A stretch of 64,000 bases of DNA from an uncultured Bacteroidales bacterium (GTDB lineage: Bacteria; Bacteroidota; Bacteroidia; Bacteroidales; VadinHA17), in NCBI GenBank assembly GCA_963823065.1, contig CAWGJX010000004.1, positions 1,088,139 through 1,152,138 of the forward strand. Direction: 5' to 3'. Both the position numbers and the translations under genes were made by a program. Positions 1-64,000 of this stretch are shown here, one piece after another. The notes beneath the pieces are model-generated. The model did not search any database. It was given only the letters and a program-made list of their open reading frames with translations, and had not been told where the DNA came from. How positions within the stretch are numbered: the first letter of the stretch is position 1; each line of letters begins with the position of its first letter.

Positions 1-338
1 GGCATTGGAGCTTTGATAGTTTCTTTTTCAATTTTTCCGCGTTTTGAGTCTATTACTTTTTTTCTCTTTAATGAAAAAGGTGTCTCTACAGTAAAAGTAT
101 AACTGATATCATTAAAAAGAATTTCATATTTATTCTGACTGGAGCGAACGATCTCAACAGGATATTTCCGGTTCTTCCATAGGATATACGTACCATATTT
201 TTCATCAGATTTAAGCTTCACTTCGTAATCCCTTTTACCTATCCTGATGGTGTGTTTCAAGGGAAGCGAAAAACTGAATTTTCGATTTTCGGAAGATAAC
301 GCGTATAATTTATTTATGTGAAGTTTATCGTTCGCCAT
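1..338 (-). CDS. biotin carboxyl carrier / biotinyl-domain subunit of acyl-CoA carboxylase (5' part only, runs off the left edge)
   Basis: Minus-strand ATG at 336-338, open to position 1; absent from the ORF track because it has no stop in the window. My translation is MANDKLHINKLY...RGKIEKETIKAPM and ends at the IKAPM entry to a biotinyl/lipoyl domain. It lies 13 nt downstream of the biotin carboxylase gene in the same operon. Confidence 0.5.
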   Translation of the reverse strand, partial: MANDKLHINKLYALSSENRKFSFSLPLKHTIRIGKRDYEVKLKSDEKYGTYILWKNRKYPVEIVRSSQNKYEILFNDISYTFTVETPFSLKRKKVIDSKRGKIEKETIKAPM

Positions 339-351
339 AACAACACCTTGA

Positions 352-1856
352 TTAAAATTGATTTATTCGTTTATTTAATAACCAGGGGCTCATTTCCCTT
401 CCATGTTCAAAATTGACATTTATGCTATCATCATTAAGGTTTTCTTCTATAAAAAGTTTGGTTGCCAGCCATGCTGCAAGCATCTCTTCATATTCACTGT
501 TGAAGTAGTACTTTTCAAGATCTTTTTCAATAAAGGATGTTGTGAAGCTTCCATCCTGGAATTTCTGATGCCTTACCAACATACGAAAGAAAGGAAGCGT
601 TGTTTTGGTACCTTTTATCCACACTTTATCAAGAGCCATTTTGCAATTTTTAATTGCATCCTTCCTGTCTTTGCCTTTTACAATTAACTTTGCTATCATT
701 GAATCATAACTGGCAACTATTGATGATCCTGTCTGTACCCCTGTATCTACACGGATATTAGGGTCGGATGGCATATGCAGACTTTCAATTTTACCAGGAT
801 CAGGAGCAAAGCCAGCCTGCACATCTTCTGCATTTATCCTGCATTCAATTGCCCATCCTTTTAACTTTATGTCTTTTTGTTTGAAGGAGAGTTCTTCGCC
901 GTTGGCAATTCTTATCTGCTGTTCAATCAAATCCAACCCCGTTATAAGCTCTGTTACCGGATGCTCAACCTGTATTCTTGTATTCATTTCCATGAAGTAG
1001 AAATGCTTGTTGGAGTCGAGAAGGAATTCTACCGTACCTGCTGAATGATAGTTTACGGCCCTTGCAATTTCAACTGCCATATCTCCCATTTTTTTCCGGA
1101 GCTTGTCGTCAAGAGCTGCTGACGGCGCTTCTTCAAGAAGCTTCTGATGTTTCCGCTGAATTGAACATTCCCGTTCTCCGAGATGTACTATGTTCCCTTT
1201 AGTGTCTCCAAGAATTTGAAATTCAATATGTTTTGGGTTCTCAATGTATTTTTCGACAAACACTGAGGGGTCGTGGAATGCTGTCTCAGCTTCTTTACTG
1301 GCAATGATAAACATTTTGTCCATCTCATCAGCCTTCCTGACAATCCTCATACCTCTTCCGCCACCGCCTGACGCTGCTTTAATGATAACAGGGTACCCAA
1401 TTTTTTCAGCTATTGCGATGGCTTCTTCCTCATTGGCAATATTACCTTCACTTCCCATCGCCATTGGAATTCCGCTCGTGAGAGCAATCTTCCTGGCAAT
1501 AGTCTTGTTACCCATTTTATAAATTGCTTCTGGGGAGGGGCCTATATAAATAATATTATTATCGAGACATTTCTGGGCGAAATAGGCATTTTCTGCAAGG
1601 AACCCGTACCCGGGGTGAACAGCATTGGCATTCATCTTACCTGCTATTTCAATCAATTTCTCAATGTTAAGAAATATAGGAATTTCTGAAACATCCTCAG
1701 TATTGTCAAATATTACATCTGCTGATGAAAGATACATAGCATTGGGTTCGACAGCTGTTTTTATTGCCACCGTCTCAATTTTCATCAACGGGCAGTTTTT
1801 ATTATTCTTACTGCAATCTCACCTCTGTTTGCAATTAGTATTCTCTTTATCTTCAT
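352..1856 (-). CDS. accC: biotin carboxylase subunit (ATP-grasp), with one frame disruption near 1790
   Basis: ORF 352..1788 carries HPGYGFLAEN, GGGGRGMRIV and EMNTRIQVEHPVTE. The canonical N-terminus MKIKRILIANRGEIAVRIIKTAR is encoded at 1788-1856 in a different frame. Total length is 1505 nt (3n+2), consistent with a 1-nt indel. Confidence 0.9.
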
Positions 1857-1920
1857 TAAATCTGTTTTAATGTTTGAGTATCAATCTTTTATTGGTACCG
1901 GGTGCTGGGTTCTTGTTAAA

Positions 1921-1962
1921 CCAGCAACCAGTAACCAGCAACCAGCACCCAGCAACCAGCAA
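1921..1962. repeat. six tandem degenerate heptamers (CCAGCAA/CCAGTAA/CCAGCAC) abutting the stop codon of the carboxyltransferase gene
   Basis: Read directly as ccagcaa ccagtaa ccagcaa ccagcac ccagcaa ccagcaa. A partly complementary arm, ggtaccgggtgctgggttcttg, lies at 1895-1916. Confidence 0.85.
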
Positions 1963-3519
1963 CTATAGTGGCATATTACCATGTTTCCGGGCAGGCACTT
2001 TTACCCATTTATTATTAAGGGCATTCAGAGCAGATAAGATTTTTTTCCGTGTTACAGCTGGATCTATTACTTCATCGATGTATCCGCTTTCATCAGCAAT
2101 AAAAGGATTTGCAATCTTATCACGGTATTTTTTAACGAGCTCCTTTTTTAGTTCAACAGGATTTTTTGATTCAGCAAGTTCCTTCCTGTACAAAATTGCA
2201 ACTGCTCCGTCGGGTCCCATAACTGCGATTTCTGCCGAAGGCCATGCAAAACTAAAGTCACCGCCAAGATTCTTACTGTTCATTACGATGAACGCTCCGC
2301 CATATGCTTTACGTAGTATTATTGTAATCTTAGGTACAGTGGCTTCACTGTATGCGAAAAGCAATTTAGCCCCATGTCTGATGATTCCGGCATGTTCCTG
2401 ATCTACTCCGGGTAGAAATCCCGGAACATCCTCAAAAGTCAGAACAGGTATATTAAATGCATCACAAAACCTTATAAATCTTGCACCTTTCGTCGATGAA
2501 TCTATGTCGAGAACACCTGCCAGAACTTTAGGCTGATTGGCTACAATGCCAATAGTTTTACCTTTCAACCTGGCAAAACCTGTAACAAGACTTGCTCCAA
2601 ATAGTTCGGACGTTTCAAAAAAACTGTTCCTGTCGACAATCTGGGATATAATATCTTTGACATCGTAAGCTTTATTTGGATCTTCGGGGATAATGTCCCG
2701 AAGTTTTTCATTTACATCGCTTATTGAGCCATCATCACTTACTACTGGTGGGTTTTCAACGTTATTTGACGGAAGGTATGAAAGGAATTTTTTCAGTGCG
2801 AGAATGGTATTTTCCTCATCATCATAGATCATATGGGCAACACCGCTTTTACGGGCATGAACTTCTGCTCCGCCGAGTCCTTCTGATGTTACATCTTCAT
2901 TCAGAACCTCTTTAACAACATTAGGTCCTGTGACAAACATGTAACTTGTATGGTTCACCATAAAGACAAAATCAGTAAGGGCAGGGGAGTAGACAGCGCC
3001 TCCGGCTGCCGGACCCATTATGACTGAGATCTGAGGTATGATACCTGATGAATGAATAATATTCTGAAAGATGGCTGCATAACCGCTAAGACTTGCAACT
3101 CCTTCCTGTATTCTGGCACCTCCAGAATCTATAAGTGCTATTATCGGAGAACCCATTTTCAGTGCCATCTCCTGGATCTTGGCAATCTTTTTTGCATGAA
3201 CAATCCCGAGTGATCCTCCCATTATTGTAAAATCCTGGGCATATGCGAATATCAGCCTTCCATTAACTTTACCATGCCCAACTATGACTCCGTCACCATA
3301 TGCTCTTTCAACCTTCCCAAATTCGACAGGCTGATCTGCAGGGGTAACAAATTGGTCGATCTCTTCAAATGTATTCTTATCAAAAAGGAGATTGATCCGT
3401 TCATGTGCGGTAAGTTTGCCTTTTGAATGTTGCTTTTCAGTTTGCTTGGGGCTATATTGTTTTTCAATTGCCGATTGCCGATCAATAAAGGCTTTATAGT
3501 ACTTACCAGATAAATCCAT
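1963..3519 (-). CDS. acyl-CoA (propionyl-CoA / methylmalonyl-CoA type) carboxyltransferase beta subunit
   Basis: Intact 518-aa ORF with carboxyl-transferase motifs DSGGARIQEG, ANQPKVLAGVLD and RKAYGGA. It sits upstream of accC and BCCP on the same strand. Confidence 0.9.
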   Translation of the reverse strand: MDLSGKYYKAFIDRQSAIEKQYSPKQTEKQHSKGKLTAHERINLLFDKNTFEEIDQFVTPADQPVEFGKVERAYGDGVIVGHGKVNGRLIFAYAQDFTIMGGSLGIVHAKKIAKIQEMALKMGSPIIALIDSGGARIQEGVASLSGYAAIFQNIIHSSGIIPQISVIMGPAAGGAVYSPALTDFVFMVNHTSYMFVTGPNVVKEVLNEDVTSEGLGGAEVHARKSGVAHMIYDDEENTILALKKFLSYLPSNNVENPPVVSDDGSISDVNEKLRDIIPEDPNKAYDVKDIISQIVDRNSFFETSELFGASLVTGFARLKGKTIGIVANQPKVLAGVLDIDSSTKGARFIRFCDAFNIPVLTFEDVPGFLPGVDQEHAGIIRHGAKLLFAYSEATVPKITIILRKAYGGAFIVMNSKNLGGDFSFAWPSAEIAVMGPDGAVAILYRKELAESKNPVELKKELVKKYRDKIANPFIADESGYIDEVIDPAVTRKKILSALNALNNKWVKVPARKHGNMPL

Positions 3520-3773
3520 TCCTCAACTAATTTTAAGGTATCAAAAATAGGCAATATCATGTTAATTACAAAAATCCTTCGACCGCAATACTGTTGAATT
3601 TTGTAACATATTGATATATAATATGATAAGGAGCGATAAATTTCGACTGTTGGTTGCATGGCCAATACTAACCCACCCCTAACCCCTCCGGTGGAGGGGA
3701 ATTGTTTTCAGTAATCCCTGCTTCCTGCTCTATGCCCATTGCCCATTGCCCCATGCTAACCAACTCCTAACGG

Positions 3774-3935
3774 GGCTGTTGAAAAAGTTTAAATCCATTA
3801 ACCGCAAAGGTCGCAAAGAATTTACGCAAAGATCGCAAAGTTCCGATAGCTATCGGAATGAATTATAATGTTTTGACTTTGCGCACTTCGCGCCTCCTTA
3901 GCGTGCTTTGCGGTTAAAAAAGACTTTTTAACAGC
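3774..3935. repeat. about 160-nt imperfect palindromic intergenic element: four CGCAAAG heptamers, an 18-bp perfect palindrome, then four CTTNGCG heptamers
   Basis: Outer inverted repeat ggctgttgaaaaagt (3774-3788) / actttttaacagcc (3922-3935). CGCAAAG at 3803, 3812, 3825 and 3834. Centre TTCCGATAGCTATCGGAA at 3841-3858. CTTTGCG/CTTCGCG/CTTAGCG/CTTTGCG at 3877, 3886, 3897 and 3906. Confidence 0.85.
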
Positions 3936-3976
3936 CACAATTGTTTTATGTCTGTCTCCATACTCCCTTCACCATG

Positions 3977-4591
3977 CTATTTTGGCTTGAATAATCCTTC
4001 GGCTTTTGATCCTATCAGGCCTGCTTTTATAACAATATCACTGGCTGTTTTAAGATTTTTTATCATCTTTTCAGACACAACCGGGTAATGACGGATTTTT
4101 TCCAGCTTATCTCCAATATACTCAAGGTCATCATCGGTTGTTGCCCAGTTAAATTTGTTATAAACAGTGAGGTCAAGCGGAATTGAATACGATCGCAATG
4201 ATTTATACCCGTTCATATTAAAGTAAAAGTCAAAATAGGACATGATGAGTTCACGCAAGTTGCGATATACAGGTTCCCGGTATCTAAGTGTTGTAAAATT
4301 TGATTTACCTATAGAACCCCAATAGCCATCTTTTTTGAACACAGCCAGAACATGATCATCATCATTTTGCGATTTCATATCAACTATGAGTGGTTTATAT
4401 CCGTTAAACTGCAAAGCTGCGGCAGCAAAAAGAGCACCCTCAAAACAATGAGCTGATCTTTTCCTTATAACCCAGCGCGGCGATTTACATTCATATTTAG
4501 GGTTATAATCAAGCGTATCGAGAAAATCCTGAATTTTGTCAGGTCCATTTAATGTTGCCAGAAATTTTACCTCTTCTTTCGTCCAATCCAT
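3977..4591 (-). CDS. hypothetical protein with a possible papain/transglutaminase-like Cys-His core
   Basis: Intact 204-aa ORF. SAHCFEGALFAAAAL places a Cys at the start of a predicted helix, followed by DDDHVLAVF..GYWGSIG. Fold assignment is pattern-based only. Confidence 0.6.
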   Translation of the reverse strand: MDWTKEEVKFLATLNGPDKIQDFLDTLDYNPKYECKSPRWVIRKRSAHCFEGALFAAAALQFNGYKPLIVDMKSQNDDDHVLAVFKKDGYWGSIGKSNFTTLRYREPVYRNLRELIMSYFDFYFNMNGYKSLRSYSIPLDLTVYNKFNWATTDDDLEYIGDKLEKIRHYPVVSEKMIKNLKTASDIVIKAGLIGSKAEGLFKPK

Positions 4592-4826
4592 TACCGTTTC
4601 CCGTTTGTCGTTTGTCGTTTACTTTTCTCCGAAGCTTTCTTTGACCAACGAAGTTTTAGCAAAGTTGGTAGCGTAGGAGGATCATTTTTTGTATCTCTGT
4701 GGTCCTCAGTGTTCTCTGTGGAAGTTCTTTTTTTCTTTCCCGCTTTTCCGATAGCTATCGGAATCGCAGATTATCGCGGATTAAATCCTGCCTCACGCCT
4801 CACGCCTAACTCCTCACGCCTCACTC
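4592..4826. repeat. composite intergenic element holding a second copy of the 18-bp palindrome plus heptamer arrays
   Basis: CGTTTSY heptamers x4 at 4594-4621. CTCTGTGG-type repeats at 4695-4721. TTCCGATAGCTATCGGAA at 4746-4763. CCTCACG/CCTAACT heptamers x6 at 4790-4830. The orientation is inverted relative to the 3774-3935 element. Confidence 0.8.
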
Positions 4827-5922
4827 CTACGTTAAGTTCCTGATAATCTTTTGCATGTCCCCATACTGCTCCTCCATGCTCATTACCAGACTCAACTGTG
4901 CCCTGGTTCGTTGAAGATTATGATATTTATGGTGTATTTTGAAATAATTATCACCGTCAATAAAATCGGTAAGAAAACGTACTGCTATAGTATAGGTAAT
5001 CAGTTTTGGAGCGAATGCAAGATATTCTATTTCAATGTCATTCAGCGTTTTGATAGTTTCAGAAAGATAACCTTCAGCATATGCTTTAAAAAGATTAATA
5101 TCCATTTTAATTTTTGACAGGTCATCCTCATCTTCTGATGCTGTGTTTGCGGCTGTTCTTATTGCATCTCCAAAATCATAATGAATATATCCTGGCATTA
5201 CGGTATCAAGATCAATAACACACAAAGCCTTATTATTCTCATCGAGAAGTATATTATTGAATTTTGTGTCATTATGGGTGATCCTAAGAGGTATTTTGCC
5301 TTCCTTTCCTAAGCGGAGTATTTTTTTCATTTCATCAGTCCTTCTGCTGATCTGATCTATTTCCTGCTTTACTGAGTCAACCCGGCCGACCGGATTTTCT
5401 TTTACTTTTGTGAAAAAAGCCTCAAGTCTTTTTTCAATATCATGGAAACATGGAATTGTCTCAAATAACTGACCTCCCGGCATATCCGATAACATTGCCT
5501 GAAAACGACCTATTGCTTTTCCGCCTTCGAAGGCTTTATCCGGACTATCGACAACATTAAAGGAATGATGTTTGGAAATGAATATATACATCCTCCAATA
5601 GTTTCCGTCTTTATCGACTATCCAGGTTTTACCATCCATGGAAGGGATCAACTGCAGGCATTCTCTTTTAATATCTGAGCCAGGGACAGCGGCTTAGTTT
5701 ATTTCTGAGATGAACGGTGACTCTTTCAATATTATGCTGCAGCTCAGGTATATTTTTAAAGATCCTGTTATTAAGACGCTGGAGTATATAATCATCCTTA
5801 TCCGCCTCAGCTGTCTCAATTCTGAAGGTATCGTGTATATGTCCGCTGCCATATGGTTCTCCTGTTAAAAATGTACCATCAGCTTCGAAATATTCAAATA
5901 TTTCCTTCAGGTTATATGCCAT
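4827..5922 (-). pseudogene. APH-family sugar anomeric kinase (N-acetylhexosamine 1-kinase-like), split by one frameshift near 5650-5700
   Basis: N-terminal ORF 5668..5922 (GSGHIHDTF, ILQRLNNRIF) and C-terminal ORF 4827..5651 (ITHNDTKFNNILLD, VIDLDTV) are in different frames. Combined length of 1096 nt fits a protein of about 365 aa. Confidence 0.7.
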
Positions 5923-5923
5923 A

Positions 5924-7264
5924 TTATTTCCCCGCTTTATGACCGATAAAAGCGTAATACATTATGATTAGATAGGCGGGAACACATATCCAGTAAGCTG
6001 ATTGCGTTGAAAAGGTCACTGCCAGTTTTCCATATAACAAGGGTAACACTGCTCCGCCTGAGATGGCCATAATTATCATTGCTGAAGCTGTTTTTGTGAA
6101 TCTCCCAAGTCCGCTGATTGTCAAGGGCCAGAGTGCCGGCCACATCAGTGAGTTTGCCAGACCCATTAATGCTACAAAAAGAACGGTTAAGGGCAAAATA
6201 AGCTTTAATGGCGAAAAAGAGACAATATCAATAAATGGTATTGTAAAAGTAAAATGGGCAGGTGTTATTATCGCTGCAAGTGCAAAAATTACGCCAAGAA
6301 TTGCACAGATCTTCAAAGCTGTAACCTGCCTGATATATTTTGGGATAAGCATTATTCCCAGAAGATATCCGATTATCATACTAAGTAATGTCAGTGAAGT
6401 GAAATATTTTGCAGAGCTCATAGCTATTCCCAGAGATTGTCCGTATCTGATAATCGTGTCACCGGCAATAACTTCAACTCCCACATAGAAGAAAAATGTA
6501 ATTACCCCGATTATAAGATGTGGAAACTGCCATACACTTGTTTTTTTGAGGTTTGATTCACTGCTGGCTGCATCTTCAGCATCGGTGTCAATTTCAGGAA
6601 GATGGGTAAACCTTAGCAGTAATCCGAGAAGAACAAGGATCACCGCCATAACTACGTACGGAAAAATTACCCGGCTTGCCAGTTCATTCAATAAGACTGC
6701 CCTTGAAGCTGAATCAGCTGCCTGCGCAAGTTTTTGCTCAAGAATATTTGCATCTTTTAATATAATGCTGGCGAGTATAATCGGAGCCAGAACACCGGCA
6801 AATTTATTCGCAATTCCCATTATGCTTATTCTTTTTGCTGCACTTTCGGGTGGACCAATAATGGTAATATACGGATTTGATGCTGTCTGAAGAAGAGCCA
6901 GACCGGTTCCTTCTACAAATAGTCCAAAGAGAAACAGACCGAAGGTCCTTGTCATTGCGGCCGGCACAAATATTAATGCTCCGACTGCCATAATCCATAA
7001 TCCCAGTGACATTCCATTCTTAAACCCCGTCTTCTTCAGTACTGCTGATGAAGGTAAAGCCATGACAAAATAGGAGACATAGAAAGCAAATGTTACGAAA
7101 TATGCTTGAAAATCATTCAATTCGCATGCTGTCCGTAAGAAAGGGATGAGTATCCCGTTCAGCCATGTGACGAATCCAAAGATGAAAAAAAACAGTCCGA
7201 TTATAGAAACTGAGAAGACATAATCTTTTCTGCTGATAGCGTTAGTAGGGTTGACGGTAGTCAT
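5924..7264 (-). CDS. MFS sugar transporter, glucose/galactose (GluP/FucP) family
   Basis: 446-aa polytopic ORF with N-terminal FFIFGFVTWLNGILIPFLR, typical of the GluP/FucP subfamily. It is adjacent to sugar kinases. Confidence 0.8.
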   Translation of the reverse strand: MTTVNPTNAISRKDYVFSVSIIGLFFFIFGFVTWLNGILIPFLRTACELNDFQAYFVTFAFYVSYFVMALPSSAVLKKTGFKNGMSLGLWIMAVGALIFVPAAMTRTFGLFLFGLFVEGTGLALLQTASNPYITIIGPPESAAKRISIMGIANKFAGVLAPIILASIILKDANILEQKLAQAADSASRAVLLNELASRVIFPYVVMAVILVLLGLLLRFTHLPEIDTDAEDAASSESNLKKTSVWQFPHLIIGVITFFFYVGVEVIAGDTIIRYGQSLGIAMSSAKYFTSLTLLSMIIGYLLGIMLIPKYIRQVTALKICAILGVIFALAAIITPAHFTFTIPFIDIVSFSPLKLILPLTVLFVALMGLANSLMWPALWPLTISGLGRFTKTASAMIIMAISGGAVLPLLYGKLAVTFSTQSAYWICVPAYLIIMYYAFIGHKAGK

Positions 7265-7420
7265 AACAATGGATTTAATTTTATTATAGTTCTATACTGA
7301 AGCTTTCAAAACTAATCTTTTTATCTGATGGAAGCAAGAAAAAATAATTTTGTTTTTTTAGTTCAAAAGTTATAGAACTGATTCGGATTTAAAGTAAATT
7401 TGTACAATGTGAATAAGCAA

Positions 7421-7509
7421 GGCATAAGGGCATAAAGGCTTAAGGGCTGAAGGGAAAACCAATTTTAAATTTGGCCTTTAAGCCATTACGCCATTGCGCC
7501 TTTAAGCCT
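7421..7509. repeat. imperfect hairpin element built from 4+4 degenerate octamers (GGCNTAAN / NTTANGCC)
   Basis: Left arm ggcataag ggcataaa ggcttaag ggctgaag (7421-7452). Right arm cctttaagcc attacgcc attgcgcc tttaagcc (7475-7508). It lies 27 nt upstream of the regulator gene, in a divergent promoter region. Confidence 0.8.
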
Positions 7510-7535
7510 TTTTAACAATTAACTATTCAGGAATT

Positions 7536-8012
7536 ATGTCAGTTCAGGAAAAAAGGATACGCGAAACAATAGAGGAAACCGGTAAAGTTTTTGAAAAGTT
7601 TGGTCTTACTCCAATGCAGGGAAGGATTATTTCTTATTTCACTGTCAGTGATCCACCTGAAAAAACCTTTGAAGAGCTGGTAACATATTTTAAAGCCAGC
7701 AAGAGTTCGGTAAGCAATTCATTGAATTTTCTTTTGCAAAATAAACTCATTGATTATAAGACCTTTCCATCTGACAGGAAAAGATACTTTTTTATCACTG
7801 ATTCATTTTTCAGGATATATTTTAAAAGAGTACTTGAGAATGTAGCTGAATTAAAGGAATATGCCTACAGAACAGTCTCGATGCGTTCCCCTGAATATCC
7901 ACTGGCCAGTGAGAAGATTCTCAAATGGATAGAGAATGCTAACAAATTCCAGGAATCTCTTGAAAATACGATAGAAATAATCCGGAACGAAAAATCCGGA
8001 ACTGAATATTAG
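7536..8012 (+). CDS. MarR/GbsR-like winged-helix transcriptional regulator
   Basis: 158-aa ORF whose central FEELVTYFKASKSSVSNSLNFLLQNKLIDY has a helix-turn-helix pattern. It is divergent from the MFS transporter. Confidence 0.6.
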   Translation: MSVQEKRIRETIEETGKVFEKFGLTPMQGRIISYFTVSDPPEKTFEELVTYFKASKSSVSNSLNFLLQNKLIDYKTFPSDRKRYFFITDSFFRIYFKRVLENVAELKEYAYRTVSMRSPEYPLASEKILKWIENANKFQESLENTIEIIRNEKSGTEY

Positions 8013-8626
8013 GAGCGGTTATTTTTACCCGAAATTTTTCTCGATTTCATTCCAAGATATCCACCGTGATGTCTTTTGGCATAATCATCGGCATTAAATT
8101 TGATTTTTGTCATCAGGAGCACAACAAGTGCATCACCTATAACTGTCATCATTGTTGTTGAAGTAGTAGGAGTAAGACCAAGAATACATACCTCTTCAGG
8201 TGCACCGGTAAGTATAAAACAATCAGCTTTTTGTGCCAGAGGGCTGTTGTTATTGCCGGTTATAACAATAACAGGCACCTGTGGATAAAGATTATTTTTC
8301 AAATCAATGAGTTCGATGATCTCCCTTGTTTTTCCGGAATTGGAAATTGCAAGAAGAACATCATTTTCCTGTAGAATTCCAAGGTCACCATGCTGGGCTT
8401 CACTTGGATGAAGAAAGATTGAAGGTGTTCCGGTTGAACTAAATGTAGTTGCTATATTGTGAGCTATCTGTCCTGCTTTTCCCATACCGCTTGTTACCAG
8501 TTTTCCGTTTTTTTCATGAACATGCCTGTAGATGATATCAACTGCGGTTTCAAAACTCTCAGTTACAGGAATGTTTTCAATGGCATTTGCCTCTTTTCTA
8601 AATATTTCCCTGACTTTTTCCATCAT
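8009..8626 (-). CDS. SIS-domain sugar-phosphate isomerase/binding protein (KpsF/GutQ-like SIS core, no CBS pair)
   Basis: 205-aa ORF with GKLVTSGMGKAGQIA and LLAISNSGKTREI, typical SIS motifs. Confidence 0.75.
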   Translation of the reverse strand: MMEKVREIFRKEANAIENIPVTESFETAVDIIYRHVHEKNGKLVTSGMGKAGQIAHNIATTFSSTGTPSIFLHPSEAQHGDLGILQENDVLLAISNSGKTREIIELIDLKNNLYPQVPVIVITGNNNSPLAQKADCFILTGAPEEVCILGLTPTTSTTMMTVIGDALVVLLMTKIKFNADDYAKRHHGGYLGMKSRKISGKNNRS

Positions 8627-8700
8627 ATCTTTAATAAACTTAGGCCAAAGTTATTAAAAATAATCACCGACCGACAGAGGCATTTAAAAAAAGGAGTAAT

Positions 8701-8783
8701 GGCATAAAGACGCAAATGCTTAAAAGTATGTTGCCCTTTGTGTCCTTTGTGCCTGCTTTGTGTTCTTTGTGGTTAATGGATTT
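8701..8783. repeat. intergenic element of the same family: GGCATAAAG-type octamers plus four CTTTGTG repeats and the conserved 13-mer
   Basis: The reverse complement of 8734-8783 reads AAATCCATTAACC-ACAAAG-AACACAAAG-CAGGCACAAAG-GACACAAAG. The same 13-mer AAATCCATTAACC occurs at 3791-3803, there followed by four CGCAAAG. Confidence 0.8.
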
Positions 8784-8859
8784 CCTGTTTTTTGAAGGAT
8801 TCAGCTTACCGAGAAAGATTTAAAGCTACTTTTGTATTGAATCATCAACTTCGTAAAGG

Positions 8860-9819
8860 ATGTTTAATCATGCAGCAGCAATAGGGATCGATATCGGGCG
8901 TAATGAAATCAGAATCGCAGTGGTAAGGATCCACGGTGAAGTTGTTTCAGCAAAATCTTTTCCGTTGATTCAGGTTCAGACAAAGGATTATCTTATCTCA
9001 AGAATTTTTGAAGCTATCAGGGAAATACGACAGTCAGTAGCTTCTGAAGGTATTAACCCTATATGTATCGGTACGGCGGCAAAAGGATTTATTGATCATG
9101 TATCTGGCACTGTGATAGGGCCTGATCAGGGCATAAAAGGATGGGAAAATGTACCTCTTGCAAAGATTATCAATCAGGAAACCGGCTTGCCTGCTTATGT
9201 TGGTAACGATGCCAATATGATGACAATTGCTGAACACCGGTTTGGAGCAGCGAAAGGTTATAGCAACATAGTCTTCATTGCCCTTCGTACAGGTATCGGA
9301 GGAGGTATTATAATAGATGGAAAGTTATACCGTGGAATGAATAATGCTGGTGGTGAAGTAGGCCAGATGATAATAAATTTTGAGAACGAAACCAGTGATA
9401 AGGGGATCAGAGGGTCTTATGAACAATATGCTTCTGCGTCTGCAATCATGAAGAGATACCATGAAGAGACAGGAACCGGAAATCAGAAATCAAAAGTCGT
9501 AAGCTGCCGTGAAATATTTGAATTAAGCTATAAAAATGAACCTGTTGCGGTAAAGGTGGTAAAGGAAAACGCCGGACTGGTTGGAATAGGCTTAGCCAAC
9601 CTTATTACAATATTTGCACCAGAAATAATTGTTCTGGGTGGTGGTATGTCTGAAGCAAACGACAGTTACATATCAATGATAAAAGAAAGCGCATTTGCTA
9701 ATTCACTAGAAAATTGCCGCTCGGCAGTAAAAATTGAAAGAGCACACCTTGGATCGCGGGCATCACTGCTGGGAAGCGCATATTACGGCATGACGCGTTT
9801 AGCAGGGAAAAGCATTTAG
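8860..9819 (+). CDS. ROK-family sugar kinase-like protein lacking the canonical Zn-binding Cys motif
   Basis: 319-aa ORF with IGIDIGRNEIR, VGNDANM and GGEVGQM. The usual GH...CxCGxxGC region reads GQMIINFENETSDKGIRGSYEQYAS. Confidence 0.75.
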   Translation: MFNHAAAIGIDIGRNEIRIAVVRIHGEVVSAKSFPLIQVQTKDYLISRIFEAIREIRQSVASEGINPICIGTAAKGFIDHVSGTVIGPDQGIKGWENVPLAKIINQETGLPAYVGNDANMMTIAEHRFGAAKGYSNIVFIALRTGIGGGIIIDGKLYRGMNNAGGEVGQMIINFENETSDKGIRGSYEQYASASAIMKRYHEETGTGNQKSKVVSCREIFELSYKNEPVAVKVVKENAGLVGIGLANLITIFAPEIIVLGGGMSEANDSYISMIKESAFANSLENCRSAVKIERAHLGSRASLLGSAYYGMTRLAGKSI

Positions 9820-10018
9820 TTTTAATTATCCTTAAAAGCAATTGACTTCGTATTTTGTTTCCCCGAAACAATTATCCAAATCCTTATTAGTGATCATTCC
9901 TGGTAATATTATCATTTCTGTTAATTTGAGATAACTTTTTCACCAACTCATTTGTTCCTATTAAAATTACTGATGCGTAAAAACCAGGTTTCATAATAAC
10001 AAAAACCAGAAAAAGTTT

Positions 10019-11086
10019 ATGAAAATAGCACAGGTGTCACCATTATACGAAAGCGTTCCGCCAAAGCTTTATGGAGGAGTTGAGAGATTTGTACACAATA
10101 TTACAGAAGAACTCATCTCACGCGGTCATGAAGTGACTTTATTTGCCAGTGGCGATTCGGTTACAAATGCAAAACTCGTCCCTGTATGTAACAATGCCTT
10201 AAGATTAGATGCTGATTTTGTTGATCCTATTGTTCACCATATCACTTTAATGGAAATGGTTGAAAAAGAAGCCCATAATTTTGATATTATTCATTCACAT
10301 ATTGACTATTTATACTTCCCTATCATGAAGAGAAGCGAAAATACCTATCTGACCACTCTTCATGGAAGACTTGATATGCCGGAAATGGTACCGCTTTTCA
10401 GAGAATACAGGGATATTCCGCTTGTTTCAATATCAAATTCGCAAAGAAAACCATTCCCTTATTTAAACTGGATGGGAACTGTTTATCATGGACTTCCTCT
10501 GGATCTTTATCATTTTAACAGAAAAGGAGGCGACTATTTAGTTTTTATCGGTAACGTTTCACCTGAAAAAAGAATCGACAGGGCAATAGAAATTGCAATA
10601 AAAGCCGGGATTAAAATTCGGATTGCTGCGAAGATTGACAAAGTCCATAATGATTATTTTGAATTGAAAATAAGGAAATTGCTTGAACATCCACTTGTTG
10701 ATTTTATAGGTGAAGTGGGAGAGAAGGAAAAAGAGGAACTGTTGGGTAACGCCTTAGGGTTTGTTTATCCTATTGATTGGCCTGAACCCTTTGGCATAGG
10801 AATGATTGAAGCAATGGCTTGTGGTACTCCTGTGTTAGCGTACAACTGCGGAAGCGTACCTGAGGTTATCGATGAAGAAATTACAGGTTTTGGTGTAAAT
10901 TCCATTAGTGAAGCCGTGGCAGCTGTATCAAAATTATCAGGCATTGACAGGAAAAAATGCAGGGACGTCTTTGAAAAGAAATTTTCGATTCAGCGAATGG
11001 CAGATGATTATTTAAGTATATACGAATCAATGATATACGAGGGTGATTACAAAAAAAATACAGTCAGCGATTCATTAAACGCCTGA
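10019..11086 (+). CDS. glycosyltransferase family 4 (GT-B, retaining)
   Basis: 355-aa ORF with GGVERFVHNITEEL near the N-terminus and the E-x7-E region EPFGIGMIEAMACGTPV. Confidence 0.85.
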   Translation: MKIAQVSPLYESVPPKLYGGVERFVHNITEELISRGHEVTLFASGDSVTNAKLVPVCNNALRLDADFVDPIVHHITLMEMVEKEAHNFDIIHSHIDYLYFPIMKRSENTYLTTLHGRLDMPEMVPLFREYRDIPLVSISNSQRKPFPYLNWMGTVYHGLPLDLYHFNRKGGDYLVFIGNVSPEKRIDRAIEIAIKAGIKIRIAAKIDKVHNDYFELKIRKLLEHPLVDFIGEVGEKEKEELLGNALGFVYPIDWPEPFGIGMIEAMACGTPVLAYNCGSVPEVIDEEITGFGVNSISEAVAAVSKLSGIDRKKCRDVFEKKFSIQRMADDYLSIYESMIYEGDYKKNTVSDSLNA

Positions 11087-11139
11087 CGATAATCGAAGAA
11101 CAACTGCCTGTCTGTTACCTGGGTGGCAATCTATGACAC

Positions 11140-11319
11140 TCAAAGTTCAACAATAATCGATACCAGTTCCTGCCAGGACTTTCCGAGCTTGTTCCCAAGC
11201 AATTCAATCATCTCCTTTTCTTTTCCTTCAGGATATGTGACATCTTCGTCGGTAATACCTGGGTATCTCAGTTTAAGTTTTTTCTTCACGTCCCAGTATC
11301 CTATGGTCTTAGGTTCCAT
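11140..11319 (-). CDS. CsbD-like general stress mini-protein (59 aa, below the ORF-track size cutoff)
   Basis: My translation is MEPKTIGYWDVKKKLKLRYPGITDEDVTYPEGKEKEMIELLGNKLGKSWQELVSIIVEL. It fits the W..vKgkLK..y..lTDdDl...eGk.e.l.g.L..klGks.eel pattern of short CsbD-type proteins. The overlapping plus-strand ORF 11123..11374 is compositionally implausible. Confidence 0.55.
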   Translation of the reverse strand: MEPKTIGYWDVKKKLKLRYPGITDEDVTYPEGKEKEMIELLGNKLGKSWQELVSIIVEL

Positions 11320-11609
11320 GACATTAAATTTTTACCGGTTAAATAGAAAACCGTTCCTGAATAAATACAATTGAAGATCCGGTTTGTTCATTCGGATTGA
11401 ATAAAATTCAGGTATAAAAGTTTCCTTACAGATACTTTCTCTGAATGGATTAATATGACAGTTTCGTAAAACAGTTATTTTCTAAAGAGGAAAAGAAATC
11501 TCATAATTAGAAGTATAGAAAAGAAGTCAGATTTGACTTGAGTTTAAATATTTAATAAATTTACTATAGGTATTAAAATTATTTCTTGCTTTATCTAATT
11601 CGTTTAAAT

Positions 11610-12050
11610 ATGAAAATACTCGATTATTTACTCATGAAAAGTCCTGACTCGGAGATTATCAGGGAGACGGAACCAATACCTGCCCGCCGGATACTCTTAT
11701 CTTTGGCAGGGCTGATATTTGGTATTTTTTTTAGTTTCTTAATTGCGGGTATCGGCGGAATTAAGGCTTCCCCATCGCAAAAAGCAGGTTCAGAGATCAG
11801 TAAAAATCAGGAAGTGACGCAACCCGGTATTGAGACATCCTCTAAAGTTAAAATTACATTTCCTGAAACAAAAGAGTTGTTAGGCATCGGGCTTATAACT
11901 TTTGTTATTTGTATGATTACATATCAGGGACTCTATTCCAGTTTGAAATTATACCAAAATGAACCAGCGTTTTTAGTGCTCTTTATTTCGTTTCAATACG
12001 GATTTTTCTGGCAATCTCTGGTCAAAGGAGGAGCGGCTTTGTTCAGTTAA
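11610..12050 (+). CDS. hypothetical membrane protein
   Basis: ORF 11586..12050 with the first ATG at 11610. Several hydrophobic segments (ILLSLAGLIFGIFFSFLIAGIGG, LLGIGLITFVICMITY). No recognisable family. Confidence 0.5.
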   Translation: MKILDYLLMKSPDSEIIRETEPIPARRILLSLAGLIFGIFFSFLIAGIGGIKASPSQKAGSEISKNQEVTQPGIETSSKVKITFPETKELLGIGLITFVICMITYQGLYSSLKLYQNEPAFLVLFISFQYGFFWQSLVKGGAALFS

Positions 12051-12054
12051 CAAG

Positions 12055-12106
12055 AACACCATGTGACTGCTTCACTGATTAAATCATTAAGCAGAGACAT
12101 GGTGTT
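12055..12106. terminator. long hairpin between convergent genes (candidate bidirectional terminator)
   Basis: aacaccatgt (12055-12064) pairs with acatggtgtt (12097-12106). Inner pairs are ctgctt/aagcag and tgatt/aatca. It lies between the ends of 11610..12050 (+) and htrA (-). Confidence 0.55.
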
Positions 12107-12142
12107 ACAGACTAATCCTTAAAAGTTGAAAAAAATTATATA

Positions 12143-13591
12143 TTAATTTTTGAATTGAAAACTGAAATGTGTTCCGTCCGGCTGGATCCCGTCGATTGAT
12201 GACAGCAATTCGCCATCGGAGGTAGCTTCCCTTATTTCTGAAGCATTATTTACGGCTTTGCCGTTTATTGCTGAAATTATTGTTCCGCTTTTAATTCCCA
12301 TATCTTTTAGTTTTCCATCGCCAACACTTGCGACTTTTGTTCCGGAATCGACCGAGTATTTTTGCTTCTCTTTAGAGGTGAGAGGTATCAGTTTAGATCC
12401 AAAAACTGATTCTCCTGTACTTTCCAAAACAACAGCTGTAGTGCCATCAACATTCCGGAGTTCGACTGATGCCGTTTCCTCTTTGCCGTTTCTGAAATAA
12501 GTCACTTGAATTTTATCGCCCGGATGGTGCTCTCCTACAGTTTCCTGAAGATCGGCCGGGGACTGAATGTTTTTCCCGTTTATTTTTACTATTACATCTT
12601 TTGATTTTATTCCGGCCTGATCAGCAGCACCGCCTTCAGCCACTGATGCTATATAAACACCGCTAACATTGTCAAGTTTTTCTTTCTGTGCAATTTCTGA
12701 AGTAACTTCCTGGATATTTATTCCCATTATTGCCCTTTGTGCCCTTCCATATACTTTTAGATCATCAACAGTTTTTTTGACAATATTTACAGGGATGGCG
12801 AAGGAATTGCCGGAGTAAGTTCCTGTTGGAGAAACAATTGCTGATGTGATTCCAACGAGTTCTCCTTTAGTGTTAACCAAAGCTCCTCCGCTGTTCCCCA
12901 TATTAAGAGCAGCATCTGTCTGAATGAAAGATTCAAGCTTATAACCTCCATCCATGTCAAGACTCCTTCCTTTTGCACTTACAATCCCTGCCGTAACAGT
13001 TGAAGTAAGATTAAAAGGATTACCTACTGCAAGTACCCATTCGCCAAGTTTCAGGTTATCCGAATCACCAAATTTTATTGTCGGCAGGTCCTTAGCTTTA
13101 ATTTTGATTAAGGCAATATCTGTATCAGGATCCCTTCCAACTATTGCGGCGGTATATGTTTTGTTGTTATAAAGAGTCACTTGAATAGAATCCGCTCCAT
13201 CAATTACGTGATTATTTGTGACTATATAGCCATCCGGTGAGATTATTACTCCTGATCCAAAACCTGTGACTTTTCTTGGCTCTTGTCTCATATTGTTGCC
13301 ACCAAAGAACTGCATGAAGGGATTGTCAGATTGATCATCTGTAACAGTTGTTCTGACCCTGACATGTACGACTGCCTGAACAGTTTTTTCAGCAGCATAA
13401 GTGAGGTCGACAGGCCCATCATTGGATTGCATCGATGTTAAAACAACTGGTGCAGATCTCTCAGTCTGGTTGTGTCTCTGGTCAGTAACCGATTGGTTTG
13501 CATTGGCATCTGTGTGCGAGTACACAAATATTGTACTTGAAACACCTAGGATTGCTGCCAGAAACGCAGTTAAAAATAGTTTTGTTTTCAT
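12143..13591 (-). CDS. htrA: HtrA/DegP/DegQ-family periplasmic serine endoprotease with two PDZ domains
   Basis: 482-aa ORF with an N-terminal signal sequence. Catalytic triad contexts are TNNHVI, DIALIKI and GNSGGALVN, followed by about 190 aa of PDZ-like sequence. Confidence 0.92.
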   Translation of the reverse strand: MKTKLFLTAFLAAILGVSSTIFVYSHTDANANQSVTDQRHNQTERSAPVVLTSMQSNDGPVDLTYAAEKTVQAVVHVRVRTTVTDDQSDNPFMQFFGGNNMRQEPRKVTGFGSGVIISPDGYIVTNNHVIDGADSIQVTLYNNKTYTAAIVGRDPDTDIALIKIKAKDLPTIKFGDSDNLKLGEWVLAVGNPFNLTSTVTAGIVSAKGRSLDMDGGYKLESFIQTDAALNMGNSGGALVNTKGELVGITSAIVSPTGTYSGNSFAIPVNIVKKTVDDLKVYGRAQRAIMGINIQEVTSEIAQKEKLDNVSGVYIASVAEGGAADQAGIKSKDVIVKINGKNIQSPADLQETVGEHHPGDKIQVTYFRNGKEETASVELRNVDGTTAVVLESTGESVFGSKLIPLTSKEKQKYSVDSGTKVASVGDGKLKDMGIKSGTIISAINGKAVNNASEIREATSDGELLSSIDGIQPDGTHFSFQFKN

Positions 13592-13639
13592 AATATGGTT
13601 TTTTAATTAATTCGTATTTTATTTACAAAAGGATAGACA

Positions 13640-13680
13640 CAAATTGAATGCCAATTATTCCTAATTAACAATAGATTAAC
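13640..13680 (-). promoter_or_regulatory. candidate htrA promoter block: GTTAAT-N5-GTTAAT direct repeat, 10 nt, then TGGCATTCAATTTG
   Basis: The reverse complement reads GTTAATCTATTGTTAAT aggaataatt TGGCATTCAATTTG and ends 48 nt upstream of the htrA ATG. It is near-identical to the block at 14647-14687 in the same gene-relative orientation. Confidence 0.6.
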
Positions 13681-13855
13681 TAATTGATTAAAGAATCTTA
13701 ACATATCGGAAATTAAGACTTCTTACAGTTTCTTTTGCTCTATTATAAATGAATAGTGATTAATCACATCACTCATTACCTGATGACTGGCTGCCGTTGT
13801 GAACCTTTCAGAACAGATGGAGGCTATAAAAGGGATGGTATTCCCGGAATCAATA

Positions 13856-14443
13856 TTATCCTATAATTAATTCTCCTGTCAGTTTTTCGATTTTGGCAGG
13901 AATATTCCAGAAAAAAAGCTGATTTATTATTGCGTTTTGCTCTTTTTCTGTAACGCCAATATTCAGAACTGTGCCGTTAAAATATTTCGCAATAAAATTG
14001 TCACTTCCCTGGTTAGCATTATAAATAACACTCTCTATCACATCGACTTTTATGAACTTCTGCATGACAATATCCTTCTCTTCAATTTTTAAAGTCCTGT
14101 GATGCCTTAATGTACTTTTCATAAAATTGATATATTTTTCCTTATCAAAGCCCTTTGATTTGTGCAAATACAGGTACAGGTTATTATTTTCAATTATTGC
14201 ACGTCCTTTATAATATGGAGATTTTATATCCAGGGCAATATAGTAACTGTTAGAATCAAAGTCATTTAAAATTTTATTATAAAATGACGAATTAGGGTTG
14301 GTGCATGATATAAATGGATTTTTCAAGATCAGAAAGAGTATGAAAATCAATCCCGGGATTCTGTAAGATTTTCGACTCCATGATTTTACAGTGTTGATTC
14401 TGCTTTTAAGGAGCTGTTCGGCTATTCTTGGGTTCATAAGCAT
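13856..14443 (-). CDS. hypothetical protein (signal-anchor or lipoprotein-like N-terminus)
   Basis: 195-aa ORF with hydrophobic N-terminal IPGLIFILFLILKNPFISC. No recognisable family. Confidence 0.55.
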   Translation of the reverse strand: MLMNPRIAEQLLKSRINTVKSWSRKSYRIPGLIFILFLILKNPFISCTNPNSSFYNKILNDFDSNSYYIALDIKSPYYKGRAIIENNNLYLYLHKSKGFDKEKYINFMKSTLRHHRTLKIEEKDIVMQKFIKVDVIESVIYNANQGSDNFIAKYFNGTVLNIGVTEKEQNAIINQLFFWNIPAKIEKLTGELIIG

Positions 14444-14646
14444 AAAATGTTGTATTTAATTAATTCATTTTTATGTACTAATTATTTTTCAGGATATTGT
14501 CTGTTATAAAACAATCTATTCTTCAGTTTTCCTTTTAAAGAAGCATATTTTTAAAAGTTATTTCCTGTATATATGTCAATTTCTTCGGATCTGCAAGTTA
14601 TATCTCTTTTCTTAAAGGCAGAACGTTAAGAGTCTCTTAAACATAA

Positions 14647-14687
14647 GTTAATCTATTGTTAATGACCTATATCTGGCATTTATTTTG
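14647..14687 (+). promoter_or_regulatory. candidate promoter block: GTTAAT-N5-GTTAAT direct repeat, 10 nt, then TGGCATTTATTTTG
   Basis: GTTAATCTATTGTTAAT (17/17 identical to the htrA copy), a 10-nt spacer, then TGGCATTTATTTTG (12/14 identical). It ends 35 nt upstream of the ATG at 14723. Confidence 0.6.
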
Positions 14688-14722
14688 ATGTATTTAACTA
14701 CACAATCATAAAATTTATTACT

Positions 14723-15586
14723 ATGAAAACAAAGACGTTAACATTGGCAGGATCAGCAATCATTGCGATTCTGTTAATCACTACTGGTATTGCGCTAATC
14801 TCAAATTCAAGAAATAAGCGCAATTTTAATAATGAAAAGCTCCAAAATGAAACTCTTTCGTCCCAAAAACTTCAGGGTTCACAAGAACTTGCCAAGTCAA
14901 AAAGTGATCTGGAAGCTATAACATCTAAAGAGGACGTAGCAAACAAAGCATTAGCCAAAGCTGAATCTTCAATTGCAGAAAAGGAACGGAGAATTGCTTA
15001 TATGTCAAAGGAAAATGCTTCCCTTATGAAAGACAAGAGTGAGCTGGCACAATTACAAAAGTCAAAAAAGGATCTCGATATAGCCTACAGTGATTTAAAA
15101 ATGGAACACCAGGCGGCATTGTCACAGATCAAAAACCTGGAGAATTCTGCTCTTATAGCTGATGCAGACAAGAGAGAACTTGTAAGTAAATTGGAAAGTT
15201 CCAGGAAAAACAGAATTGATAACATTGAGATCTTTGGTTCAAGAGGTAATAAAAATGATAACCTTACTTACAAAGCACGAAGGATAAAAGACCTGAATCT
15301 AAATTTCGATTCACCTCTGGGTAAAAATGATAATTTATCCTATAAGATAATAACACCATCCGGGACAATTATAAGTCCGGAAGATAAATTATCATCATGG
15401 CTTGTTGTTGACCATAGTCCACAGAAAATGACTGCAAGTTTGTCATCTGCGTCAGGGGATCCTGAAAACTTGAGACAGATAGTATTGAAAGATAAAGACA
15501 GGGACAAACTTAAGTCAGGAGAGTATACGATCCAGATATTTAGTAATGATAAGAACATTGGTAGCTACAGGTTAAAACTGAGGTAG
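14723..15586 (+). CDS. membrane-anchored coiled-coil protein of unknown function
   Basis: 287-aa ORF with N-terminal TM segment AGSAIIAILLITTGIALI. About 130 aa is K/E/L/S-rich heptad-like sequence, followed by a C-terminal beta-rich region. Confidence 0.65.
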   Translation: MKTKTLTLAGSAIIAILLITTGIALISNSRNKRNFNNEKLQNETLSSQKLQGSQELAKSKSDLEAITSKEDVANKALAKAESSIAEKERRIAYMSKENASLMKDKSELAQLQKSKKDLDIAYSDLKMEHQAALSQIKNLENSALIADADKRELVSKLESSRKNRIDNIEIFGSRGNKNDNLTYKARRIKDLNLNFDSPLGKNDNLSYKIITPSGTIISPEDKLSSWLVVDHSPQKMTASLSSASGDPENLRQIVLKDKDRDKLKSGEYTIQIFSNDKNIGSYRLKLR

Positions 15587-15612
15587 TTTTAATACATTAT
15601 AATCATTACTGT

Positions 15613-15661
15613 GCATAGATTTTAAGGATAAATCAAAATCCTTTCATCTATGCTTTTTTTT
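15613..15661 (+). terminator. rho-independent terminator
   Basis: Stem gcatagat...aaggat / atcctt...atctatgc (15613-15653) followed by eight T residues (15654-15661), 27 nt after the stop at 15586. Confidence 0.8.
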
Positions 15662-15865
15662 GTTAATATATTTAAGTGTCTGACTCAGGGCAGGTGATTG
15701 ATCCTGAAATTAATTTATAAGGTTAATTATACATTGCTTTAAGGCAATCCATTACCAGATAATGCATTCAAAAAACTTATGATGGTTGAACATATTGAAT
15801 TTAACTTTGTAAGTTTACATAGCTATTCTTGGTTTTGTTGTGCGATAACCTGAAAAATTGTTAAT

Positions 15866-16633
15866 ATGAAAAACAATATATCTAAAATAGTATACTTGGT
15901 TGGATTCATTTTAACTGTATCATTTCGTACATCCTACTCCCAGGTTCTAACCGCAAGGGAGATTGTAAAAAAAGCCGATGATAAGGGAAGAGGTCAAACC
16001 AGTCAGGGTGTTATGACTCTGACAATTATTCGTCCTGACTGGACCAGAAGTATCACCATGAAATCATGGTCAAAGGGAACTGAATACTCATTGATATACA
16101 TTACTGCTCCCGCAAAAGAAAAAGGACAGGTGTTTCTTAAGCGACAGAACGATATGTGGAACTGGGTGCCATCAATTGAACGAATTATAAAAATTCCACC
16201 ATCTATGATGATGCAATCATGGATGGGATCTGATTTTACAAATGATGATCTGGTAAAAGAATCATCTATTGTAGTTGATTACACGCAGAAGTTATTAGGG
16301 AAAGAAAAAATCAGGGATCAGGAATGTTATAAGATAGAACTGATTCCATTGCCCGATGCCGCAGTGACATGGGGCAAAGTAATTACCTGGATAACAGTTG
16401 ATGGATTTAATCAATGGAAAGCCGAGTACTATGATGAAGATTCCTCCCTTGTTAATGTTATGAATGCATATGATATAAAGAAGTTGGGGGATCGTGAAAT
16501 CCCCTCAAGATTGGAGATAACCCCGGTAAATAAAAATGGTGATAAAACGGTACTGGAAATGAACAGGATGGTTTTTAATAAACCTATTTCAGATAATTTT
16601 TTTTCACAGCAGAATATGAAGTCAGTCAAATAA
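15866..16633 (+). CDS. LolA-like outer-membrane lipoprotein-sorting family protein
   Basis: 255-aa ORF with a signal peptide. It has the pattern typical of LolA-fold proteins encoded upstream of paired FtsX permeases (GQTSQGVMTLTIIRPDWTRS, WMGSDFTNDDL). Confidence 0.7.
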   Translation: MKNNISKIVYLVGFILTVSFRTSYSQVLTAREIVKKADDKGRGQTSQGVMTLTIIRPDWTRSITMKSWSKGTEYSLIYITAPAKEKGQVFLKRQNDMWNWVPSIERIIKIPPSMMMQSWMGSDFTNDDLVKESSIVVDYTQKLLGKEKIRDQECYKIELIPLPDAAVTWGKVITWITVDGFNQWKAEYYDEDSSLVNVMNAYDIKKLGDREIPSRLEITPVNKNGDKTVLEMNRMVFNKPISDNFFSQQNMKSVK

Positions 16634-16650
16634 TTAATTCATTAGTCTTT

Positions 16651-17871
16651 ATGAACGACTATCTCAAATTTGCATGGCGTAATTTATGGCGTAACAAACG
16701 GAGGACCCTGATTACAACAGCATCGATTTTTTTTGGAGTGATATTATCAACTGTTATGAGTTCTATGCAGGAAGGCTCATATGCGATGTATATCAAGACT
16801 ATCGTGAATTTCTATTCAGGTTATATACAGGTTCATAGCAAAGGATACTGGAAAGATAAAGTAATCAATAACTCTTTGGAGTATTCTGCTGTTAAATCAA
16901 AATTATCGATGGTAAAAGGGATTACAGCAATTACACCACGATTGGAAAACTATGCATTGGCTTCTTCTGATGAAATTACAAAAGGTGTAATGGTAATAGG
17001 TATAGAACCAAAGGAAGAGGATGATATCACAAATCTGTCGAAGAAGATAATCAACGGTAACTTTCTCAATCACGGGGGATAATGGTGTTGTATTGGGCAG
17101 CACCCTGGCCAGATACATGAAACTTGAGAGTAAACGATACACTTGTTTTATTAAGCCAGGGATACCATGGAGTCGGAGCTGCAGGAAAATACCCTGTAAA
17201 AGGCATAATTAAACAGCCTTCTCCTGAGCTCGACAGAACTGTTGTTTATATGAATCTGACCAATTGCCAGGAACTGTTTTCTGCACCGGACAGGCTTACT
17301 TCAATAGTAATCATGGTTAAAAACAATAATGTGTTACCAGCTATCAAAAATGAGCTTATTTCAAAACTGGGAAACAGTTATGAGGTTATGGACTGGAAGG
17401 AGATTAAACAGCATTCTTTTGAAACAGATTGATAGCGATCGTGCATCGGGAATGATAATAAAGGGAATACTTTATATGATCATTGCTTTTGGAATATTCG
17501 GAACAGTACTCATGATGATGCTTGAACGAAGAAAAGAATTCGGTGTAATAGTGGCAATTGGAATGCAGAAATACAAACTGGGTTATATTCTGGTTCTTGA
17601 AACTATATTATTGGGGTTGACTGGCGTTATAGCTGGTATTGCGGTAAGTATTCCAATTACCTGGTATTTCACTTTTCATCCTATTCCATTCACCGGACAG
17701 GCGGCAGAAACAATGCTTCAGATGGGATTTGAACCTGTAATGTCTTTTTCAATGACACCTTCGGTGTATTATAATCAGGGTATCACGATATTTATTTTCA
17801 CATTGATAATAAGTCTTTATCCTGTTTTCAATATCAACCGACTTAAAATCAGTAAAGCATTACATAGTTAA
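16651..17871 (+). pseudogene. ABC transporter permease, FtsX/MacB-type (copy 1), split over three frames
   Basis: ORFs 16651..17082, 17124..17432 and 17329..17871 occupy frames 1, 0 and 1. N-terminal FAWRNLWRNKRRT and the C-terminal FtsX four-helix region are present. Total of 1221 nt fits about 406 aa. Confidence 0.8.
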
Positions 17872-17888
17872 TCTAAAAATTATTAGCA

Positions 17889-19102
17889 ATGATATCTTCA
17901 TTTGCATGGCGAAATTTGTGGCGTAATAAACTCAGAAGCTCAATAATAATTGCTGCAGTGACACTTGGAATTTTTGCAGGAATTTTCCTGACCGCATTTA
18001 CCAGCGGGATGATCAATTCCCGGATTCAATCTATTATAAGTACTGAGATGTCTCATATCCAGATTCATCAACCAGGTTTTCTTGATAATGATCAGTTTTC
18101 ACTTCTGATACAGAATGCTGATAGTATCGTCAGAATTGTAAGGAAAACACCAGGTGTAGTTGCAGCAAGTAAAAGAATAATTATAAATTCAATGGTAGCC
18201 TCTGCTGAGACAGGGACAGGAGTTAAAATTATTGGTATTGACCCTGTAAATGAAAGGAAAGTAACAGATCTGAGTTCAAAAATAATTTCAGGAAAATATA
18301 TCGACTCAACTGAAAGGAATCCTGTTGTAATTAGTGAAAGCCTTGCTCAGAAATTAAAAGTCGGATTAAAAAATAAAATTATTATTACTGTTCAGGATAT
18401 AAATAAAAACATTACAGGCGGCGCTTTTCGCGTTGTAGGAATTTACAGAACTGATAATATGATGTTTGATGAATCAAATATTTTTGTAAGAGGTACAGAT
18501 TTGAGTCGATTAACAGGTCTTAACGGAAATGAAGCACATGAAATTGCAATCCGGCTTAATACGAATGAAACAGATGATGTAACGAAAACATTATCAGGTG
18601 AGTTCCCGAACCTCGAAGTAAAAGCTGGCAGCAACTCAGTCCGGAAGCAGGTTATCTGGTAAGCGCAATGAATCAGTATATGTTTATATTTATAATAGTT
18701 ATACTTATTGCTTTATGTTTTGGAATTATAAACACAATGCTGATGGTTATTATGGAACGAATTCACGAGCTGGGAATGCTCATGGCAATTGGGATGAACA
18801 GATTGAGGGTATTTACCATGATAATGCTTGAAACAGTTTTTCTTTCCCTTACAGGAGGTCTTACCGGTTTAATTTTAGGTTATGTTGCGATAAGATATTT
18901 TGAGAAAGCAGGTATTGATCTTTACTTCTGGAAAGAAGCATTTGCTGAAATAGGTTATTCATCTCTAATTTACCCTGTTACGGATACTAAAACTATGGTA
19001 TTCACAACCATCATGGTCATAATTGCAGGAGTGATTTCTGCTTTATACCCTGCATATAAGGCATTAAAGTTAAATCCCGCTGAAGCAATCAGGACTCAGT
19101 AA
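17889..19102 (+). pseudogene. ABC transporter permease, FtsX/MacB-type (copy 2), split by one frameshift near 18620
   Basis: ORFs 17889..18662 and 18668..19102 are in different frames. Restoring one A in the run gtaaaagc gives NLEVKSWQQLSPEAGYLVSAMNQY. The N-terminus is FAWRNLWRNKLRS. Confidence 0.8.
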
Positions 19103-19123
19103 AAAAATCTTAAAAATCAAAAT

Positions 19124-19809
19124 ATGAGCATCATTGAAATTAAAGACCTGCATAAAGTATATGATGAGAAATCATTACCTGTACATGCAGTGAATGGAAT
19201 AAATCTTACAATAGAGGCAGGGTGAGTTTACTGCCATAGTCGGACCATCAGGGTCAGGAAAAACTACCTTGCTCAATATTGTTGGTGGACTGGATGATCC
19301 GACCAGAGGAGATGTAATTATTGATGGTATAAAAATTAATGAACTTTCGAGTCGTCAGAAAACTGATTTCAGAATGAGAAATATTGGGTTTGTTTTTCAG
19401 GCGTATAATCTGATACCGGTTTTCACTGCTGAGGAAAATGTAGAGTTTATAATGCATCTGCAGGGAAAACCGAAAAGAGGAAAGGGAAAGCCGGACGAGT
19501 GAACTGCTTGAAGCAGTAGGTTTAGGTGACAGGAAGAACAGTCGTCCAAATAAACTATCCGGTGGCCAGCAACAACGGGTAGCAGTAGCAAGAGCATTGG
19601 CTTCAAAACCCAAATTTATTCTGGCAGATGAACCTACTGCGAACCTTGATTCCAAATCAACTGAAAATCTTCTTGAAATAATGGAGAAACTGAACAGAGA
19701 GGAAAATATTACATTCATTTTTTCAACCCATGATCAAAGGGTTGTGAATAAAGCAAAACGGGTAATTACTATTCAGGATGGCGCAGTTGTTTCGGATATC
19801 AGCAAGTAG
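19124..19809 (+). pseudogene. ABC transporter ATP-binding protein (LolD/MacB-like), spread over three frames
   Basis: ATG at 19124 gives MSIIEIKDLHKVY...EAG, then a stop. Walker [10 protein letters not shown] lies in the frame of ORF 19269..19502. [15 protein letters not shown] and ILADEPT lie in the frame of ORF 19597..19809. There are two +1-type shifts. Confidence 0.85.
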
Positions 19810-19813
19810 AATC

Positions 19814-20974
19814 ATGAAATTGGTTTTTCATTTTTACTTGATTATGCTTCCGGTTTCAGTAGCGGGTCAGGATACTATTCCGCGAAACTGGTCACTTAAT
19901 GGATATGTAACAAATATGCAATCTTTTATGTTTCAGAGTTTAGAATGGATGACTGGACCATTGATAATTTAATTCATAATCGTCTGAATTTCAAATGGAA
20001 CAATAATCAGGATAATTTTAAAGCTGTGTTAGAACTTAGAAACAGATTCATTATCGGCGAATCGGTTTCGAAGTTAATCCCGGATATGCAAAAATGATAG
20101 ATATCAGATAATGGTTTTGTAAAATTATCAGATAATCTTTCGAAAGGAAATTCTTATGTTCTCAATTCAAAAATTGACAGAGCATATATTGATTATACTA
20201 AAGATAAATTTCAACTTACAATAGGACGACAACGAATAAACTGGGGACAATGCTTTACCTGGAATCCTAATGATCTTTTCAATGCGTATTCTTTTTTTGA
20301 TTTTGATTATATTGAAAAGCCAGGCAGCGATGCATCCGGTTGCAATATTATACTAACAGCACATCAACTTTTGAATTTGCTGTTAAATCTGATAATAATC
20401 ATAAAGTTACTCTGCAGCTTCTATACCGTTTTAACAAATGGAATTATGATATTCAGTTTTTAGGTGGAATATTGAATGAGCAGGATTATGTTATTGGAAC
20501 AGGTTGGTCGGGAAATATCAAAGGAGCATCATTCAGAGGAGAGATCTCATATTTTCAGCCAAAACATAATTTTACTGATACTACAGGTATTCTGGTAGTT
20601 TCGTTAGGTACGGATTATACTTTTAAGAATTCTTTTATGCTTCAGTTCGAAGTGTTATACAATCAGAACAGAAGCTCAGGAATAAGTAATTTTGCTGATT
20701 TTTACAATGAGAGTTTATCGGCTAAAAATCTGTCGTTTACCAAATAACTTTCATGCTTCAGGGCAGTTATCCTATTACACCCCTTTTAAATGTTTCCCTG
20801 GCAGGGATGTACTTTCCAAAACTCAATGGCATATTTCTTGGTCCCTCATTTACTTATTCTATAACAAACAATATTGATTTTTCAATGATTACACAATCAT
20901 TTGCAGGGCAATTGGTGAAAGGGCAGACAGAACATTTTAATTTCGCGTTTTTACGGCTTAAACTGAATTTTTGA
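19814..20974 (+). pseudogene. outer-membrane beta-barrel protein associated with the ABC locus, heavily frame-disrupted
   Basis: Signal peptide MKLVFHFYLIMLPVSVAGQ at 19814. Collinear fragments include NDWTIDNLIHNRLNFKWNN, RINWGQCFTWNPNDLFN, ORF 20340..20747 and ORF 20753..20974, which ends in ...LRLKLNF. There are at least four frame changes plus adjacent TGA TAG at 20095-20100 in the local reading frame. Confidence 0.6.
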
Positions 20975-21672
20975 CTATCCCTCCTAGAGATTGTTTTAAT
21001 CCTGCGAATGAATTACCACATTTTCTAACATTAGGAAGTATTTTTCCGAACCTACAAATGATAATTACTACTGAAATAGCTCGCACAGGGTAATAAGCCT
21101 TGTGATAAATCGTAGCAAACCCGATGATCACAATTTCGCGTGCAACATCAAGCTCAACAAGTGCAATAGCTGAAAAGAAGATCAGAAGGATGACTTTTAT
21201 AAACCTGGCAATTAATGAAGCTCTTGGAATTTCTTCCTGTATAATGATTTCAGAATTGATTTTTGTGCCCAGAATGACAATAACCAGCCCAATCCGAAGA
21301 TTGAAGTCGGCAATGATGATTTTTGGCAGGTATAGAATTAATTTGCCCAACAAATCGGATAAAATATTCAGGTTCCATGCTATCAGGGCATTATCAAGAA
21401 AGAGTAAAAAGATTAACGTGAAACCAATATTCCCGATTAAATTATATAAACCATAACGAATATCTGCTTTGGCAAAATCTGCCTCCCAACGCGATCGCCT
21501 GAGAAAACGATCGATTCTTACCAGTATTGAAAGTTGCACCAGTATACTTTTTAACGATCCATCCGGCAACTAGTCCAATCAATACTAGAATGATTCCGGC
21601 AAGAAGACTTGGCAGGTATGCAACAATATTATCAGCGAGTCCTAAAAACTGATTTCCAACTTTTGTTTCCAT
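20958..21672 (-). pseudogene. membrane protein with conserved TM-helix repeats (MscS-N-terminal-like), frame-disrupted
   Basis: ORFs 21442..21672 (METKVGNQFLGLADNIVAYLPSLLAGIILVLIGLVAGWIV) and 20958..21569 are in different frames. The C-terminal sequence looks out of frame. Confidence 0.45.
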
Positions 21673-21684
21673 ATTTGTCCTCCA

Positions 21685-23937
21685 TTATTTTTTGTGAGTT
21701 TTAAATAGCGAGAAAAAGAAACCTTCTCTTTCCTCAAATTCTTTGAGCCAAAAAACAGGGCATTCAACCTGTTCGGTGATTTCCCGCACCAAAGATTTTG
21801 AAAAAAGCAGTTCAATAAAATCACCTGTTTTACCTCCCATTACCAGGAGGTCATTGTTTCTTGATAATTTTAAAATCCCCTTTACTATATCTGTGTCAAC
21901 AATAGTTACAACTTTTGCTGAAATTTTGTTTTCGAGTAATAGATTATTTATCTGTTCTGTTTTGTTATTTTTTTCCTGATCAGATGTTTTGGGACTGAAC
22001 ACTATCCCGAACCTGATTTCAGCGTTGAAAAAATCTTTCAATGCAGGAGCTATTTCAGCAGCTAACTGAGTATGAATATCCCCTCCGAAAGGAATTAGAA
22101 TGTTTTTTATTTTTTCAGGCTTAATTTCCCCGTTCAAAATGCCAACTTCATTTGTTGACTTTTGCAAAACAGAATCGATTACCGAATAGAAAAAACGTTC
22201 TAAGAAACTACGGCTTTTCTTTCGGTCCATCAATATAAAATTACAGTTTTCTTCTATAAATGTATCATAAATGCCTCTGGAGATCCGGTGAGATATTTTA
22301 ATGATGGCTTTCGACGGTATTGCCGATTCTTCTGCAAGATTCTGGGCTTTTTGTATTAACTCATTGGCTCTTTCCGTTAACTTAATATCGCTTTTAAGTT
22401 TCTCCCCTTCATTTAGCTCAATTACATAAAGAAAAATAAGGTTTGCTGCATACTTTTTAGCTATCGCCAGAGCAACATATGACAAACTTTCAATGATGCT
22501 TTCATCGGAAACATAAACAAGAATATTATATTCTTTCTTGGAAATCTGTTCGAGTGTACGTACTTTCCTTATATGTTCAATCTCTCTCTTTGATGCATAA
22601 AAGCGATACATAACCAGGCCAATGGCACTCCAGATAATTGTCACAATCCATGCTAATATACTGTATTTGAACATGTAAATAGCCAGAAAGAGCAGGAGAA
22701 GAATTCCAATAATAGTCAGATAAGGAAATAGTGGAGTAATATAACCCCGGTCGAGGTCTTTACGCTTTTTCCGGAGACTTATCATTGCAAGGTTAACCTG
22801 CAAAAACAATAAAAGGAACATAATATCAGCGGCACTTGCTACTGCTTCAATTGGCAGAGAGACAGCCATTAATACAATTATGAAAAGGGATATGAGTATG
22901 CTCCATTGAGGGGTGAAATTTTTTGGATTGACCTTACTGAAAAAAGACGGGAAATTACGGTCGCGTCCCATTGCAAAAGCTACCCGTGAAGAAGAATATA
23001 TCGTTGCATTAAGTGCCGATACGGTTGAGATCACTCCACCGATTAAAAGAAGGACACCTCCACCGACAAAAAAATTCCTTGCAACGTTAACAAGTGCAGT
23101 TTCTTTTTGCAATGCAAGATAATCCCATGGTTTCATATCACCTGACTGAACCGTCCCAATTGCCGTGATTGCCACTAAAATATAAATCGGGACTACTATT
23201 ATTAAGGAAAAGAAAACTGCTCTGGGAATATTCTTTTTGGGATTTTTTATCTCCTCCGAACTTTGGGCGATAACTTCAAACCCCTGGAAAGCAATAAATG
23301 TTAGCCCCATTGCTTTAAAAACTCCGCTGAAGCCGTTTGGAAGGAAGGGACTGAATGTTGTCCGCCAGTCTCCTTTGCGTAACATAAGCTCAAGTCCGAA
23401 GCTGATGAAAATAATAAGAATTATTATCTTGGCAATAGTAACAAGATTCCCGATTTTCCCTGTTTCTGAAGCACCCCTGAAATTAATGTATGCAAAAAGT
23501 ATGGCAACGGATGCGGCAAGAAGTTTTTGTGGTGATAAAAATCCCCAATTGGGCAATGTTATTGAAAACTCCGCTAACACATGCGTAAAGTAAGCCCCGA
23601 AGCCAAGAGCGTATAAGCTGCAGGCAACGGCATGTGCAAACCAGCTCATCCACCCCGACAAAAATCCGTTCCATTTAGGTAGTCCCTCTTTTACCCAGAG
23701 GTAGCCGCCTCCAGCATCATGGTAGCATGAACCAAGTTCTGCATACGACATGGCAGTAAGTAAAGCTATCATTGCATTTAGCGAGAATGTAAGTATCAAT
23801 CCGGGTCCGGCAACACCAGCAGCAATTCCGATAAGAACAAATATTCCTGCACCGATCATAGCACCTACACCGATAAGTGTAGCATCCATTAAACTCATCT
23901 CGCGTGCAAGCCGTACTTCAGAGTCAAACTTTTTCAT
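21685..23937 (-). CDS. APC-superfamily amino-acid permease fused to C-terminal universal-stress-protein (Usp) domains
   Basis: Intact 750-aa ORF. The N-terminal ~450 aa form a polytopic APC-type permease. The C-terminal ~290 aa show two Usp-like alpha/beta modules (NILVYVSDE..., NILIPFGGD...LLVMGG). Confidence 0.8.
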   Translation of the reverse strand: MKKFDSEVRLAREMSLMDATLIGVGAMIGAGIFVLIGIAAGVAGPGLILTFSLNAMIALLTAMSYAELGSCYHDAGGGYLWVKEGLPKWNGFLSGWMSWFAHAVACSLYALGFGAYFTHVLAEFSITLPNWGFLSPQKLLAASVAILFAYINFRGASETGKIGNLVTIAKIIILIIFISFGLELMLRKGDWRTTFSPFLPNGFSGVFKAMGLTFIAFQGFEVIAQSSEEIKNPKKNIPRAVFFSLIIVVPIYILVAITAIGTVQSGDMKPWDYLALQKETALVNVARNFFVGGGVLLLIGGVISTVSALNATIYSSSRVAFAMGRDRNFPSFFSKVNPKNFTPQWSILISLFIIVLMAVSLPIEAVASAADIMFLLLFLQVNLAMISLRKKRKDLDRGYITPLFPYLTIIGILLLLFLAIYMFKYSILAWIVTIIWSAIGLVMYRFYASKREIEHIRKVRTLEQISKKEYNILVYVSDESIIESLSYVALAIAKKYAANLIFLYVIELNEGEKLKSDIKLTERANELIQKAQNLAEESAIPSKAIIKISHRISRGIYDTFIEENCNFILMDRKKSRSFLERFFYSVIDSVLQKSTNEVGILNGEIKPEKIKNILIPFGGDIHTQLAAEIAPALKDFFNAEIRFGIVFSPKTSDQEKNNKTEQINNLLLENKISAKVVTIVDTDIVKGILKLSRNNDLLVMGGKTGDFIELLFSKSLVREITEQVECPVFWLKEFEEREGFFFSLFKTHKK

Positions 23938-24092
23938 ATCCCCGGATAAATTATTAAAAGATTACATAAAAAGGAGATATTTTCCTTTAAGGGTTTAACG
24001 TGTTATTGTCAAATGTAAAGTTTATTTTTGTATTACAATTCAGAAATGTAATGCAATAGCATGTCAGTTAATGATTCTGAAAAAGAAGCCGG

Positions 24093-24935
24093 ATGGAAGT
24101 AGTAGATAAAATACTGGAATTTGTAATCTTTAGGATAGGAAATCACGAATTAAGGGTTTATACATTATTAGTTGTTTTGCTAATATTTCTGGTTACCAGG
24201 CTAACCCTGTGGTTGATTTTAAAAGGAATATTGAGCAGAAGAAAATCTAAAAAGCTAAACAGGAGCAATTCATACTCTTTATATAAAATCATTAAATATA
24301 TTCTATGGGTGATCTCTATAAGTTTAATTTTGGAAACTGTAGGTATAAGGATCACAGTTCTGATTGCCGGATCTGCTGCACTGCTTGTAGGAATTGGGCT
24401 CGGTTTACAGCAAACTTTTAACGATTTCATTTCCGGTATTATATTGCTTATTGAAGGAACAACAAAAATTGGCGATGTTTTGGAAATTGATGGTGATGTA
24501 GTACTTATCCAGGATATTGGATTGAGAACTTCAAAAGGACTGAACAGGGACGATATCGTTGTAATAATTCCAAATTCTTTAATTACAACCAACAAGGTAA
24601 TTAACTGGAGCCATCAAACGAAAAGAACCCGATTCCGGATTAAAGTAGGGGTAGCCTACGGGACTGATGTTAAACTGGTTACAAGAATTCTTGAAGAAAG
24701 TGCGATGGAATATCCTGATATTTCAGATAAGAATTTAATAGAAGCACGCTTGTCAGATTTTGGCAATTCCTCCCTTGATTTTGAACTTCTCTTTTTCAGC
24801 GATAATGTTTTTAGAATTGAAAAGGTGAAAAGTGATATCAGAAAAATAATAAATCAGAAATTCACTGAAAATAGTATTGTTATACCATTTCCTCAAATGG
24901 ATGTCCATATTAAGTCTGAAGAATTAAATCAATAG
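24093..24935 (+). CDS. small-conductance mechanosensitive channel (MscS family)
   Basis: 280-aa ORF with three TM segments followed by TKIGDVLEIDGDVVLIQDIGLRTS...IPNSLITTNKVINWS. Confidence 0.88.
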   Translation: MEVVDKILEFVIFRIGNHELRVYTLLVVLLIFLVTRLTLWLILKGILSRRKSKKLNRSNSYSLYKIIKYILWVISISLILETVGIRITVLIAGSAALLVGIGLGLQQTFNDFISGIILLIEGTTKIGDVLEIDGDVVLIQDIGLRTSKGLNRDDIVVIIPNSLITTNKVINWSHQTKRTRFRIKVGVAYGTDVKLVTRILEESAMEYPDISDKNLIEARLSDFGNSSLDFELLFFSDNVFRIEKVKSDIRKIINQKFTENSIVIPFPQMDVHIKSEELNQ

Positions 24936-24947
24936 AGAACGATTATG

Positions 24948-26843
24948 TTATCCCAGCCTTTCTCTTGTATTCTCCAGAGCTGAATCAGTACCGAGTATAT
25001 TTATAATGTCACCAGTTTTTAGATAAGTCTCTCCATGAGGGATAAATAAGTTATTGCCACGTTTAACCATGATAAGAATTGCATCCTTGTGAAAGGCGAT
25101 TTCCCGTACATTATGTCCATCAAATTCGGGATTGATCACAGGTATCTCTTCAACACTGAAGTTTTCAAAAGTTTCAACAAGAGCATGGTAAGTGGTTGGT
25201 CTCACAATAAGGTTTTCAATTGTAGTAGCCATAACTCTCCTGACATCTATTGTCTCGACATCGAATCTTTTTAGCTGAATCTCAATAGTCCTTTCATTAG
25301 CCATCGATATTATCTTTTCATGGTTATACTCTTTTCGTAAGATCTCACAAATGCTGATATTTGAATCATCTGAGCCAGTATCTACAACAACATAGTTGGA
25401 ACTGGTTAATTTTATTCTCTTATAAGTAGAAGGATCAATACCGTCAGAAAATATAGCATTTATACCTTTGGAAACCAAATTGTTATATCTCTCTTTATCT
25501 TTTTCAACTATGACTGACGCTTTCCCATGAATATTTAATCTTCTGGCCAGTAAAACTCCCTTGCTGCTTCCGCCCACTATAATAGTTTTGTCAGCCGGTT
25601 GTTTTTCCTGCGGGTTTATTGAATTATAGAGTACAGGTCCGAGAAAACAGGTAGCGACAGCCATTATTATAAAACTTGCGTTGATTCCCGGAGATATAAC
25701 CCCAAGTTCAAGTCCGATTGCTGATGCTGCAATAATAAGACTCAAACGTGATGAGAGTAATAATCCAGCTGAAAATGCTTTCCTGGTGCCAAAATGCTTT
25801 TTGAAAAGAATGGAAGGAATTATTTTAATTGCAAACAAAATTATCAGAAGAGCAAAAAGAAAAGGAATAAGTGTAATTTGAAATTCCTTAAGTGCAGAAG
25901 GATCAAATTTTACACCAACCATTATAAAAAAAACAGGGATAAAGAATCCGTATCCCATACCGTCGAGTTTGACAAGTAATAAGGATCTTTCCTTATGAAG
26001 AAAAATGGAAAGCAGAACACCACTTAGAAAAGCTCCGAGTAATATCACTTCAGGACTTATTAACTGGCTGATTACAACAAAGATCAGTAACAACAGCATG
26101 GTTCCCCTTATGCTAAGCTGTGAAGCAGCGTGCGAAAGTTGAAAGGATATTTTCTTAAGAATCGATAACTTTCTGAAACGGTTCCCAAGTCTGTATAAAA
26201 GGTAAAAGAATACAAAAAGAAACAGGATGAAAGTGAGTTCTATTCTGAACCCGTTCTTTAAAATATAGGCTGTAAAAGTAAAAAGAATAATGCTGAATAT
26301 ATCAGCCACAGCAGCGGTAATGATCACCATCTGTCCGAACAATCCTGATGCTTCTCCTCTTGTTTTTATAACAGGCAGGATAATTCCAACCGAAGTAGTG
26401 ACCATAATAAGAGCTACATACCAGATATTTCTGATATCAACCATTTTTGATAAAATCATTGCTCCGGTATATGACAGGAGCAAGGTTGCACAAAAGTAAA
26501 CGATAGCTATTACAAGAGGATTCTTTACATATCTTGATAAATTTATGCGTTTGCGTGGAAAAGAACCACTTACCTGATCCATGTCTATTTCCAGACCACC
26601 GAAAAACATCAGAAAGATAAAACCTGTAAGACCAAGAAATTCAAGAATTTTAATACTTTCCGGACTGGCATGTGATAAAATAAACTTACCTGCAAAATAT
26701 CCAAAGACAATTTCAACTATTACTGAAGGCACTTTCTTAATCCTGAGTAATGATAATGCCATAGGAATCAACCATGCTAATCCCATTACGATCAATAAGG
26801 GGAAATAATCAAAATGCAATGAAATACTTAATAAAGTTCCCAT
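24948..26843 (-). CDS. Kef-type monovalent cation:proton antiporter (CPA2) with C-terminal RCK (TrkA-N/TrkA-C) domains
   Basis: Intact 631-aa ORF with a Na+/H+-exchanger-type membrane domain of about 400 aa. Rossmann motif IIVGGSSKGVLLARRL is followed by a TrkA-C-like tail. Confidence 0.85.
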   Translation of the reverse strand: MGTLLSISLHFDYFPLLIVMGLAWLIPMALSLLRIKKVPSVIVEIVFGYFAGKFILSHASPESIKILEFLGLTGFIFLMFFGGLEIDMDQVSGSFPRKRINLSRYVKNPLVIAIVYFCATLLLSYTGAMILSKMVDIRNIWYVALIMVTTSVGIILPVIKTRGEASGLFGQMVIITAAVADIFSIILFTFTAYILKNGFRIELTFILFLFVFFYLLYRLGNRFRKLSILKKISFQLSHAASQLSIRGTMLLLLIFVVISQLISPEVILLGAFLSGVLLSIFLHKERSLLLVKLDGMGYGFFIPVFFIMVGVKFDPSALKEFQITLIPFLFALLIILFAIKIIPSILFKKHFGTRKAFSAGLLLSSRLSLIIAASAIGLELGVISPGINASFIIMAVATCFLGPVLYNSINPQEKQPADKTIIVGGSSKGVLLARRLNIHGKASVIVEKDKERYNNLVSKGINAIFSDGIDPSTYKRIKLTSSNYVVVDTGSDDSNISICEILRKEYNHEKIISMANERTIEIQLKRFDVETIDVRRVMATTIENLIVRPTTYHALVETFENFSVEEIPVINPEFDGHNVREIAFHKDAILIMVKRGNNLFIPHGETYLKTGDIINILGTDSALENTRERLG

Positions 26844-27073
26844 AAAAGTGCACTGGAATTCGTTTATCTAAAATATAACAAATATTGTAACTCAATTGTT
26901 ATTTAATACAATATTTCATATAGATAAGATCATAAGGTATAATCCTGATTTTCCATTAAATTGTGTAAATTAGCGAAGAAGCGATAAATTCATCTGACGT
27001 CGATAACTTTGACAATATTGGTATATCATTTATATTGATGCATATGTGCAAAACGATTTAGTTAATTCTTATT

Positions 27074-28960
27074 ATGAAGAAAAGGAGCATAGCTATAATA
27101 AGTCTGGCAGCGGTTCTATTTGCCTGCAGACCAGTGTTTTCTCAAAATACTAGTCTTAAAATTAAAAATGACTCAATAAATGAGGTCGTTTTGGATCATT
27201 CAAATAAAGAACTGGATGAAATAGGCTTCCTGAGATTAGTAGATTCTCTAAAAAGAGGAGAATTACAGCTACAAATTAATTCATTAGACAAAAATGATAA
27301 TCTTAAGAAAGAAGGACTACAAAAGCAACTTCAGGCTTTAAGAGAAAAAGATGCAAAATCAGTTGCTTTCAAGAAAGCCAGGATTGACTCATTGAGAAAA
27401 GTCGTTAAGGGATACCCGGTTTTGGATGTTCATAAAGATACCTTGTTTGAAATTTACAGCAAAATCGGATCTTTCAAACCCCCGGAGCGCGCAGCCAGTA
27501 TTACAGCAAAAATCAGAAAGCTTTATGAAGATGATTTTCTGAAGATCGATTCTATTGTTCCTGTAATCTCAGAAAACACGATTGATATCGTTTACAGGGA
27601 TATGATAATAATGAGTGTCTCTGAATCGGATGCTATATGGAACAATAAATCCAAACCGGAGCTGGCCCGTGAAAATATAGAAAAAATCAAGGATTCAATT
27701 AAGATAGCAAAAAGCGAAAACAGGATATGGGTGTTGTTGATGCGGATAAGCCTTGTTATACTGGTAATTTCAGTTATATCGTTCCTGATATGGCTTATCA
27801 ATAAAGGCCATAAAAAGACGGAATCTATTATTTTATCCAGAAAAGACAAATGGTTCAGGAACTTAACCTATAAAGATTATACATTTATTACTGTTGAACA
27901 GGAGCTTAAGCTGATAAATCTATCGTTAAAACTGGTAAGATGGTTCTTCATCCTTTTACTTCTCTATCTGGTACTCCCTATTATTTTCAGCATTTTCCCA
28001 TTTACCCAGGGTTGGGCAAATGTACTTTTCAAACTGGTATGGTCGCCATTTAAAGGTGTCTTAATCAGTATCTGGAAATTTATTCCGAATCTTTTTAGCA
28101 TTCTGGTAATCTATTTTGTGTTCAGGTACAGCATCCGTTTTGTAAAATACATTTTTTCTGAAATCGAATCAGGAAGCCTGAAAATTTCAGGTTTCCATGA
28201 AGATTGGGCAATGACAACATTCGGTATCGTGAGGTTTCTTCTTTATGCATTTATGTTCGTACTTATTTTTCCATATCTTCCAGGGTCAGATTCGAATATT
28301 TTTAAGGGAGTTTCTGTGTTTATAGGTGTTATCTTTTCATTGGGTTCAACTTCCGCTATCTCCAATATGATTGCCGGTCTGGTAATAACTTATATGCGCC
28401 CATTCAAGATCGGTGACAGAATTAAGATTGGTGAAATAACAGGAGATGTCATGGAGAAAAATATGCTGGTAACACGTTTGCATACAATTAAGAACGAAGA
28501 AATTACAATCCCCAACTCATCGGTATTGTCAGGAAACACAATAAATTTTTCTACTAATTCAAAAAATGAAGGTCTTATTATTCATACAACAGTCACAATA
28601 GGGTATGATGCATCCTGGAAAGATATACATCAGGCCTTAATTGAAGCGGCAGTCAGAACAACATTGATACTGAAGGAACCGAAACCCTTTGTGCTGCAAA
28701 CAAGCCTTGACGATTTTTATGTTTCATATCAGATCAATGCCTTTACTAAAGATGCGAACAAACAAGCCATTATTTATTCTGAACTACATCAGAATATCCA
28801 GGACGTCTGTAACGAGAGAGGAATTGAGATAATGTCGCCTCACTACACCGCTTCACGGGATGGAAATATGACAACTATTCCTGTTAATTATCTTGAAAAG
28901 GATTATAAAGCACCTGTTTTTAATATTAAAGTAGATGCCCGGAATAAGGAGGGTCTATAG
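27074..28960 (+). CDS. large MscS-family mechanosensitive channel with an N-terminal coiled-coil periplasmic domain
   Basis: 628-aa ORF with a signal peptide, a coiled-coil region and multiple TM segments. The MscS core is FKIGDRIKIGEITGDVMEKNMLVTRLHT...IPNSSVLSGNTINFS. Confidence 0.88.
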   Translation: MKKRSIAIISLAAVLFACRPVFSQNTSLKIKNDSINEVVLDHSNKELDEIGFLRLVDSLKRGELQLQINSLDKNDNLKKEGLQKQLQALREKDAKSVAFKKARIDSLRKVVKGYPVLDVHKDTLFEIYSKIGSFKPPERAASITAKIRKLYEDDFLKIDSIVPVISENTIDIVYRDMIIMSVSESDAIWNNKSKPELARENIEKIKDSIKIAKSENRIWVLLMRISLVILVISVISFLIWLINKGHKKTESIILSRKDKWFRNLTYKDYTFITVEQELKLINLSLKLVRWFFILLLLYLVLPIIFSIFPFTQGWANVLFKLVWSPFKGVLISIWKFIPNLFSILVIYFVFRYSIRFVKYIFSEIESGSLKISGFHEDWAMTTFGIVRFLLYAFMFVLIFPYLPGSDSNIFKGVSVFIGVIFSLGSTSAISNMIAGLVITYMRPFKIGDRIKIGEITGDVMEKNMLVTRLHTIKNEEITIPNSSVLSGNTINFSTNSKNEGLIIHTTVTIGYDASWKDIHQALIEAAVRTTLILKEPKPFVLQTSLDDFYVSYQINAFTKDANKQAIIYSELHQNIQDVCNERGIEIMSPHYTASRDGNMTTIPVNYLEKDYKAPVFNIKVDARNKEGL

Positions 28961-29085
28961 TATGTCAGTTTAAATTTCCTCCTTCCATTCCGATTTTGGA
29001 GTAAGGGGATGCAATTGCGGTAAAAGGGCTATTTGCACCGAGATAAACTGTATTCTTTAACCAAAAGTTGGATCTGATACTAAAT

Positions 29086-31308
29086 TTAATCCACAAACGA
29101 TTTCAAAAATTTCAAAAAACCGGAAAAATCAGAAATATTATATTTAGCTGTCGATGGACTTAGTCCTACTCTGATAGAAATTGCTGTTTTTGGTAAGACC
29201 CTGAAAAGAGTTTCATCAGTCCTGTCATCTCCTGCAGCAAGTATAAAATCGAAGTCTTTGTTTTTCATTAGATTTATAGCAGCCTGGCCTTTGTCATATT
29301 TGCCGCTTTTAACCTCAAGAACTTTATTTCCTTCAAGGATTTCAAAATCAGTTTTATGACGGATTATTTCTGTAAGATCGTCACGAAGTTCATGAAGTCG
29401 CAATTGGGCAAAATCACTGTCTGCATTTCTGTAATGCCATGCTATGCTGCCTGTCTTTTCTTCAATAAATGTTCCGTTACAGCGGTTTACATATTCATTA
29501 AGAATAGGTAGTATGGATTTTTTCCATTCAGGACCTGTCTCTATTGTTGCCTCCCAACCTTTGCCGGGAAATTTTATAAAATATCCATGTTCAGCCACAA
29601 GAGTTACATTGATACCCAAAAATTCTTTTTCAAGAAATTCTTTGTTTCTGCCGCTTATGATGACTATTTGATTTTTCGGATCGATGGTTAATTTTTTAAT
29701 AATTTCAACAGTAAGAGTATCCAGAATTGTGAGTTCGGGGTATTTGGTAAATGAAACCAGAGTTCCGTCATAGTCAAGGAAAAGTATTCTGGATGACGCA
29801 TTGTGATAATCTGTAATAATCTTATTTGCAAGACAATCAGTGATTAATCTTATATTGGTTAAATCCTGCTGTTTTTTTATTTCATTTGTCTGATTAAAGA
29901 AATCAAAGGCCCAGGCATAGACATTATAGCTTGAAATCCGGTCTTGCATTCTTTGCAGACGGGCATGCTTTTCTGCAGGCTCCATCTCAAGGGCTTTAAA
30001 AATTGCATCTGCCATTTCATTATTGTCAGCCGGATTAATAATTAAGGCCTCATTTAACTCGGCAGCAGCCCCCGTCATTTCACTTAAAATCAAGACCCCT
30101 TCATTCTCAATCTGGCATGCAATGTATTCCTTTGCTACCAGATTCATTCCATCACGCAAAGGTGTTATCAAACCAACATCACTTAAATCATAAAGAGCTA
30201 CCATTTCATTAAATGATAAGGATTTATACTGGTAAATTATGGGTCGCCATCCTAAAGTGCTGTATTTTCCGTTTATGCGCCCCACTGTTGATTCTATTTC
30301 CTTCTTCATCTCCTTATATTTTTCCACGATGATTCGCGATGGAACAACAACCATATTAAAAATAACTTTGGAGTGCCATTTTGGATATTTTTCAAGAAAT
30401 GTTTCAAATCCTTTTAGTCTTAAAAGCAACCCTTTCGTATAGTCAAGTCTGTCGACAGAAAAAATAAGCTTTTGAGCAGAAAGATGATTCGTAATCCTTT
30501 GTTTCTCAACCAGGACTTTTTTACTAAGACATGCCTCACTAAATTTGTTATAATCTATTCCGATAGGAAAGGCGTCAGCTTTAACCAGTTTGTTATGCGT
30601 GTATATTATGTTATTTCGGCATTCGAACCCTGTAGTTCTTTTAACTGACTTTATAAAATGCTGTGCGTAATCGTGAGTATGAAATCCAATTAAGTCAGCA
30701 CCAAGTAATCCATTTATAATGGCCTCGCGCCAGTGGCGGGGCATTAACCTGAAAATTTCAAAGGAGGGGAAAGGAATATGCAGAAAAAATCCGATTGTTG
30801 TACCGGGTAATTTCTTCTGAATCATCTGTGGCAGAAGCATCAATTGATAATCGTGGACCCAGATAAAATCCCCGGGTTTAATTATTTTTACTAATTCTTC
30901 ACAAAATATAGCATTTGCTTCTTCATAAGCTTTAAAGAATTGATCATTAAATACACTGTAGGAAGGAAAATAGTGAAACAAGGGCCACACCAGGTCATTG
31001 CAAAAACCTCCGTAAAACATTTCGTTAAGGTGTTTTGATATATGAACAGGGAGAAGTTCAAAGTATTCGTTAGATATATTTTGAGGTGGTAGTTTATCAG
31101 GCAGATTATCAGCTATTCCGGCCCAGACTATGTTGGTGCTGATGCCTTGGTTGTTTGTCTTTCTGAAGTTTTCAGATAAAGCAAGGATTGCAGAAACAAG
31201 GCCTCCTGAATTTTGTGTAGCTTTAAATCCTTTTTTTGTTTCACTGAATTTAAAGGGTAAACGATAAGCGGCAATTACCAGCCTTTTGAAATGGGGTATA
31301 TTGACCAT
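29086..31308 (-). CDS. otsAB: bifunctional trehalose-6-phosphate synthase / trehalose-6-phosphate phosphatase (GT20-HAD fusion)
   Basis: Intact 740-aa ORF. The GT20 part has VHDYQLMLLP and RDGMNLVAKEY. The C-terminal HAD part has LFLDYDGTL and AGDDRTDE. Confidence 0.9.
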   Translation of the reverse strand: MVNIPHFKRLVIAAYRLPFKFSETKKGFKATQNSGGLVSAILALSENFRKTNNQGISTNIVWAGIADNLPDKLPPQNISNEYFELLPVHISKHLNEMFYGGFCNDLVWPLFHYFPSYSVFNDQFFKAYEEANAIFCEELVKIIKPGDFIWVHDYQLMLLPQMIQKKLPGTTIGFFLHIPFPSFEIFRLMPRHWREAIINGLLGADLIGFHTHDYAQHFIKSVKRTTGFECRNNIIYTHNKLVKADAFPIGIDYNKFSEACLSKKVLVEKQRITNHLSAQKLIFSVDRLDYTKGLLLRLKGFETFLEKYPKWHSKVIFNMVVVPSRIIVEKYKEMKKEIESTVGRINGKYSTLGWRPIIYQYKSLSFNEMVALYDLSDVGLITPLRDGMNLVAKEYIACQIENEGVLILSEMTGAAAELNEALIINPADNNEMADAIFKALEMEPAEKHARLQRMQDRISSYNVYAWAFDFFNQTNEIKKQQDLTNIRLITDCLANKIITDYHNASSRILFLDYDGTLVSFTKYPELTILDTLTVEIIKKLTIDPKNQIVIISGRNKEFLEKEFLGINVTLVAEHGYFIKFPGKGWEATIETGPEWKKSILPILNEYVNRCNGTFIEEKTGSIAWHYRNADSDFAQLRLHELRDDLTEIIRHKTDFEILEGNKVLEVKSGKYDKGQAAINLMKNKDFDFILAAGDDRTDETLFRVLPKTAISIRVGLSPSTAKYNISDFSGFLKFLKSFVD

Positions 31309-31493
31309 ATTTTAAGACTATATTTACATCGGATTTTGTTATCGTTAAAAATAACACTTATAAATTAGAACATCAGATTAATTTAGTTATTTTCAATTAA
31401 ATATATAAAAGTTTAACAATGAAGGTCTGTCTCATCACCTTTGCAATTATTTTTTTGTAACTCAGACTAATTAGTTATTAAAGTCATACAATT

Positions 31494-32546
31494 ATGAACC
31501 AATATTTGAGCACAGAAACTGCAAAACTTGCGGTGGAAACATTATCATTTCTTGCCTTACTTGTACTGCTTTTTTTCATTTACAGAATCATATTCAAAGT
31601 TATCAGGAAGAGAGTTTCCCGAACTCCGGGGAAGTTCGATAATTTTATTCTTGATCTTGTTAAAATACCTGCTTTATGGTTATTCTATTGGGTCCTTTTA
31701 AAAATATTTACTCATATCTTCTTAAAGAACCTGCCTTTTTTCCCCGCCCTCGTACACATCGATAATTTGTTACTGATTTTTTCAATTGCATGGATTTTAA
31801 TACAGGGTATGAAGGCAGGTGCTTATTATTTACAAAGCAGACTCGATATCGGAGCTACTAATAACCTGACTGCACGTAAAAGTCTTACTCAGATTAAGGT
31901 TTTTAAAGGTATTGCCAATTCGATTATTGTTATAGTTGCAATAGCTTCAGCTCTCTTGACTTTTGAACAGGCCAGAACAATCGGGTTAAGTTTATTGACC
32001 TCCGCTGGTATTGTTGGAATAATTGTTGGCTTCGCTGCTCAGAAAAGTCTGGGAATGATACTCGCTGGAATACAACTTGCTATTACTCAGCCTATACGGC
32101 TTGATGATGTTGTAATTGTTGAAGGCGAATGGGGAAGGATAGAAGAAATATCTCTGACGTATGTCGTTGTAAAAATATGGGACGAAAGACGTTTGGTGTT
32201 GCCGGTGACATGGTTTCTCGAAAAACCGTTTCAAAACTGGACACGAACAGGCTCTGAGATTATAGGAACAGTTTTCCTGTACGTCGACTATAGCTTCCCC
32301 GTTGAGAGCTTAAGAAAAATATTGCCTGAAATGTTGAATAATGATCCTGACTGGGATCATAGGTTGTGGAATGTACAGGTCACAAATTCAACTGAAAAAA
32401 ATAAAGAAATAAGAATTTTGTTAAGTGGTTCAGATGCTTCCAAAAATTGGGATTTAAGGGCTACTATCCGTGAAAAGCTTATAGAATTTATTAATCAGAA
32501 TTATCCCGATGCTTTTGTGAGAACCAGATTGACAAAAATGGAATGA
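31494..32546 (+). CDS. MscS-family mechanosensitive channel
   Basis: 350-aa ORF with TM segments followed by IRLDDVVIVEGEWGRIEEISLTYVVVKIWD. Confidence 0.85.
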   Translation: MNQYLSTETAKLAVETLSFLALLVLLFFIYRIIFKVIRKRVSRTPGKFDNFILDLVKIPALWLFYWVLLKIFTHIFLKNLPFFPALVHIDNLLLIFSIAWILIQGMKAGAYYLQSRLDIGATNNLTARKSLTQIKVFKGIANSIIVIVAIASALLTFEQARTIGLSLLTSAGIVGIIVGFAAQKSLGMILAGIQLAITQPIRLDDVVIVEGEWGRIEEISLTYVVVKIWDERRLVLPVTWFLEKPFQNWTRTGSEIIGTVFLYVDYSFPVESLRKILPEMLNNDPDWDHRLWNVQVTNSTEKNKEIRILLSGSDASKNWDLRATIREKLIEFINQNYPDAFVRTRLTKME

Positions 32547-32570
32547 TTATTAAGGATTTATTTTCGCCGT

Positions 32571-33924
32571 TTAAATTTGCTTCTTAAATGTTATTTCGAA
32601 TCTGGTCCCTTCATTCTCAGCACTATATACTTCTAGTTTGCTTCCATGAAGCTCTATGATTTTGCTTACAAGAGAAAGACCGATTCCATACCCGGCTTTA
32701 AATCTGACATTCGAAGCCCTTTTAAATGGCAGATAAATGCTTTCCAATTCATCTGAAGGTATGCCTATTCCATTGTCGGATATGATGATCTTAATTTCTG
32801 TCTTCAATATTAAAAACTTGATTATCACATCATCATTTGAAAATTTACAGGCATTGTCGATTAAATTATTAAATGCTATTGTTAATAACCCTGAATTCCC
32901 TTTGATTAACAGATTATTTTCATTCTCAGGATACTGAATTTTTGGAATAATCCTGCGATTCTTATAACTGTTTTTAACATTGAGTATTGCATTATATACT
33001 ATTTCATCTATCCTGACAATTGTCAGTTAGAATAGTGTTTTGACCATTTATCTGTGCCAGTTCCAATAAACTATTCAATAATGTATTAAGTTTCTTAAGG
33101 TCGTTCATTAAGCCTGAAATATGTTTGATATAGGCTTCATTTGTTTGTTCACGACTTAATAAATAGTCGCTTTCCCCAATCATTACAGTCAGAGGAGTCC
33201 GTAATTCATGCGAGGCATTCGAGACAAAATCTTCCTGATTTTTAAATGCAATTTCAAGATTGCTCAGTAATTCATTAAATGTTATTGCCAACTGGTCTAT
33301 TTCATCCTTCCGGTTACCTTCGTTCAACCTGTTTCCAAGCCTGAGTGAATTGATATCCTTCACACTTCTTATTATCTGTGAGATGGGCTGAATGGCCTTT
33401 TTAGAGAAAAAATATGACAGAAGCACCGATAACCAAACACTGAAAAGTATGCTCCAGAGAAGAATTCCGCGGAGTTCTGATAGATTTTCACGACGGGTAT
33501 TGTCGAAAGCCATTACGAACACATAATATGTCTTGTTTTTATATGTATGCCGGTAGCGAACCCCATCTTTTTCTGCTATTGAGAAGAAATTTATAACTGT
33601 ACTTTTTGTATACTGTCGCATTACCCTGTCAGTAAGATACTGGATATTATTTCCATACACTAGTCTATACGCTGAATCGGTTAATGCAATCTCTTCCTTT
33701 TTCCAGGAAATCGTTGATTGATGGATTTTTTTTAATAATGACGAATCGACTTCAGCAACATTGATCAATAAAATAGCGGTGTTCTTCGCACCGTCATAAA
33801 GATCTTCCCTGAATTTGGCCCGTTGACTTGAATAGGAAAAGTAATAGACCAGTATTGAAAAAAACAATAAAATTACGGCAACAATAAGCGTGAATTGTAA
33901 TGATAATCTTGTTTTTATATTCAT
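32571..33924 (-). pseudogene. sensor histidine kinase (TM-HAMP-HisKA-HATPase), one frameshift near 33010-33030
   Basis: ORF 33004..33924 carries the H-box SHELRTPLT. The HATPase region (NLIDNACKFS...DNGIGIP...GYGIGLSLV) is open in another frame from about 33025 down to 32571. Total of 1354 nt. Confidence 0.85.
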
Positions 33925-33926
33925 CG

Positions 33927-34616
33927 TCAGATTTCTTTCTCACTGCAGTAAAATCCAAACCCGAACTTTGTATGTATTAATTTGGGTTGAAAATCTTTAT
34001 CGATTTTCTTTCTCAGATAGTTGACATAAACATCAATTATATTCGTGTTTGGATCAAAGTCGATACCCCATACCTGTTCAATTATATAATCACGGGTAAG
34101 AAGCTTTTCTTTATTCTTTATGAATGTCTCCAGCAATGTATATTCTTTTGCAGTTAAATCAATTTTTTTATTTGCCCTTGTAACAGATTTGGTATTTAAA
34201 TCCATTACGAGATCGGCAATTCTGAATTTTACATTCAGATCATTTTTCTGTGATCGTTTAAGAAATACATTAACGCGTGCTAATAATTCTCTGAAATCGA
34301 AAGGTTTTAAAACGTAATCGTCAGCCCCGGCATCAAATCCTTCTATTTTGTTATCGGGAGTTCCAAGAGCTGTCAGCATAATAATAGGTATTTTGCTGTT
34401 GGTCTTTCTTATTTCTTTGCATAAGTCATATCCATTAATAAGCGGCAGATTAATATCCAGTATGATGAGATTATACGATTTATTTTCAACTGACTGTTTT
34501 CCAATATATCCATCAGGAGCAATTTCAGCTCTGAATCCTGATTCTTCTAATTGTTTTTTCAGAATTTCAGCCAGCCGTTGTTCATCTTCGACTATCAGTA
34601 TATTGATATCATCCAT
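33927..34616 (-). CDS. OmpR/PhoB-family response regulator
   Basis: 229-aa ORF. The receiver domain has ILIVEDE, ILDINLP and KPF. A C-terminal winged-helix region (LTAKEYTLLETF, VYVNYLRKKI) follows. Confidence 0.92.
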   Translation of the reverse strand: MDDINILIVEDEQRLAEILKKQLEESGFRAEIAPDGYIGKQSVENKSYNLIILDINLPLINGYDLCKEIRKTNSKIPIIMLTALGTPDNKIEGFDAGADDYVLKPFDFRELLARVNVFLKRSQKNDLNVKFRIADLVMDLNTKSVTRANKKIDLTAKEYTLLETFIKNKEKLLTRDYIIEQVWGIDFDPNTNIIDVYVNYLRKKIDKDFQPKLIHTKFGFGFYCSEKEI

Positions 34617-34774
34617 AATGGTTCGCTTATTTGCACAAAGTTAGAATACAAAAGAAAATAATCTTTTTTTATAATGAGTTTCTTAATAAATTCTAATGAT
34701 ATTCTAATCAACGAACACAATGAACATAGTTAGATTTGTCCAGGCCACAATTGTAGAACAGCTATTGAAGCAAA

Positions 34775-34873
34775 ATGAAAAAAATAAATCTTTCAGGTGA
34801 TGCAGTATTTTATCTGGTTATTCTTGTTGGATTTGCAATTCTGGCTATTTTAAAAATATTCGTTATTAAATAA
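34775..34873 (+). CDS. possible 32-aa hydrophobic leader peptide upstream of nhaD
   Basis: My translation is MKKINLSGDAVFYLVILVGFAILAILKIFVIK. It is followed by a hairpin at 34949-34983. There is no homology evidence. Confidence 0.25.
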   Translation: MKKINLSGDAVFYLVILVGFAILAILKIFVIK

Positions 34874-34948
34874 CCAAGAGACAATAATGAATTTTTTGAA
34901 ACCATGAGCTAGACCTTTATTTAATTAATACTTTGTTTATTACCAGAT

Positions 34949-34983
34949 AGCAGTTGTCTTTGGAATCTAACCCGACAACTGCT
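34949..34983 (+). terminator. hairpin with a T-rich tail between the small ORF and nhaD (terminator or attenuator candidate)
   Basis: agcagttgtc (34949-34958) pairs perfectly with gacaactgct (34974-34983). The loop is 15 nt and the hairpin is followed by ttctatttatattt. Confidence 0.5.
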
Positions 34984-35103
34984 TTCTATTTATATTTATA
35001 CATGCTTTGTTGTGAATTGTAGACTGTTCATCTTCAGAAGTTGTTATTTTTATCAGTTGATAATTCATTGTAATTCAAGAGATAGATTGATAACAAATTT
35101 GCC

Positions 35104-36384
35104 ATGGTAACAATATTGATAATAGTATTTATAATTGGGTATGCCTTTATTGCCCTGGAGCATTCAATCAGTATAAATAAGGCAGCATCTGCTTTAATTA
35201 CCGGGGTGATATGCTGGGTGATCTATATCGCTTTTAAGGGTGATCAACAAATTGTGAATGAGCAATTGACTCAGCACCTTGGCGAACTCTCAGGTGTATT
35301 ATTTTTCCTGTTATGTGCAATGACAATTGTAGAACTTATTGACTCACATGATGGTTTCGACCTTATCACTGAAAAAATAAATCAGACTAACAAGAAAAAA
35401 CTGGTCTGGATCATCGGATTTATCACCTTCTTTCTGTCAGCCATTCTTGATAATCTTACGACAACAATTGTTATTATTTCATTGCTGCGAAAATTAGTCA
35501 AAGATGATAATGACAGATTATTTTTTGTCGGAACTGTTGTTATTGCAGCAAATGCAGGAGGGGCTTGGTCGCCAATTGGCGATGTTACAACGACTATGCT
35601 ATGGATTGGCGGACAGATAACCGCATTTAACATTGTGATTAGACTTATATTACCAAGCCTGTTCTGCCTGGTTATTCCACTTATATTTATTTCCTTAAAA
35701 ATGAAAGGGAATGTTGAGCGAAGCAAGAACATTAAAAATGACCAGACAAAGTTACTGCCAAAGAATGAACAAAAAATAATATTATACTCAGGTGTTTTAG
35801 TGCTGATTTTTGTTCCTGTATTTAAAACTCTCACAAATTTACCTCCATATATGGGAATATTGTTAGGTCTTGGTATTCTCTGGATAATTACCGAAAAACT
35901 GCATAGCTCAAAAGACGAGATTGACAGACGTAATTTATCACTTGTCCACGCACTCAGGAAAATTGATACTTCAACAATCCTGTTTTTTCTTGGCATTTTG
36001 ATTGCAATATCTGCCTTACAATCATCTGGTATCTTAACTTCTCTTGCAAGGTATATGGCGGCAAAGATTGGTAATGAGAGTGTTATCGTAATCTTTATTG
36101 GATTGGCTTCATCCGTTATTGATAATGTGCCATTAGTTGCAGCAGCCCAGGGAATGTATAGTTTAACACAGTATCCCCCCGACCACTTTTTCTGGGAATT
36201 CCTGGCTTATTGCGCGGGAACCGGGGGAAGTGCCTTAATAATTGGTTCAGCAGCCGGTGTTGCAGCAATGGGGATGGAAAAAATCAATTTTTTCTGGTAT
36301 ATACGCAAAATAAGCTGGCTCGCCCTGATCGGATTCTTTTCAGGTGCAGCTATTTATATTCTGCAGGATATAATAATGCACTGA
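35104..36384 (+). CDS. nhaD: NhaD-family Na+/H+ antiporter (ArsB/NhaD permease superfamily)
   Basis: 426-aa polytopic ORF with FFLSAILDNLTTTIV and SSVIDNVPLVAAAQGMY, typical of NhaD. Confidence 0.85.
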   Translation: MVTILIIVFIIGYAFIALEHSISINKAASALITGVICWVIYIAFKGDQQIVNEQLTQHLGELSGVLFFLLCAMTIVELIDSHDGFDLITEKINQTNKKKLVWIIGFITFFLSAILDNLTTTIVIISLLRKLVKDDNDRLFFVGTVVIAANAGGAWSPIGDVTTTMLWIGGQITAFNIVIRLILPSLFCLVIPLIFISLKMKGNVERSKNIKNDQTKLLPKNEQKIILYSGVLVLIFVPVFKTLTNLPPYMGILLGLGILWIITEKLHSSKDEIDRRNLSLVHALRKIDTSTILFFLGILIAISALQSSGILTSLARYMAAKIGNESVIVIFIGLASSVIDNVPLVAAAQGMYSLTQYPPDHFFWEFLAYCAGTGGSALIIGSAAGVAAMGMEKINFFWYIRKISWLALIGFFSGAAIYILQDIIMH

Positions 36385-36462
36385 AGCCGGAATTAATTGA
36401 GTCAGATCAAGCAGTCTTTCGGCGTGTGAGGGCTACCAGTTTCTCCTGTGCAGTAGTTTTTA

Positions 36463-37605
36463 TTAATTAATTCCTAATTTATTGCCTATTATTTCAACAA
36501 AACGCTTTGCAACAACACGGTAGTCAAAGTTTTTCACAACCCTTTCCCTGGCAGCTTTGCCCATTTTTTCACGTAATGCTGCATCCTTCATAAGAAGCAT
36601 TAAATACTTTCCGATATCATGCACATCGGCACGATAGTCTACTACCCGCGGTTCTTTAAACTCTATGCTATGGTGATTTTCAAATCCCGATTCATCACCG
36701 AGGATAACATGATCGACAACTATTTTCTGTGCTACTTTGGCGAGGAAAGCCGTTTCTCCATGTACGAGAGTATCAAGCATTCCCATTGCCTTAATACCGA
36801 TCACCGGTTTTCCGCAAGCTCCGGCTTCCACCTGAGGCATACCAAATCCTTCCAGCCGGGATGGGGCTGCATATATATCGCAGGCTCCTATAAGGTATGG
36901 CATAAATTTCCTTGAAATAATATTGGTAGCATAGGTGACATTCTTTTCTATCCCAAGATGTTCGGCCATATTGAGGTCGGCAATGTTTTGCTTTTGCGTC
37001 CGGGGCTGGGGCCACACTTTGCATATATATTTCCAGTCAGGAGCTTTTGTATCTATGATCGCCAGTGCCTGCATTACTTCCTGTGCACCTTTTGAAGCAG
37101 CATCTCCACCTACTGTGAGAATCATTATCTGATCGGGTGAAATGCCAAGCGATTCACGCACAGCTAAAATCTTGGGATCATCCTTACTGTGAGGAATAAA
37201 GGAACTGGTATCGCACCCTACTGGCAACACTTCAATTTAGTCGCCGTTAATACCGTCGCGTATATACATCTCCTTTACCCAATTAGAAGTCACCAGGATA
37301 AGCGGGAGGGCATTTAGAACCTCCTGGTAGTTTGCAATATACCCGTCTGCTACCAGCCACGGTACAGGCTGAACACCATAACGTTGCGGGTGCAGTACCA
37401 GTTGAGGAGTATGCCCCCAGTAACCTACACCGACGACCACATCTGGCTCAAACCATCTATAGTACCATTCCTTTTCCTGTGCTGATTCGAAATGCACAGC
37501 ATGTGCATCAACACCCATTTCAAGAAGCCCTTTGTAGAGAAGATCTCCCTGTGTCGCCAATCCTCCGGGTGATGGAGGATAATCATATAATAACAAAACT
37601 TTCAT
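36463..37605 (-). pseudogene. glycosyltransferase family 4 interrupted by a single in-frame TAA
   Basis: ORFs 37237..37605 and 36463..37230 are in the same frame. Read through, the sequence is ...IRDGINGD*IEVLPVGCDTSSFIP. The E-x7-E region is EGFGMPQVEAGACGKPV. The whole gene is 381 codons. Confidence 0.8.
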
Positions 37606-37618
37606 AATGCAATAATTT

Positions 37619-38278
37619 TCAAATTTTCAAATTCATGAGTTTATAAAGCCATTCTTTAGCTGTAACACGATCGTTAAATTTCCAGAATGATTCTGCTCTG
37701 GGTGTTGTTTCGGCTTCGAAGCCATTCTTTTCAAATCCGTAGGTTTCAGTGATTATCCGGTATTTTCGCAGCCATATCCGTTTCGTGAGTGTACGGTAAT
37801 GAGTTGCATTTTCCATAGCTACCGGATAGTGTTTTTTATTGTCGTCAGTGTAGGCAAAGGCCCATAATTCACTTGCCGAAATTTTGCCGGCATCCCAGAG
37901 TTTTATTACTGCTTGACCTGTTTCTTCATGCCTGCGATGCCTTGTATATTCTCCCGATGGACTATGAGTAATTACGAGGTCGAAATGTTTCGCAGGCAAT
38001 AAGTTAAGAATAACCTGTCCGATCTCATTTTCCTCAAGGGGTTTTTGTTCAGGGCCATCATCGAGGTCTCCCATGATACCTTCGGCTTTAAGAATTTTTA
38101 ATGCATTATAAAACCTTGCAGAACGGTCAATGTCGCTTCTCCTGCACAGACAGACAATAAAGCATTTCCATAACGGATGACTGAGTATTGTTCCACCGGT
38201 CCATAATGTTTCATCATCGGGATGTGCAACAATTACAGCAACAGTTTTTGAGTTGTTATCTGGAGTTCTTAAGTTCAT
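37619..38278 (-). CDS. LmbE/PIG-L-family N-acetylglucosaminyl deacetylase
   Basis: 219-aa ORF with the family signature VAVIVAHPDDETLWTGG and a downstream HRRH (HxxH) metal-ligand region. Confidence 0.85.
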   Translation of the reverse strand: MNLRTPDNNSKTVAVIVAHPDDETLWTGGTILSHPLWKCFIVCLCRRSDIDRSARFYNALKILKAEGIMGDLDDGPEQKPLEENEIGQVILNLLPAKHFDLVITHSPSGEYTRHRRHEETGQAVIKLWDAGKISASELWAFAYTDDNKKHYPVAMENATHYRTLTKRIWLRKYRIITETYGFEKNGFEAETTPRAESFWKFNDRVTAKEWLYKLMNLKI

Positions 38279-39728
38279 TCAGGAGTTCATTTAAATCGAT
38301 AGTAGCATAAGTTGAGGCATAGTCCGACATGGCATAAGGGAGAATCAGATTCCTATTGTGAATAATAGAGCCACACGAGTAAAGTACGTTTGGCACATAA
38401 CCTTCCCTTTCTTCACTGTTGGAAAATAGTAAAGGTGTCTTTAGTCTTCCAATTTCTTTTTCAGGATTATTCAGTTCATATAATGATGCTCCCAAAACAT
38501 ATTCCCTCATTGGACCTACACCATGGGTAATAATAAGCCAACCTTCTTCTGTCTCGATGGGCGAGCCGCAGTTGCCAACCTGTATCAGATCCCACGAATA
38601 TTTTGGTTTCTGAATAAGGGTGGCTTCACGCCAGATATTAATATTATCTGAAAAAGCTAAATAATTATTTATACCGTCTGTCCTGCAAATAATGGCATAT
38701 TTCCCGTTTATCTTTCTGGGAAACAAGGCTATACCTTTATTATGGGCGAGCTCTCCATGGATGGGAAGCCCCTTGAAATGATAAAAATCACTTGTTGACA
38801 GCAATTTTGGTAATACATACATTCCATCATAGGCAGTATAGGTTGCATAGTAGATAACTTCGCCATTTTCCTCAGTGAACTTAACAAAACGTGCATCTTC
38901 AATGCCGTTTTTTTCGGTATCGGAGATTGGGAAAATGACTCTCTCGGAAATAGCCGAGTCGAGTGAAAACTCAATTTCATAATGTGAAAGAGCCAGCCAA
39001 AACATTTGATTGATGATTAATTCTTTATTTGGTGTCAGCTGATGTGTTTTTCTTATTTCTTCAACCGCCCTTTTTAAATCACCGTAAGTAAAACTGTCTC
39101 CCAGTTTTTCCAATACAAAGAGGGGTGAAATCTTATTATCGAAATCACGCATTTCATCCAGCTTCTTAATAAATGATTTTTTTTTGTATATATGTCTTTT
39201 GATCCGTTCAGCTTCTGCGAGCATTGTACCTACCGGTTCAATAATCATATTATTATTTTTATCAATGATAGCTGAACGAAAAACAATGGATGAGATATGC
39301 CCTTCACCTGTTGCTCTGAAACTAATGATCACTCTTGTTTCATCAATGCCTGTTTCCGATTGATCAGGATCTTCCACGATTGACGGATTAAAAAAAGCTG
39401 CTGATTCAATTGAGTATTCCATTGTGAAATAGGAACCAATCAGCACTTTCCGTGAATGATTAATTTTGGATGGTTTAATCCCCATTTCACCGAAAATCTT
39501 AACCAGTTTATTAAAGTGCGTTTCAAATATCAGAGAAATATTTCTATGACGCCTGGAATAATTTCTCAGCACCTGGCTTAATGCAGTGAATACTTCATCA
39601 TCAGTCATAGCCATTACACCAAGAATAATATTTTTACTCCTTTCGAATGAGAAATTGCAGAATCGGGCAATTACCCTGCTGGGATCAGGCGAAAATCTGG
39701 TACCTTTTCTGGTTACTGCAACTTGCAT
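38256..39728 (-). CDS. GH130-like glycoside phosphorylase/hydrolase with an N-terminal extension of about 200 aa of unknown function
   Basis: 490-aa ORF. The C-terminal ~290 aa carry GIEDARFVKF, YYATYTAYDG, NKGIALFPRKINGKY, EEGWLIITHGVG and EGYVPNVLYSCG, a typical GH130/DUF377 pattern. The N-terminal region has no motif I recognise. Confidence 0.75.
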   Translation of the reverse strand: MQVAVTRKGTRFSPDPSRVIARFCNFSFERSKNIILGVMAMTDDEVFTALSQVLRNYSRRHRNISLIFETHFNKLVKIFGEMGIKPSKINHSRKVLIGSYFTMEYSIESAAFFNPSIVEDPDQSETGIDETRVIISFRATGEGHISSIVFRSAIIDKNNNMIIEPVGTMLAEAERIKRHIYKKKSFIKKLDEMRDFDNKISPLFVLEKLGDSFTYGDLKRAVEEIRKTHQLTPNKELIINQMFWLALSHYEIEFSLDSAISERVIFPISDTEKNGIEDARFVKFTEENGEVIYYATYTAYDGMYVLPKLLSTSDFYHFKGLPIHGELAHNKGIALFPRKINGKYAIICRTDGINNYLAFSDNINIWREATLIQKPKYSWDLIQVGNCGSPIETEEGWLIITHGVGPMREYVLGASLYELNNPEKEIGRLKTPLLFSNSEEREGYVPNVLYSCGSIIHNRNLILPYAMSDYASTYATIDLNELLNELKNSR

Positions 39729-39737
39729 GGCCTTTTC

Positions 39738-42158
39738 TTATTCATTTTTTTGAATAATTGCTGTTTTTATTGATTTCTTTTCAGGATGGACCAATATCTG
39801 ATCACTAAATATTTTATCCTGTTCATTATACTTATCAACCGTCAATCGTGCCATCAGGTAGCTTATAGTAGATTCTGCTCCCTGGTTGAGATTCACATGA
39901 GTTTCTTCCATACCGTCATAACAGCCGCCGGTACATGGGTTATAAACAATCTGATGCAGGCGGTTGTTTCCTAAAAACCAGTTGAATGCAGTTTCCATTT
40001 TTATCCGGTAGTCAGCATCATTGAAAACTTCGTAAAATTTGTTTAATGTCATAATCGTATAGGCAACATCAATGGGCTGTTCACCAAAACGGGCAGGTAT
40101 CCGGCCTCTCTGAAGCCAGCTCCTGTTGGATATTACTTCTATGCCGTTTTCGTTGAAAATTTTAGATAACAGGAAAGCAAATGATTCCAGGGCAATTTCC
40201 TTATAAATTGCTTCTCCTGTCAGCAGCCAGGCATATAGCATGGCCTCAGGCAATATGCTGTTTGCATATGTAAGATAACCTTCAAACCATTGCCATTCTT
40301 CATCAGACTCATGCCTGTACATCTGAACCAGTCTGTTGGCCAGCGTTTTTATAAGGTCAGGATTTTCAGGCGATTTTATGGCTCTCTGATACAAATACAA
40401 GCCTTTTATTGCAAAAGCCATTGCCCGGGTGGAATGTATCGTTTCAATGCCGGGAACAGTATTTTGAAAAACTGTAATGGCCTCAGCACATGTTGTTCCG
40501 GGAAGTAACTTCTTTTCCGAGATCAAATAACCCAGGGCCCAGATAGCCCTTCCATTTGAATCCTCTAAGTTTTCAGATTTATTTTGAGCAGTAAATTTAT
40601 TCTCAACATCTACATAATTTAAAAAGTCTCCGGAAGGTTGCTGACAAAATTTAATAAAACTGAGATATTTATTTATGTACAATACACTATTGGAATCACC
40701 TGTTAAAACGAAATGCATGCACATTGCTATCATTGATCTGGCATTATCGTCGAGAGTATAACCGGAACACAGATCGGGTTGATTGATTTTTGAAAACTGA
40801 ATAATTCCTGTTTCCGTAGTCATTTGTTTTAAATGATTCAGATTGATAGCAGGCATATTATATTGTATAGTAATCTTGTGTCTGGCTATTTTTTTGAACA
40901 GCATTGCGTGTTCTACGGCAGAATTTTCCCAGGCTGTGGAAACTATCTTCTGCAAGGTATTTATCCTGTAATTCATGAGTAATTCATTATCATTAAATAA
41001 CCTGAGAACACCAGCAGCCAATTGCTGTGAGTTGCCAAAATCAAAAATAATTCCTGTATCCTCTGTTAATACTTCTTTTGCATGAGGGATAGGAGTTGAA
41101 ATGATAGGACAGCCACAGCTCATTGCATATGCAAAAGTGCCACTTACAGCCTGGTTGGGGTCATTGCTGGTAAACAGATATATATCAGTAAGCTGCAGAT
41201 ATTCAAGTAATTCAGGCAAAGCCAAATAGCTATTAATGAATTTTACGTGCTGTGATAGATTATTTTTAATTACCAATTTCTCAAGACTTATCCGGTATTT
41301 CTCTCCTTCTTCCTTAAAAACTTCAGGATGTGTCTTGCCAAGCACTAGAAATAATGCATCGGGGTTCGTTTTAATGATCAGCGGTAATGCTTTAATTGTT
41401 GTTTCAATGCCCTTACCGGAGCTTAACAGTCCAAAAGTGGAAAGAACTTTCCTCCCTTTGAATCCATATTTACTTTTCAGGGATTCTTTGCTTAGATGTG
41501 GCACGAGATGCGTTCCATGAGCTATCACCGATAACTTATTTTTCGGCAAATCATAATCGTTCATCAATATCTCAGCCGAATTATGAGTCATAACAACTAT
41601 TGATTCACAGAATAATGCAATAGTTTTTATTTCAGTTTTCAACTTTTCATCAGGATGCGGAAGCACAGTATGGAAAACTATGACAACCGGTTTTGTAAGC
41701 GCTTTCATAAATTGCAGAAATGCAGGTTCCTGCTTACTGAAGAATCCAAACTCATGCTGGATCAGAACAATTGTTATCTGACTGTCTTTATTAATCTTCA
41801 TGGCCAGTGTTCTGTATCTGTCAGTCAATGAAGTCTTAAGCACATATTTTACCTCGCCGGTATATTCAAAATTCTCATCACCCGATTCCAGTGCGCAAAC
41901 TTTTATGGAAAAAGTATTGTTGAATTTATTATTCAGAGCTTTAATCAAATCGTTAGAATAGGTAGCTATGCCACATTCCCTGGGTGGATAGGAAGTAATA
42001 AATAATATTTCGACAGAATCACTTGATTTGTCTATCAGAGATTGCTGTTCACTCACCCTGCTATTCAGCCCGGGATATGTTGATTTTTCAAAGCTAAATG
42101 TACTTTCCCGATTAGAAATTGTCTCTTCGGTTCTGTTTAAAACTGTTCTGTTTTTCAT
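39738..42158 (-). CDS. GT4-type glycosyltransferase fused to a C-terminal helical domain of about 370 aa, possibly (alpha/alpha)6-like
   Basis: Intact 806-aa ORF. The GT-B part covers about residues 55-430 (ILFITSYPPRECGIATYSNDL). The C-terminal part is rich in W/Y-containing helical repeats (GRAIWALGYL, WQWFEGYLTYANSILPEAMLYAW, NQGAESTISYL). That fold assignment is inference. Confidence 0.7.
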   Translation of the reverse strand: MKNRTVLNRTEETISNRESTFSFEKSTYPGLNSRVSEQQSLIDKSSDSVEILFITSYPPRECGIATYSNDLIKALNNKFNNTFSIKVCALESGDENFEYTGEVKYVLKTSLTDRYRTLAMKINKDSQITIVLIQHEFGFFSKQEPAFLQFMKALTKPVVIVFHTVLPHPDEKLKTEIKTIALFCESIVVMTHNSAEILMNDYDLPKNKLSVIAHGTHLVPHLSKESLKSKYGFKGRKVLSTFGLLSSGKGIETTIKALPLIIKTNPDALFLVLGKTHPEVFKEEGEKYRISLEKLVIKNNLSQHVKFINSYLALPELLEYLQLTDIYLFTSNDPNQAVSGTFAYAMSCGCPIISTPIPHAKEVLTEDTGIIFDFGNSQQLAAGVLRLFNDNELLMNYRINTLQKIVSTAWENSAVEHAMLFKKIARHKITIQYNMPAINLNHLKQMTTETGIIQFSKINQPDLCSGYTLDDNARSMIAMCMHFVLTGDSNSVLYINKYLSFIKFCQQPSGDFLNYVDVENKFTAQNKSENLEDSNGRAIWALGYLISEKKLLPGTTCAEAITVFQNTVPGIETIHSTRAMAFAIKGLYLYQRAIKSPENPDLIKTLANRLVQMYRHESDEEWQWFEGYLTYANSILPEAMLYAWLLTGEAIYKEIALESFAFLLSKIFNENGIEVISNRSWLQRGRIPARFGEQPIDVAYTIMTLNKFYEVFNDADYRIKMETAFNWFLGNNRLHQIVYNPCTGGCYDGMEETHVNLNQGAESTISYLMARLTVDKYNEQDKIFSDQILVHPEKKSIKTAIIQKNE

Positions 42159-42516
42159 TTATCACTCACTGACTGTATTAATAATTCTTCCAATAATCCG
42201 GATAAACTGACTGATGCGCATGCAACATGTGAATAAGCTCAATCTGGAGACACAATTAAGATATACATAACAAAGATGTGTAACTAAAGATGCTTAAGTG
42301 TTACAGAACTTTGACAAAAAGTTATATTATTCACATATAGTTTTTCTCCCTGAAATCATTAAACATGTGAATATTGTAACTTTTTTTAGAAGTTATGTAA
42401 TACTCAACCTTATCCATGAGATTAACTTTAAACCTTCATATTTCGGATAAAAAAAGAGATAATATGAATCCTTCTTCGCTGCACAGTGGGGAAGACAACA
42501 GGTAAATGCAAAAAAA

Positions 42517-43080
42517 ATGGGACTTTCTCTGAGTATCAATAAAAAAGACAGCATTGAAATAGATACTAGCCTTAAAGGATTTCCGGATAATCTGACATCC
42601 AAAATCAAAGAATTACTGGATTCTAAAACTTCTGAAAATAAACTCGCAGCAAGGAGTAAACTTGTAAGTATGGGTAAATCTATTATCCCACAACTACATA
42701 AATTATTAGATACGAAGAATGGATTGCTTCGTATGGAAGTTGCGAAGGTTATTGAACTGATAGCAGATAGAAAGTCGATTCCTTTTTTAATTAATCTGCT
42801 CGATGATAAAGAATTTGAAATCAGATGGATTGCAGCTGAAGGTCTTGTTAGAATAGGAAGACGAAGCATTGTGCCACTGCTGATGGCAATCCGCGATGGA
42901 AAGAGCGCTTTAATATTTAATGAAGGAGCTCATCATGTCTTGTTAGGTGTGCTCAAAGAAAATGAAAAGAATACATTAAGGAGTTTACTGAAAAGTCTTG
43001 ATGATTCTCAGGAGTTAGGGGAAACTGCCCCCGTAGAGGCTTCAGAAGCTATAAAAAATGTATTTAAACGAAAAAATTAA
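42517..43080 (+). CDS. HEAT-repeat protein
   Basis: 187-aa ORF with repeated ...R..A...L..IGD..SIP.LI.LL.D.....R..AAEGL... units typical of PBS-lyase/HEAT-like repeats. Confidence 0.7.
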   Translation: MGLSLSINKKDSIEIDTSLKGFPDNLTSKIKELLDSKTSENKLAARSKLVSMGKSIIPQLHKLLDTKNGLLRMEVAKVIELIADRKSIPFLINLLDDKEFEIRWIAAEGLVRIGRRSIVPLLMAIRDGKSALIFNEGAHHVLLGVLKENEKNTLRSLLKSLDDSQELGETAPVEASEAIKNVFKRKN

Positions 43081-43214
43081 CAAAACTACCCTTGTTTTGT
43101 TGCAATAGAGAAGTATTGAATTAAGAAATAATATTCCCATTCGTTCTTTCCGTATTAAAAACAGGAAAATTGAACCACGAACTTTCAGCACATTGAGTAT
43201 AAATTCAGCAAATT

Positions 43215-44081
43215 ATGAAAACAATTATTGTTCCCCTTGATCTCTCAGATGAGTCATTAAATGGTCTGAATCTCGCAGTTATGTTGGCTACTAAAACCGG
43301 AGCTAACATTATAATGGTTCATGTCACCGGAGTATATACCGGCGATTATTATGAACAGAAAGAAAAGGAAAATAAATTTGCGCAAACAAAATTTGACGGA
43401 TTACTTCGGGAATATAAAGATAAAATCAAAAATTTTTCTCTAAGTTATATAATAAAAGAAGGTAAGATATTCAAGGAAGTAGCAGACCTGGCAGATAAGT
43501 ATGAAGACGCATTGACTGTGCTTGCAACTCATGGGTCATCAGGATTTGAAGAATTGTTTATCGGAGGTAACGCTTACAAAATAGCTTCTCATTCCAGAAA
43601 TCCGGTGATCACAGTCAGAAAAAGCAACATACCTTCAAAAATTAGTAATATAGTACTGCCTCTTGACATGACTTTCCAGACTCGTGAAAAGGTTCCATAT
43701 ACGGTTGACCTTGCTAAGAAATTTGGTTCAAAAATTCATATTCTGACAATAAGGTTATCAAATTTAAAAAGTATTGAAAAGAGGCTTCAAAATTATGCTG
43801 AACAGGTGGCTTCATATCTCGACTCACATAAAATTTCATATACAGTGGAATATCTTCATGGAGGAAACCTGACTGACTTGACTCTTGATTATTCCCGTTC
43901 AATAAGTGCTGATATGATTTCAATAATGACCGAGCAGGAGAAGAGTGCTTCAAATCTGTTGCTGGGAAATTTTGCTCATCAAATGATAAACAAAGCTTAT
44001 ATACCGGTTTTATCATTTCCAAATCACCATTTACGAATAACAGCTGAGGATATCTGGACTTTAGGCGCATTTAACCCCTGA
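43215..44081 (+). CDS. tandem universal stress protein (two UspA domains)
   Basis: 288-aa ORF with IIVPLDLSDES and VLATHGSSGFEELFIGGNAYKIASHSRNPVITV, then a second Usp-like half. Confidence 0.85.
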   Translation: MKTIIVPLDLSDESLNGLNLAVMLATKTGANIIMVHVTGVYTGDYYEQKEKENKFAQTKFDGLLREYKDKIKNFSLSYIIKEGKIFKEVADLADKYEDALTVLATHGSSGFEELFIGGNAYKIASHSRNPVITVRKSNIPSKISNIVLPLDMTFQTREKVPYTVDLAKKFGSKIHILTIRLSNLKSIEKRLQNYAEQVASYLDSHKISYTVEYLHGGNLTDLTLDYSRSISADMISIMTEQEKSASNLLLGNFAHQMINKAYIPVLSFPNHHLRITAEDIWTLGAFNP

Positions 44082-44154
44082 TTTCCTGTTCGGGTTCTTT
44101 GTGACGATGTAATAAAAGCAATTAACAATTAATTAATCAAATAATTAGTAGATA

Positions 44155-44364
44155 ATGGAATCACGAATAATAATAAAATCAATTAAATCAGGGCTTTGTC
44201 TCATATTGTTAGCAGTTGTAATCACAGCCTGTAATACTCAACAGGGAATGATGAACGGAGACGGAGGGTCGATGTATATGGGACGGTGGCATTGGATTCA
44301 GATTCTGATTGGTATAATAATTGGAATCCTGCTTGGTTATTTATTCGCCAGGAGAAAAAAGTGA
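44155..44364 (+). CDS. small membrane or lipoprotein-like protein (69 aa)
   Basis: Signal-like LCLILLAVVITAC (lipobox-like), then NTQQGMMNGDGGS and a C-terminal TM segment IQILIGIIIGILLGYLFARRKK. A truncated paralogous segment lies at 50509-50592. Confidence 0.5.
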   Translation: MESRIIIKSIKSGLCLILLAVVITACNTQQGMMNGDGGSMYMGRWHWIQILIGIIIGILLGYLFARRKK

Positions 44365-44437
44365 TCCTGTGAGAACTTGAAACTCACATTATTGGTTTCT
44401 GTGATTAATATCAGATACCAGATTTTTATATAAAAAT

Positions 44438-44932
44438 ATGACGAACATGAAGAAAGAAAAATTAAGTAAGGTATTAATAGCACTTGATTATAATCCAACT
44501 GCCCAAAAAGTGGCTGAGGTGGGTTTTTCAGTAGCAAAATCAATGAATGCTGAAGTAACGTTGCTTCACGTAATAACTGATCCGGTGTTTTATTCCACAT
44601 CAGGATATTCGCCAATAATGGGATTTAGCGGTTATATAGATATGAGTCCCATGAAGTTGGATAGTATTGATGGACTGAAAAATGCGTCCCTTCAATATCT
44701 TGATAAATCAAAACAACACCTTGGTGACAAAACCATTCAGACTATTGTGAAAGAGGGTGATTTTGCTGATTCCATTTTAGAGACTGCCAGGGAGTTGCAT
44801 GCCGATATTATTGTCGTAGGATCACATAGCCGGAAATGGCTGGAAAATGTATTAATGGGAAGTGTCACCGAAAAAGTCCTTCATAATTCAAAGATTCCGC
44901 TATTAATTGTTCCTACTAAAAAGGGGAAATAG
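44438..44932 (+). CDS. universal stress protein (single UspA domain)
   Basis: 164-aa ORF with KVLIALDYNP and IIVVGSHSRKWLENVLMGSVTEKVLHNSKIPLLIV. Confidence 0.88.
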   Translation: MTNMKKEKLSKVLIALDYNPTAQKVAEVGFSVAKSMNAEVTLLHVITDPVFYSTSGYSPIMGFSGYIDMSPMKLDSIDGLKNASLQYLDKSKQHLGDKTIQTIVKEGDFADSILETARELHADIIVVGSHSRKWLENVLMGSVTEKVLHNSKIPLLIVPTKKGK

Positions 44933-44946
44933 ATAAAATGTAAAAA

Positions 44947-46266
44947 ATGAAAGTAAAACTTATTATATTTTTTTGCATCGTTTCTGGCGCGTTGAATGCT
45001 CAACGCGAACAATTACAATATTTTCGTCCAAATAATAAGTTGGGTGTAAATATTTTTGAGACTACGAAAAATGACACAATCCCTTTCAAAGGATTTGGTG
45101 TAAATGTAGGAGGTAATTTTACTCAGGATTTCCAGGCACTGAAACATCAAAATACTGCTGTACCTGTTTATGATGTTAATGGAGTAAACACCAATCAACT
45201 TATCTCACTTACCAACGGATTCAACCGTGCTATGGCTAATTTGAATATTGATGCCCAATTAGCCGATGGCATCAGGATGAATCTGACTATGTATTTATCT
45301 ACCCGGCATCACGAGGAAACATGGGTGAAAGGAGGATATATTCAATTTGATAAACTGCCTTTTCTTAAAAGTGATTTCATAAATAACATGATGAAAAGCT
45401 TTACCATTAAGATAGGAGATTATGAAATTGATTACGGGGATCAGCATTTTCAAAGAAGTGACGGAGGGAACGCAATTTACAATCCTTTTATAGAAAATTA
45501 TATTATGGATGAGTTTGCAACAGAAATTGGAGGCGAAATTTACTATCATCCTTTAAGCGGTTTAATTGCTATGATTGGAATTACTAATGGTGAGCTTAAT
45601 CCTACCGTTATTTCTTCTTCTGTAATCGACACTGCTACGGGCAAATTGAACAGATATGCTCCTGCATTGCATGGCAAGCTTGGATTCGACAAGCAGTTTA
45701 ATAATGATTTAAGAATTAGATTAACAGGCTCCTTTTATGTGGATAAAAGCTCTGCGGGTAATACATTATTTTTCGGGGACAGAACAGGTTCCCGCTATTT
45801 CTTTGTTATGGAGAACACCTCGGCTACCTCATCGGATAACGCGTGGTCAGGAAGATACAACCCAATGTTCAGCGAGCAGGTGACTACTTTTATGATAAAT
45901 CCATTCATTAAATATAAAGGTCTGGAGTTATCAGGAACTTATGAAAGTGCAAAAGGAAGAATGATTACTGAAGTAGACATGCGGAAAGCAAAACAGTATG
46001 CAATTGATCTTATTTACAGGTTCCCGAGGGAAACGGAAAATTTCTGGATTGGAGGTCGTTATAATTCTGTAAAGACTTCATTACCATTGTTTCCGGGTGA
46101 TATAACAATTAATCGTACGGCTGGTTCAATTGGCTGGTTTGTTACAAAAAATTTGATGCTGAAAGCAGAGTATGTCGACCAGCTTTATAGAAATTTTAAA
46201 TCCACTGATATCCGTTCTGGAGGAAAATTTGATGGTATTATGTTTGAAGCCTCTATCGGGTTTTGA
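44947..46266 (+). CDS. outer-membrane beta-barrel (porin-like) protein
   Basis: 439-aa ORF with a signal peptide, alternating beta-strand-like pattern and the C-terminal ...MFEASIGF aromatic terminus typical of OMPs. Confidence 0.65.
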   Translation: MKVKLIIFFCIVSGALNAQREQLQYFRPNNKLGVNIFETTKNDTIPFKGFGVNVGGNFTQDFQALKHQNTAVPVYDVNGVNTNQLISLTNGFNRAMANLNIDAQLADGIRMNLTMYLSTRHHEETWVKGGYIQFDKLPFLKSDFINNMMKSFTIKIGDYEIDYGDQHFQRSDGGNAIYNPFIENYIMDEFATEIGGEIYYHPLSGLIAMIGITNGELNPTVISSSVIDTATGKLNRYAPALHGKLGFDKQFNNDLRIRLTGSFYVDKSSAGNTLFFGDRTGSRYFFVMENTSATSSDNAWSGRYNPMFSEQVTTFMINPFIKYKGLELSGTYESAKGRMITEVDMRKAKQYAIDLIYRFPRETENFWIGGRYNSVKTSLPLFPGDITINRTAGSIGWFVTKNLMLKAEYVDQLYRNFKSTDIRSGGKFDGIMFEASIGF

Positions 46267-46284
46267 AAAGTAAAATTTGAGATT

Positions 46285-47928
46285 ATGGAAATAAGTGCAG
46301 ACGCAGGGAAACCTGCTAAACCATCTATCCTTGTTAATGTACCCAAACTAATCACAGCATATTTTGAAGAAGTTCCTGATCCTTTGGTGCCGGAACAACA
46401 GGTTCTGTTTGGAACCTCCGGACATCGCGGCTCATCCTTTAAGAATTCTTTTAACGAAAATCATATTCTTGCAATTACGCAGGCTATTTGTTTGTACCGC
46501 CAGCAAAAGAAGATAACCGGTCCGCTTTTTCTTGGAATGGATACTCATGCACTTTCTGTTCCGGCTTTTGCCACTTCACTTGAAGTTCTGGCTGCCAATG
46601 GTATTGAAGTTATGATTGCCGGAAAGGAGGAATATACTCCAACCCCGTTATTTCTCATGCTATTATCATATATAACAAAGGTCGCCGTGAAGGGCTTGCT
46701 GATGGTATAGTGATAACTCCTTCGCATAACCCGCCTCATGATGGAGGCTTCAAATATAATCCTCCCAATGGTGGTGGAGCAGAATCTTCTATCACGCAGT
46801 GGATTGAAAATAAAGCAAATGAATTTCTGAAAAATAATCTTCAGGGTGTAAGAAGACTTCCGTTTGATAAAGCTCTCAAAGCATCCACAACCCACAGGCA
46901 TGATTATTTAAATAATTACATATCAGATCTTTCCCGGGTTATTGATATGGATGTAATCCGAAATTCAAATATTAAGCTTGGGGTTGATCCGCTGGGTGGC
47001 GCAGGTGTTCATTACTGGGAACCTATTGCTGAACGCTATAAGTTAAACCTTACGGTTGTCAATAAAGCTGTGGATCCAACTTTCCGCTTTATGACGGTCG
47101 ACTGGGATGGCCAGATCCGCATGGATCCGTCTTCACCTTATGCAATGCAAAGTTTAATTAAATTAAAAGATCGATTTTGACATAGCATTTGCCTGCGATA
47201 CCGATCACGACAGACATGGGATCGTAACAAAAAGTCATGGACTTTTGCCTCCGAATCATTATCTCTCTGTCGCAATTAATTATTTATTCAGGAACAGACC
47301 CCTGTGGAACCAAAAGCTGGCTGTTGGTAAAACATTGGTAAGCAGTAAGATGATTGATAAAGTAGCTGCAGAGTTAGATCGGAGAATCTATGAGGTACCT
47401 GTCGGATTCAAATGGTTTGCAGATGGATTATATGATGGCTCGCTGGGCTTTGGAGGAGAAGAGAGTGCAGGAGCATCTTTCTTACGTTTTGATGGTACTG
47501 TATGGACAACCGATAAAGATGGAATTATCCTGGCTTTGCTATCAGCTGAAATTACTGCAAAAAATGGTCGTGACCCTGGTGATATTTATAGTGATCTTAC
47601 TAAAAAATTAGGCGATCCTGTTTATGACCGTATTGATGCACCTACAACTCCTGAGCAAAAGAAAATGTTAGCAAAGCTCTCTCCGGAACAGGTTAAATTT
47701 ACTGAACTGGCTGGTGAAAAGATAATAACATGTCTTACAAATGCCCCGGGTAATGGAGCTTCTATCGGAGGCTTAAAGGTAATTACGGATAATGGCTGGT
47801 TTGCAGCCCGGCCTTCCGGAACGGAAAATATATACAAGATCTATGCTGAGAGTTTTAAGGGAACAGATCATTTGCATAAAATAATTAAAGAGGCCCAGGA
47901 AATAGTCACTAAAGCTGTGACTCAGTAA
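46285..47928 (+). pseudogene. pgm: phosphoglucomutase (alpha-D-glucose-phosphate specific), two frameshifts
   Basis: ORFs 46285..46710, 46710..47180 and 47245..47928 occupy frames 1, 0 and 1. Motifs are TPSHNPPHDGGFKY, GVDPLGGAG and, after removing one T from a T-run near 47175, [11 protein letters not shown]. The 1644 nt equal 548 codons. Confidence 0.9.
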
Positions 47929-47959
47929 TTTAAATCGAAAGCATTCTGAATTTGAAATC

Positions 47960-50508
47960 ATGAAGGAGATAAAAAAGCATAAAACAGGTCATAATAACGG
48001 TTTATCGGGTATTGAAGGTTTCGATTCACTTTCTGACTTTGCTCTTGATATGCGTTGTTCCTGGAATCATTCAGCAGATGAAATCTGGCATCAGCTCGAA
48101 CCCGACTTATGGGATTCCACGCATAATCCGTGGGTAGTACTGCAGACAGTATCAAAAGATAAGTTTAAAAAAATAATGTCCGATCCTGCTTTCCGGAAAA
48201 AAGTTGATGCTCTTATACTATCTAAGGAGGAGGATATAACCGGTCCGGCATGGTTTCAAAAAACTTTCCCGGAATCACCTCTGACGGCAGTAGCTTACTT
48301 CAGCATGGAATTTATGTTAAGTGAAGCACTTCCAATTTATTCCGGAGGACTGGGAAATGTTGCCGGCGATCAGCTAAAAACAGCCAGCGATCTGGGTGTA
48401 CCTGTAGTTGGTATAGGCTTACTGTATCAGCAAGGATACTTTCGGCAGGAAATTGACCACAATGGGAACAAGCAGGCCTTATATCCGTATAATGATCCGG
48501 GACAATTACCGGTCATTCCATTACGTGATGCAAATGGGGAATGGTTAAGATTGGAGATTGAGCTGCCCGGGTTATTCTGTATGGTTACGGACATGGCAGG
48601 TGCAGGTTGGGAGAATCAAACTTTATCTGTTAGATAGTAATGATGCGGCAAATTTCCCGATCCATCGCGGAATAACAAGTGAATTATATGGTGGAGGACC
48701 AGAACTTCGGCTTAAGCAGGAAATGGTGCTGGGAATAGGCGGATGGCGTCTGCTGAAGGCTCTTGGATATACATCCTGAAGTGTGTCATCTCAATGAAGG
48801 ACATGCTGCATTTGCAATTTTGGAACGTGCAGCTGATTTTATGGAGAAAACAGGTCAGTCCTTTGATATTGCTCTTGCTTCGACAAGACCCGGCAATCTT
48901 TTCACAACACATACTGCTGTTGCAGCAGGATTTGATCAGTTTCTCACCGAATCTTATTGATCAGTATCTGGGTGAATACGCTGAGAAGAAGCTTGGCATT
49001 TCACATACAGCAATTGCTGGCTCTGGGTCGTGCGAATCCATGGGATCAGTCAGAGAAATTCAACATGGCTTATCTGGCAATAAGAGGAAGTGGAGCAGTA
49101 AATGGAGTTAGTCGTCTTCACGGAGAGGTTAGCCGTCATATCTTTGAACCACTGTTCCCCAAATGGCCAACAAATGAAGTGCCGGTCGGGCATATAACAA
49201 ATGGAGTGCACATGCCAACATGGGACTCAAAAGAAGCAGATGACATCTGGACTGAATCTTGTGGCAAGGATCGTTGGCTCGGAATGAATAAGACACTTGA
49301 AAAGGATATCCATCGTGTTTCCGATGAAAAACTCTGGGAGATGCGTACAAAAGCAAACAAGTCACTTATTGAATTTGCCAGTGAATATTTTTCGAGGCAA
49401 TTGGACGGTTCAGGGCATAACCCGGATACTATTGAAAGAGCAAAGCATTTATTTGATCCGGATGTTTTAACAATTGGCTTTGCAAGACGTTTTGCAACCT
49501 ACAAAAGGCCGAATTTATTGTTGCATGATCCTCAACGTCTGCTAAGGCTGTTAACAAATGCTGAATTCCCGGTACAACTCATCATTTCAGGTAAGGCTCA
49601 TCCTGCTGATCAGGCAGGTCAGAATCTGATAAAGGAATGGATCAGTTTTATCCGGAAGAATGGTCTGCATCCTCCTGTAATATTTCTCAGCGACTACGAT
49701 ATGCATATTTCGGAAAATCTCGTTCAGGGTGTCGATGTCTGGATAAATACACCCCGCCGACCATGGGAGGCAAGCGGTACCAGTGGTATGAAGGTGCTTG
49801 TAAATGGAGGCATTAATCTTTCGGAACTTGACGGGTGGTGGGCTGAAGCCTATACTCCTGAAGTTGGCTGGGCACTTGGAGATGGAAAGGAACATGGTGA
49901 TGATCCGGCTATCGACGCCATTGAAGCGGAACAACTTTATAATATACTTGAACAACAGGTGGTACCTGAATTTTACAACCGTAATGAAAAAGGTATCTCT
50001 ACACGCTGGATATCGAGAATGAGGGAAAGCATGGCACGGCTCACACCCAGGTTCTCAGCTGACAGGACAGTAAGAGAATACACTGAGCAGCACTATCTGC
50101 CAGCATCAAAATCATTTCTGGAGCGCACCGCAGATAATGGTAAAATTGGAAAGCAAATAGCGGATAAACTGCAGAAACTTAATCAAAAATGGTATTCACT
50201 TCATTTTGGTGAAATAAAAGTTGGTAAAGTTGAAAATCAGTATCAAGTTCAATGTTCAGGTTTTTTTCAGTGACCTTGATCCTGATTTAGTTCAGGTAGA
50301 GCTATTTGCTAATGGAGAGAATGGGGCAAAACCAGAAATTATAAAGATGAAGAGGGAATCTAAAACTGAAGGTTCAACCAACACATATTATTATAATGCC
50401 CTGGCCTCTTCAGAACGCCCTGCATCTGATTATACACCCAGGGCACTGACTGAAATCGCCGGGGTTTCAGTTCCGCTTGAATCAAATCTGATTACCTGGC
50501 AACATTAA
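47960..50508 (+). pseudogene. glgP: alpha-glucan (glycogen/maltodextrin) phosphorylase, GT35, four frameshifts
   Basis: Five collinear ORFs (47960, 48558, 48763, 48957, 50221) occupy frames 2, 0, 1, 0 and 1. Motifs are YFSMEFML, HLNEGHAAF, VNGVSRLHG and the PLP-lysine context EASGTSGMKVLVNGG. Confidence 0.88.
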
Positions 50509-50654
50509 TTATTTTATCGCATTGTTGCTGTAATAGTAGCATGTGATAATGAACAGGGAATGATGAATGGCGAAGGAAGTTCAGGCGACTAAGATATTTG
50601 TCAACAATATGTTACAGTCATGCAAACAAGGCAGTGGGTAATCACAATAATATC

Positions 50655-51953
50655 ATGAACGTCAGGAATCTCATAGGTGATGCTGAACTTGAAAGACTTC
50701 AGAACGAAACTTTCAATTACTTTCTATATGAGACCAATCCCGAAAATGGATTGGTGATAGACAAGACTGCACACGACTGGCCTTCAAGTATTGCCGCTAC
50801 CGGTATGGCATTGGCAGTTTACCCGATAGCAGTTGAACATGGTTTCATCACTCGCGATACTGCCATTAAAAAAGTGATAACAACACTACGGTTCTTCTGG
50901 AACAGTCATCAGGGACCGGAACCTGATGCCACTGGCTACCGTGGTTTTTATTATCATTTCCTCGATATGCAGACCGGCCGGCGTTCATGGAAATGCGAAC
51001 TGTCTACTATTGATAGTGCAATTCTGTTTGCAGGCATTTTGACAGCAGGTGTTTACTTTGATGCAGATGATGTAATAGAGAAGGAAATCCGGAAAATTGC
51101 AGATGCACTTTTTAGACGGGCTGATTGGCAATGGGCTCAAAACAATGGTCCAACTGTTACACATGGATGGAAACCGGAAAGAGGATTTTTAAGATTCCGA
51201 TGGAAGGGCTATGATGAGGCATTAATACTATATATACTCGGTTTGGGCTCGCCCACATATCCACTGCAGGAGAATAGTTATACAGTGTGGACGTCAACCT
51301 ATGAGTGGATAAATAGTTATGGATATGAATATCTTTATGCCGGACCATTGTTCATACATCAGATGTCACACATCTGGGTAGATTTTCGAGGTATTCAGGA
51401 TGCCTACATGCACAACAAAGGCATCGATTATTTCGAAAATAGCCGGCGTGCAACCTATGTCCAACAGAGGTATGCGATTGAAAATCCAAATGGATTTTCA
51501 GGTTATAGCTGGAACTGTTGGGGAATAACCGCAAGTGATGGCCCCGGTCCTCGTACACTTAGTGTGAATGGTAAGAAGCACCGATACTTCGATTATAAGG
51601 GACGTGGCGTGCCGTATGGCCCTGACGACGGAACCATTGCGCCATGGGCTGTTATAGCCTCACTACCGTTCGCACCTGAGATTGTATTGCCCGCAATTGA
51701 CTATATGGAAAATGATGTCAAGTTGAAAGTGGGTAACCCATATGGCTTTAAAGCTACATTTAATCCATCTTACCCGCATAAATCCACAAATCCATATGGC
51801 TGGGTTTCTCCCTGGCATTATGGGATTAATCAGGGACCGATCATTGCTATGATTGAGAATTATAAAACAGGCTTTTTATGGAGACTGATGCGAAACTGTC
51901 CTTATATCATAAACGGTCTGCAACGAGCGGGTTTTGCAGGAGGTTGGTTGTGA
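50655..51953 (+). CDS. glucoamylase-like PF10091 / GH144-like (beta-1,2-glucanase family) protein, no signal peptide in the called ORF
   Basis: The track ORF 50598..51953 starts at TTG; the first ATG is at 50655. An (alpha/alpha)6-type pattern is present: SSIAATGMALAVY, GFYYHFLDMQTGRR and STIDSAILFAGIL. The family call is pattern-based. Confidence 0.6.
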   Translation: MNVRNLIGDAELERLQNETFNYFLYETNPENGLVIDKTAHDWPSSIAATGMALAVYPIAVEHGFITRDTAIKKVITTLRFFWNSHQGPEPDATGYRGFYYHFLDMQTGRRSWKCELSTIDSAILFAGILTAGVYFDADDVIEKEIRKIADALFRRADWQWAQNNGPTVTHGWKPERGFLRFRWKGYDEALILYILGLGSPTYPLQENSYTVWTSTYEWINSYGYEYLYAGPLFIHQMSHIWVDFRGIQDAYMHNKGIDYFENSRRATYVQQRYAIENPNGFSGYSWNCWGITASDGPGPRTLSVNGKKHRYFDYKGRGVPYGPDDGTIAPWAVIASLPFAPEIVLPAIDYMENDVKLKVGNPYGFKATFNPSYPHKSTNPYGWVSPWHYGINQGPIIAMIENYKTGFLWRLMRNCPYIINGLQRAGFAGGWL

Positions 51954-52063
51954 GAAAAATACTTCAATATCCGATGATAATCATATGCTTTAAAAAAACA
52001 TAAAAAGATAAACCAGGGTTCATGTGCATAAAGTATTAAAAGTAATATTAAGGAGGTGTAATT

Positions 52064-53499
52064 ATGACAGATACAGATAAAAAACAGCAATATGAGATTG
52101 GAATGATAGGCTTAGGCGTCATGGGGCGTAATCTTTTATTAAATATGGCAGATCACGGTTTCTCTGTGGCCGGTTATGACAAAGATTCGTCCAAGGTGGT
52201 GGCATTAAAACAGGAAGCAGATAAAAGAAATATTCATTGCACGGATAATCTTCAGGAGTTTATTTCAATCCTTCGTAAACCCCGTGCAATAATATTACTT
52301 GTTCCTGCAGGAGCACCCGTAGATTCAGTCATAAATGAATTGTTGGCCCATCTTCAGAAGGAAGATCTCATAATTGATTCAGGCAATTCGTATTTTAAAG
52401 ATACCAATCTGCGGACAGTCAGGTTAAAAGAAAAAGGAATACTTTATATGGGGATGGGGATATCAGGAGGAGAGGAAGGGGCCAGGCATGGCGCAAGTAT
52501 TATGCCCGGGGGACTGAAAGAAGCTTATGACAGGGTGAAACCTGTTCTTGAAGCTGTATGCAGCAAAAGTGAATGGAGAACCCTGTGTTACATATCTGGG
52601 ACCTTCGTCAGCAGGTCATTTTGTAAAGATGGTGCATAACGGAATTGAATATGGTGTGATGCAGCTTATTTCCGAGACTTACGCATTTATGAAACTGGTG
52701 CTCGGTTTTTCAGAGGATAAACTTCAAAGCATTTACAGCGAATGGAATAATGGAGAGCTTAATGGTTTCCTTATGGAAATTACAGGAAATATCTTTGGCA
52801 AGGAAGATGACAAAACAGGCAAACGAATGATTGATGAAATACTCGATGTAGCCCGGCAAAAAGGCACCGGGATGTGGACTTCACAAAGCGCCATGGAGTT
52901 GCAGGTACCTGTCCCGACAATTGATATCGCAGTTGCTATGCGCGACTTATCCGTATTTGAAGAACAGCGCGAATCAGCAGGCAAAATTTATAAGCACCCT
53001 GAAATAAACTTTAACAGGCGATCCTGAAAAGTTCGTTATACAACTGCGCAAAGCTCTTTACGTGTCAATGCTTACAACATATGCTCAGGGGTTTGCTTTG
53101 CTGGCAGCAGCATCAGATAAGTACGGATATCATCTCGATCCTGAAGCGATAGCAGGTATATGGAGGGGTGGTTGTATCATTCGTGCTGCCATACTGGAAG
53201 ACATTAAGGCAGCTTTTCATGCAAAACATGATTTGCTAAATTTATTGCTTGACCCTGATCTCTCTAAAAAGATCATGGAGAACCTGGAAGATCTTCGTCA
53301 GATCGTATGCCAGGCATGTACCATGGGTATTCCGGTTCCTGGTATTATGGCTTCTCTCGGGTATATTGACGCTTTTAGCAGTGCATGGTTGCCAGCCAAT
53401 CTAATTCAGGCACAACGCGACTATTTTGGCGCTCATACGTATGAACGCATTGATGAAAAAGGAACATATCACACTGAATGGCTAAAAGGATCAAAATGA
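52064..53499 (+). pseudogene. gnd: 6-phosphogluconate dehydrogenase (decarboxylating), two frameshifts
   Basis: ORFs 52064..52639, 52548..53027 and 53062..53499 occupy frames 2, 0 and 1. Motifs are IGMIGLGVMGRNL, GHFVKMVHNGIEYG and AQRDYFGAHTYER. A strong SD (AAGGAGGTG) sits 6 nt upstream of the ATG. Confidence 0.9.
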
Positions 53500-55019
53500 A
53501 AACAAATGTAAAGCTTAAACCAACGGTATTTGCCATATTTGGAGGATCAGGAGATCTGACCTGGAGAAAACTGGTTCCATCTCTTTTTGATTTGTTTCAG
53601 GATTCTAATATGCCTGCTGATTTTTCAATTATCGCCCTTGACAGGATAAAACTCAGTGATGCAGAATTGCATAAACACTTCCGTGAAGGAATTGAAAAGT
53701 TTTCACGAAAAGGTAAGGTCAGCGAGAATGTTTGGTCAAAGTTTACCAAACATATTTATTATAAACAGGGAGACTTTACAAAACCAGGCATTTATACCAT
53801 ACTAAAAGAGCAATGCTCAAAACTGGAAAAAGAGTGGAATATTAAACCCCAGATTATTTTTTATATGGCTACACCTCCGGTAATGTTTGGAGAAATTCCA
53901 AAACATCTTAAAATTGCCGGATTGGCAGACGATCGGGAAGGGGCAAGGATTGTGGTAGAAAAGCCAATCGGCCATGACCTTGTATCAACTTTAAAGTTAA
54001 ATAAGATACTTACCGATAGTTTTAATGAATCTCAGATCTTCAGAATAGATCATTATCTCGGTAAAGAAACCGTGCAGAATATTCTGGCATTCCGTTTCGC
54101 CAATCCTCTCTTTGAACCTATTTGGAACAGGAGGTATGTTGATTATGTAACTATTACAGTGGCAGAGGATTTAGGCGTTGAACACCGTGGAGAGTACTAC
54201 GAGAAAGCCGGAGCATTAAGAGATATGGTACAAAATCACCTGATGCAATTGCTTTGTCTGGTTGCTATGGAGCCGATGGTCTCATTTGATGCTGATGAGA
54301 TACGTAACAAGAAAGTAGATGTTCTGCATGCTATCAGACCAATACCACGCGAGATGGTGCATAATTCAGTAGTAAGGGGACAATATGGAGAGGGTTACAT
54401 AGAAGGTAAAGAAGCATGTGGATATCGCGAAGAATGTAAAGTATCAAAGGATTCGACTACAGAGACATTTGTTGCATTAAAGCTGTTTGTGGATAACTGG
54501 CGCTGGCAGGATGTGCCTTTTTATCTTCGGACAGGAAAACGCCTTCCACGTCAGGTTTCGGAAGTTACGATACAATTCCGTGCAGTGCCCCATAAATCCT
54601 TTCCCTCTGACGCAACATTTGACTGGCAATCATCATGTATCATCTTGTCTATTCAGCCTGATGAAGGTATTGTCCTAAGGTTTCAGGCAAAGCAACCAGG
54701 TACAAAGTTATTGCTGCAGCCTGTGACTATGCGTTTCAATTATCAGGAAAGCTTTTCATTACCTATCCCTGATGCTTATGAAACATTACTCTGGGATGTG
54801 ATGAACAACGATGCAACTCTCTTTATGCGGGCTGATCAGGTTGAGGCTGCCTGGCAAATAATTATGCCAATCCTTGATGCCTGGCCAGGTCATCCACCGG
54901 TCGATTTTCCAAATTATGCTGCCGGGACATGGGGACCCGAAGAAGCTAATGCACTATTTAATCCCGGCCATCATTGGCCTTTGCCAACTGAATTAATTGA
55001 AAAAAATGTGAAAAAATGA
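53496..55019 (+). CDS. zwf: glucose-6-phosphate 1-dehydrogenase
   Basis: Intact ORF with [21 protein letters not shown] and EKPIGHD. The ATG at 53496 overlaps the gnd TGA as ATGA. An alternative in-frame ATG lies at 53478. Confidence 0.93.
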
Positions 55020-55636
55020 AAAAAACAATCCCGATTACAACATTATTTTTAGATATAGGCGGAGTAATACTAACAAATGGATGGGGTCATGAGTCACGCA
55101 GACTGGCTGCTGAAAAATTCAATTTGAATTTAATCGAATTGGAAGACAGGCACCATCTCACCTTCGTCACTTATGAAGAAGGAAAACTAACGCTTAAAGA
55201 ATATCTCAACAGGGTGGTATTTTATCAGAAGCGTTCATTTACACATGATCAGTTTAAGGAGTTTATGTTTGAACAATCGACTCCTTTCACAGAGATGATT
55301 GAATTTATACATAAGCTGAAAGAACAAAACTGTCTGAAAATCGCAGTAGTCAACAATGAAGCCCATGAATTGAATGAACACAGGATTAAGAAATTTAATT
55401 TGAATCAGTTCGTGGACTTTTACATTTCTTCATGTTTTGTACATTTTCGAAAACCAGATGCCGATATTTTCCGGATTGCGCTCGATATAGCTCAGGTGCC
55501 AGCCGAACAAGTTGTGTATATTGAAAATACGCAGATGTTCGTCGACGTTGCCCGGGATTTAGGTATTCGAAGTATTTTTCATACTGACTACAAATCCACA
55601 CGTTCGGAACTGTCTTTACTTGGATTAAAGATTTAG
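55016..55636 (+). CDS. HAD-superfamily hydrolase (subfamily IA-like)
   Basis: 206-aa ORF with N-terminal nucleophile motif [10 protein letters not shown]. Its start overlaps the zwf stop as ATGA. Confidence 0.75.
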
Positions 55637-55750
55637 AAGTTTGATAAAAACAAAGCTGGCATAAATAAACTTTCTGATTATCATCTACATAGAAAAGAAC
55701 TATTATCAGAGATTGTACATTGAAGCATGTTATGAATTTAGGAAAGAGAT

Positions 55751-58186
55751 ATGATGCAAACAACCAATCAAAATGCGCCAGGTGCTCCAGGAATGCCGGC
55801 CCGTTGGACTTCCAGCGCTAAAACCGGCGTTGGTACGGCTCTCAGTAACAAAAGCCGTGTCTGGTTCACACTAAACCAGGGAATCTTCAGCGAGATTTAT
55901 TACCCCAGCCTGGATCAGGCTTGCATACGCGATATGGGTCTGATAATTACAGATGGGATTGATTTCTTCTCAGAAGAGAAACGTGACACTACATCAGAAG
56001 TTCACCTGATGGCCGACGGAGTTCCGGCATATCGCTTAGTCAACTCCTCTCGGGATGGTCGCTACCGTATTGAAAAGCAAATTGTGACTGATCCATACCG
56101 TGACACGGTATTACAAAAGGTTCAATTTGACGCGTTAAAGGGATCGCTTTCCGATTATCTCCTTAACGTTATACTTGCACCTCATGTAGGAAACCAGGGA
56201 AGCGGCAACACTGCCTGGATCGGAGATTTTGAGGGCAAACCCTTGATCTTTGCACAACGCGACGGAAAGACCTTAGCCCTGGCATGTTCGGTTCCCTGGA
56301 CAAAGAGATCTGTCGGCTATGTCGGTTCCTCTGATGGTTGGCAGGATTTGAAGGCCAATAAGAAGATGACATGGGAATACCAACGGGCTGACAACGGTAA
56401 TGTTGCATTGACTGCCGGGATAGATCTTTTGAAATCGCAGGGAAACTTCGTACTGGCGATAGGTTTTGGCGTTAGTCCTGACGAAGCGGCAGGGAATGCC
56501 ATAAAAAGCCTCAACTATGGTTTTGACAAGATAATGAACGACTACATTTCCGGTTGGCAGGGATGGATGGATGATCATAAATGGCTTAAAAAGGCTGCAC
56601 TCAGTTCTGGCGATCTATCCAGGATCAGCTTGTTTGTACTGCTCACCCATGAATCCAAAACTGCTCCTGGTGGTCTCATAGCCAGCCTCTCTTTCCCATG
56701 GGGATTCAGCAAAGGCGACAATGATATTGGCGGTTACCATCTCGTCTGGTCGCGCGATATGGTGGAAGCAGCAGGAGGTCTTCTTGCTGCCGGAGCCCAT
56801 AAGGAAGCCCACAGGGTTCTCTCTTTTTTACAGAAAACTCAGCAATCGGACGGACACTGGTCGCAGAATATGTGGCTGGATGGCTCGCCCTATTGGAACG
56901 GAATTCAAATGGACGAGACTGCATTGCCTATTCTCCTGGTAGATTTAGCCCATCGCAAAAAGGCATTAACTGAGGAAGATGTGGTCCTGTTTTGGCCGAT
57001 GGTACTGAAGGCCGCGGAATACCTGGCCCGCAATGGACCCGTGAGTCCACAGGATCGATGGGAAGAAGATCCGGGATATTCGCCATTCACAGTCGGAGCA
57101 GAAATTGCCGCACTCCTGGTTGCGGCTGATATGGCAGATCTGAATCACGAAACATCCATTGCAACCTATCTACGCGAAATCGCAGATGTCTGGTACACCT
57201 CTATCGACCGCTGGATGTATATGTCTGGTTCGGACTGGTGCCGGAGGTTTAACGTTGAAGGGTATTATATCCGTATTGACCCGGTTAAGACAGGTTCAGG
57301 TGTGAAACAGTTACAAAATAATGTACACGTAAAAAATGTTCACGCAGCTGAAGATACACGACTCGCCAGTCACCTGGTGAGTCCAGATGCCCTTGCCCTT
57401 GTGCGTTTTGGTGTTCGTGATGCCAACGATCCTCGTCTTCGCGATACAGTAAAAGTCATCGATGCGCTTCTCAAGGTGGAAACACCATCGGGTGCAACCT
57501 GGCATCGTTATAACGACGATGGCTATGGAGAACATTTGGATGGTACACCTTTCGACGGAACAGGGATTGGCCGCGGATGGCCTCTGCTCACAGGTGAGAG
57601 GGCACACTTCGAACTAGCGGCTGGACAATTAGAAAATGCGAAACAACTCCTTAGTGAATTGGAATCTTTTGCCAATGAAGGCGGAATGATACCTGAACAG
57701 GTGTGGGATTCATCGGATATAGCTGAACACAAACTGTTTTTTGGCAGGCCTTCTGGTTCGGCTATGCCGCTTGTATGGGCGCATGCCGAGTACCTCAAGC
57801 TGCGATGCTCATTGCTCGACGAGCGGATTTTCGATCTGCCGCCACAGACAGTAAAACGATACCTGATTGAGAAAACCATATCCCCTCGTATGGTCTGGAG
57901 GTTTAACCACAAGATTCGCTCAATGCCTGCGGGTAAAAACTTGCGTATAGAGACAATGACACCAGCACTAGTTCGCTGGAGCGCAGATGACTGGAATACA
58001 TTTAGTGAAGTAACAACACATGACGTCGGGCTAAGAATTCACATTGCAGATCTAACGACCAAAACGCTTCCGGCAGGGAAAAATATCAAATTCACTTTCT
58101 ACTGGAAAGATGCTGATCATTGGGAAGGAAACGACTTTATCATTCGTGTCGCAGCTTCTCAGGAAAAGGAGCATGTATCAGCTTAA
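55751..58186 (+). CDS. GH15 glucoamylase-family enzyme (glucoamylase, glucodextranase or trehalase type) with N-terminal beta-sandwich and a C-terminal extra domain
   Basis: Intact 811-aa ORF with GH15 signatures GYHLVWSRDMVEAAGGL and PQDRWEEDPGYSPFT. It is visibly more G+C-rich than its neighbours. Confidence 0.85.
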   Translation: MMQTTNQNAPGAPGMPARWTSSAKTGVGTALSNKSRVWFTLNQGIFSEIYYPSLDQACIRDMGLIITDGIDFFSEEKRDTTSEVHLMADGVPAYRLVNSSRDGRYRIEKQIVTDPYRDTVLQKVQFDALKGSLSDYLLNVILAPHVGNQGSGNTAWIGDFEGKPLIFAQRDGKTLALACSVPWTKRSVGYVGSSDGWQDLKANKKMTWEYQRADNGNVALTAGIDLLKSQGNFVLAIGFGVSPDEAAGNAIKSLNYGFDKIMNDYISGWQGWMDDHKWLKKAALSSGDLSRISLFVLLTHESKTAPGGLIASLSFPWGFSKGDNDIGGYHLVWSRDMVEAAGGLLAAGAHKEAHRVLSFLQKTQQSDGHWSQNMWLDGSPYWNGIQMDETALPILLVDLAHRKKALTEEDVVLFWPMVLKAAEYLARNGPVSPQDRWEEDPGYSPFTVGAEIAALLVAADMADLNHETSIATYLREIADVWYTSIDRWMYMSGSDWCRRFNVEGYYIRIDPVKTGSGVKQLQNNVHVKNVHAAEDTRLASHLVSPDALALVRFGVRDANDPRLRDTVKVIDALLKVETPSGATWHRYNDDGYGEHLDGTPFDGTGIGRGWPLLTGERAHFELAAGQLENAKQLLSELESFANEGGMIPEQVWDSSDIAEHKLFFGRPSGSAMPLVWAHAEYLKLRCSLLDERIFDLPPQTVKRYLIEKTISPRMVWRFNHKIRSMPAGKNLRIETMTPALVRWSADDWNTFSEVTTHDVGLRIHIADLTTKTLPAGKNIKFTFYWKDADHWEGNDFIIRVAASQEKEHVSA

Positions 58187-58285
58187 GATTGTAATACAAA
58201 TAAAGAATTAAACCCGGGCGGACAGGCTGAGAATAGTGACAATCGGAAACGAAAGGAAAAACCAAATAAAATTAAAATTCATTAT

Positions 58286-59185
58286 ATGGTAAAGAAAATT
58301 ATTTTAACACTTTTATTTTTGTTCATAGCCATAATTGCTTCGTTTTTTATCTGGCGATATTGGAACTATGTACATGATAAGGACCCTAATAAAACATTTT
58401 TGTTACCACGTCTGGAGTTGTCTGAGTTAGAAATTACTTCACTTACTTCTCAGAAAACAGAAATGATGGTAAAAGCGGATATCAAAAATCAACTTCCACT
58501 GTCATTTACAATAGATAGTTTTCAATACACGATTTTTATCAATGATATTGAGATACTTAAAGATCACTACAAAAAATCAATTTCATTGAAAAGAAATACC
58601 AGCAGCCTGATTTCGCTCCCAATAACAATTTTCAATGACTCACTTTCTTCAGTCATAAAAGCAAACAGGCGGGAAAATGTTGATTCCATTGAATTTCATT
58701 TTCATGGCTCTTTCTTTACAGATATTTTCTTTAAAAAGAAATTTAATATTGATATTAAAAGGTTAATTCCGAGGTTCTATATTCCGGAAGTAAAAGCAGA
58801 ACATTTCGATATAGATTCAATTAATTTCTCCAGAGCGGTCGTTCAGTTGCTCGTTTCAATAAATAATAAAAATGCATTTTCGTTCAAAGCTGACAGCATA
58901 GCTTATGAGGTTTCCATCGAAGACAATCAATGGATTAAAGGATCAATTTCTGGTTTTACTGATATTCATGCAAAAAGTGTTAGCAATCTTACAATCCCTC
59001 TAACAATTTCTTTTAAAGAAGTGAGTAAAACGCTTTGGGATTTGCTTACAAGAGGTAACAAAGTACGTTACAATCTCCATCTCACTTTCAAAATTGAATC
59101 AGATAATAATATGGTAAATAAAAGCAAAGTAATTCTTGAAAGTGAAGGTTCGGTAAAATCATTAATGAAAGTTTTAAAGAAATAA
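58286..59185 (+). CDS. membrane-anchored protein with two LEA_2 / WHy-like (late-embryogenesis-abundant type 2) domains
   Basis: 299-aa ORF with an N-terminal TM segment. Two repeats show the pattern ...V.v.N.n.f.f.idS..Y.i.i.d......g......i.a.s...l.iPltI... Assignment is by pattern only. Confidence 0.5.
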   Translation: MVKKIILTLLFLFIAIIASFFIWRYWNYVHDKDPNKTFLLPRLELSELEITSLTSQKTEMMVKADIKNQLPLSFTIDSFQYTIFINDIEILKDHYKKSISLKRNTSSLISLPITIFNDSLSSVIKANRRENVDSIEFHFHGSFFTDIFFKKKFNIDIKRLIPRFYIPEVKAEHFDIDSINFSRAVVQLLVSINNKNAFSFKADSIAYEVSIEDNQWIKGSISGFTDIHAKSVSNLTIPLTISFKEVSKTLWDLLTRGNKVRYNLHLTFKIESDNNMVNKSKVILESEGSVKSLMKVLKK

Positions 59186-59275
59186 ATCATGTCTGCCATT
59201 TGCATCATGCCTGGTTTGTATCAGGTAAAAAGAGGCGCACAAATAATGAATTAAGTCAAAAAAGAAAATGAATCA

Positions 59276-60658
59276 GTGAAAAATAAAAACAAAACTAAGT
59301 CAGAGGTGAAACCCTATGTCTATTTTGCAGTGGGGGTTGCTGCTCTTGGTGGCCTGCTCTTTGGTTATGATACCGGGGTGATCTCCGGTGCCATACTATT
59401 CATTAAAAAGCAGTTTTCTCTTTCTGCCACCATGGAGGAAATAGTTGTTAGTTCCGTTTTAGTGGGCGCAATCGTTGGTGCAGTAATTGGCGGTGCACTT
59501 ACCAATCGCTACGGACGGCGTAAAATGATAATACTCTCGGGCATTATTTTCACTATCAGTGCCATTGGCACTGCTTTTGCCCCTTCAGTTACCTTGTTAA
59601 TTACCGGCAGGTTGATTAGTGGAATCGCTATTGGTATTGCGTCATTTATTTCCCCCATGTATATAGGCGAATTGGTACCAACAAAGGTTCGCGGGTCATT
59701 GGTAGCGGTTAACATGCTTGCAATTACCACAGGAATTGTAATTGCCTATCTGGTTGACTATGCCTTCGCCGGCAGCAAGGGGTGGCGATATATGTTTGGT
59801 CTTGCGGCGATACCATCTATCGGTCTTGTCATTGGCATGTGGTTTTTGCCTGATAGTCCCCGTTGGCTGGTCAGTAAATCAAAAGTGCAACAGGCAAAGA
59901 AGGTTTTACAGCGTGTAAGAACCGAAGCTGATGTAAAGCCGGAAATTACGGATATCCAAAAAAGCATGGAAAAGCAGGGCAAGGGGGGTATTAAAGGATT
60001 ATTACAGCATTCACTAAAGATGCCCCTGATTGTCGGATTAGGGTTGGCAATATTTCAGCAGATAACAGGCATTAATACGGTAATCTATTACTCTCCGACT
60101 ATTTTTAAGTTTGCCGGCATTAATGGCGCAGGTCCCGCGATACTGGCTGGCGCCGGACTCGCAGGGGTTATGTGGTGCTTTCATGTGCTGGCCATCTTCC
60201 TGCTCGACAGGGTCGGAAGAAGGCCTTTATTATTAGCCGGTGTTGCCGGCCAGGTTATTGGCCTGGCGATCCTTGGCGCTGCTTTTCAATTTCCGCAGTT
60301 AGCAAGCTTTAAAAGTTATGTTGCTATTGGAGGTCTGGGTATCTATGTCGCTTGTTTTGCTTTTGGGCTTGGGCCTATTTTCTGGCTCTTAATTTCTGAG
60401 ATTTACCCTCTGAAGGTTCGTGGTGCGGCTATGAGCGCAGTAACAGTTACTAATTGGGCTATGAATCTTATTGTAGCGGTTACCTTTCTGAGCTTAGTCT
60501 CACTTTTAGGGCATGCATTAACTTTTTGGCTTTATGGAGTAATAGCTATCGCCGCATGGTTCTTTTTTTATAAGCTGGTACCTGAGACCAAAGGTAAAAG
60601 CCTTGAACAGATTGAAGAACATTGGCGGTCAGGAAAGTCCCCGCGGGCATTAAGATAA
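59276..60658 (+). CDS. MFS sugar porter (sugar:H+ symporter family)
   Basis: 460-aa ORF with a GTG start. Sugar-porter signatures are GGLLFGYDTGVISGA, NRYGRRKM, LPDSPRWL and VPETKGKSLEQIE. Confidence 0.9.
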   Translation: MKNKNKTKSEVKPYVYFAVGVAALGGLLFGYDTGVISGAILFIKKQFSLSATMEEIVVSSVLVGAIVGAVIGGALTNRYGRRKMIILSGIIFTISAIGTAFAPSVTLLITGRLISGIAIGIASFISPMYIGELVPTKVRGSLVAVNMLAITTGIVIAYLVDYAFAGSKGWRYMFGLAAIPSIGLVIGMWFLPDSPRWLVSKSKVQQAKKVLQRVRTEADVKPEITDIQKSMEKQGKGGIKGLLQHSLKMPLIVGLGLAIFQQITGINTVIYYSPTIFKFAGINGAGPAILAGAGLAGVMWCFHVLAIFLLDRVGRRPLLLAGVAGQVIGLAILGAAFQFPQLASFKSYVAIGGLGIYVACFAFGLGPIFWLLISEIYPLKVRGAAMSAVTVTNWAMNLIVAVTFLSLVSLLGHALTFWLYGVIAIAAWFFFYKLVPETKGKSLEQIEEHWRSGKSPRALR

Positions 60659-60693
60659 CGATACTTTACACACCTTTCTAAAGAGGATATAGA

Positions 60694-61902
60694 ATGAAAA
60701 ATAAGTTATCAATAAAAACAACTGATGTAAGCGTTCTGGCCATCAACAGTGGTTCGTCGAGCATCAAATTTGCTATGTATCGCATTGATGGGACGTTAGA
60801 ACGAATTCTATATGGAAAGGTTGACCGGATTGGGTTAAAAGGTACTAGTCTTGATTTTAACAACCTGATAAAGAATAAGAAAGGCAATATTCGGATTAAA
60901 GTCTCAGATCATAAATCGGTGGCAAATTTCCTGATTGACTGGCTTGAAAAGCAAATTGATTTTTCTTTGATAAGTGGGGTAGGACATCGTGTAGTTTTCG
61001 GAATGAAACATACTGATCCTGAACTAATCACTAATGAATTGTTGGATGAACTGCATCATATTATCGCATATGATTCAGATCATCTGCCTGCAGAGATTGA
61101 ATTGATTGAGGTTTTCATCCACCGTTATCCAAATTTGAAACAGGTGGCTTGTTTTGACACAGCGTTTCATCGCACAATGCCACGGGTGGCAAAATTGCTT
61201 CCTATTCCCAGACGGTTTGACAAGATTGGAATCCAACGATATGGTTTCCATGGATTATCATATGCCTATCTCATCGAAGAACTCATACGGGTAGCTGGGA
61301 AGAGAGTTGCCAATGGCCGGGTGATATTGGCCCATCTTGGAAACGGAGCGAGTCTGGCAGCCGTTCACAAAGGCAAGAGTGTTGATACAAGTATGGGATT
61401 CACACCTGCCGGTGGAATGATTATGGGCACCCGGCCTGGTGATTTGGATCCGGGTGTAGCCTGGTACATGATTAAGTCAGAGAATCTTACACCAAAACAG
61501 TTTAATAATCTGATCAATCATGAATCAGGTCTCCTCGGTATTTCTGAAACCAGTTCCGATATGCGCGATTTGCTTGATAAGGAATCCGATGATATCCGGG
61601 CTGCAGAAGCCGTTGCATTATTTTGCTACCAGGCAAAGAAATGGATAGGTTCTTTCGCTGCTGCACTTGGAGGCCTCGATACACTTGTTTTTGCCGGGGG
61701 TATCGGAGAAAATTGCCCTCTGGTACGATCAAGGATTTGTGAGGGTTTGGAATTTCTTGGGATCGGACTCGATGAGAAACAAAACAGAAAAAACGCCCGG
61801 ATTATATCAAAAAAGAAAAAAAATGTTGCTGTACATGTCATTCACACCGACGAGGAATGGATGATAGCTAAAACAGTCAATGAATTAATAAATATTAATT
61901 AA
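60694..61902 (+). CDS. ackA: acetate kinase
   Basis: 402-aa ORF with LAINSGSSSIKF, RYGFHGLSY and AGGIGEN. Confidence 0.92.
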   Translation: MKNKLSIKTTDVSVLAINSGSSSIKFAMYRIDGTLERILYGKVDRIGLKGTSLDFNNLIKNKKGNIRIKVSDHKSVANFLIDWLEKQIDFSLISGVGHRVVFGMKHTDPELITNELLDELHHIIAYDSDHLPAEIELIEVFIHRYPNLKQVACFDTAFHRTMPRVAKLLPIPRRFDKIGIQRYGFHGLSYAYLIEELIRVAGKRVANGRVILAHLGNGASLAAVHKGKSVDTSMGFTPAGGMIMGTRPGDLDPGVAWYMIKSENLTPKQFNNLINHESGLLGISETSSDMRDLLDKESDDIRAAEAVALFCYQAKKWIGSFAAALGGLDTLVFAGGIGENCPLVRSRICEGLEFLGIGLDEKQNRKNARIISKKKKNVAVHVIHTDEEWMIAKTVNELININ

Positions 61903-61918
61903 TGAAAGGAAAACAGCC

Positions 61919-62689
61919 ATGTTAATTAAAGCAAAATCCCTAAAAGGGTACAAATTAGACAGTAAAGATGGTGAAATTGGCAAAGTCAAAGAATTCTATT
62001 TCGATGACAAACATTGGGCTATTCGTTATCTAGTTGCCGATACTGGCAACTGGCTTACAGGCAACCAGGTGTTAATTTCTCCATATGCGTTGGATTCGAT
62101 AAATAAAGAAAAAGAAAAAATCGGTATTAATTTGACAAAAAAACAAATTGAGGACAGTCCGTCATTGGATAGTGACAAGCCAGTCTCGCACCAATTCGAG
62201 ATGGATTTCTACGGATATTATGGATATCCGATGTATTGGGGAGGCCCATACATGTGGGGAGCTTATCCATACATTATCCGTGATCGTGAAAAATGGGGAG
62301 CATCAATCCAGGATAAGAAAGATTGGGATCCTCATTTACGCAGTACTTACAATGTTAGCGACTATCAGATACAGGCCAAAGATGATGATATTGGCCATGT
62401 TGAAGATTTTATCATTGATGATGAGGCGTGGGCAATTCGATATCTAATAATCGATACAAAGAATTGGTGGCCGGGGAAAAAGGTTCTGGTTTCTCCGAAA
62501 TGGATCGAGCGCGTAAGTTGGAGCGAGTCAAAGGTCTTTGTTAATCTTACCCGTGATAATATTAAGCAGTCACCCGAGTACACGGAGAAGACTCTGTTAA
62601 CACGGGATTATGAAACAAAGTTGCATCAGCATTACAATCGACAGGGATATTGGTTTGAAGACCAGGCTATAAATAAATTAAGACAATGA
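61919..62689 (+). CDS. tandem PRC-barrel domain protein
   Basis: 256-aa ORF with two copies of ...G..v....g.iG.V.dF..DD..WAIRYL(V/I).DT.NW..G..VL(I/V)SP... Its stop overlaps the phosphoketolase ATG as ATGA. Confidence 0.75.
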
Positions 62690-64000
62690 AAACAAGCAAA
62701 GTATCTGAAAAGAAAATAGTTAAGGAAGTAAGAGAAGGGTTCAGTGAGAACATTGTTCCCAAAAAGGAAAAGAAGGATAAAAAGGATAAACCATTAACGG
62801 CAGATCTGCTTCGAAAGATTAATGCTTACTGGCGTGCTGCCAACTATCTGTCAGTCGGGCAGATTTATCTCTACGATAACCCGCTGCTTAAGGAGCCGCT
62901 GAAAATGTCGCACGTGAAACCAATTGTGGTAGGACACTGGGGTACAACACCCGGCCAGAATTTTATATATGTTCATTTGAACAGGGTTATAAAAAAGTAT
63001 GATCTGGACATGTTCTACATTGCCGGTCCCGGTCACGGGGGGCCTGCTATTGTAGGCAACGTTTACCTCGAGGGCACATGGAGCGAAGTTTATCCTAATG
63101 TTACTCAGGACGAAGCCGGGCTGAAAAAACTGTTCAAACAATTCTCTTTTCCGGGAGGGATTTCCAGTCATGTAGCGCCTACAACTCCAGGGTCGATTCA
63201 CGAAGGTGGTGAACTGGGCTATTCGCTCAGCCATGCATTTGGTGCTGCCTTCGACAACCCGGAATTGATAGTTGCATGCGTAATAGGTGATGGTGAAGCA
63301 GAAACAGCCTCCCTTGCCACTGCCTGGCAGTCAAACAAGTTTCTTGATCCGGTCACCGACGGTGCCGTTTTGCCAATACTTCATCTTAACGGATACAAGA
63401 TCAGCAACCCGACAGTACTGGCCCGCATTGAGCATGAGGAGTTGGAACAATTTTTCCATGGCTGCGGATGGACACCTTACTTTGTGGAAGGGGATGATCC
63501 GGAAAAAATGCATCAACTCATGGCTGGCGTTTTGGAAAAGGTCATCGAGGATATCCGGCAAATCCAAAGTAATGCAAGGAAAAAGAATGATACCACCCGG
63601 CCACGCTGGCCCATGATTGTCCTGCGATCACTTAAAGGCTGGACGGGACCGAAAATCGTCGATGGACTGCCGGTAGAAGGCACATTCAGGTCGCACCAGG
63701 TACCGATCCTGGTAGATCCCGAACATCCAGATCATCTAAAACAACTTGAAAGCTGGATGAAGAGTTACAAAGCGGAAGAACTGTTTGATGAGAATGGTAC
63801 GCTCATCCCCGAACTGGCTGATTTGGCACCTAAAGGCGACCGGAGGATGGGCGCCAATCCGCATACCAACGGCGGTATTCTGCTACGTGACCTACGCATG
63901 CCTGATTTCCATGACCATGCACTCAAGGTGCCTTCTCCCGGTGCTATTAACGGACAAGATACACTCGTACTGGGCAGGTTCCTGCGTGACGTGGAAAAAC
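62686..64000 (+). CDS. xfp: xylulose-5-phosphate / fructose-6-phosphate phosphoketolase (5' part, runs off the right edge)
   Basis: ATG at 62686, open to the window end; not in the ORF track. My translation contains [52 protein letters not shown] and GDGEAETA. Confidence 0.92.

Follow-up and report, generated by a model that had tools for sequence, protein, structure and literature searches.

Heptamer-armed intergenic palindromes in a Bacteroidales genome as probable relatives of small gene-bearing cassettes

Repeat arrays at the start of the window

Several intergenic spacers in the first 9 kb of the window, the 64,000-nucleotide stretch of DNA analysed here, are built from short arrays of degenerate 7-8-mers, and the question is what kind of element they represent. 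The arrays, which an earlier note had described as one palindromic family, are real and were recovered both by TRF and by direct reading (Table 1). Their claimed confinement to the first 9 kb held within the window, with no array of the period-7/8/9 kind observed by TRF in the remaining 55 kb. It did not hold genome-wide, as the anchor, termini and arrays are abundant elsewhere, and further copies are abundant in relatives as well. We conclude that the window arrays are probably related to small palindromic cassettes of two kinds. They code for no protein and are best read as non-autonomous, MITE-like cassette relatives, most of them nested or decayed, in a permissive region.

Table 1. Repeat features of the first 9 kb of the window, with the spans of period-7/8/9 arrays found by TRF.
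Feature	Position	Strand	Composition	TRF array	Other evidence
Class B hairpin	1895-1963		left arm GGTACCGGGTGCTGGGTTCTTGTT 1895-1918; right arm CCAGCAA x6.4, 1919-1963	1919-1963	DNA fold, z -2.06
Small GC hairpin, repeat kind distinct from the heptamer arrays	3670-3706		CCCCTCCGGTGGAGGGG with ACCCACCCCTAACCCC leader		
Unpaired array, class B type	3733-3751		CCCATTG x2.7	3733-3751	
Class A element, complete, gene-less, CAAAG G-dialect	3772-3936	+		3803-3840	direct reading; fold; alignment to 19 other copies
Outer arms of 3772-3936	3772-3788 and 3922-3936				
Anchor of 3772-3936	3791-3803		AAATCCATTAACC		
Left-arm words of 3772-3936	starts 3804, 3812, 3825, 3834				
18-bp palindrome inserted in 3772-3936	3841-3858				
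Mirrored words of 3772-3936	3877-3912		then GGTTAA 3912-3917		
Unpaired array, first base 3 bp from a start codon	4594-4620		CGTTTCC/CGTTTGT	4602-4620	no fold
Solo arm, class A-type	4695-4721		CTCTGTG / CTCAGTG / CTCTGTG, mirror of CACAGAG		direct reading
18-bp palindrome with following repeat	4746-4783		TTCCGATAGCTATCGGAA 4746-4763, then ATCGCRGATT x2		
Unpaired array without partner arm, adjoins stop codon	4790-4828		CCTCACG x5.6	4790-4828	
Class B hairpin	7421-7511		GGCNTAAG x4.2 (7421-7454), loop, CTTANGCC x4.8 (7474-7511)	7421-7454; 7474-7511	fold, z -2.0
Class A element, truncated, A-dialect	8701-8783	-	anchor 8771-8783; four CACAAAG 8735-8771	8735-8771	fold, z -3.06
Decayed two-word partner arm of 8701-8783	8701-8718				

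The single family resolved into two architectures together with unrelated small hairpins. A class A end consists of TTAACC followed by four 7-bp words CRCNRAG, with the two ends inverted; the words form two pairs whose starts lie approximately 9, 13 and 9 bp apart (roughly 10 bp spacing). The window holds two class A copies, at 3772-3936 and 8701-8783, with RCAAAG words mirrored on the other arm. Class B consists of contiguous tandem 7-8-mers, e.g. CCAGCAA, GGCNTAAG, CGTTTGT and CCTCACG. Two of the features thought to tie the spacers together were found, namely the anchor AAATCCATTAACC with four RCAAAG words, at 3791 (+) and 8771-8783 (-), and the 18-bp palindrome TTCCGATAGCTATCGGAA, at 3841 and 4746. 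The third, a GGCATAA octamer common to 7421 and 8701, did not survive, since the copy at 8701 belongs to a CAAAG element, as its decayed inner partner arm, and is unconnected to the octamers at 7421.

The arrays directly abut gene ends, with stops at 1963 (the CCAGCAA right arm adjoins the stop codon of a carboxyltransferase gene) and 4827 and a start at 4591. Complementary arms, described as the usual arrangement, were supported by DNA folding at 3784-3930 (-30.8 kcal/mol, z -4.9; 0/200 shuffles), 8700-8800 (z -3.1), 1890-1965 (z -2.1) and 7418-7512 (z -2.0), but not at 4592-4826 (z -0.6 and -1.5), a mosaic of unpaired arrays. As the note had held, these are not CRISPR arrays, which have 24-48 bp direct repeats and unique spacers of similar length; here the periods are 7-9 bp and the spacers are absent or 2-7 bp.

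The window dialects recur outside it to differing extents. AACCAGC is the commonest array word in the genome (13 arrays), and the CCAGCAA dialect of 1895-1963 also flanks a PF05635 gene in G009 (L135). Words related to the 7421-7511 hairpin flank PF05635 genes at C1:1030675 and in L126, while CACAGAG is the arm word of the GxxExxY cassettes L001, L002 and L009 of the genus. AAACGAC, the canonical word of 4594-4620, occurs in 7 arrays genome-wide, the CCTCACG dimer has just 3 genome matches and the CCCATTG dimer occurs once. The 14-bp core of TTCCGATAGCTATCGGAA is present in 11 genome copies, and the palindrome also lies within CAAAG arms of another MAG (L046). The small hairpin at 3670-3706 has ~8-16 genome copies (BLAST), and its fold was not significant (z -1.2).

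Orthologous spacers in sister species gave a patchy picture, with other words or none at the same sites. At the 1895-1963 site a hairpin of the same dialect was observed in G007. The site of 7421-7511 held a similar GGCRYAAAG hairpin in G010 and none in G012, G006 and G009, and that of 8701-8783 a G-dialect arm in the same place and orientation in G007 and none in four sister species. The 3772-3936 element was missing from the orthologous spacer in 10 sister species.

Class A elements and GxxExxY genes

Full-length class A elements carry one gene, encoding a 125-aa GxxExxY protein (PF13366, PD-(D/E)XK). The arms of the gene-less element at 3772-3936 also bracket such a gene at C1:53053-53590, where the anchor and 4x CGCAAAG are followed by the GxxExxY ORF, 4x CTTTGCG and GGTTAA. 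All three PF13366 genes of the genome sit between inverted word arrays, and in the genus almost all GxxExxY genes have 4+4 words. Inverted TTAACC-RCARAG arms were observed at 62 of 80 GxxExxY loci compared with 3 of 80 in the control, the arm-bearing loci coming from Bacteroidota orders, Ignavibacteriota, Chloroflexota and Acidobacteriota.

GxxExxY is a predicted minimal PD-(D/E)XK nuclease. Its AlphaFold model (pLDDT 95.8) shows a PD-(D/E)XK fold, with Cas4 and lambda exonuclease as the closest structures. Residues E27, D67, E77 and K79 show no variation in 11 genus-level proteins; across a set of 81 sequences D67 and K79 are likewise fixed, and conservation at E27 and E77 is 90% or higher. 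The ORF was intact in 73 of 78 cases. GxxExxY/PDDEXK_3 is entered as 'Unknown' in PMC3424549. One GxxExxY clade has a TAnnTTTG promoter motif between the left arm and the ATG. The two arms are therefore unable to base-pair within the mRNA of that gene, an indication that they act at the DNA level.

A total of 199 CAAAG termini were found in the genome, distributed over both large contigs and intergenic in 91% of cases. The anchor occurs in 88 exact copies, or 105 at no more than one mismatch of anchor plus RCARAG. Complete CAAAG elements (TTAACC+words ... words+GGTTAA) number 56-57, with a modal length of 100-110 bp, and include ~20 near-identical 105-bp copies scattered over the genome. These 105-bp palindromes are the cassette ends minus the gene. 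The elements are all-G (45) or all-A (8), two subfamilies that match the two GxxExxY genes of the genome with G and A arms. A CACAGAG cassette was observed nested within a CAAAG element (L002). Alignment of 20 copies with their flanks gave no consistent target-site duplication, the TTAA belonging to the inverted end, and searches for a clean empty site recovered none.

Copies ranged from 0 to 68 in 24 sister species, and 16 further families of the order had none. Against the cassette reading, some CAAAG-rich genomes have a cognate gene that is interrupted or none that was found: G016 and G010 hold 57 and 30 CAAAG copies, each with a cognate gene interrupted by a TAG, and in G020 (15 copies) no cognate gene was found. 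Many CAAAG termini were also seen in Mucilaginibacter psychrotolerans and Flavobacterium phragmitis.

The earlier note listed terminator, insulator and structured-RNA roles, and the elements could be host cis-elements selected at gene ends, whether terminators, insulators, hairpins that stabilise mRNA or arrays bound by a host protein. Their hairpins are stable, and both in the window and among sister species arrays adjoin stop codons. Between co-directional genes the anchor is found 46 times on the opposite strand vs 21 times on the genes' own, which indicates an orientation-dependent cost or benefit. However, no Rfam family was matched at gathering score, with one sub-threshold plant miRNA match to the 7411-7513 hairpin (33 bits vs a required 70), and no heptamer hairpin passed the terminator scan. 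The one structure qualifying as an intrinsic terminator (short GC-rich stem, small loop, T run) was at 3683-3699 in the small GC hairpin, solely on the strand opposite to both flanking genes. Divergent, promoter-type spacers hold 20% of CAAAG termini, about the rate expected from their 24% share of intergenic bases; neither sequence nor presence is conserved at orthologous sites; and copy number spans 0-105 inside one genus. We therefore regard selection for a host function as highly unlikely.

Class B arrays and four-helix-bundle genes

Full-length class B elements carry a four-helix-bundle (4HB) gene (PF05635, Avd-like, '23S rRNA IVS protein'); the relation of the PF05635/S23p family to Avd is described in PMC10053308. 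All eight PF05635 genes of the genome sit between inverted word arrays. Across the genome and genus, 28 of 28 PF05635 loci reached an inverted-arm score of at least 14, compared with 4 of 28 control loci, and 24 of the 28 scored at least 20; among random genes of the genome the background is 5.5% at a score of at least 16 and 1.7% at a score of at least 20. Cyanobacterial plasmid 4HB genes had inverted heptamer arms in 4 of 8 cases and a one-sided array in 2 more. Nostoc punctiforme carries a 4HB gene with heptamer arms.

Period-7 arrays of at least three copies number 211, of which 167 are intergenic. Arrays are clumped (mean 0.92 and variance 2.4 per 10-kb bin), and the first 10 kb of the window, with 6 arrays, is among the 15 of 438 bins with at least 5.

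An alternative is that the arrays are long simple-sequence repeats made in place by slippage and the hairpins products of local inverted duplication, with the genes being separate selfish cassettes that insert preferentially into such arrays or hairpin loops, so that gene-less elements are targets and not derivatives. The 282 period-7/8 arrays comprise 150 distinct words, in copy numbers to 20, vs only 8 4HB genes, and class B arrays are mostly unpaired (a partner in ~94/403); many arrays thus need not come from a cassette. At one and the same gene junction the words differ between sister species, adjoining dialects form mosaics, and heptamer simple-sequence repeats are over-represented in bacteria (PMC4692102). 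In C4:1459409-1459884 direct array copies enclose a gene next to a complete hairpin, an arrangement that fits insertion into a pre-existing array equally well. Against slippage, class A arms (TTAACC terminus, word layout) stay with GxxExxY across phyla, and local slippage cannot produce the dispersed near-identical CAAAG copies. The 4HB words also track their proteins, differing at 1-3 positions between proteins 80-94% identical, as would follow from joint inheritance of arms and gene. Word labels on the GxxExxY protein tree required 24 changes vs a shuffled mean of 33.9 (0/200 shuffles as low), although G and A words switch between very close proteins, so any reading of the G/A position by the protein is loose. 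Judged from these sequence comparisons, the word diverges together with the encoded protein, and we consider slippage with separate cassettes unlikely.

Proposed mechanism and the closest known systems

If the arrays are cassette relatives, each cassette's own protein would bind the words as phased sites, and the encoded proteins may move the elements. Gene-less copies would be mobilised or maintained in trans, as with MITEs or REPINs. Build-up in tolerant intergenic DNA and inside one another's hairpins would give clusters like that in the first 9 kb of the window, and slippage with inter-arm correction in the folded hairpin could keep the words of one element alike. Of the origins suggested earlier, a MITE-like remnant or protein-binding array fits best, the arms matching the ends of gene-bearing cassettes. 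The elements resemble MITEs in being short, non-coding and multi-copy, with terminal inverted repeats and nested insertions, and in sharing their ends with a longer relative that carries a gene. They differ in the internal periodicity of the arms and in that this relative encodes GxxExxY, which is not a recognised transposase; no consistent target-site duplication was seen in the aligned copies. A Porphyromonas gingivalis MITE does contain an internal minisatellite (PMC4596501).

REP/BIME/REPIN elements with their RAYT (TnpA-REP, Y1 HUH) are also abundant intergenic palindromes, patchy between species, in which a single-copy gene is flanked by the same repeats as gene-less satellites. A REP is one 20-40-bp imperfect palindrome with a conserved GTAG/CGTC tag (PMC3733652), whereas here the arms are arrays of at least four 7-8-bp words, no such tag was seen, and the partner is a PD-(D/E)XK nuclease or four-helix bundle instead of a Y1 transposase. 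The earlier view that no named REP/BIME family matches is upheld. The genome does have six PF01797 (Y1) genes that might move the elements as RAYT-like transposases, one of them with TTAACCACGGCTTTTAAGCCGTGGTTAA hairpins at its flanks, and these agree with class A termini over their first 8 bases. Nevertheless, the repeats next to the Y1 genes are GC-rich hairpins, short and distinct from the class A or B repeats, with no heptamer arrays or CAAAG arms. The heptamer arms bracket GxxExxY and 4HB genes instead, and a REPIN-type origin appears very unlikely.

The ends of Tn7 and Mu contain several phased subterminal binding sites, and TnsA of Tn7 is a PD-(D/E)XK nuclease. Several copies of one short word per inverted end are likewise found here, and by analogy a PD-(D/E)XK enzyme could plausibly provide an end-cutting activity; GxxExxY is however just 125 aa, with neither a separate DNA-binding domain nor a DDE partner. 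A further parallel is offered by the intervening sequences of 23S rRNA that encode an S23p/PF05635 protein. They too place a small four-helix-bundle ORF between complementary ends able to form a long stem, but the window elements lie between protein genes and not in rRNA genes, and their arms are tandem heptamers.

Intergenic tandem 7-mers at many loci, typically of ~4 units, are also the hallmark of heptameric simple-sequence repeats, including the STRR of Calothrix, GGGAATC of Xanthomonas, often in convergent inverted pairs (70 cases), and GGGGAYT of Nostoc (PMC4692102), and the TAACTGA heptamer of Beggiatoaceae, Cyanobacteria and Bacteroidetes (PMC4679880). Some 4HB arms in the genus use GGGATYA-type words. 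Both papers state the function and origin of the repeats as unknown and neither connects them with a gene family at their flanks; here PF05635/PF13366 genes are enclosed by the arrays, with many dialects in a single genome. The pairing of heptamer arrays with GxxExxY or 4HB genes was not found in the literature searched.

The cassette link may help explain the heptamer repeats of Bacteroidota and Cyanobacteria. More speculatively, and we think improbably, heptamer-armed palindromes could be satellites of an unrecognised class of minimal selfish element, one that would take in a large part of the heptameric repeats still lacking an explanation in Cyanobacteria (STRR), Xanthomonas (GGGAATC) and Bacteroidota. 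The sole gene of each element would encode a ~125-aa PD-(D/E)XK nuclease (GxxExxY) or a 4HB Avd-like protein, with each protein lineage recognising its own 7-bp word, phased at both ends. If true, this would provide a naturally diversifying set of word-specific DNA readers. Stand-alone four-helix-bundle 'IVS' proteins form large families without an assigned role; the flank statistics suggest that genes and arrays form one system, which would then be testable in cultured strains such as M. psychrotolerans, F. phragmitis and N. punctiforme. The elements also account for spurious ORF calls and for assembly breaks, and are useful as markers of recent genome change; contig L154 ends within one.

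Word arrays in the window and across the genome

The first 9.6 kb of the window encode a biotin carboxylase, a carboxyltransferase, a 204-aa ORF, a kinase-like ORF, an MFS transporter, MarR, SIS and ROK, and Tandem Repeats Finder recovered the period-7, -8 and -9 arrays that an earlier note had placed in five spacers of this stretch. Both sequence anchors that the note had described were also found in their places. The note had regarded the arrays as confined to the first 9 kb; none of that kind was observed in the other 55 kb of the window, but many copies occur genome-wide. Two styles were distinguished. Class A elements (among them the CAAAG elements) carry at each inverted end a TTAACC or GCCAC terminus followed by four 7-bp words approximately 9, 13 and 9 bp apart, and class B ends are contiguous tandem 7-8-mers. 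The regions were folded as single-stranded DNA and compared with 200 dinucleotide shuffles, and because of these z-scores four of the five are taken as hairpins. The complementary arms ascribed to the arrays were thus borne out for these four, whereas in region 4592-4826 unpaired arrays form a mosaic. The 'GGCATAA' at 8701 does not belong with the octamers at 7421, as had been supposed, but pairs with CTTTGTG words and is the decayed partner arm of the 8701-8783 element.

Coordinates of arrays, elements and related genes (plain numbers, window positions; C1 and C4, contigs of the same genome)
Position	Feature	Fold z-score	Shuffles folding as well
1890-1965	folded region	-2.1	6/200
3784-3930	folded region	-4.9	0/200
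4592-4720	folded region	-0.6	49/200
4700-4830	folded region	-1.5	14/200
7418-7512	folded region	-2.0	9/200
8700-8800	folded region	-3.1	2/200
3772-3936	class A element
8701-8783	class A element
4695-4721	solo class A arm
all other window arrays	class B in style
3841-3858	18-bp perfect palindrome
4746-4763	18-bp perfect palindrome
C4:1986386-1986497	very long array
C4:914500-914740	very long array
C1:546207-546539	Y1/RAYT-like gene
C4:1189574-1189957	DUF559 palindrome gene
C4:2160712-2161095	DUF559 palindrome gene
C1:614658-615047	DUF559 palindrome gene
C1:122499-122882	DUF559 palindrome gene
C4:589855-590238	DUF559 palindrome gene
C4:667448-667831	DUF559 palindrome gene

The window corresponds to C4:1088139-1152138 in a genome of 4.35 Mb (38% GC, four contigs). 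Across this genome the anchor AAATCCATTAACC occurs 88 times and TTAACC-RCNRAG termini 199 times, 91% of the latter being intergenic against approximately 14% of the genome, with a crude ORF map serving as gene map for all such context statistics. Complete CAAAG elements number 56-57, their lengths peaking at 100-110 bp. Period-7 arrays of at least three units number 211 (167 intergenic), and period-7/8 arrays 282 with 150 distinct words, the commonest being AACCAGC, the dialect (word sequence) found at window 1919. Arrays are clumped (10-kb bins, mean 0.92, variance 2.4), and the first 10 kb of the window contains six of them and counts as a hot spot. Among the very long arrays, TTGCTGG/TTACTGG x16 runs directly into CTCTGTG and TAGTAAG dialects, and an array of 17-mers is located upstream of a Y1 gene. 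Dialect mosaics such as window 4592-4826 are thus common.

Two further observations concern the window. Near 5651-5700 the kinase-like gene consists of two ORFs on the same strand (4827-5651 and 5668-5922), which suggests a frameshift or internal stop. A 1423-bp Logan contig (ERR11594406) was 100% identical to window 7351-8773 and ended inside a CAAAG arm, which shows that the repeats interrupt short-read assemblies.

Small genes between inverted arms

At C1:53053-53590 the anchor and four CGCAAAG words are followed by a 17-bp spacer, a 125-aa ORF encoding a GxxExxY protein (TIGR04256 / PF13366), and four CTTTGCG words with GGTTAA. All three PF13366 genes of the genome, and all eight PF05635 genes (four-helix-bundle or 4HB, TIGR02436, Avd-like), are bracketed by inverted word arrays, and each gene has a word of its own. 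The GxxExxY genes have class A ends and the 4HB genes class B ends. Pairing arrays by Tandem Repeats Finder consensus or exact words was too strict, with a noisy reversed-sequence control, and local alignment with a control was used instead; random genes of the genome gave inverted-arm scores of at least 16 in 5.5% and at least 20 in 1.7% of cases.

Among 24 sister species of the genus nearly every GxxExxY gene showed the 4+4 arrangement, all words being CRCNRAG variants (CGCAAAG, CACAAAG, CACAGAG, CACGGAG, CACGGAT, CACAGAT, CGCAGAG, CACTAAG). We also took 80 GxxExxY loci chosen by protein similarity from Bacteroidota orders, Ignavibacteriota, Chloroflexota and Acidobacteriota: 62 had inverted flanking arms scoring at least 16, reading TTAACC-RCARAG, compared with 3 of 80 in the reversed control. 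Class A termini exceeded their reversed-pattern controls in Flavobacterium phragmitis (70, control 24), F. frigidimaris (45, control 12), Mucilaginibacter psychrotolerans (30, control 3) and another Bacteroidales MAG (98, control 2). The 28 PF05635 loci of the genus all scored at least 14 (control 4), and 24 scored at least 20; one of them, in a sister species, shares the CCAGCAA dialect with window 1895-1963. A tblastn search of plasmids with one 4HB protein matched almost only Cyanobacteria. In a sample of eight plasmid loci, inverted heptamer arms were observed at 4HB genes of Nostoc punctiforme, N. flagelliforme, Nostoc UHCC 0926 and Anabaena sp. 90, and two PCC 7120 plasmids had an array on one side only.

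In the GxxExxY protein, E27, D67, E77 and K79 are invariant in an 11-sequence alignment; D67 and K79 remain so among 81 sequences, with E27 and E77 at least 90% conserved, and 73 of 78 ORFs are intact. The confident AlphaFold model (pLDDT 95.8) shows a minimal PD-(D/E)XK fold, with only weak PDB neighbours (Foldseek, E ~1e-3) in Cas4 SSO0001, lambda-type exonucleases and tRNA-splicing endonuclease; no sequence relatives were found among solved structures. The pentameric 2RLD and 2GSC (XCC0516) chains match the 4HB proteins, and the DGR Avd model does so weakly. DUF559 (PF04480, restriction-endonuclease-like) is a third family of small-nuclease genes in hairpin cassettes: six or more near-identical 128-aa genes each lie in the middle of a long palindrome (GTTTCCCCTCCTTTTGAAGGAGGGG...), and further DUF559 genes were observed within the GGCCCCCCTGCCCCCCTAAAGGGGGG family, which nests with CAAAG elements.

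Co-divergence, signs of turnover, and nesting

Word labels on the GxxExxY protein tree require 24 changes; shuffled labels need 33.9 on average, and none of 200 shuffles reached so low a count. The ACGGAG, ACGGAT and ACTAAG clades need a single change each. Words of 4HB proteins that are 80-94% identical differ at one to three positions, as in the series GAGATGT / GAGATAT / GAGTGGT / GAGCGGT and GACGGAT / GACCGAT. Each CAAAG element of the genome is uniformly G (45 elements) or uniformly A (8), in line with two GxxExxY genes whose arms are of the G and the A kind. Word pairs across the arms match in 171 of 187 instances, which could be read as covariation of a selected stem; this reading was rejected because adjacent words of one arm agree equally often. 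The G/A state is a subfamily trait, and the agreement is whole-element homogenisation and not base-pair covariation.

This genome has 105 occurrences of the anchor pattern. Counts in 24 species of the genus range over 0-68, and the pattern is essentially absent from 16 other families of the order. Twelve sister species retain the synteny of the first 9.6 kb with different spacers, and the CAAAG element at 3772-3936 is missing from all ten comparable orthologous spacers. After the carboxyltransferase stop, CCAGCAA is found here and in one sister species (G007), ATCGTTT x14 with GCCCTGM x10 in a second (G018), GTTTCTC with CTGCCTT in a third (G020), and no array in two others (G004, G012). The 8701-8783 arm is of A-dialect in the window; in the corresponding position G007 has a G-dialect arm and four species have none.

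Elements are often nested: one locus is a CACAGAG cassette within a CAAAG element, CAAAG elements occur both inside and interrupted by the CCCCTGCC...GGGGGG family, and 16-18-bp palindromes are nested in CAAAG loops and arms. The window palindrome TTCCGATAGCTATCGGAA (14-bp core, 11 genome copies) and the similar ATCCCGAGTACTCGGGAT replace 3-5 bases of the loops or arms, so that insertion was not clean. Sites of these palindromes include C4:2643234, and TTCCGATAGCTATCGGAA was also observed within CAAAG arms of another MAG (locus L046).

A cassette-and-satellite reading and its alternatives

For the window arrays we lean moderately towards a cassette-and-satellite reading. The arms would be cis-acting ends, the phased words would be bound by the cassette protein, copies lacking a gene would be carried along in trans, and elements would persist in tolerant spacers and within one another. 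A role at the DNA level is supported by the class A layout, in which word pairs lie about two helical turns apart, and by a Bacteroidetes-type TAnnTTTG motif between left arm and ATG in the M.LLHQELT clade, where both arms therefore cannot be in the mRNA of that gene. Structured RNA, a role the earlier note had considered, gained nothing real from an Rfam search at gathering and E-value thresholds, and a terminator role was rejected on the evidence of a terminator scan and genomic context.

Several observations stand against the cassette-and-satellite reading. A target duplication and an empty site were both looked for and neither was obtained: no target-site duplication was definable, a metagenome scan found no empty junction, and at strain level the search through the 204-aa neighbouring protein found no record of it and that through the MarR neighbour recovered only a 100%-identical contig. 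Several element-rich genomes have interrupted cognate genes only, many words and unpaired arrays are without a gene, and at one 4HB locus direct array copies enclose the gene, with an intact hairpin alongside.

Heptamer repeats are over-represented and unexplained in bacteria, including Xanthomonas GGGAATC repeats, which usually comprise four units and form 70 convergent inverted pairs, and Nostoc GGGGAYT (Rehm et al., PMC4692102); TAACTGA repeats are known from Beggiatoaceae, Cyanobacteria and five Bacteroidetes (MacGregor, PMC4679880). The function of PDDEXK_3 is given as unknown (PMC3424549) and PF05635 is discussed solely as Avd-like (PMC10053308). In the literature searched, neither the GxxExxY nor the PF05635 family is tied to heptamer arrays, and the gene-array association is here extended to PF05635 and other phyla.

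In co-directional spacers the anchor lies opposite to the gene strand in 46 cases versus 21 (p ~0.002, our own binomial estimate), which shows some orientation-dependent cost or benefit. A RAYT link was rejected on the flanks of RAYT-like genes. The Y1/RAYT-like gene listed in the table is flanked by TTAACCACGGCTTTTAAGCCGTGGTTAA hairpins, the first 8 bases of which are identical to the class A terminus TTAACCAC; the match may be coincidence or reflect a shared target.

Follow-up and report, generated by a model that had tools for sequence, protein, structure and literature searches.

Genes and promoter copies at the htrA locus

The window (the whole stretch of DNA that was analysed, 64 kb in length) carries an htrA gene and a gene for a coiled-coil membrane protein, each preceded by a copy of the same promoter block, with a gene for a predicted lipoprotein (gene U) between the two copies. 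The features of this locus, with arrays that are here treated as candidate operators, were as follows.

12143 to 13591, minus strand: htrA, encoding a periplasmic serine protease of the Do/DegP family (482 aa) with a trypsin-like domain (Trypsin_2) and two PDZ domains in Pfam
13640 to 13653, minus strand: core-promoter part of the htrA block, with TGGCAT 10 nt after the last array unit and then a -7-like box, TCAATTTG (13640-13647)
13661 to 13704, minus strand: candidate htrA operator array, four 11-bp units that read atGTTAAGatt / (t)cTTTAATcaa / taGTTAATcta / ttGTTAATtag in the htrA direction
13856 to 14443, minus strand: gene U, encoding a predicted lipoprotein of 195 aa (…FISC…), between the promoter copies and in the same direction as htrA
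14623 to 14666, plus strand: candidate DUF8428 operator array, acGTTAAGagt / ctCTTAAAcat / aaGTTAATcta / ttGTTAATgac
14674 to 14687, plus strand: core-promoter part of the DUF8428 block, with TGGCAT and a -7-like box, TTATTTTG (14680-14687)
14723 to 15586, plus strand: the gene for the DUF8428 coiled-coil membrane protein (287 aa), with an N-terminal membrane helix leading into a helix of about 160 residues and a small C-terminal beta-rich domain

The naming of htrA in the original prediction was upheld, since its product scored as a genuine Do/HtrA protease (TIGR02037, 426.9 bits against a cutoff of 416.2). Only 30 homologues of the coiled-coil protein were found, all of which carried PF28532 (DUF8428). 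In the AlphaFold2 model of this protein the helix extended over residues 2-164, with pLDDT values mostly of 75-96 (about 59 at residues 1-10), and the C-terminal strands were of low confidence. Gene U had no match in Pfam or NCBIfam and no array of its own in the weight-matrix scans of the window and of the loci from other genomes that are described below; its homologues adjoined the array and the coiled-coil gene at six of those loci.

The 41-nt block that had been claimed for both promoters was present. Read in the htrA direction, positions 13680 to 13640 gave GTTAATCTATTGTTAAT-TAGGAATAAT-TGGCATTCAATTTG, and the plus strand from 14647 to 14687 gave GTTAATCTATTGTTAAT-GACCTATATC-TGGCATTTATTTTG; both sets of window coordinates were checked. 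The 17-mer was identical at 17 of 17 positions and the distal part at 12 of 14, 48 nt separated the end of one block from the htrA ATG (13591) and 35 nt the end of the other from the ATG at 14723 and, as had been predicted, the two copies were inverted relative to each other around the reading frame at 13856-14443. A repeat search extended this inverted similarity to 63 nt (13640-13702 against 14625-14687, 76% complementary), the extra stretch beyond the block consisting of two further units in 11-bp phase, GTTAAG and (C/T)TTAA(A/T). The GTTAAT pair with an 11-bp period was real, but the original count of two units was too low; the pair is the proximal half of a four-unit YTAAT array. The gaps between units were 11, 11 and 11 in the DUF8428 array and 10, 12 and 11 in the htrA array, in which unit 2 was one base out of phase.

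The exact 17-mer was found at only these two places in the 64 kb; when up to three mismatches were allowed there was one further match, compared with 0.76 in shuffled sequences. GTTAAT-N5-GTTAAT with two mismatches was not enriched in the 64-kb window (14 matches, 13.8 expected), and significance therefore rests on the whole block and its conservation in other genomes, not on the hexamers alone. Single AT-rich half-sites were common, which was counted against an operator.

A weight matrix for the 44-nt array was built from 23 arrays of other genomes and used to scan the window. It identified three places only, 14623-14666 (35.8 bits, the top match), 34668-34711 (21.7 bits) and 13661-13704 (17.4 bits); the next match scored 6.4 bits. 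The best score per simulated window (n = 100) had a mean of 8.6, a standard deviation of 3.2 and a maximum of 19.5. The array at 34668-34711 exceeded all 100 simulated windows. The score of the htrA array was below the simulated maximum and was therefore insufficient by itself; what supports this array is the identity of its 17-mer and its conservation in other genomes. Both arrays were retained in the 88% relative, L074 (17.0 bits for htrA, 31.2 bits for DUF8428), which as a footprinting comparison was not discriminating, most intergenic columns being identical. The poor conservation of unit 2 in the closest relative was also counted against an operator.

Arrays, gene order and core promoters in other genomes

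The original prediction depended on the motif occurring beyond the window, and a genome-wide pattern scan located the full block at five related Bacteroidales MAG loci, always upstream of DUF8428 and/or htrA and with flanks that had diverged outside the block. Nine non-Bacteroidales matches from the same scan lacked the extended block and look like chance matches or unrelated repeats. A set of 54 loci was retrieved solely through homology to the DUF8428 protein, so that the motif played no part in their choice. Three to five YTAAT units in an exact 11-bp period were present in about 28 of the 32 distinct DUF8428 upstream regions. When 410 kb of loci were scanned with the weight matrix there were about 60 matches above 14 bits, each of which pointed at a start codon that lay 34-128 nt beyond it; the genes behind them encoded DUF8428, HtrA, a Na+/Ca2+ exchanger and small membrane peptides. 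The 11-bp period was exact in more than 40 distinct arrays.

Gene order in close relatives indicated that a single array drives a DUF8428-htrA operon. Comparison with this arrangement suggests that in the window the operon was split and its promoter duplicated in inverted orientation around gene U, and likewise in the 88% relative. The locus would thus provide an example of rewiring in which one operon became two units through duplication of a promoter together with its operator.

Conservation of the htrA block ended at the final G of TCAATTTG. The putative -7 boxes TCAATTTG and TTATTTTG each matched the Bacteroidetes -7 consensus at five of six positions, and ATTG was located 21 nt upstream of the -7-like box in the window copies. 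The metagenomes in which the window region was detected were all of soil or peat DNA, and "RNA-Seq" runs that contained one homologous locus were considered as a source of start sites and rejected, since their contigs of 12-140 kb and flat depth identified them as DNA. TGGCAT was invariant in all 11 close-clade promoters seen, with T as the seventh base in 10 of them. The element was confined to this clade and did not occur at the homologous position in any other clade examined; there a -7 box, TAnnTTTG or TAnnATTG, took its place. TGGCAT, which had been included in the general motif, is therefore lineage-specific. Across the window, 10 of 45 gene proxies had a TAnnTTTG in the stretch 15-110 nt before them, compared with 2.3±1.5 for random positions (an approximately four-fold enrichment), and the organism therefore uses the Bacteroidetes promoter type.

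All arrays preceded a -7-like box. The distance from the last unit to this box was 10 nt for two clades and 21-22 nt for others (about 22 distinct promoters had the +21/22 spacing), and in the clade of the window it was 16 nt. The last of these is half a turn off and was counted against the operator reading.

The candidate regulator and its comparison with known systems

In other genomes an OmpR-family regulator and a kinase adjoined the DUF8428 gene in three different gene orders. The regulator at 33927-34616, which the original prediction had offered as an example, has an array of its own in the window, and it was 76-82% identical to the regulators in one of these orders, orthologues that in one clade share the intergenic region with the coiled-coil gene and are transcribed divergently from it. 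The features of this second locus, whose regulator and kinase are referred to as TCS-1, were as follows.

32575 to 33924, minus strand: cognate histidine kinase, with two membrane helices, HAMP, HisKA and HATPase
33927 to 34616, minus strand: OmpR-family response regulator, Response_reg and Trans_reg_C in Pfam, the best visible candidate for binding the arrays
34668 to 34711, plus strand: third array, ttTATAATgag / ttCTTAATaaa / atTCTAATgat / atTCTAATcaa, divergent from the regulator gene
34731 to 34738, plus strand: perfect Bacteroidetes -7 box (6/6), TAGATTTG, 22 nt beyond unit 4 of the third array
34775 to 34873, plus strand: conserved single-helix membrane peptide of 32 aa, MKKINLSGDAVFYLVILVGFAILAILKIFVIK, just downstream of the third array
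35104 to 36384, plus strand: NhaD-type Na+/H+ antiporter, downstream of the peptide

The regulator was the only member of its family detected in the window (tblastn with it returned only itself), and its distance from the DUF8428 gene was about 19 kb in the window and about 9.6 kb in one close-clade genome. The kinase gene had a frame break near 33005-33020, beyond which the HATPase part continued in another frame; Pfam recognised only HAMP and HisKA in 33004-33924, and the break was counted against the main reading. An intact kinase orthologue of 451 aa in L065 matched both parts of the window kinase.

The third array was found at the same place in L065 and at five loci (L069-L073) that had been chosen by the regulator alone, at all five of which it was divergent from the regulator gene and 22 nt before TAG(A/G)TTTG. 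Homologues of the 32-aa peptide were encoded behind arrays at seven loci. The peptide, which had no family match in domain and family searches, appears from this placement to be a member of the regulon. The antiporter scored 163.7 bits against a cutoff of 80 with NF038006 (NhaD_1) and 394 bits, below the cutoff of 577.1, with TIGR00775; in Pfam it matched CitMHS. The same layout recurred in L073, NhaA was present in L069 and L070, and a cation antiporter is a conserved neighbour of TCS-1. Antiporters, H+-PPase and MscS were seen among the neighbours of the loci. The TCS-1 family had more than 5000 homologues in Bacteroidota and Ignavibacteriota, many of them at least 80% identical across classes.

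Tandem direct repeats of about 11 bp are the sites bound by OmpR/PhoB regulators. Such repeats were found here, together with a linked regulator that has a receiver and a Trans_reg_C winged-helix domain. For Streptomyces PhoP, direct repeat units of 11 nt have been described (PMC2275107). The arrays resemble the Pho box in their exact 11-bp units, in offering at least two dimer sites and in a predicted position that abuts or replaces the -35 element, as in class-II-type activation; they differ in their half-site, and no phosphate-regulon genes were nearby. The window regulator scored below the cutoff of the PhoB model (183.3 against 296.2) and that of the Bacteroidetes PhoB model (178.4 against 270).

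The likeness to a CpxR box that had first been proposed was not sustained, because the half-site is YTAAT and not GTAAA and the regulator is not CpxR by NCBIfam; the analogy is functional only. CpxR of Enterobacteria binds GTAAA-N5-GTAAA and activates degP/htrA, and its targets include a small envelope protein. Both systems pair an OmpR-family regulator with a kinase in the membrane, have tandem repeats that recur every 10-11 bp and include a DegP/HtrA protease among their known or proposed targets. In contrast to Cpx, the half-site here is (G/T/C)T(T/C)AAT and the conserved neighbours are cation antiporters, not cpxP. The 25 best NCBIfam matches of the window regulator did not include CpxR, and the window kinase scored 44-48 bits on CpxA models with cutoffs of 486-800.

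Of the known operators the streptococcal CiaR box comes closest. In Streptococcus htrA is among the CiaR targets, several of which are very small genes. Both systems have an OmpR-family regulator and direct repeats built on TTAA that recur every 11 bp, and the spacing also agrees. The CiaR box is NTTAAG-N5-TTTAAG, is modelled 10 nt upstream of the -10 element in CiaR-dependent promoters and has an essential final G (PMC3091779). The two promoter-proximal units here end in T and only the distal unit is GTTAAG, so the arrays are not CiaR boxes. Further differences are that the CiaR system has a Firmicute sigma-70 -10 box and two units, compared with four here, that the regulators are not orthologous and that the small targets are sRNAs there and membrane peptides here.

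The RprXY system of Bacteroides and Porphyromonas has been tied to Na+ and stress chaperones, and in some Porphyromonas species it adjoins NhaA and a Na+/H+ exchanger (PMC6032018; PMC5706477). It is likewise an OmpR-family system of Bacteroidetes, with the same antiporter neighbourhood as the TCS-1 loci; the window regulator is not RprY (160.8 bits on the equivalog model, cutoff 370), and the RprY literature examined contained no DNA motif for it. HaeSR of P. gingivalis, which binds an "htrA" promoter, was set aside as irrelevant because that gene is a hemin-transport gene.

CusRS/CopRS/CzcRS was the best-scoring NCBIfam subfamily for both the window regulator (TIGR01387, 234.7 bits against 279.2) and the kinase (TIGR01386, 114.2 against 292.55, with a query shortened by the frameshift), both below cutoff. 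The E. coli CusR box is palindromic. The arrays here are, in contrast, four-unit direct repeats, and genes for metal efflux or copper adjoined none of the loci examined. The name "CusR" that JGI pipelines give to homologues of the regulator is a mislabelling of the family.

Probable co-control of htrA and DUF8428 and the alternatives

From the repeat architecture, its conservation and orientation and its genetic linkage to the regulator family we infer physical binding, activation, the identity of the regulator and the signal. The array is very probably a response-regulator operator by which htrA and DUF8428 are co-regulated. In agreement with the original proposal of one regulon for htrA and the coiled-coil gene under an OmpR/PhoB-type regulator, relatives have the two genes in an operon, the arrays are conserved and an OmpR-family TCS is linked to them. 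The complete reading, in which this operator and a Bacteroidetes-type promoter together control HtrA and DUF8428, is probable.

In this mechanism the upstream 44 nt would comprise four head-to-tail YTAAT half-sites, one helical turn (11 bp) apart, that could be bound by two tandem regulator dimers. The downstream part would be a weak Bacteroidetes sigma-A core promoter, TnnnTTTG after TGGCAT, which has no good -33 element and should therefore depend on the bound regulator. Once phosphorylated by the membrane histidine kinase, the regulator would occupy the array and recruit RNA polymerase, and transcription of periplasmic HtrA and the membrane-anchored DUF8428 protein would rise together. The regulator's own divergent promoter, with the same type of array, would drive the 32-aa peptide upstream of the Na+/H+ antiporter. 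Envelope stress is a conjectural signal; an ionic signal is at least as likely, because the genes conserved next to the regulator encode Na+/H+ antiporters and a small membrane peptide.

The array is most likely a bacterial switch of an ordinary, if uncharacterised, type. A response regulator acting on phased direct repeats is a textbook principle, and the result is valuable for annotation and as a guide to experiments rather than as a conceptual advance. It provides a candidate operator (four YTAAT units with an 11-bp period) and a first regulon, with DUF8428, HtrA, small membrane peptides and cation antiporters as putative members, for a TCS family that is widespread in environmental Bacteroidota and their relatives. 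The regulation of HtrA-type quality-control proteases in Bacteroidetes is poorly known, and a literature search found no paper on HtrA regulation by such a system in this group.

The protein at 33927-34616 is marginally favoured, on the sequence comparisons above, as the regulator that binds the arrays. Less likely, but the strongest competitor, is a paralogous OmpR-family regulator encoded outside the window (TCS-2), which would serve the htrA and DUF8428 arrays and leave the regulator at 33927-34616 with only its own peptide and antiporter promoter. In clades a and c, the regulators found next to DUF8428 share only about 50% identity with the regulator of the window, and the arrays there, as in the window, consist of TTAAT units alone. 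The TCS-1-linked arrays have mostly TCTAAT in units 2-3, and the window htrA and DUF8428 arrays have GTTAAT/TTAAT only; moreover, the window covers 64 kb of a 2.75-Mb contig. Against a second system, the TCS-1-linked DUF8428 arrays include TTAAG and TTTAAT units, from which it follows that the TCS-1 regulator accepts TTAAT, and the recognition helices of the two regulator lineages are nearly identical. In two genomes of the close clade, the DUF8428 gene and TCS-1 are also no more than 10-20 kb apart. Among the best 120 matches of a profile search, in a family that is far larger, none was a TCS-2 member from a contig of this clade. A 225-aa regulator near DUF8428 at one further locus (L075) was considered as a TCS-2 candidate and rejected as unrelated, being 33-36% identical.

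Whichever protein binds, activation is favoured over repression. A repressor positioned over the -33 element would block RNA polymerase until a signal arrived, with htrA and DUF8428 then derepressed. In clades a and c only 10 nt lie between the last unit and the -7 box, so that the array covers -33, and RprY has been placed among OmpR/PhoB regulators "that act as repressors" (PMC6032018). However, the core promoters that have the array nearest to them are weak (TAnnATTG, or T[CT]nnTTTG without the A, and no -33 TTTG), which is typical of activator dependence, and at promoters with the +21/22 spacing the whole array is upstream of -33. CiaR activates from the same geometry, with repeats 10 nt upstream of -10 that replace the -35 element, as does PhoB, whose repeats also replace -35. 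Repression is accordingly improbable.

We also regard as unlikely a more specific circuit for Na+ or pH stress, with an invariant core of the kinase and regulator, a four-unit TCTAAT operator, the 32-33-aa peptide and the Na+/H+ antiporter, into which one soil Bacteroidales lineage rewired HtrA and DUF8428. The micro-peptide, induced by the regulator, might gate the antiporter or exert feedback on the kinase, much as MgrB does on PhoQ, and the rewiring would have occurred by means of a variant promoter with the extra TGGCAT element and the half-turn shift.

A sigma-54 (-24/-12) promoter, with TGGCAT-N5-TTG as its core and the GTTAAT repeats as the site of an enhancer-binding activator, is very improbable and was rejected. 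TGGCA and TTG stand at the exact sigma-54 spacing in both window copies, and TGGCAT is the element that is invariant in the close clade. However, of the 11 close-clade promoters only 2 had the C expected at -12 after TTG, the others having T (5), A (3) or G (1) there, and in all other clades the homologous position has no TGGCA and carries a sigma-A -7 box. In addition, the linked regulators are OmpR-type proteins without an AAA+ domain, and enhancer sites that abut the -24 element are not the usual sigma-54 geometry.

Equally remote is a reading as an ECF-sigma promoter or, without shared regulation, as what a recent duplication left behind or as terminal inverted repeats that belong to a small mobile element: the 63-nt copies are inverted around one gene, and the same arrangement in the closest relative means that a duplication could be young, but there is no ECF-type -35/-10 pair and no sigma or anti-sigma gene next to any locus examined, which leaves nothing in support of the ECF factor first named as an alternative controller, gene U is a lipoprotein-like ORF without a transposase domain, and relatives have a single copy before the intact operon and none at the other end. 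A miniature mobile element was discounted, there being only the two copies in the 64 kb. The array itself recurs upstream of non-homologous genes, always pointing at a start codon, in genomes as distant as Melioribacteraceae MAGs.

Duplicated promoter block of htrA and the DUF8428 gene

The 41-nt promoter block that carries the GTTAAT pair is located upstream of two genes:

12143-13591 (-), htrA, encoding a Do/HtrA protease with Trypsin_2 and PDZ domains (TIGR02037, 426.9 bits; cutoff 416.2)
14723-15586 (+), gene encoding a coiled-coil (DUF8428) protein

Read in the htrA direction (13680..13640) the block is GTTAATCTATTGTTAAT / TAGGAATAAT / TGGCATTCAATTTG; on the + strand (14647..14687) it is GTTAATCTATTGTTAAT / GACCTATATC / TGGCATTTATTTTG. 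Re-reading of the sequence confirmed the counts of the original prediction (17/17 identities in the shared 17-mer and 12/14 in the distal part), the distances from block end to ATG (48 nt for htrA and 35 nt for the 14723 gene) and the inverted orientation of the two copies, which flank the ORF at 13856-14443 (gene U, a predicted lipoprotein). The block is genuine, and both its detection and, in essentials, its interpretation were right. Within the window the exact 17-mer was found at two sites only, both of them in the blocks. The inverted similarity was longer than originally described; a repeat search gave 63-nt arms at 13640-13702 and 14625-14687 (76%), and alignment of the copies revealed that the phasing of the GTTAAT pair continues upstream through two extra units, GTTAAG and (C/T)TTAA(A/T). 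The hexamers alone were not convincing, because GTTAAT-N5-GTTAAT with two mismatches was not enriched in the window (14 matches vs 13.8 expected). The sole further near match to the 17-mer in the window, ATTAATTAATTGTTAAT at 44121-44137(-), had three mismatches and is probably due to chance, since it was directed antisense into gene 43215-44081 and was missed by the four-unit matrix described below.

The coiled-coil gene had no match in the Pfam copy used. Only 30 homologues of its product were present among 5.8 billion clusters, all with PF28532 (DUF8428), and this tiny family consisted entirely of Bacteroidales-like metagenome sequences. The predicted structure was a single unbroken helix of ~160 residues that begins in the membrane, and a C-terminal domain that was small, beta-rich and modelled with low confidence.

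A scan of 185,579 species genomes for GTTAAT-N5-GTTAAT-N10-TGGCATT, the search that had been proposed for the block, returned 14 loci. Five were from uncultured Bacteroidales MAGs, in which the block was tied to coiled-coil/htrA genes and was shared in its entire extended form, with flanking sequence diverged on both sides; the other nine lacked the block extension and look like chance matches. In one relative (L006) a single block was followed by a DUF8428-like gene and, 54 nt further, by htrA; this gene order recurred, with frameshifts, in two other loci (L001 and L010). A contig of 4.38 Mb carried htrA (L012) and the coiled-coil gene (L009) apart from each other, each behind a block of its own. 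A gene U homologue was usually directly upstream in block-bearing relatives. These layouts indicate that the ancestral unit was U / promoter / coiled-coil gene / htrA. In the window this operon was split and its promoter copied, a tidy example of promoter duplication. The split layout, with both copies retained, was also seen in L074, the closest relative found, whose coiled-coil protein was 88% identical.

Four-unit array and linked two-component systems

An unbiased set of 54 metagenome loci was fetched purely by protein homology, from an alignment of DUF8428 homologues. Approximately 28 of the 32 distinct upstream regions carried three to five (T/C)TAAT units, typically four, preceded by T, C or G and repeated with a period of exactly 11 bp; L018 and L047/L055 were exceptions, and in L065 the array was one small ORF further upstream. 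A 44-nt weight matrix (31.8 bits) built from 23 arrays of other genomes matched the window at three positions:

14623-14666 (+), DUF8428 promoter, 35.8 bits
34668-34711 (+), regulator-divergent region, 21.7 bits
13661-13704 (-), htrA promoter, 17.4 bits

The next best match scored 6.4 bits. The best score per simulated window (n = 100) had a mean of 8.6, an sd of 3.2 and a maximum of 19.5; by score alone, the htrA array was inside the simulated range. In 410 kb of fetched loci there were ~60 matches above 14 bits, all directed at a start codon 34-128 nt downstream. Two further, weaker arrays on the 4.38-Mb MAG contig (L009 1068-1111, 18.0 bits, and L012 7604-7647, 17.3 bits) preceded genes for another HtrA paralogue and for a secreted protein, so that in close relatives more than two genes belong to the regulon.

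In L025, L026, L029 and L059 genes for an OmpR-family regulator and a HAMP-HisKA-HATPase kinase ended immediately upstream of the array, as did, judged from sequence only, the same kinase-like C-terminus in L034; in L021, L030, L031, L036, L038 and L054 the pair was a few kb downstream. Both of these classes belong to one lineage, TCS-2. In L032, L040, L044-L046, L050, L052 and L060/L062 the regulator-kinase operon was divergent from the DUF8428 gene and the array was inside the ~170-nt intergenic region common to both. The window regulator, 33927-34616(-), shared 76-82% identity with regulators of this divergent class (TCS-1), and window positions 33004-33924(-) shared 62-77% with the kinases of that class. 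TCS-2 was ~50% identical to TCS-1, with an almost identical recognition helix. The DUF8428 gene was ~9.6 kb from TCS-1 in the close-clade contig and ~19 kb in the window. With the array conserved beside the same genes and an OmpR-family system linked to it, the proposal of one regulon under a response regulator is supported.

The window kinase gene was not intact:

32575-33924 (-), histidine kinase; frame breaks after ~300 codons near 33000-33030 (33005-33020), with the HATPase in another frame

Its orthologue in L065 was intact (451 aa). The break may reflect an indel in the assembly or, alternatively, a true pseudogene, in which case the regulator would be an orphan. The MacB/FtsX-type permease at 16651-17871(+), downstream of a LolA-like gene, was also broken, into three ORFs, and was a single 405-aa gene in L074; indel errors in this assembly are therefore likely.

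By sequence models the closest subfamily of the regulator was heavy-metal CusR/CopR/CzcR, although its score was below the cutoff (234.7 vs 279.2), as it was for RprY (160.8 vs 370). Assignment to PhoB, CpxR or BaeR was rejected. The Cpx-like reading thus held as a functional resemblance to CpxRA-degP, but not as the identity of the regulator. CiaR activates htrA, and the likeness extends to CiaRH-htrA; the window system is a member of neither family. The CiaR-dependent promoter model is NTTAAG-N5-TTTAAG, 10 nt upstream of the -10 (PMC3091779). RprXY has a Na+/H+ antiporter neighbourhood, as in the TCS-1 loci (PMC6032018); no RprY DNA motif was found in the RprY literature searched. The operator and regulon are of a well-known kind for the OmpR family, and our literature search found no publication on this operator or on two-component control of HtrA in Bacteroidetes.

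Core promoter and proposed activation

TAnnTTTG was present 15-110 nt upstream in 10/45 gene proxies of the window, vs 2.3±1.5 at random positions, and the core promoter appears to be of the Bacteroidetes type. In both copies, however, the -7 box lacked the A (TCAATTTG, TTATTTTG) and the -33 element was only ATTG. TGGCAT, at 13647-13652(-) and 14674-14679(+), was invariant across all 11 close-clade promoters (carriers: both window copies, both L074 copies, L001, L006, L009, L010, L012, L016/L028, L019 and L075); more distant clades had a normal -7 box (TAnnTTTG or TAnnATTG) at this position. TGGCAT occupied +10 to +15 after the last unit, thereby shifting the TTTG box to +16. The distance from last unit to -7 box was 10 nt in TCS-2-linked clades, 21-22 nt in the TCS-1-linked clade, L015, L017 and small-peptide promoters, and 16 nt in the window's clade; the first two spacings correspond to one helix face, and 16 nt is off that face by half a turn. 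TGGCAT was rejected as a sigma-54 -24 element, because the -12 C was not conserved and sister clades lacked TGGCAT.

Four half-sites, one per helical turn, would accommodate a winged-helix regulator as two tandem dimers, and the regulator would bind the array in this form. Such tandem-dimer binding on phased half-sites is established for PhoB and OmpR. The same arrangement is described for Streptomyces PhoP (PMC2275107). A PhoB/CiaR-like mode of activation is favoured by the weak core promoter and the regulator array that adjoins it. The array would be read by TCS-1 or by an unseen TCS-2 paralogue. Four public sludge metagenome runs labelled 'RNA-Seq' (X6, X10, X12 and X17), aligned to L043 5000-7000, contained contigs of up to 143 kb with even coverage across genes and intergenic DNA. 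Their behaviour is that of DNA libraries, which makes them unusable for transcript mapping.

Third array, membrane peptide and antiporter module

The third array, in the window regulator's own divergent intergenic region, consisted of TTCTTAAT / TCTAAT / TCTAAT and was followed after 22 nt by a perfect TAGATTTG; a membrane-peptide ORF began 36 nt further:

34775-34873 (+), 32-aa single-helix membrane peptide, MKKINLSGDAVFYLVILVGFAILAILKIFVIK, behind the regulator-divergent array
34945-34987 (+), strong hairpin with U-rich tail (dG -18.9 kcal/mol, z -6.1), between the peptide ORF and the NhaD-type antiporter gene downstream

All of the regulator-selected loci, which come from a Bacteroidetes RBG MAG, a Melioribacteraceae MAG and the close-clade 4.99-Mb contig, had the array, 22 nt and TAG(A/G)TTTG, and most had a Na+/H+ antiporter. 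A homologous 32-33-aa peptide followed in L069-L071; the ORF was not detected in L073, and the L072 sequence ends too near the array to include the peptide or antiporter region. Peptides of this kind followed arrays in many genomes, with Melioribacteraceae MAGs the most distant. The peptide had no family in Pfam or NCBIfam. It may be a kinase feedback modulator or an antiporter partner and, as a conserved micro-peptide of the system, is worth testing.

Among TCS-1-linked loci the array directly preceded a Na+/Ca2+ exchanger gene in L027 (e.g. 1929-1972), L039, L041 and L042, and other neighbours were a Na+/H+ exchanger, a SPOR-domain protein and a coiled-coil OmpA-family lipoprotein (L065 2009-3205, 6955-8371). 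With antiporters, H+-PPase, MscS and small membrane peptides as its neighbours, the system is at least as likely to respond to an ionic or membrane signal as to envelope protein-folding stress of the classical type.

Its 15-nt loop caused the hairpin to escape a simple terminator scan. As a possible terminator or attenuator, it might control whether transcription from the array extends to the antiporter gene.

Follow-up and report, generated by a model that had tools for sequence, protein, structure and literature searches.

The gene for an 806-aa protein that fuses a GT4 glycosyltransferase to a C-terminal (α/α)6 barrel (GT4long) and the gene for a 490-aa long-form GH130 protein (GH130L) constitute a recurring unit, to which an LmbE-type deacetylase and a second GT4 are attached as an accessory module. 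As judged from sequences and structural models, the encoded proteins could quite possibly work together in the cytoplasm as a soluble module for the synthesis and recycling of a glycoside or short oligosaccharide that contains mannose.

The four ORFs are tightly packed on the minus strand of the window (the whole stretch of DNA analysed, 64,000 nt) and encode GT4long (42158–39738), GH130L (39728–38256), a 219-aa divergent LmbE/PIG-L-type metal-dependent de-N-acetylase (38278–37619) and a second GT4 of 380 codons with an in-frame stop (37605–36463). The ORF coordinates reproduce the 9-nt gap, 23-nt overlap and 13-nt gap of the initial annotation, and its family assignments (GT4, GH130, LmbE and GT4) are matched by Pfam for all four, whereas the intactness of the second GT4 and one domain boundary did not hold. 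On sequence grounds the four ORFs are real genes rather than chance ORFs, with more than 7,700 database homologues (E ≤ 1e-5) for the 806-aa protein and likewise for the 490-aa protein. The operon is preceded by a 358-nt intergenic region (42159–42516, minus strand), presumed to contain its promoter, and a divergent HEAT-repeat gene begins at 42517. A sigma-70 scan of this region did not exceed shuffled expectation, and such a scan does not model Bacteroidota promoters. The neighbourhood agrees with the initial description: the window contains an OtsA-OtsB fusion, three MscS genes, a Na+/H+ exchanger and an NhaD-like transporter, as well as a two-component system and genes for Usp proteins, glycogen metabolism and LEA_2. 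No flippase, polymerase or chain-length genes are present within about 15 kb, and no acyltransferase or export genes were found in the window. Neither transmembrane segments nor signal peptides are predicted in any of the six proteins examined, which on this evidence are all soluble and represent a compact cytoplasmic gene set.

The GT4 (GT-B) catalytic domain of GT4long spans residues ~50–425 (40884–42011, minus strand), where Pfam Glycos_transf_1 matches residues 225–401 (6.3e-19) and PDB profile searches return PimA, PimB′, MshA, BshA and a sucrose-phosphate-synthase-like protein (E 1e-9 to 1e-13), and it bears a conserved N-terminal motif, YPPRECGIAT. The C-terminal ~370 aa, initially recognized simply as helical, adopt an (α/α)6 barrel in the AlphaFold model (pLDDT 81.5, pTM 0.85); this barrel domain (residues ~441–788; 39795–40838, minus strand) is glycosidase-like and has no match among Pfam and NCBIfam models. 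The best sequence and structure match of the barrel is Yersinia pestis YPO2471 (7tem; Foldseek E 2e-14, TMq 0.74; 9e-9 with the single sequence and 7.5e-18 with a profile; 19% identity), an uncharacterised protein annotated as 'putative exported protein' that finds no mention in the literature searched and, in contrast to the GT4-fused barrel here, stands alone. The next Foldseek matches are AGE-family epimerases, GH9 and GH76. AGE-superfamily enzymes (cellobiose 2-epimerase, mannose isomerase) share the (α/α)6 fold (TM 0.6–0.67) but only 10–14% identity with the barrel, and in the breakdown of mannan by Bacteroides and Ruminococcus they work alongside GH130, which provides a precedent for combining (α/α)6 and GH130 proteins. 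The invariant residues of the barrel family are, however, confined to D, E, N, R and W, and because no His is invariant, His-based epimerase chemistry is unlikely. The full-length GT4-barrel architecture is retained in more than 100 homologues among the matches listed, and protein P0271 on a 2.75-Mb NCBI contig is identical to the 806-aa protein.

Pfam Glyco_hydro_130 (PF04041) covers residues 261–487 of GH130L (1.5e-24). The preceding ~200 aa, which the initial annotation had left unassigned as one region, do not form a separate domain: residues ~101–160 represent the first GH130 blade, with R138 and N114 aligning to canonical N-terminal blade motifs, such that only residues ~1–100 and ~161–250 are additional. 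The model (pLDDT 93.6; Foldseek E 2e-20 to Teth514_1788) predicts a complete propeller, and the best PDB matches are the β-1,2-mannoside phosphorylases 9fj8, 7fip and 5b0p together with Uhgb_MS; indeed, all of the nearest relatives by fold or sequence are β-1,2-mannoside phosphorylases or transferases. By alignment, GH130L carries the full β-1,2-mannoside-phosphorylase signature published in Table 2 of PMC7660257 (D278, R349, H402, R138, E277, K331 and D469); in a diverse set of 53 homologues, conservation of each of these residues is 94% or higher. The score for the NCBIfam β-1,2-mannobiose phosphorylase equivalog is far below the cut-off (135.9 versus 550).

Of the additional segments, the N-terminal extension (residues ~1–100; 39429–39728, minus strand) is modelled as a β-hairpin plus five helices, has no family match, is absent from canonical GH130 proteins and contains a conserved R60-H61 pair. 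The helical insertion (residues ~161–250; 38979–39248, minus strand; modelled helices at 183–248) adds ~90 aa to the stretch between the +1-subsite R138 and the catalytic E277-D278, a stretch of about 45 residues in canonical short GH130s, and the Foldseek alignment covers about 390 columns against 297-aa targets. Topologically, the insertion in the model lies where GH130_4 enzymes have their 'lid' loop, which limits product length and restricts those enzymes to DP 3 or less (PMC12814180). The GH130_4 enzymes Uhgb_MS and Lin0857, which are dual phosphorylase/GDP-Man transferases (PMC12814180), have in common with GH130L the E-D motif, K184, R202 and the His; they likewise carry extra residues between the +1 Arg and the ED catalytic motif, forming a cap over the active site. 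Their lid is a 48-residue loop, whereas GH130L has the ~90-residue helical insert plus the ~100-aa N-terminal extension. Moreover, R242 of Uhgb_MS, which contacts the phosphate or nucleotide-phosphate, is replaced by Gln in GH130L and in most of its family (of 53 members, 41 have Q and 7 have K), and phosphorolysis by GH130L may therefore be weak; from sequence, it might act chiefly as a transferase or differ in specificity.

The LmbE protein scores 35.8 bits against the PIG-L model PF02585 (cut-off 28.2) and has no sequence-level match to solved structures. Its motifs (H19-P-D-D-E23, H105, H114 and H117) are invariant in six orthologues. The active-site residues expected of both the GH130 and LmbE proteins are present and conserved on alignment. 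The 23-nt overlap of the LmbE gene with the gene upstream is also seen in locus L007. The second GT4 (Glycos_transf_1, 1.5e-21) had been taken as a plain gene, overlooking an in-frame TAA at codon 123 (37237–37239, minus strand) that divides it into ORFs of 122 and 255 aa. An otherwise almost identical metagenome contig has TTA (Leu) at this codon, homologues have L, K, I or E, and intact 380-aa orthologues with 64–90% identity are found in five loci (L001, L007, L020, L021 and L041). Either the HexNAc-to-HexN branch proposed below is inactive in this genome, or the stop reflects an error in the assembly.

We surveyed 81 species-level loci, a set drawn from the best 80 of more than 600 matches and therefore biased towards Bacteroidota; the counts that follow apply to this set. 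A GT4-barrel gene lies within 10 kb of GH130L in 44 of the 81 loci (26 of the 46 whose flanks each extend 5 kb or more) and is absent from that range in 37, and a 335-aa GT4 accompanies GH130L in 22. LmbE and the second GT4 are confined to 5–6 loci (about 7%), always with GH130L and a GH100-like hydrolase that is absent from the window. The conserved set is thus the GT4-barrel and long GH130 rather than the four genes initially grouped together. The barrel gene overlaps or lies a few bases from GH130L here, in L001 and in the distant metagenome locus L090, where one operon encodes GT4-333, GT4-390, barrel-359 and GH130-496, followed by a two-component system; the GT4 and barrel that are fused here are adjacent separate genes of 390 and 359 aa in that lineage. 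Flanking genes are heterogeneous, and the otsAB/MscS/NhaD neighbourhood is not kept in related loci, such that the stress-gene setting proposed initially does not persist. When 129 proteins encoded beside the module in the 81 loci were tallied by Pfam family, no enrichment for capsule, O-antigen, cell-wall or SusCD functions emerged, and embedding in capsule, O-antigen or cell-wall loci, which would have spoken against the initial interpretation, was not observed. Of that interpretation the cytoplasmic, non-envelope context stands, whereas the four-gene unit and the thiol analogy do not; no characterised pathway of matching gene composition was found in the literature searched, and the initial annotation likewise named none.

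The gene spacing, the GH130L fold and residue signature, the insert at the lid position, co-occurrence of the core, the L090 operon, the soluble proteins and the absence of polysaccharide-export or SusCD context all count for the proposed module. So do links to mannose-phosphate metabolism, consisting of a single HAD-IIB/PMM-GH130L fusion (P0144) and a MannoseP_isomer gene adjoining GH130L in L088, and links to regulation, consisting of GH130L-receiver (response-regulator) fusions in 5 of the 81 loci and a histidine kinase and receiver directly upstream of the L001 operon.

A product of greater length is unlikely, but has several points in its favour: the GT4 would prime an intracellular β-1,2-mannan that is made and phosphorolysed to store carbon or to act as a rheostat under stress, resembling mannogen. 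Teth514_1788, the closest structural relative of GH130L, yields long β-1,2-oligomannans, characterised β-1,2 GH130 phosphorylases also accept GDP-Man (PMC12814180), the receiver fusions suit a regulated store, and the short β-1,2-type GH130 found as a second GH130 in many related loci resembles the Thermoanaerobacter long-/short-chain pair. The GH130-fold MTPs of Leishmania (GT108), which were acquired from bacteria and cycle a soluble cytoplasmic carbohydrate (PMC10913872), offer a precedent with a common propeller fold and β-1,2-mannosyl chemistry, but lack a GT4 or barrel partner; PDB searches with GH130L gave GH130 entries only, with no MTP in the best 50 Foldseek matches. Against such a reserve, a large helical insert where GH130_4 enzymes have their lid would suit a small acceptor, glycogen genes are already present in the window, and β-1,2-mannan from these bacteria is not reported in the searchable literature.

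The Teth514_1788/Teth514_1789 cluster of Thermoanaerobacter sp. X-514 (PMC4264767) illustrates what most GH130 enzymes characterised so far are known to do (PMC7660257, PMC4264767), namely degrade imported β-mannosides to Man-1-P. Substrates envisaged for such a role here would be side chains of yeast mannan, cores of N-glycans or β-1,2-mannooligosaccharides, with the GT4s as mere neighbours. These closest solved relatives of GH130L (9fj8, 7fip) share its catalytic, phosphate and +1-subsite residues and are cytoplasmic, yet comprise about 300 aa without the N-terminal extension or lid insert and are only about 22–30% identical across the C-terminal half. Their cluster also contains a GT4 and, in addition, mannose-1-phosphate metabolism genes; it lacks an (α/α)6 domain and LmbE, and its ABC importer and GH5 identify it as a salvage locus. 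Although neighbours tied to mannose-phosphate metabolism would be compatible with salvage, we find this role distinctly improbable for GH130L: neither a SusC/SusD, ABC or MFS sugar importer nor a secreted glycosidase recurs beside the module, the barrel partner is closely linked in the three loci described above, and receiver fusions would be unusual on a simple catabolic enzyme.

Synthesis of an envelope glycoconjugate (a glycolipid head group, lipoglycan or protein glycan) at the cytoplasmic membrane face, with export machinery encoded elsewhere, is very doubtful. In its favour, the closest GT4 enzymes of solved structure include PimA and PimB′, and in GPI-anchor synthesis a GT4 and an LmbE-type enzyme act on GlcNAc-PI. 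None of the six proteins, however, has a membrane segment, flippase, polymerase, acyltransferase and export genes are neither present in the window nor recurrent in the 81 loci, and we know of no envelope biosynthesis that employs phosphorylase-type GH130 chemistry. A low-molecular-weight thiol or GlcN-cofactor pathway is the least credible reading, since the resemblance to MshA/MshB and BshA/BshB, which extends to the GT4–LmbE pairing, the LmbE metal-binding motifs, weak NCBIfam matches to BshA, MshA and BshB2, and BshC domains in 2 of 129 flanking proteins, is offset by NCBIfam scores far below the equivalog cut-offs (BshA 43.7/273.7, MshA 60.8/462.5, BshB2 26.8/195), by the absence of a BshC/MshC ligase from the window, by the accessory nature of the pair and its ties to GH130L and the GH100-like hydrolase, and by the broken second GT4.

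For the preferred mannose-glycoside module, we suggest that the GT4 enzyme(s) would use nucleotide sugars to form an α-linked glycoside on a small cytoplasmic acceptor, to which GH130L may reversibly add, or from which it may remove, β-1,2-linked mannose; it would do so via mannose-1-phosphate and phosphate, although GDP-mannose may serve instead. The barrel domain may trim or hydrolyse the product, and in this lineage the LmbE-type deacetylase and second GT4 would add a HexNAc-to-HexN branch. Both the size of the lid and the HAD-IIB fusion weakly favour a small glycoside over a polymer. A compatible solute is a plausible candidate for the product. In the two-step compatible-solute systems TPS/TPP, SPS/SPP and GpgS/GpgP, a soluble GT likewise joins a hydrolase-type domain by fusion or linkage. 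The HAD-IIB-GH130L fusion and the GH100/GH63-like hydrolase of sister operons extend the parallel, as do the GH130-GT81 fusions listed by CAZy (PMC7660257), whereas the module core has no phosphatase and its stress-gene neighbourhood is not conserved. As GH130L would act reversibly with phosphate, the glycoside pool would track phosphate and energy status, and in some lineages may also come under two-component signalling through the receiver-domain fusions.

The cluster lies on the minus strand at window positions 36463-42158 and consists of four reading frames, which encode an 806-aa protein with a GT4 glycosyltransferase domain (42158-39738; Pfam Glycos_transf_1, residues 225-401), a 490-aa long-form GH130 protein, here termed GH130L (39728-38256; Glyco_hydro_130, residues 261-487), a 219-aa LmbE/PIG-L-type deacetylase (38278-37619) and a second GT4 (37605-36463; Glycos_transf_1). 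The ORF coordinates reproduce the spacing given in the initial annotation, namely a 9-nt gap, a 23-nt overlap and a 13-nt gap. The fourth gene, which was previously read as a whole GT4, carries an overlooked in-frame TAA at codon 123 (37237-37239) that cuts it into ORFs of 122 aa and 255 aa (ORF finder). A Logan metagenome contig (L004), whose first three proteins are identical, has TTA (Leu) at this codon, orthologues have L, K, I or E at the position, and the sequence 3' of the TAA exhibits no decay. The TTA in L004 and the undecayed downstream sequence suggest that the TAA arose very recently as a nonsense mutation or is a base error; programmed recoding is rejected, since the near-identical strain simply carries TTA. 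Other broken genes of the window bear on this reading: a PGM/PMM gene (46285-47928) is broken into three ORFs with a frameshift at the junction, an alpha-glucan phosphorylase gene (47960-50273) into at least two, a 6-phosphogluconate dehydrogenase gene (52064-53499) is split, and a histidine kinase (33004-33924) contains HAMP and HisKA without HATPase_c. All of them could be explained by assembly error, or all by ongoing gene decay.

The stretch of the second GT4 and LmbE (36001-38000) has a GC content of 0.434, compared with 0.33-0.38 in the flanks, and the second GT4 is the best conserved of the four genes (~90% identity to the related locus L001, versus 75-88% for the others). A scan for sigma-70 promoters and terminators, with a model that does not represent Bacteroidota promoters, gave nothing above shuffled sequence. 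Two minus-strand ORFs, one of 204 aa antisense to an NhaD-like gene (35382-35996) and one of 158 aa antisense to a HEAT-repeat gene (42393-42869), are most likely shadow ORFs and not genes. A 439-aa ORF (44947-46266), flanked by the Usp genes and the broken PGM gene, has no Pfam match at E<=0.001, and its hydrophobic N-terminus may indicate an outer-membrane or secreted protein. Downstream, a separate sugar-metabolism block (50598-62689) holds a PF10091 'Glycoamylase', G6PD, the split 6PGD, a HAD hydrolase, a GH15 glucodextranase-like protein (811 aa), LEA_2, an MFS sugar transporter, acetate kinase and a PRC-barrel protein.

The AlphaFold model of GH130L (pLDDT 93.6, built on 53 diverse homologues) displays the five-bladed beta-propeller of the GH130 fold, with a best Foldseek match to 9fj8 (E 2e-20), GH130 proteins filling the top 35 matches and a PF04041 score of 87 bits against a cut-off of 26. 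The nearest solved structures are all beta-1,2-mannoside enzymes (Teth514_1788, Teth514_1789, Lin0857 and Uhgb_MS), and no chain of the GT108 MTP enzymes is present among the PDB sequence matches or the Foldseek top 50. Approximately 390 columns of GH130L align to propellers of ~300 residues, and the domain layout from the model and Foldseek places the start of the propeller near residue 100. Residues ~113-147 ('FNPS ... SFRATGEGHISS') represent the canonical first-blade motif, which is also found in the short GH130s of related loci. The N-terminal ~200 aa, initially described as unassigned, therefore include the first blade, and only residues ~1-100 and ~161-250 are extra. The former comprise a hairpin and five helices, and the latter form a ~90-residue helical insert that separates the +1-subsite Arg from the catalytic E-D motif. 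Neither Pfam nor NCBIfam matches residues 1-260 alone, even at E<=1. In GH130_4 enzymes, a 48-residue lid loop at the same position as the insert restricts products to DP 3 (PMC12814180); from the topology of the model, the helical additions of GH130L may likewise touch the active site.

The signature residues of GH130L are present, as the initial annotation had assumed, and are highly conserved among the 53 homologues. The proton donor D278 (D104 in UhgbMP, D137 in Uhgb_MS) is kept in 51/53, and the phosphate pair R349 and H402 (R168 and H231 in UhgbMP) in 51/53 and 52/53, respectively. The +1-subsite residues R138, E277, K331 and D469 are each retained in at least 94% of the 53, and R, E, K and D at this subsite mark beta-1,2 specificity (PMC7660257 Table 2). 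Because hhalign of the long against the short GH130s reaches only residues 241-486, N114 and R138 are equated with the canonical N and R by motif comparison and Foldseek alignment length, not by a computed alignment. Judged by its residues, GH130L has all the published hallmarks of the class 'GP, beta-1,2' as set out in the same table, and its predicted activity is to phosphorolyse beta-1,2-mannosides or to make them with Man1P. The fourth phosphate/nucleotide-phosphate contact (R242 in Uhgb_MS) is absent, being replaced by Q383 (Q in 41, K in 7 and R in 1 of the 53 homologues), and GH130L falls below the NCBIfam equivalog cut-offs (135.9 versus 550 bits for BtaManbiosPhlase, 123.8 versus 450 bits for BManbPhaseBMBP). 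The predominance of Gln at this position and the scores far under cut-off identify GH130L, at the level of sequence, as a distinct, uncharacterised GH130 subfamily and not an equivalog. The Gln may shift the enzyme towards transfer over phosphorolysis. Relatives are numerous: at least 600 stretches match in species-representative genomes, full-length relatives reach down to ~34% identity, and after clustering at 50% identity 520 representatives score E<=1e-30.

The 806-aa protein had been described as a GT4 joined to a nameless helical domain. The GT4 part stands (Glycos_transf_1, 68.6 bits against a cut-off of 26.4), and PDB profile matches of this half are PimA, PimB', MshA, BshA and a sucrose-phosphate-synthase-like protein, solved relatives that do not reveal which donor sugar is used. 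The C-terminal ~370 residues have no Pfam or NCBIfam match, even at E<=1, but match the uncharacterised protein YPO2471 of Yersinia pestis (PDB 7tem) with E 9e-9 by sequence and 7.5e-18 by profile. The model of this region is an (alpha/alpha)6 barrel (pLDDT 81.5), for which 7tem is also the best Foldseek match (E 2e-14, TMq 0.74), followed by AGE-family epimerases/isomerases, GH9 exo-glucosaminidases and GH76. Across 40 homologues, D, E, N, Q, R and W are among the invariant residues, for example in the motifs GYxLDDNAR, EDSxGR, WxWFE, WFLGxN and NxNQGAES. The fold resembles that of the AGE superfamily (TM 0.6-0.67), which is marked by a catalytic His pair, but no His is invariant among the 40, where D, E, N, Q and R make up the polar residues that never vary; this argues for a putative glycosidase-like site and against AGE-type epimerase or isomerase chemistry.

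The identity of the LmbE protein is borne out by PF02585 (35.8 bits, gathering score 28.2) and by the metal-binding residues H19, D21, D22, H114 and H117 (H-P-D-D ... H-x-x-H), none of which varies among six orthologues; against the PDB, neither its sequence nor its profile yielded a significant LmbE-fold structure, and only spurious WD40 matches came up. The second GT4 scores 77.1 bits against a Glycos_transf_1 cut-off of 26.4, with PDB profile matches that include PimA, MshA and BshA.

Conservation of the cluster was assessed by BLAST and ORF clustering in 81 loci, using the best 80 of at least 600 matches in species-representative genomes. These 80 are mostly from Bacteroidota (Bacteroidales, Prolixibacteraceae, Flavobacterium, Pedobacter, Mucilaginibacter, Chitinophaga, Dyadobacter, Pontibacter and Anaerophaga), with Spirochaetota, Desulfobacterota and Ignavibacteria also represented. 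Within 10 kb of GH130L, the GT4-barrel gene is found in 44/81 loci (26 of the 46 that have 5 kb or more on each side), usually immediately downstream of GH130L and converging on it. A 335-aa GT4 occurs within the same distance in 22/81 loci, a short beta-1,2-type GH130 in 8/81 and a GH100/GDE-like hydrolase in 6/81. With an LmbE-like deacetylase in only 5/81 and the 380-aa GT4 in 6/81, the GT4/GH130/LmbE/GT4 set is not a conserved four-gene unit, and LmbE and the second GT4 are, on these counts, lineage-specific accessories. The closest relatives of the window among the matches listed (L001-L003) have a six-gene row of GH130(347), GT4-barrel, GH130L, LmbE, GT4(380) and GH100-like, the first and last genes of which are absent from the window. 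Tandem GH130L paralogues, ~35% identical to each other's lineage, precede the GT4-barrel gene in two loci (L024 5700-8777 and L026 10001-13070).

A distant metagenome operon (L090 312-7165) encodes GT4(333), GT4(390), barrel(359) and GH130L(496); next come the genes of a two-component system, with a response regulator of the GerE type and a histidine kinase. In comparison with the Bacteroidota module, the 333-aa GT4 is 51% identical to the 335-aa GT4, the 390-aa GT4 corresponds to the GT4 half of the fusion and shares its YPPxxCG motif, and the 359-aa protein aligns with the barrel (27% identity, E 3e-37), such that the fusion of the window is two genes in L090. This match to the Bacteroidota module suggests that the core is an ancient four-function unit and that the barrel is an independent functional part.

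The genes flanking the module are heterogeneous, as seen in a Pfam census of 129 direct neighbours in related loci, where the commonest families (receiver, HATPase, HisKA and Por_Secre_tail) account for four proteins each. Stress genes are scattered in related loci (Hsp20, CsbD, ECF sigma, Ku and peroxiredoxin), as are two-component genes, and domains of the bacillithiol ligase BshC occur in 2/129, at two loci, probably reflecting lineage-specific synteny and not a functional link. Thus, the osmostress setting noted initially holds within the window, where otsAB, MscS and NhaD lie near the cluster, but is not a conserved association. Regulation is suggested by a C-terminal response-regulator receiver on GH130L in 5/81 loci (Response_reg, E 1e-25 to 1e-29; L035 9920-11860, L036 9947-11866, L059 10001-11869, L060 2230-4122 and L075 10001-11851), an unusual case of two-component control placed directly on a glycoside phosphorylase-type enzyme; in L001, a PAS histidine kinase and a receiver lie directly upstream of the operon. 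In addition, a 751-aa homologue (P0144; L085 2717-4972) has an N-terminal HAD-IIB/PMM-like domain fused to GH130L and bears Arg, not Gln, at the R242-equivalent position, and in L088 a mannose-6-phosphate-isomerase/GMP-type cupin gene adjoins GH130L. These fusions and neighbours appear to link GH130L to mannose-phosphate chemistry and to signal-dependent control.

Six proteins examined have neither a hydrophobic segment nor a signal peptide, and GH130L itself has a polar N-terminus and a peak 19-residue hydropathy of 0.98. The data show a soluble module, kept across phyla and predicted to be co-transcribed, in which the GT4-barrel protein is paired with a GH130 that has an enlarged lid and an intact beta-1,2 phosphorylase signature; the module has no export or import partners among the 25 most frequent flanking families listed. 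In our model, which we favour tentatively, it builds and recycles a cytoplasmic mannose-containing glycoside or short oligosaccharide. The GT4 enzyme(s) would form an alpha-glycoside on a small cytoplasmic acceptor, to which GH130L would reversibly add beta-1,2-mannose from Man-1-P or GDP-Man, the latter donor being within reach of characterised beta-1,2 GH130s (PMC12814180). The barrel domain would hydrolyse or trim the product, and LmbE and the second GT4 would contribute a HexNAc-to-HexN step in the lineage of the window.

A mannogen-like polymer reserve is an unlikely alternative, and the large lid and the HAD-IIB fusion weakly favour a small product. In function, the nearest analogy is the cycling of mannogen in Leishmania, which is not a relative by sequence. 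Catabolic salvage of imported beta-mannosides is considered improbable. The closest known system is the beta-1,2-mannoside phosphorylase cluster of Thermoanaerobacter, which likewise holds GT4 and Man-1-P genes. Unlike the cluster of the window, it is an import/salvage locus with short enzymes, and the source of the beta-1,2-oligomannan was not known in that study (PMC4264767). Neither SusC/D nor a sugar importer is among the 25 most frequent flanking families listed (129 proteins), and the lack of import machinery, together with the GT4-(alpha/alpha)6 partner and the occasional receiver, points to an endogenous, regulated glycoside or oligosaccharide. An envelope glycoconjugate is very improbable: no flippase, polymerase, chain-length or export genes are present in the window, the first three of which the initial annotation had already noted as missing nearby, and the same 25 families include no flippase, polymerase, chain-length, export, capsule or O-antigen genes, so that a capsule or O-antigen locus is rejected. 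The proposed likeness to MshA/MshB and BshA/BshB, and with it a thiol or GlcN-cofactor pathway, is scarcely credible given NCBIfam scores far under the equivalog cut-offs (BshA 43.7 versus 273.7, MshA 60.8 versus 462.5, BshB2 26.8 versus 195) and no BshC/MshC Cys-ligase partner in the window.

Overall, the cluster is real save for the missed stop and the domain reassignments, and its first interpretation is partly supported. The searchable literature contains no study that we could find of the GH130L subfamily, the GT4-barrel fusion, YPO2471 or the cluster, in agreement with the initial annotation, which could name no characterised pathway of this composition. What is new, although not categorically so, is the lid architecture of this GH130 subfamily, the fusion of a GT4 to an (alpha/alpha)6 barrel and a pathway without assignment. 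The biochemistry of GH130 beta-1,2-mannoside phosphorylases has been studied, but to our knowledge the substrates that they meet in nature are not known for most bacteria. A bolder reading, speculative and in our view rather unlikely, is that a beta-1,2-mannoside cycle inside the cell, under the control of signals, operates in free-living Bacteroidota and several other phyla as a counterpart of Leishmania mannogen, in which a GT4-(alpha/alpha)6 primer synthase/trimmer would build the product and the lid-extended GH130, in some lineages driven by a fused receiver, would switch between synthesis and phosphorolysis, providing a stress protectant or carbon rheostat. The GH130L subfamily is widespread and strongly conserved, and its presence in culturable carriers (Flavobacterium, Pedobacter, Mucilaginibacter, Chitinophaga and Anaerophaga) makes its function directly testable, and the (alpha/alpha)6 domain would offer a first way into the function of the YPO2471 structural family.
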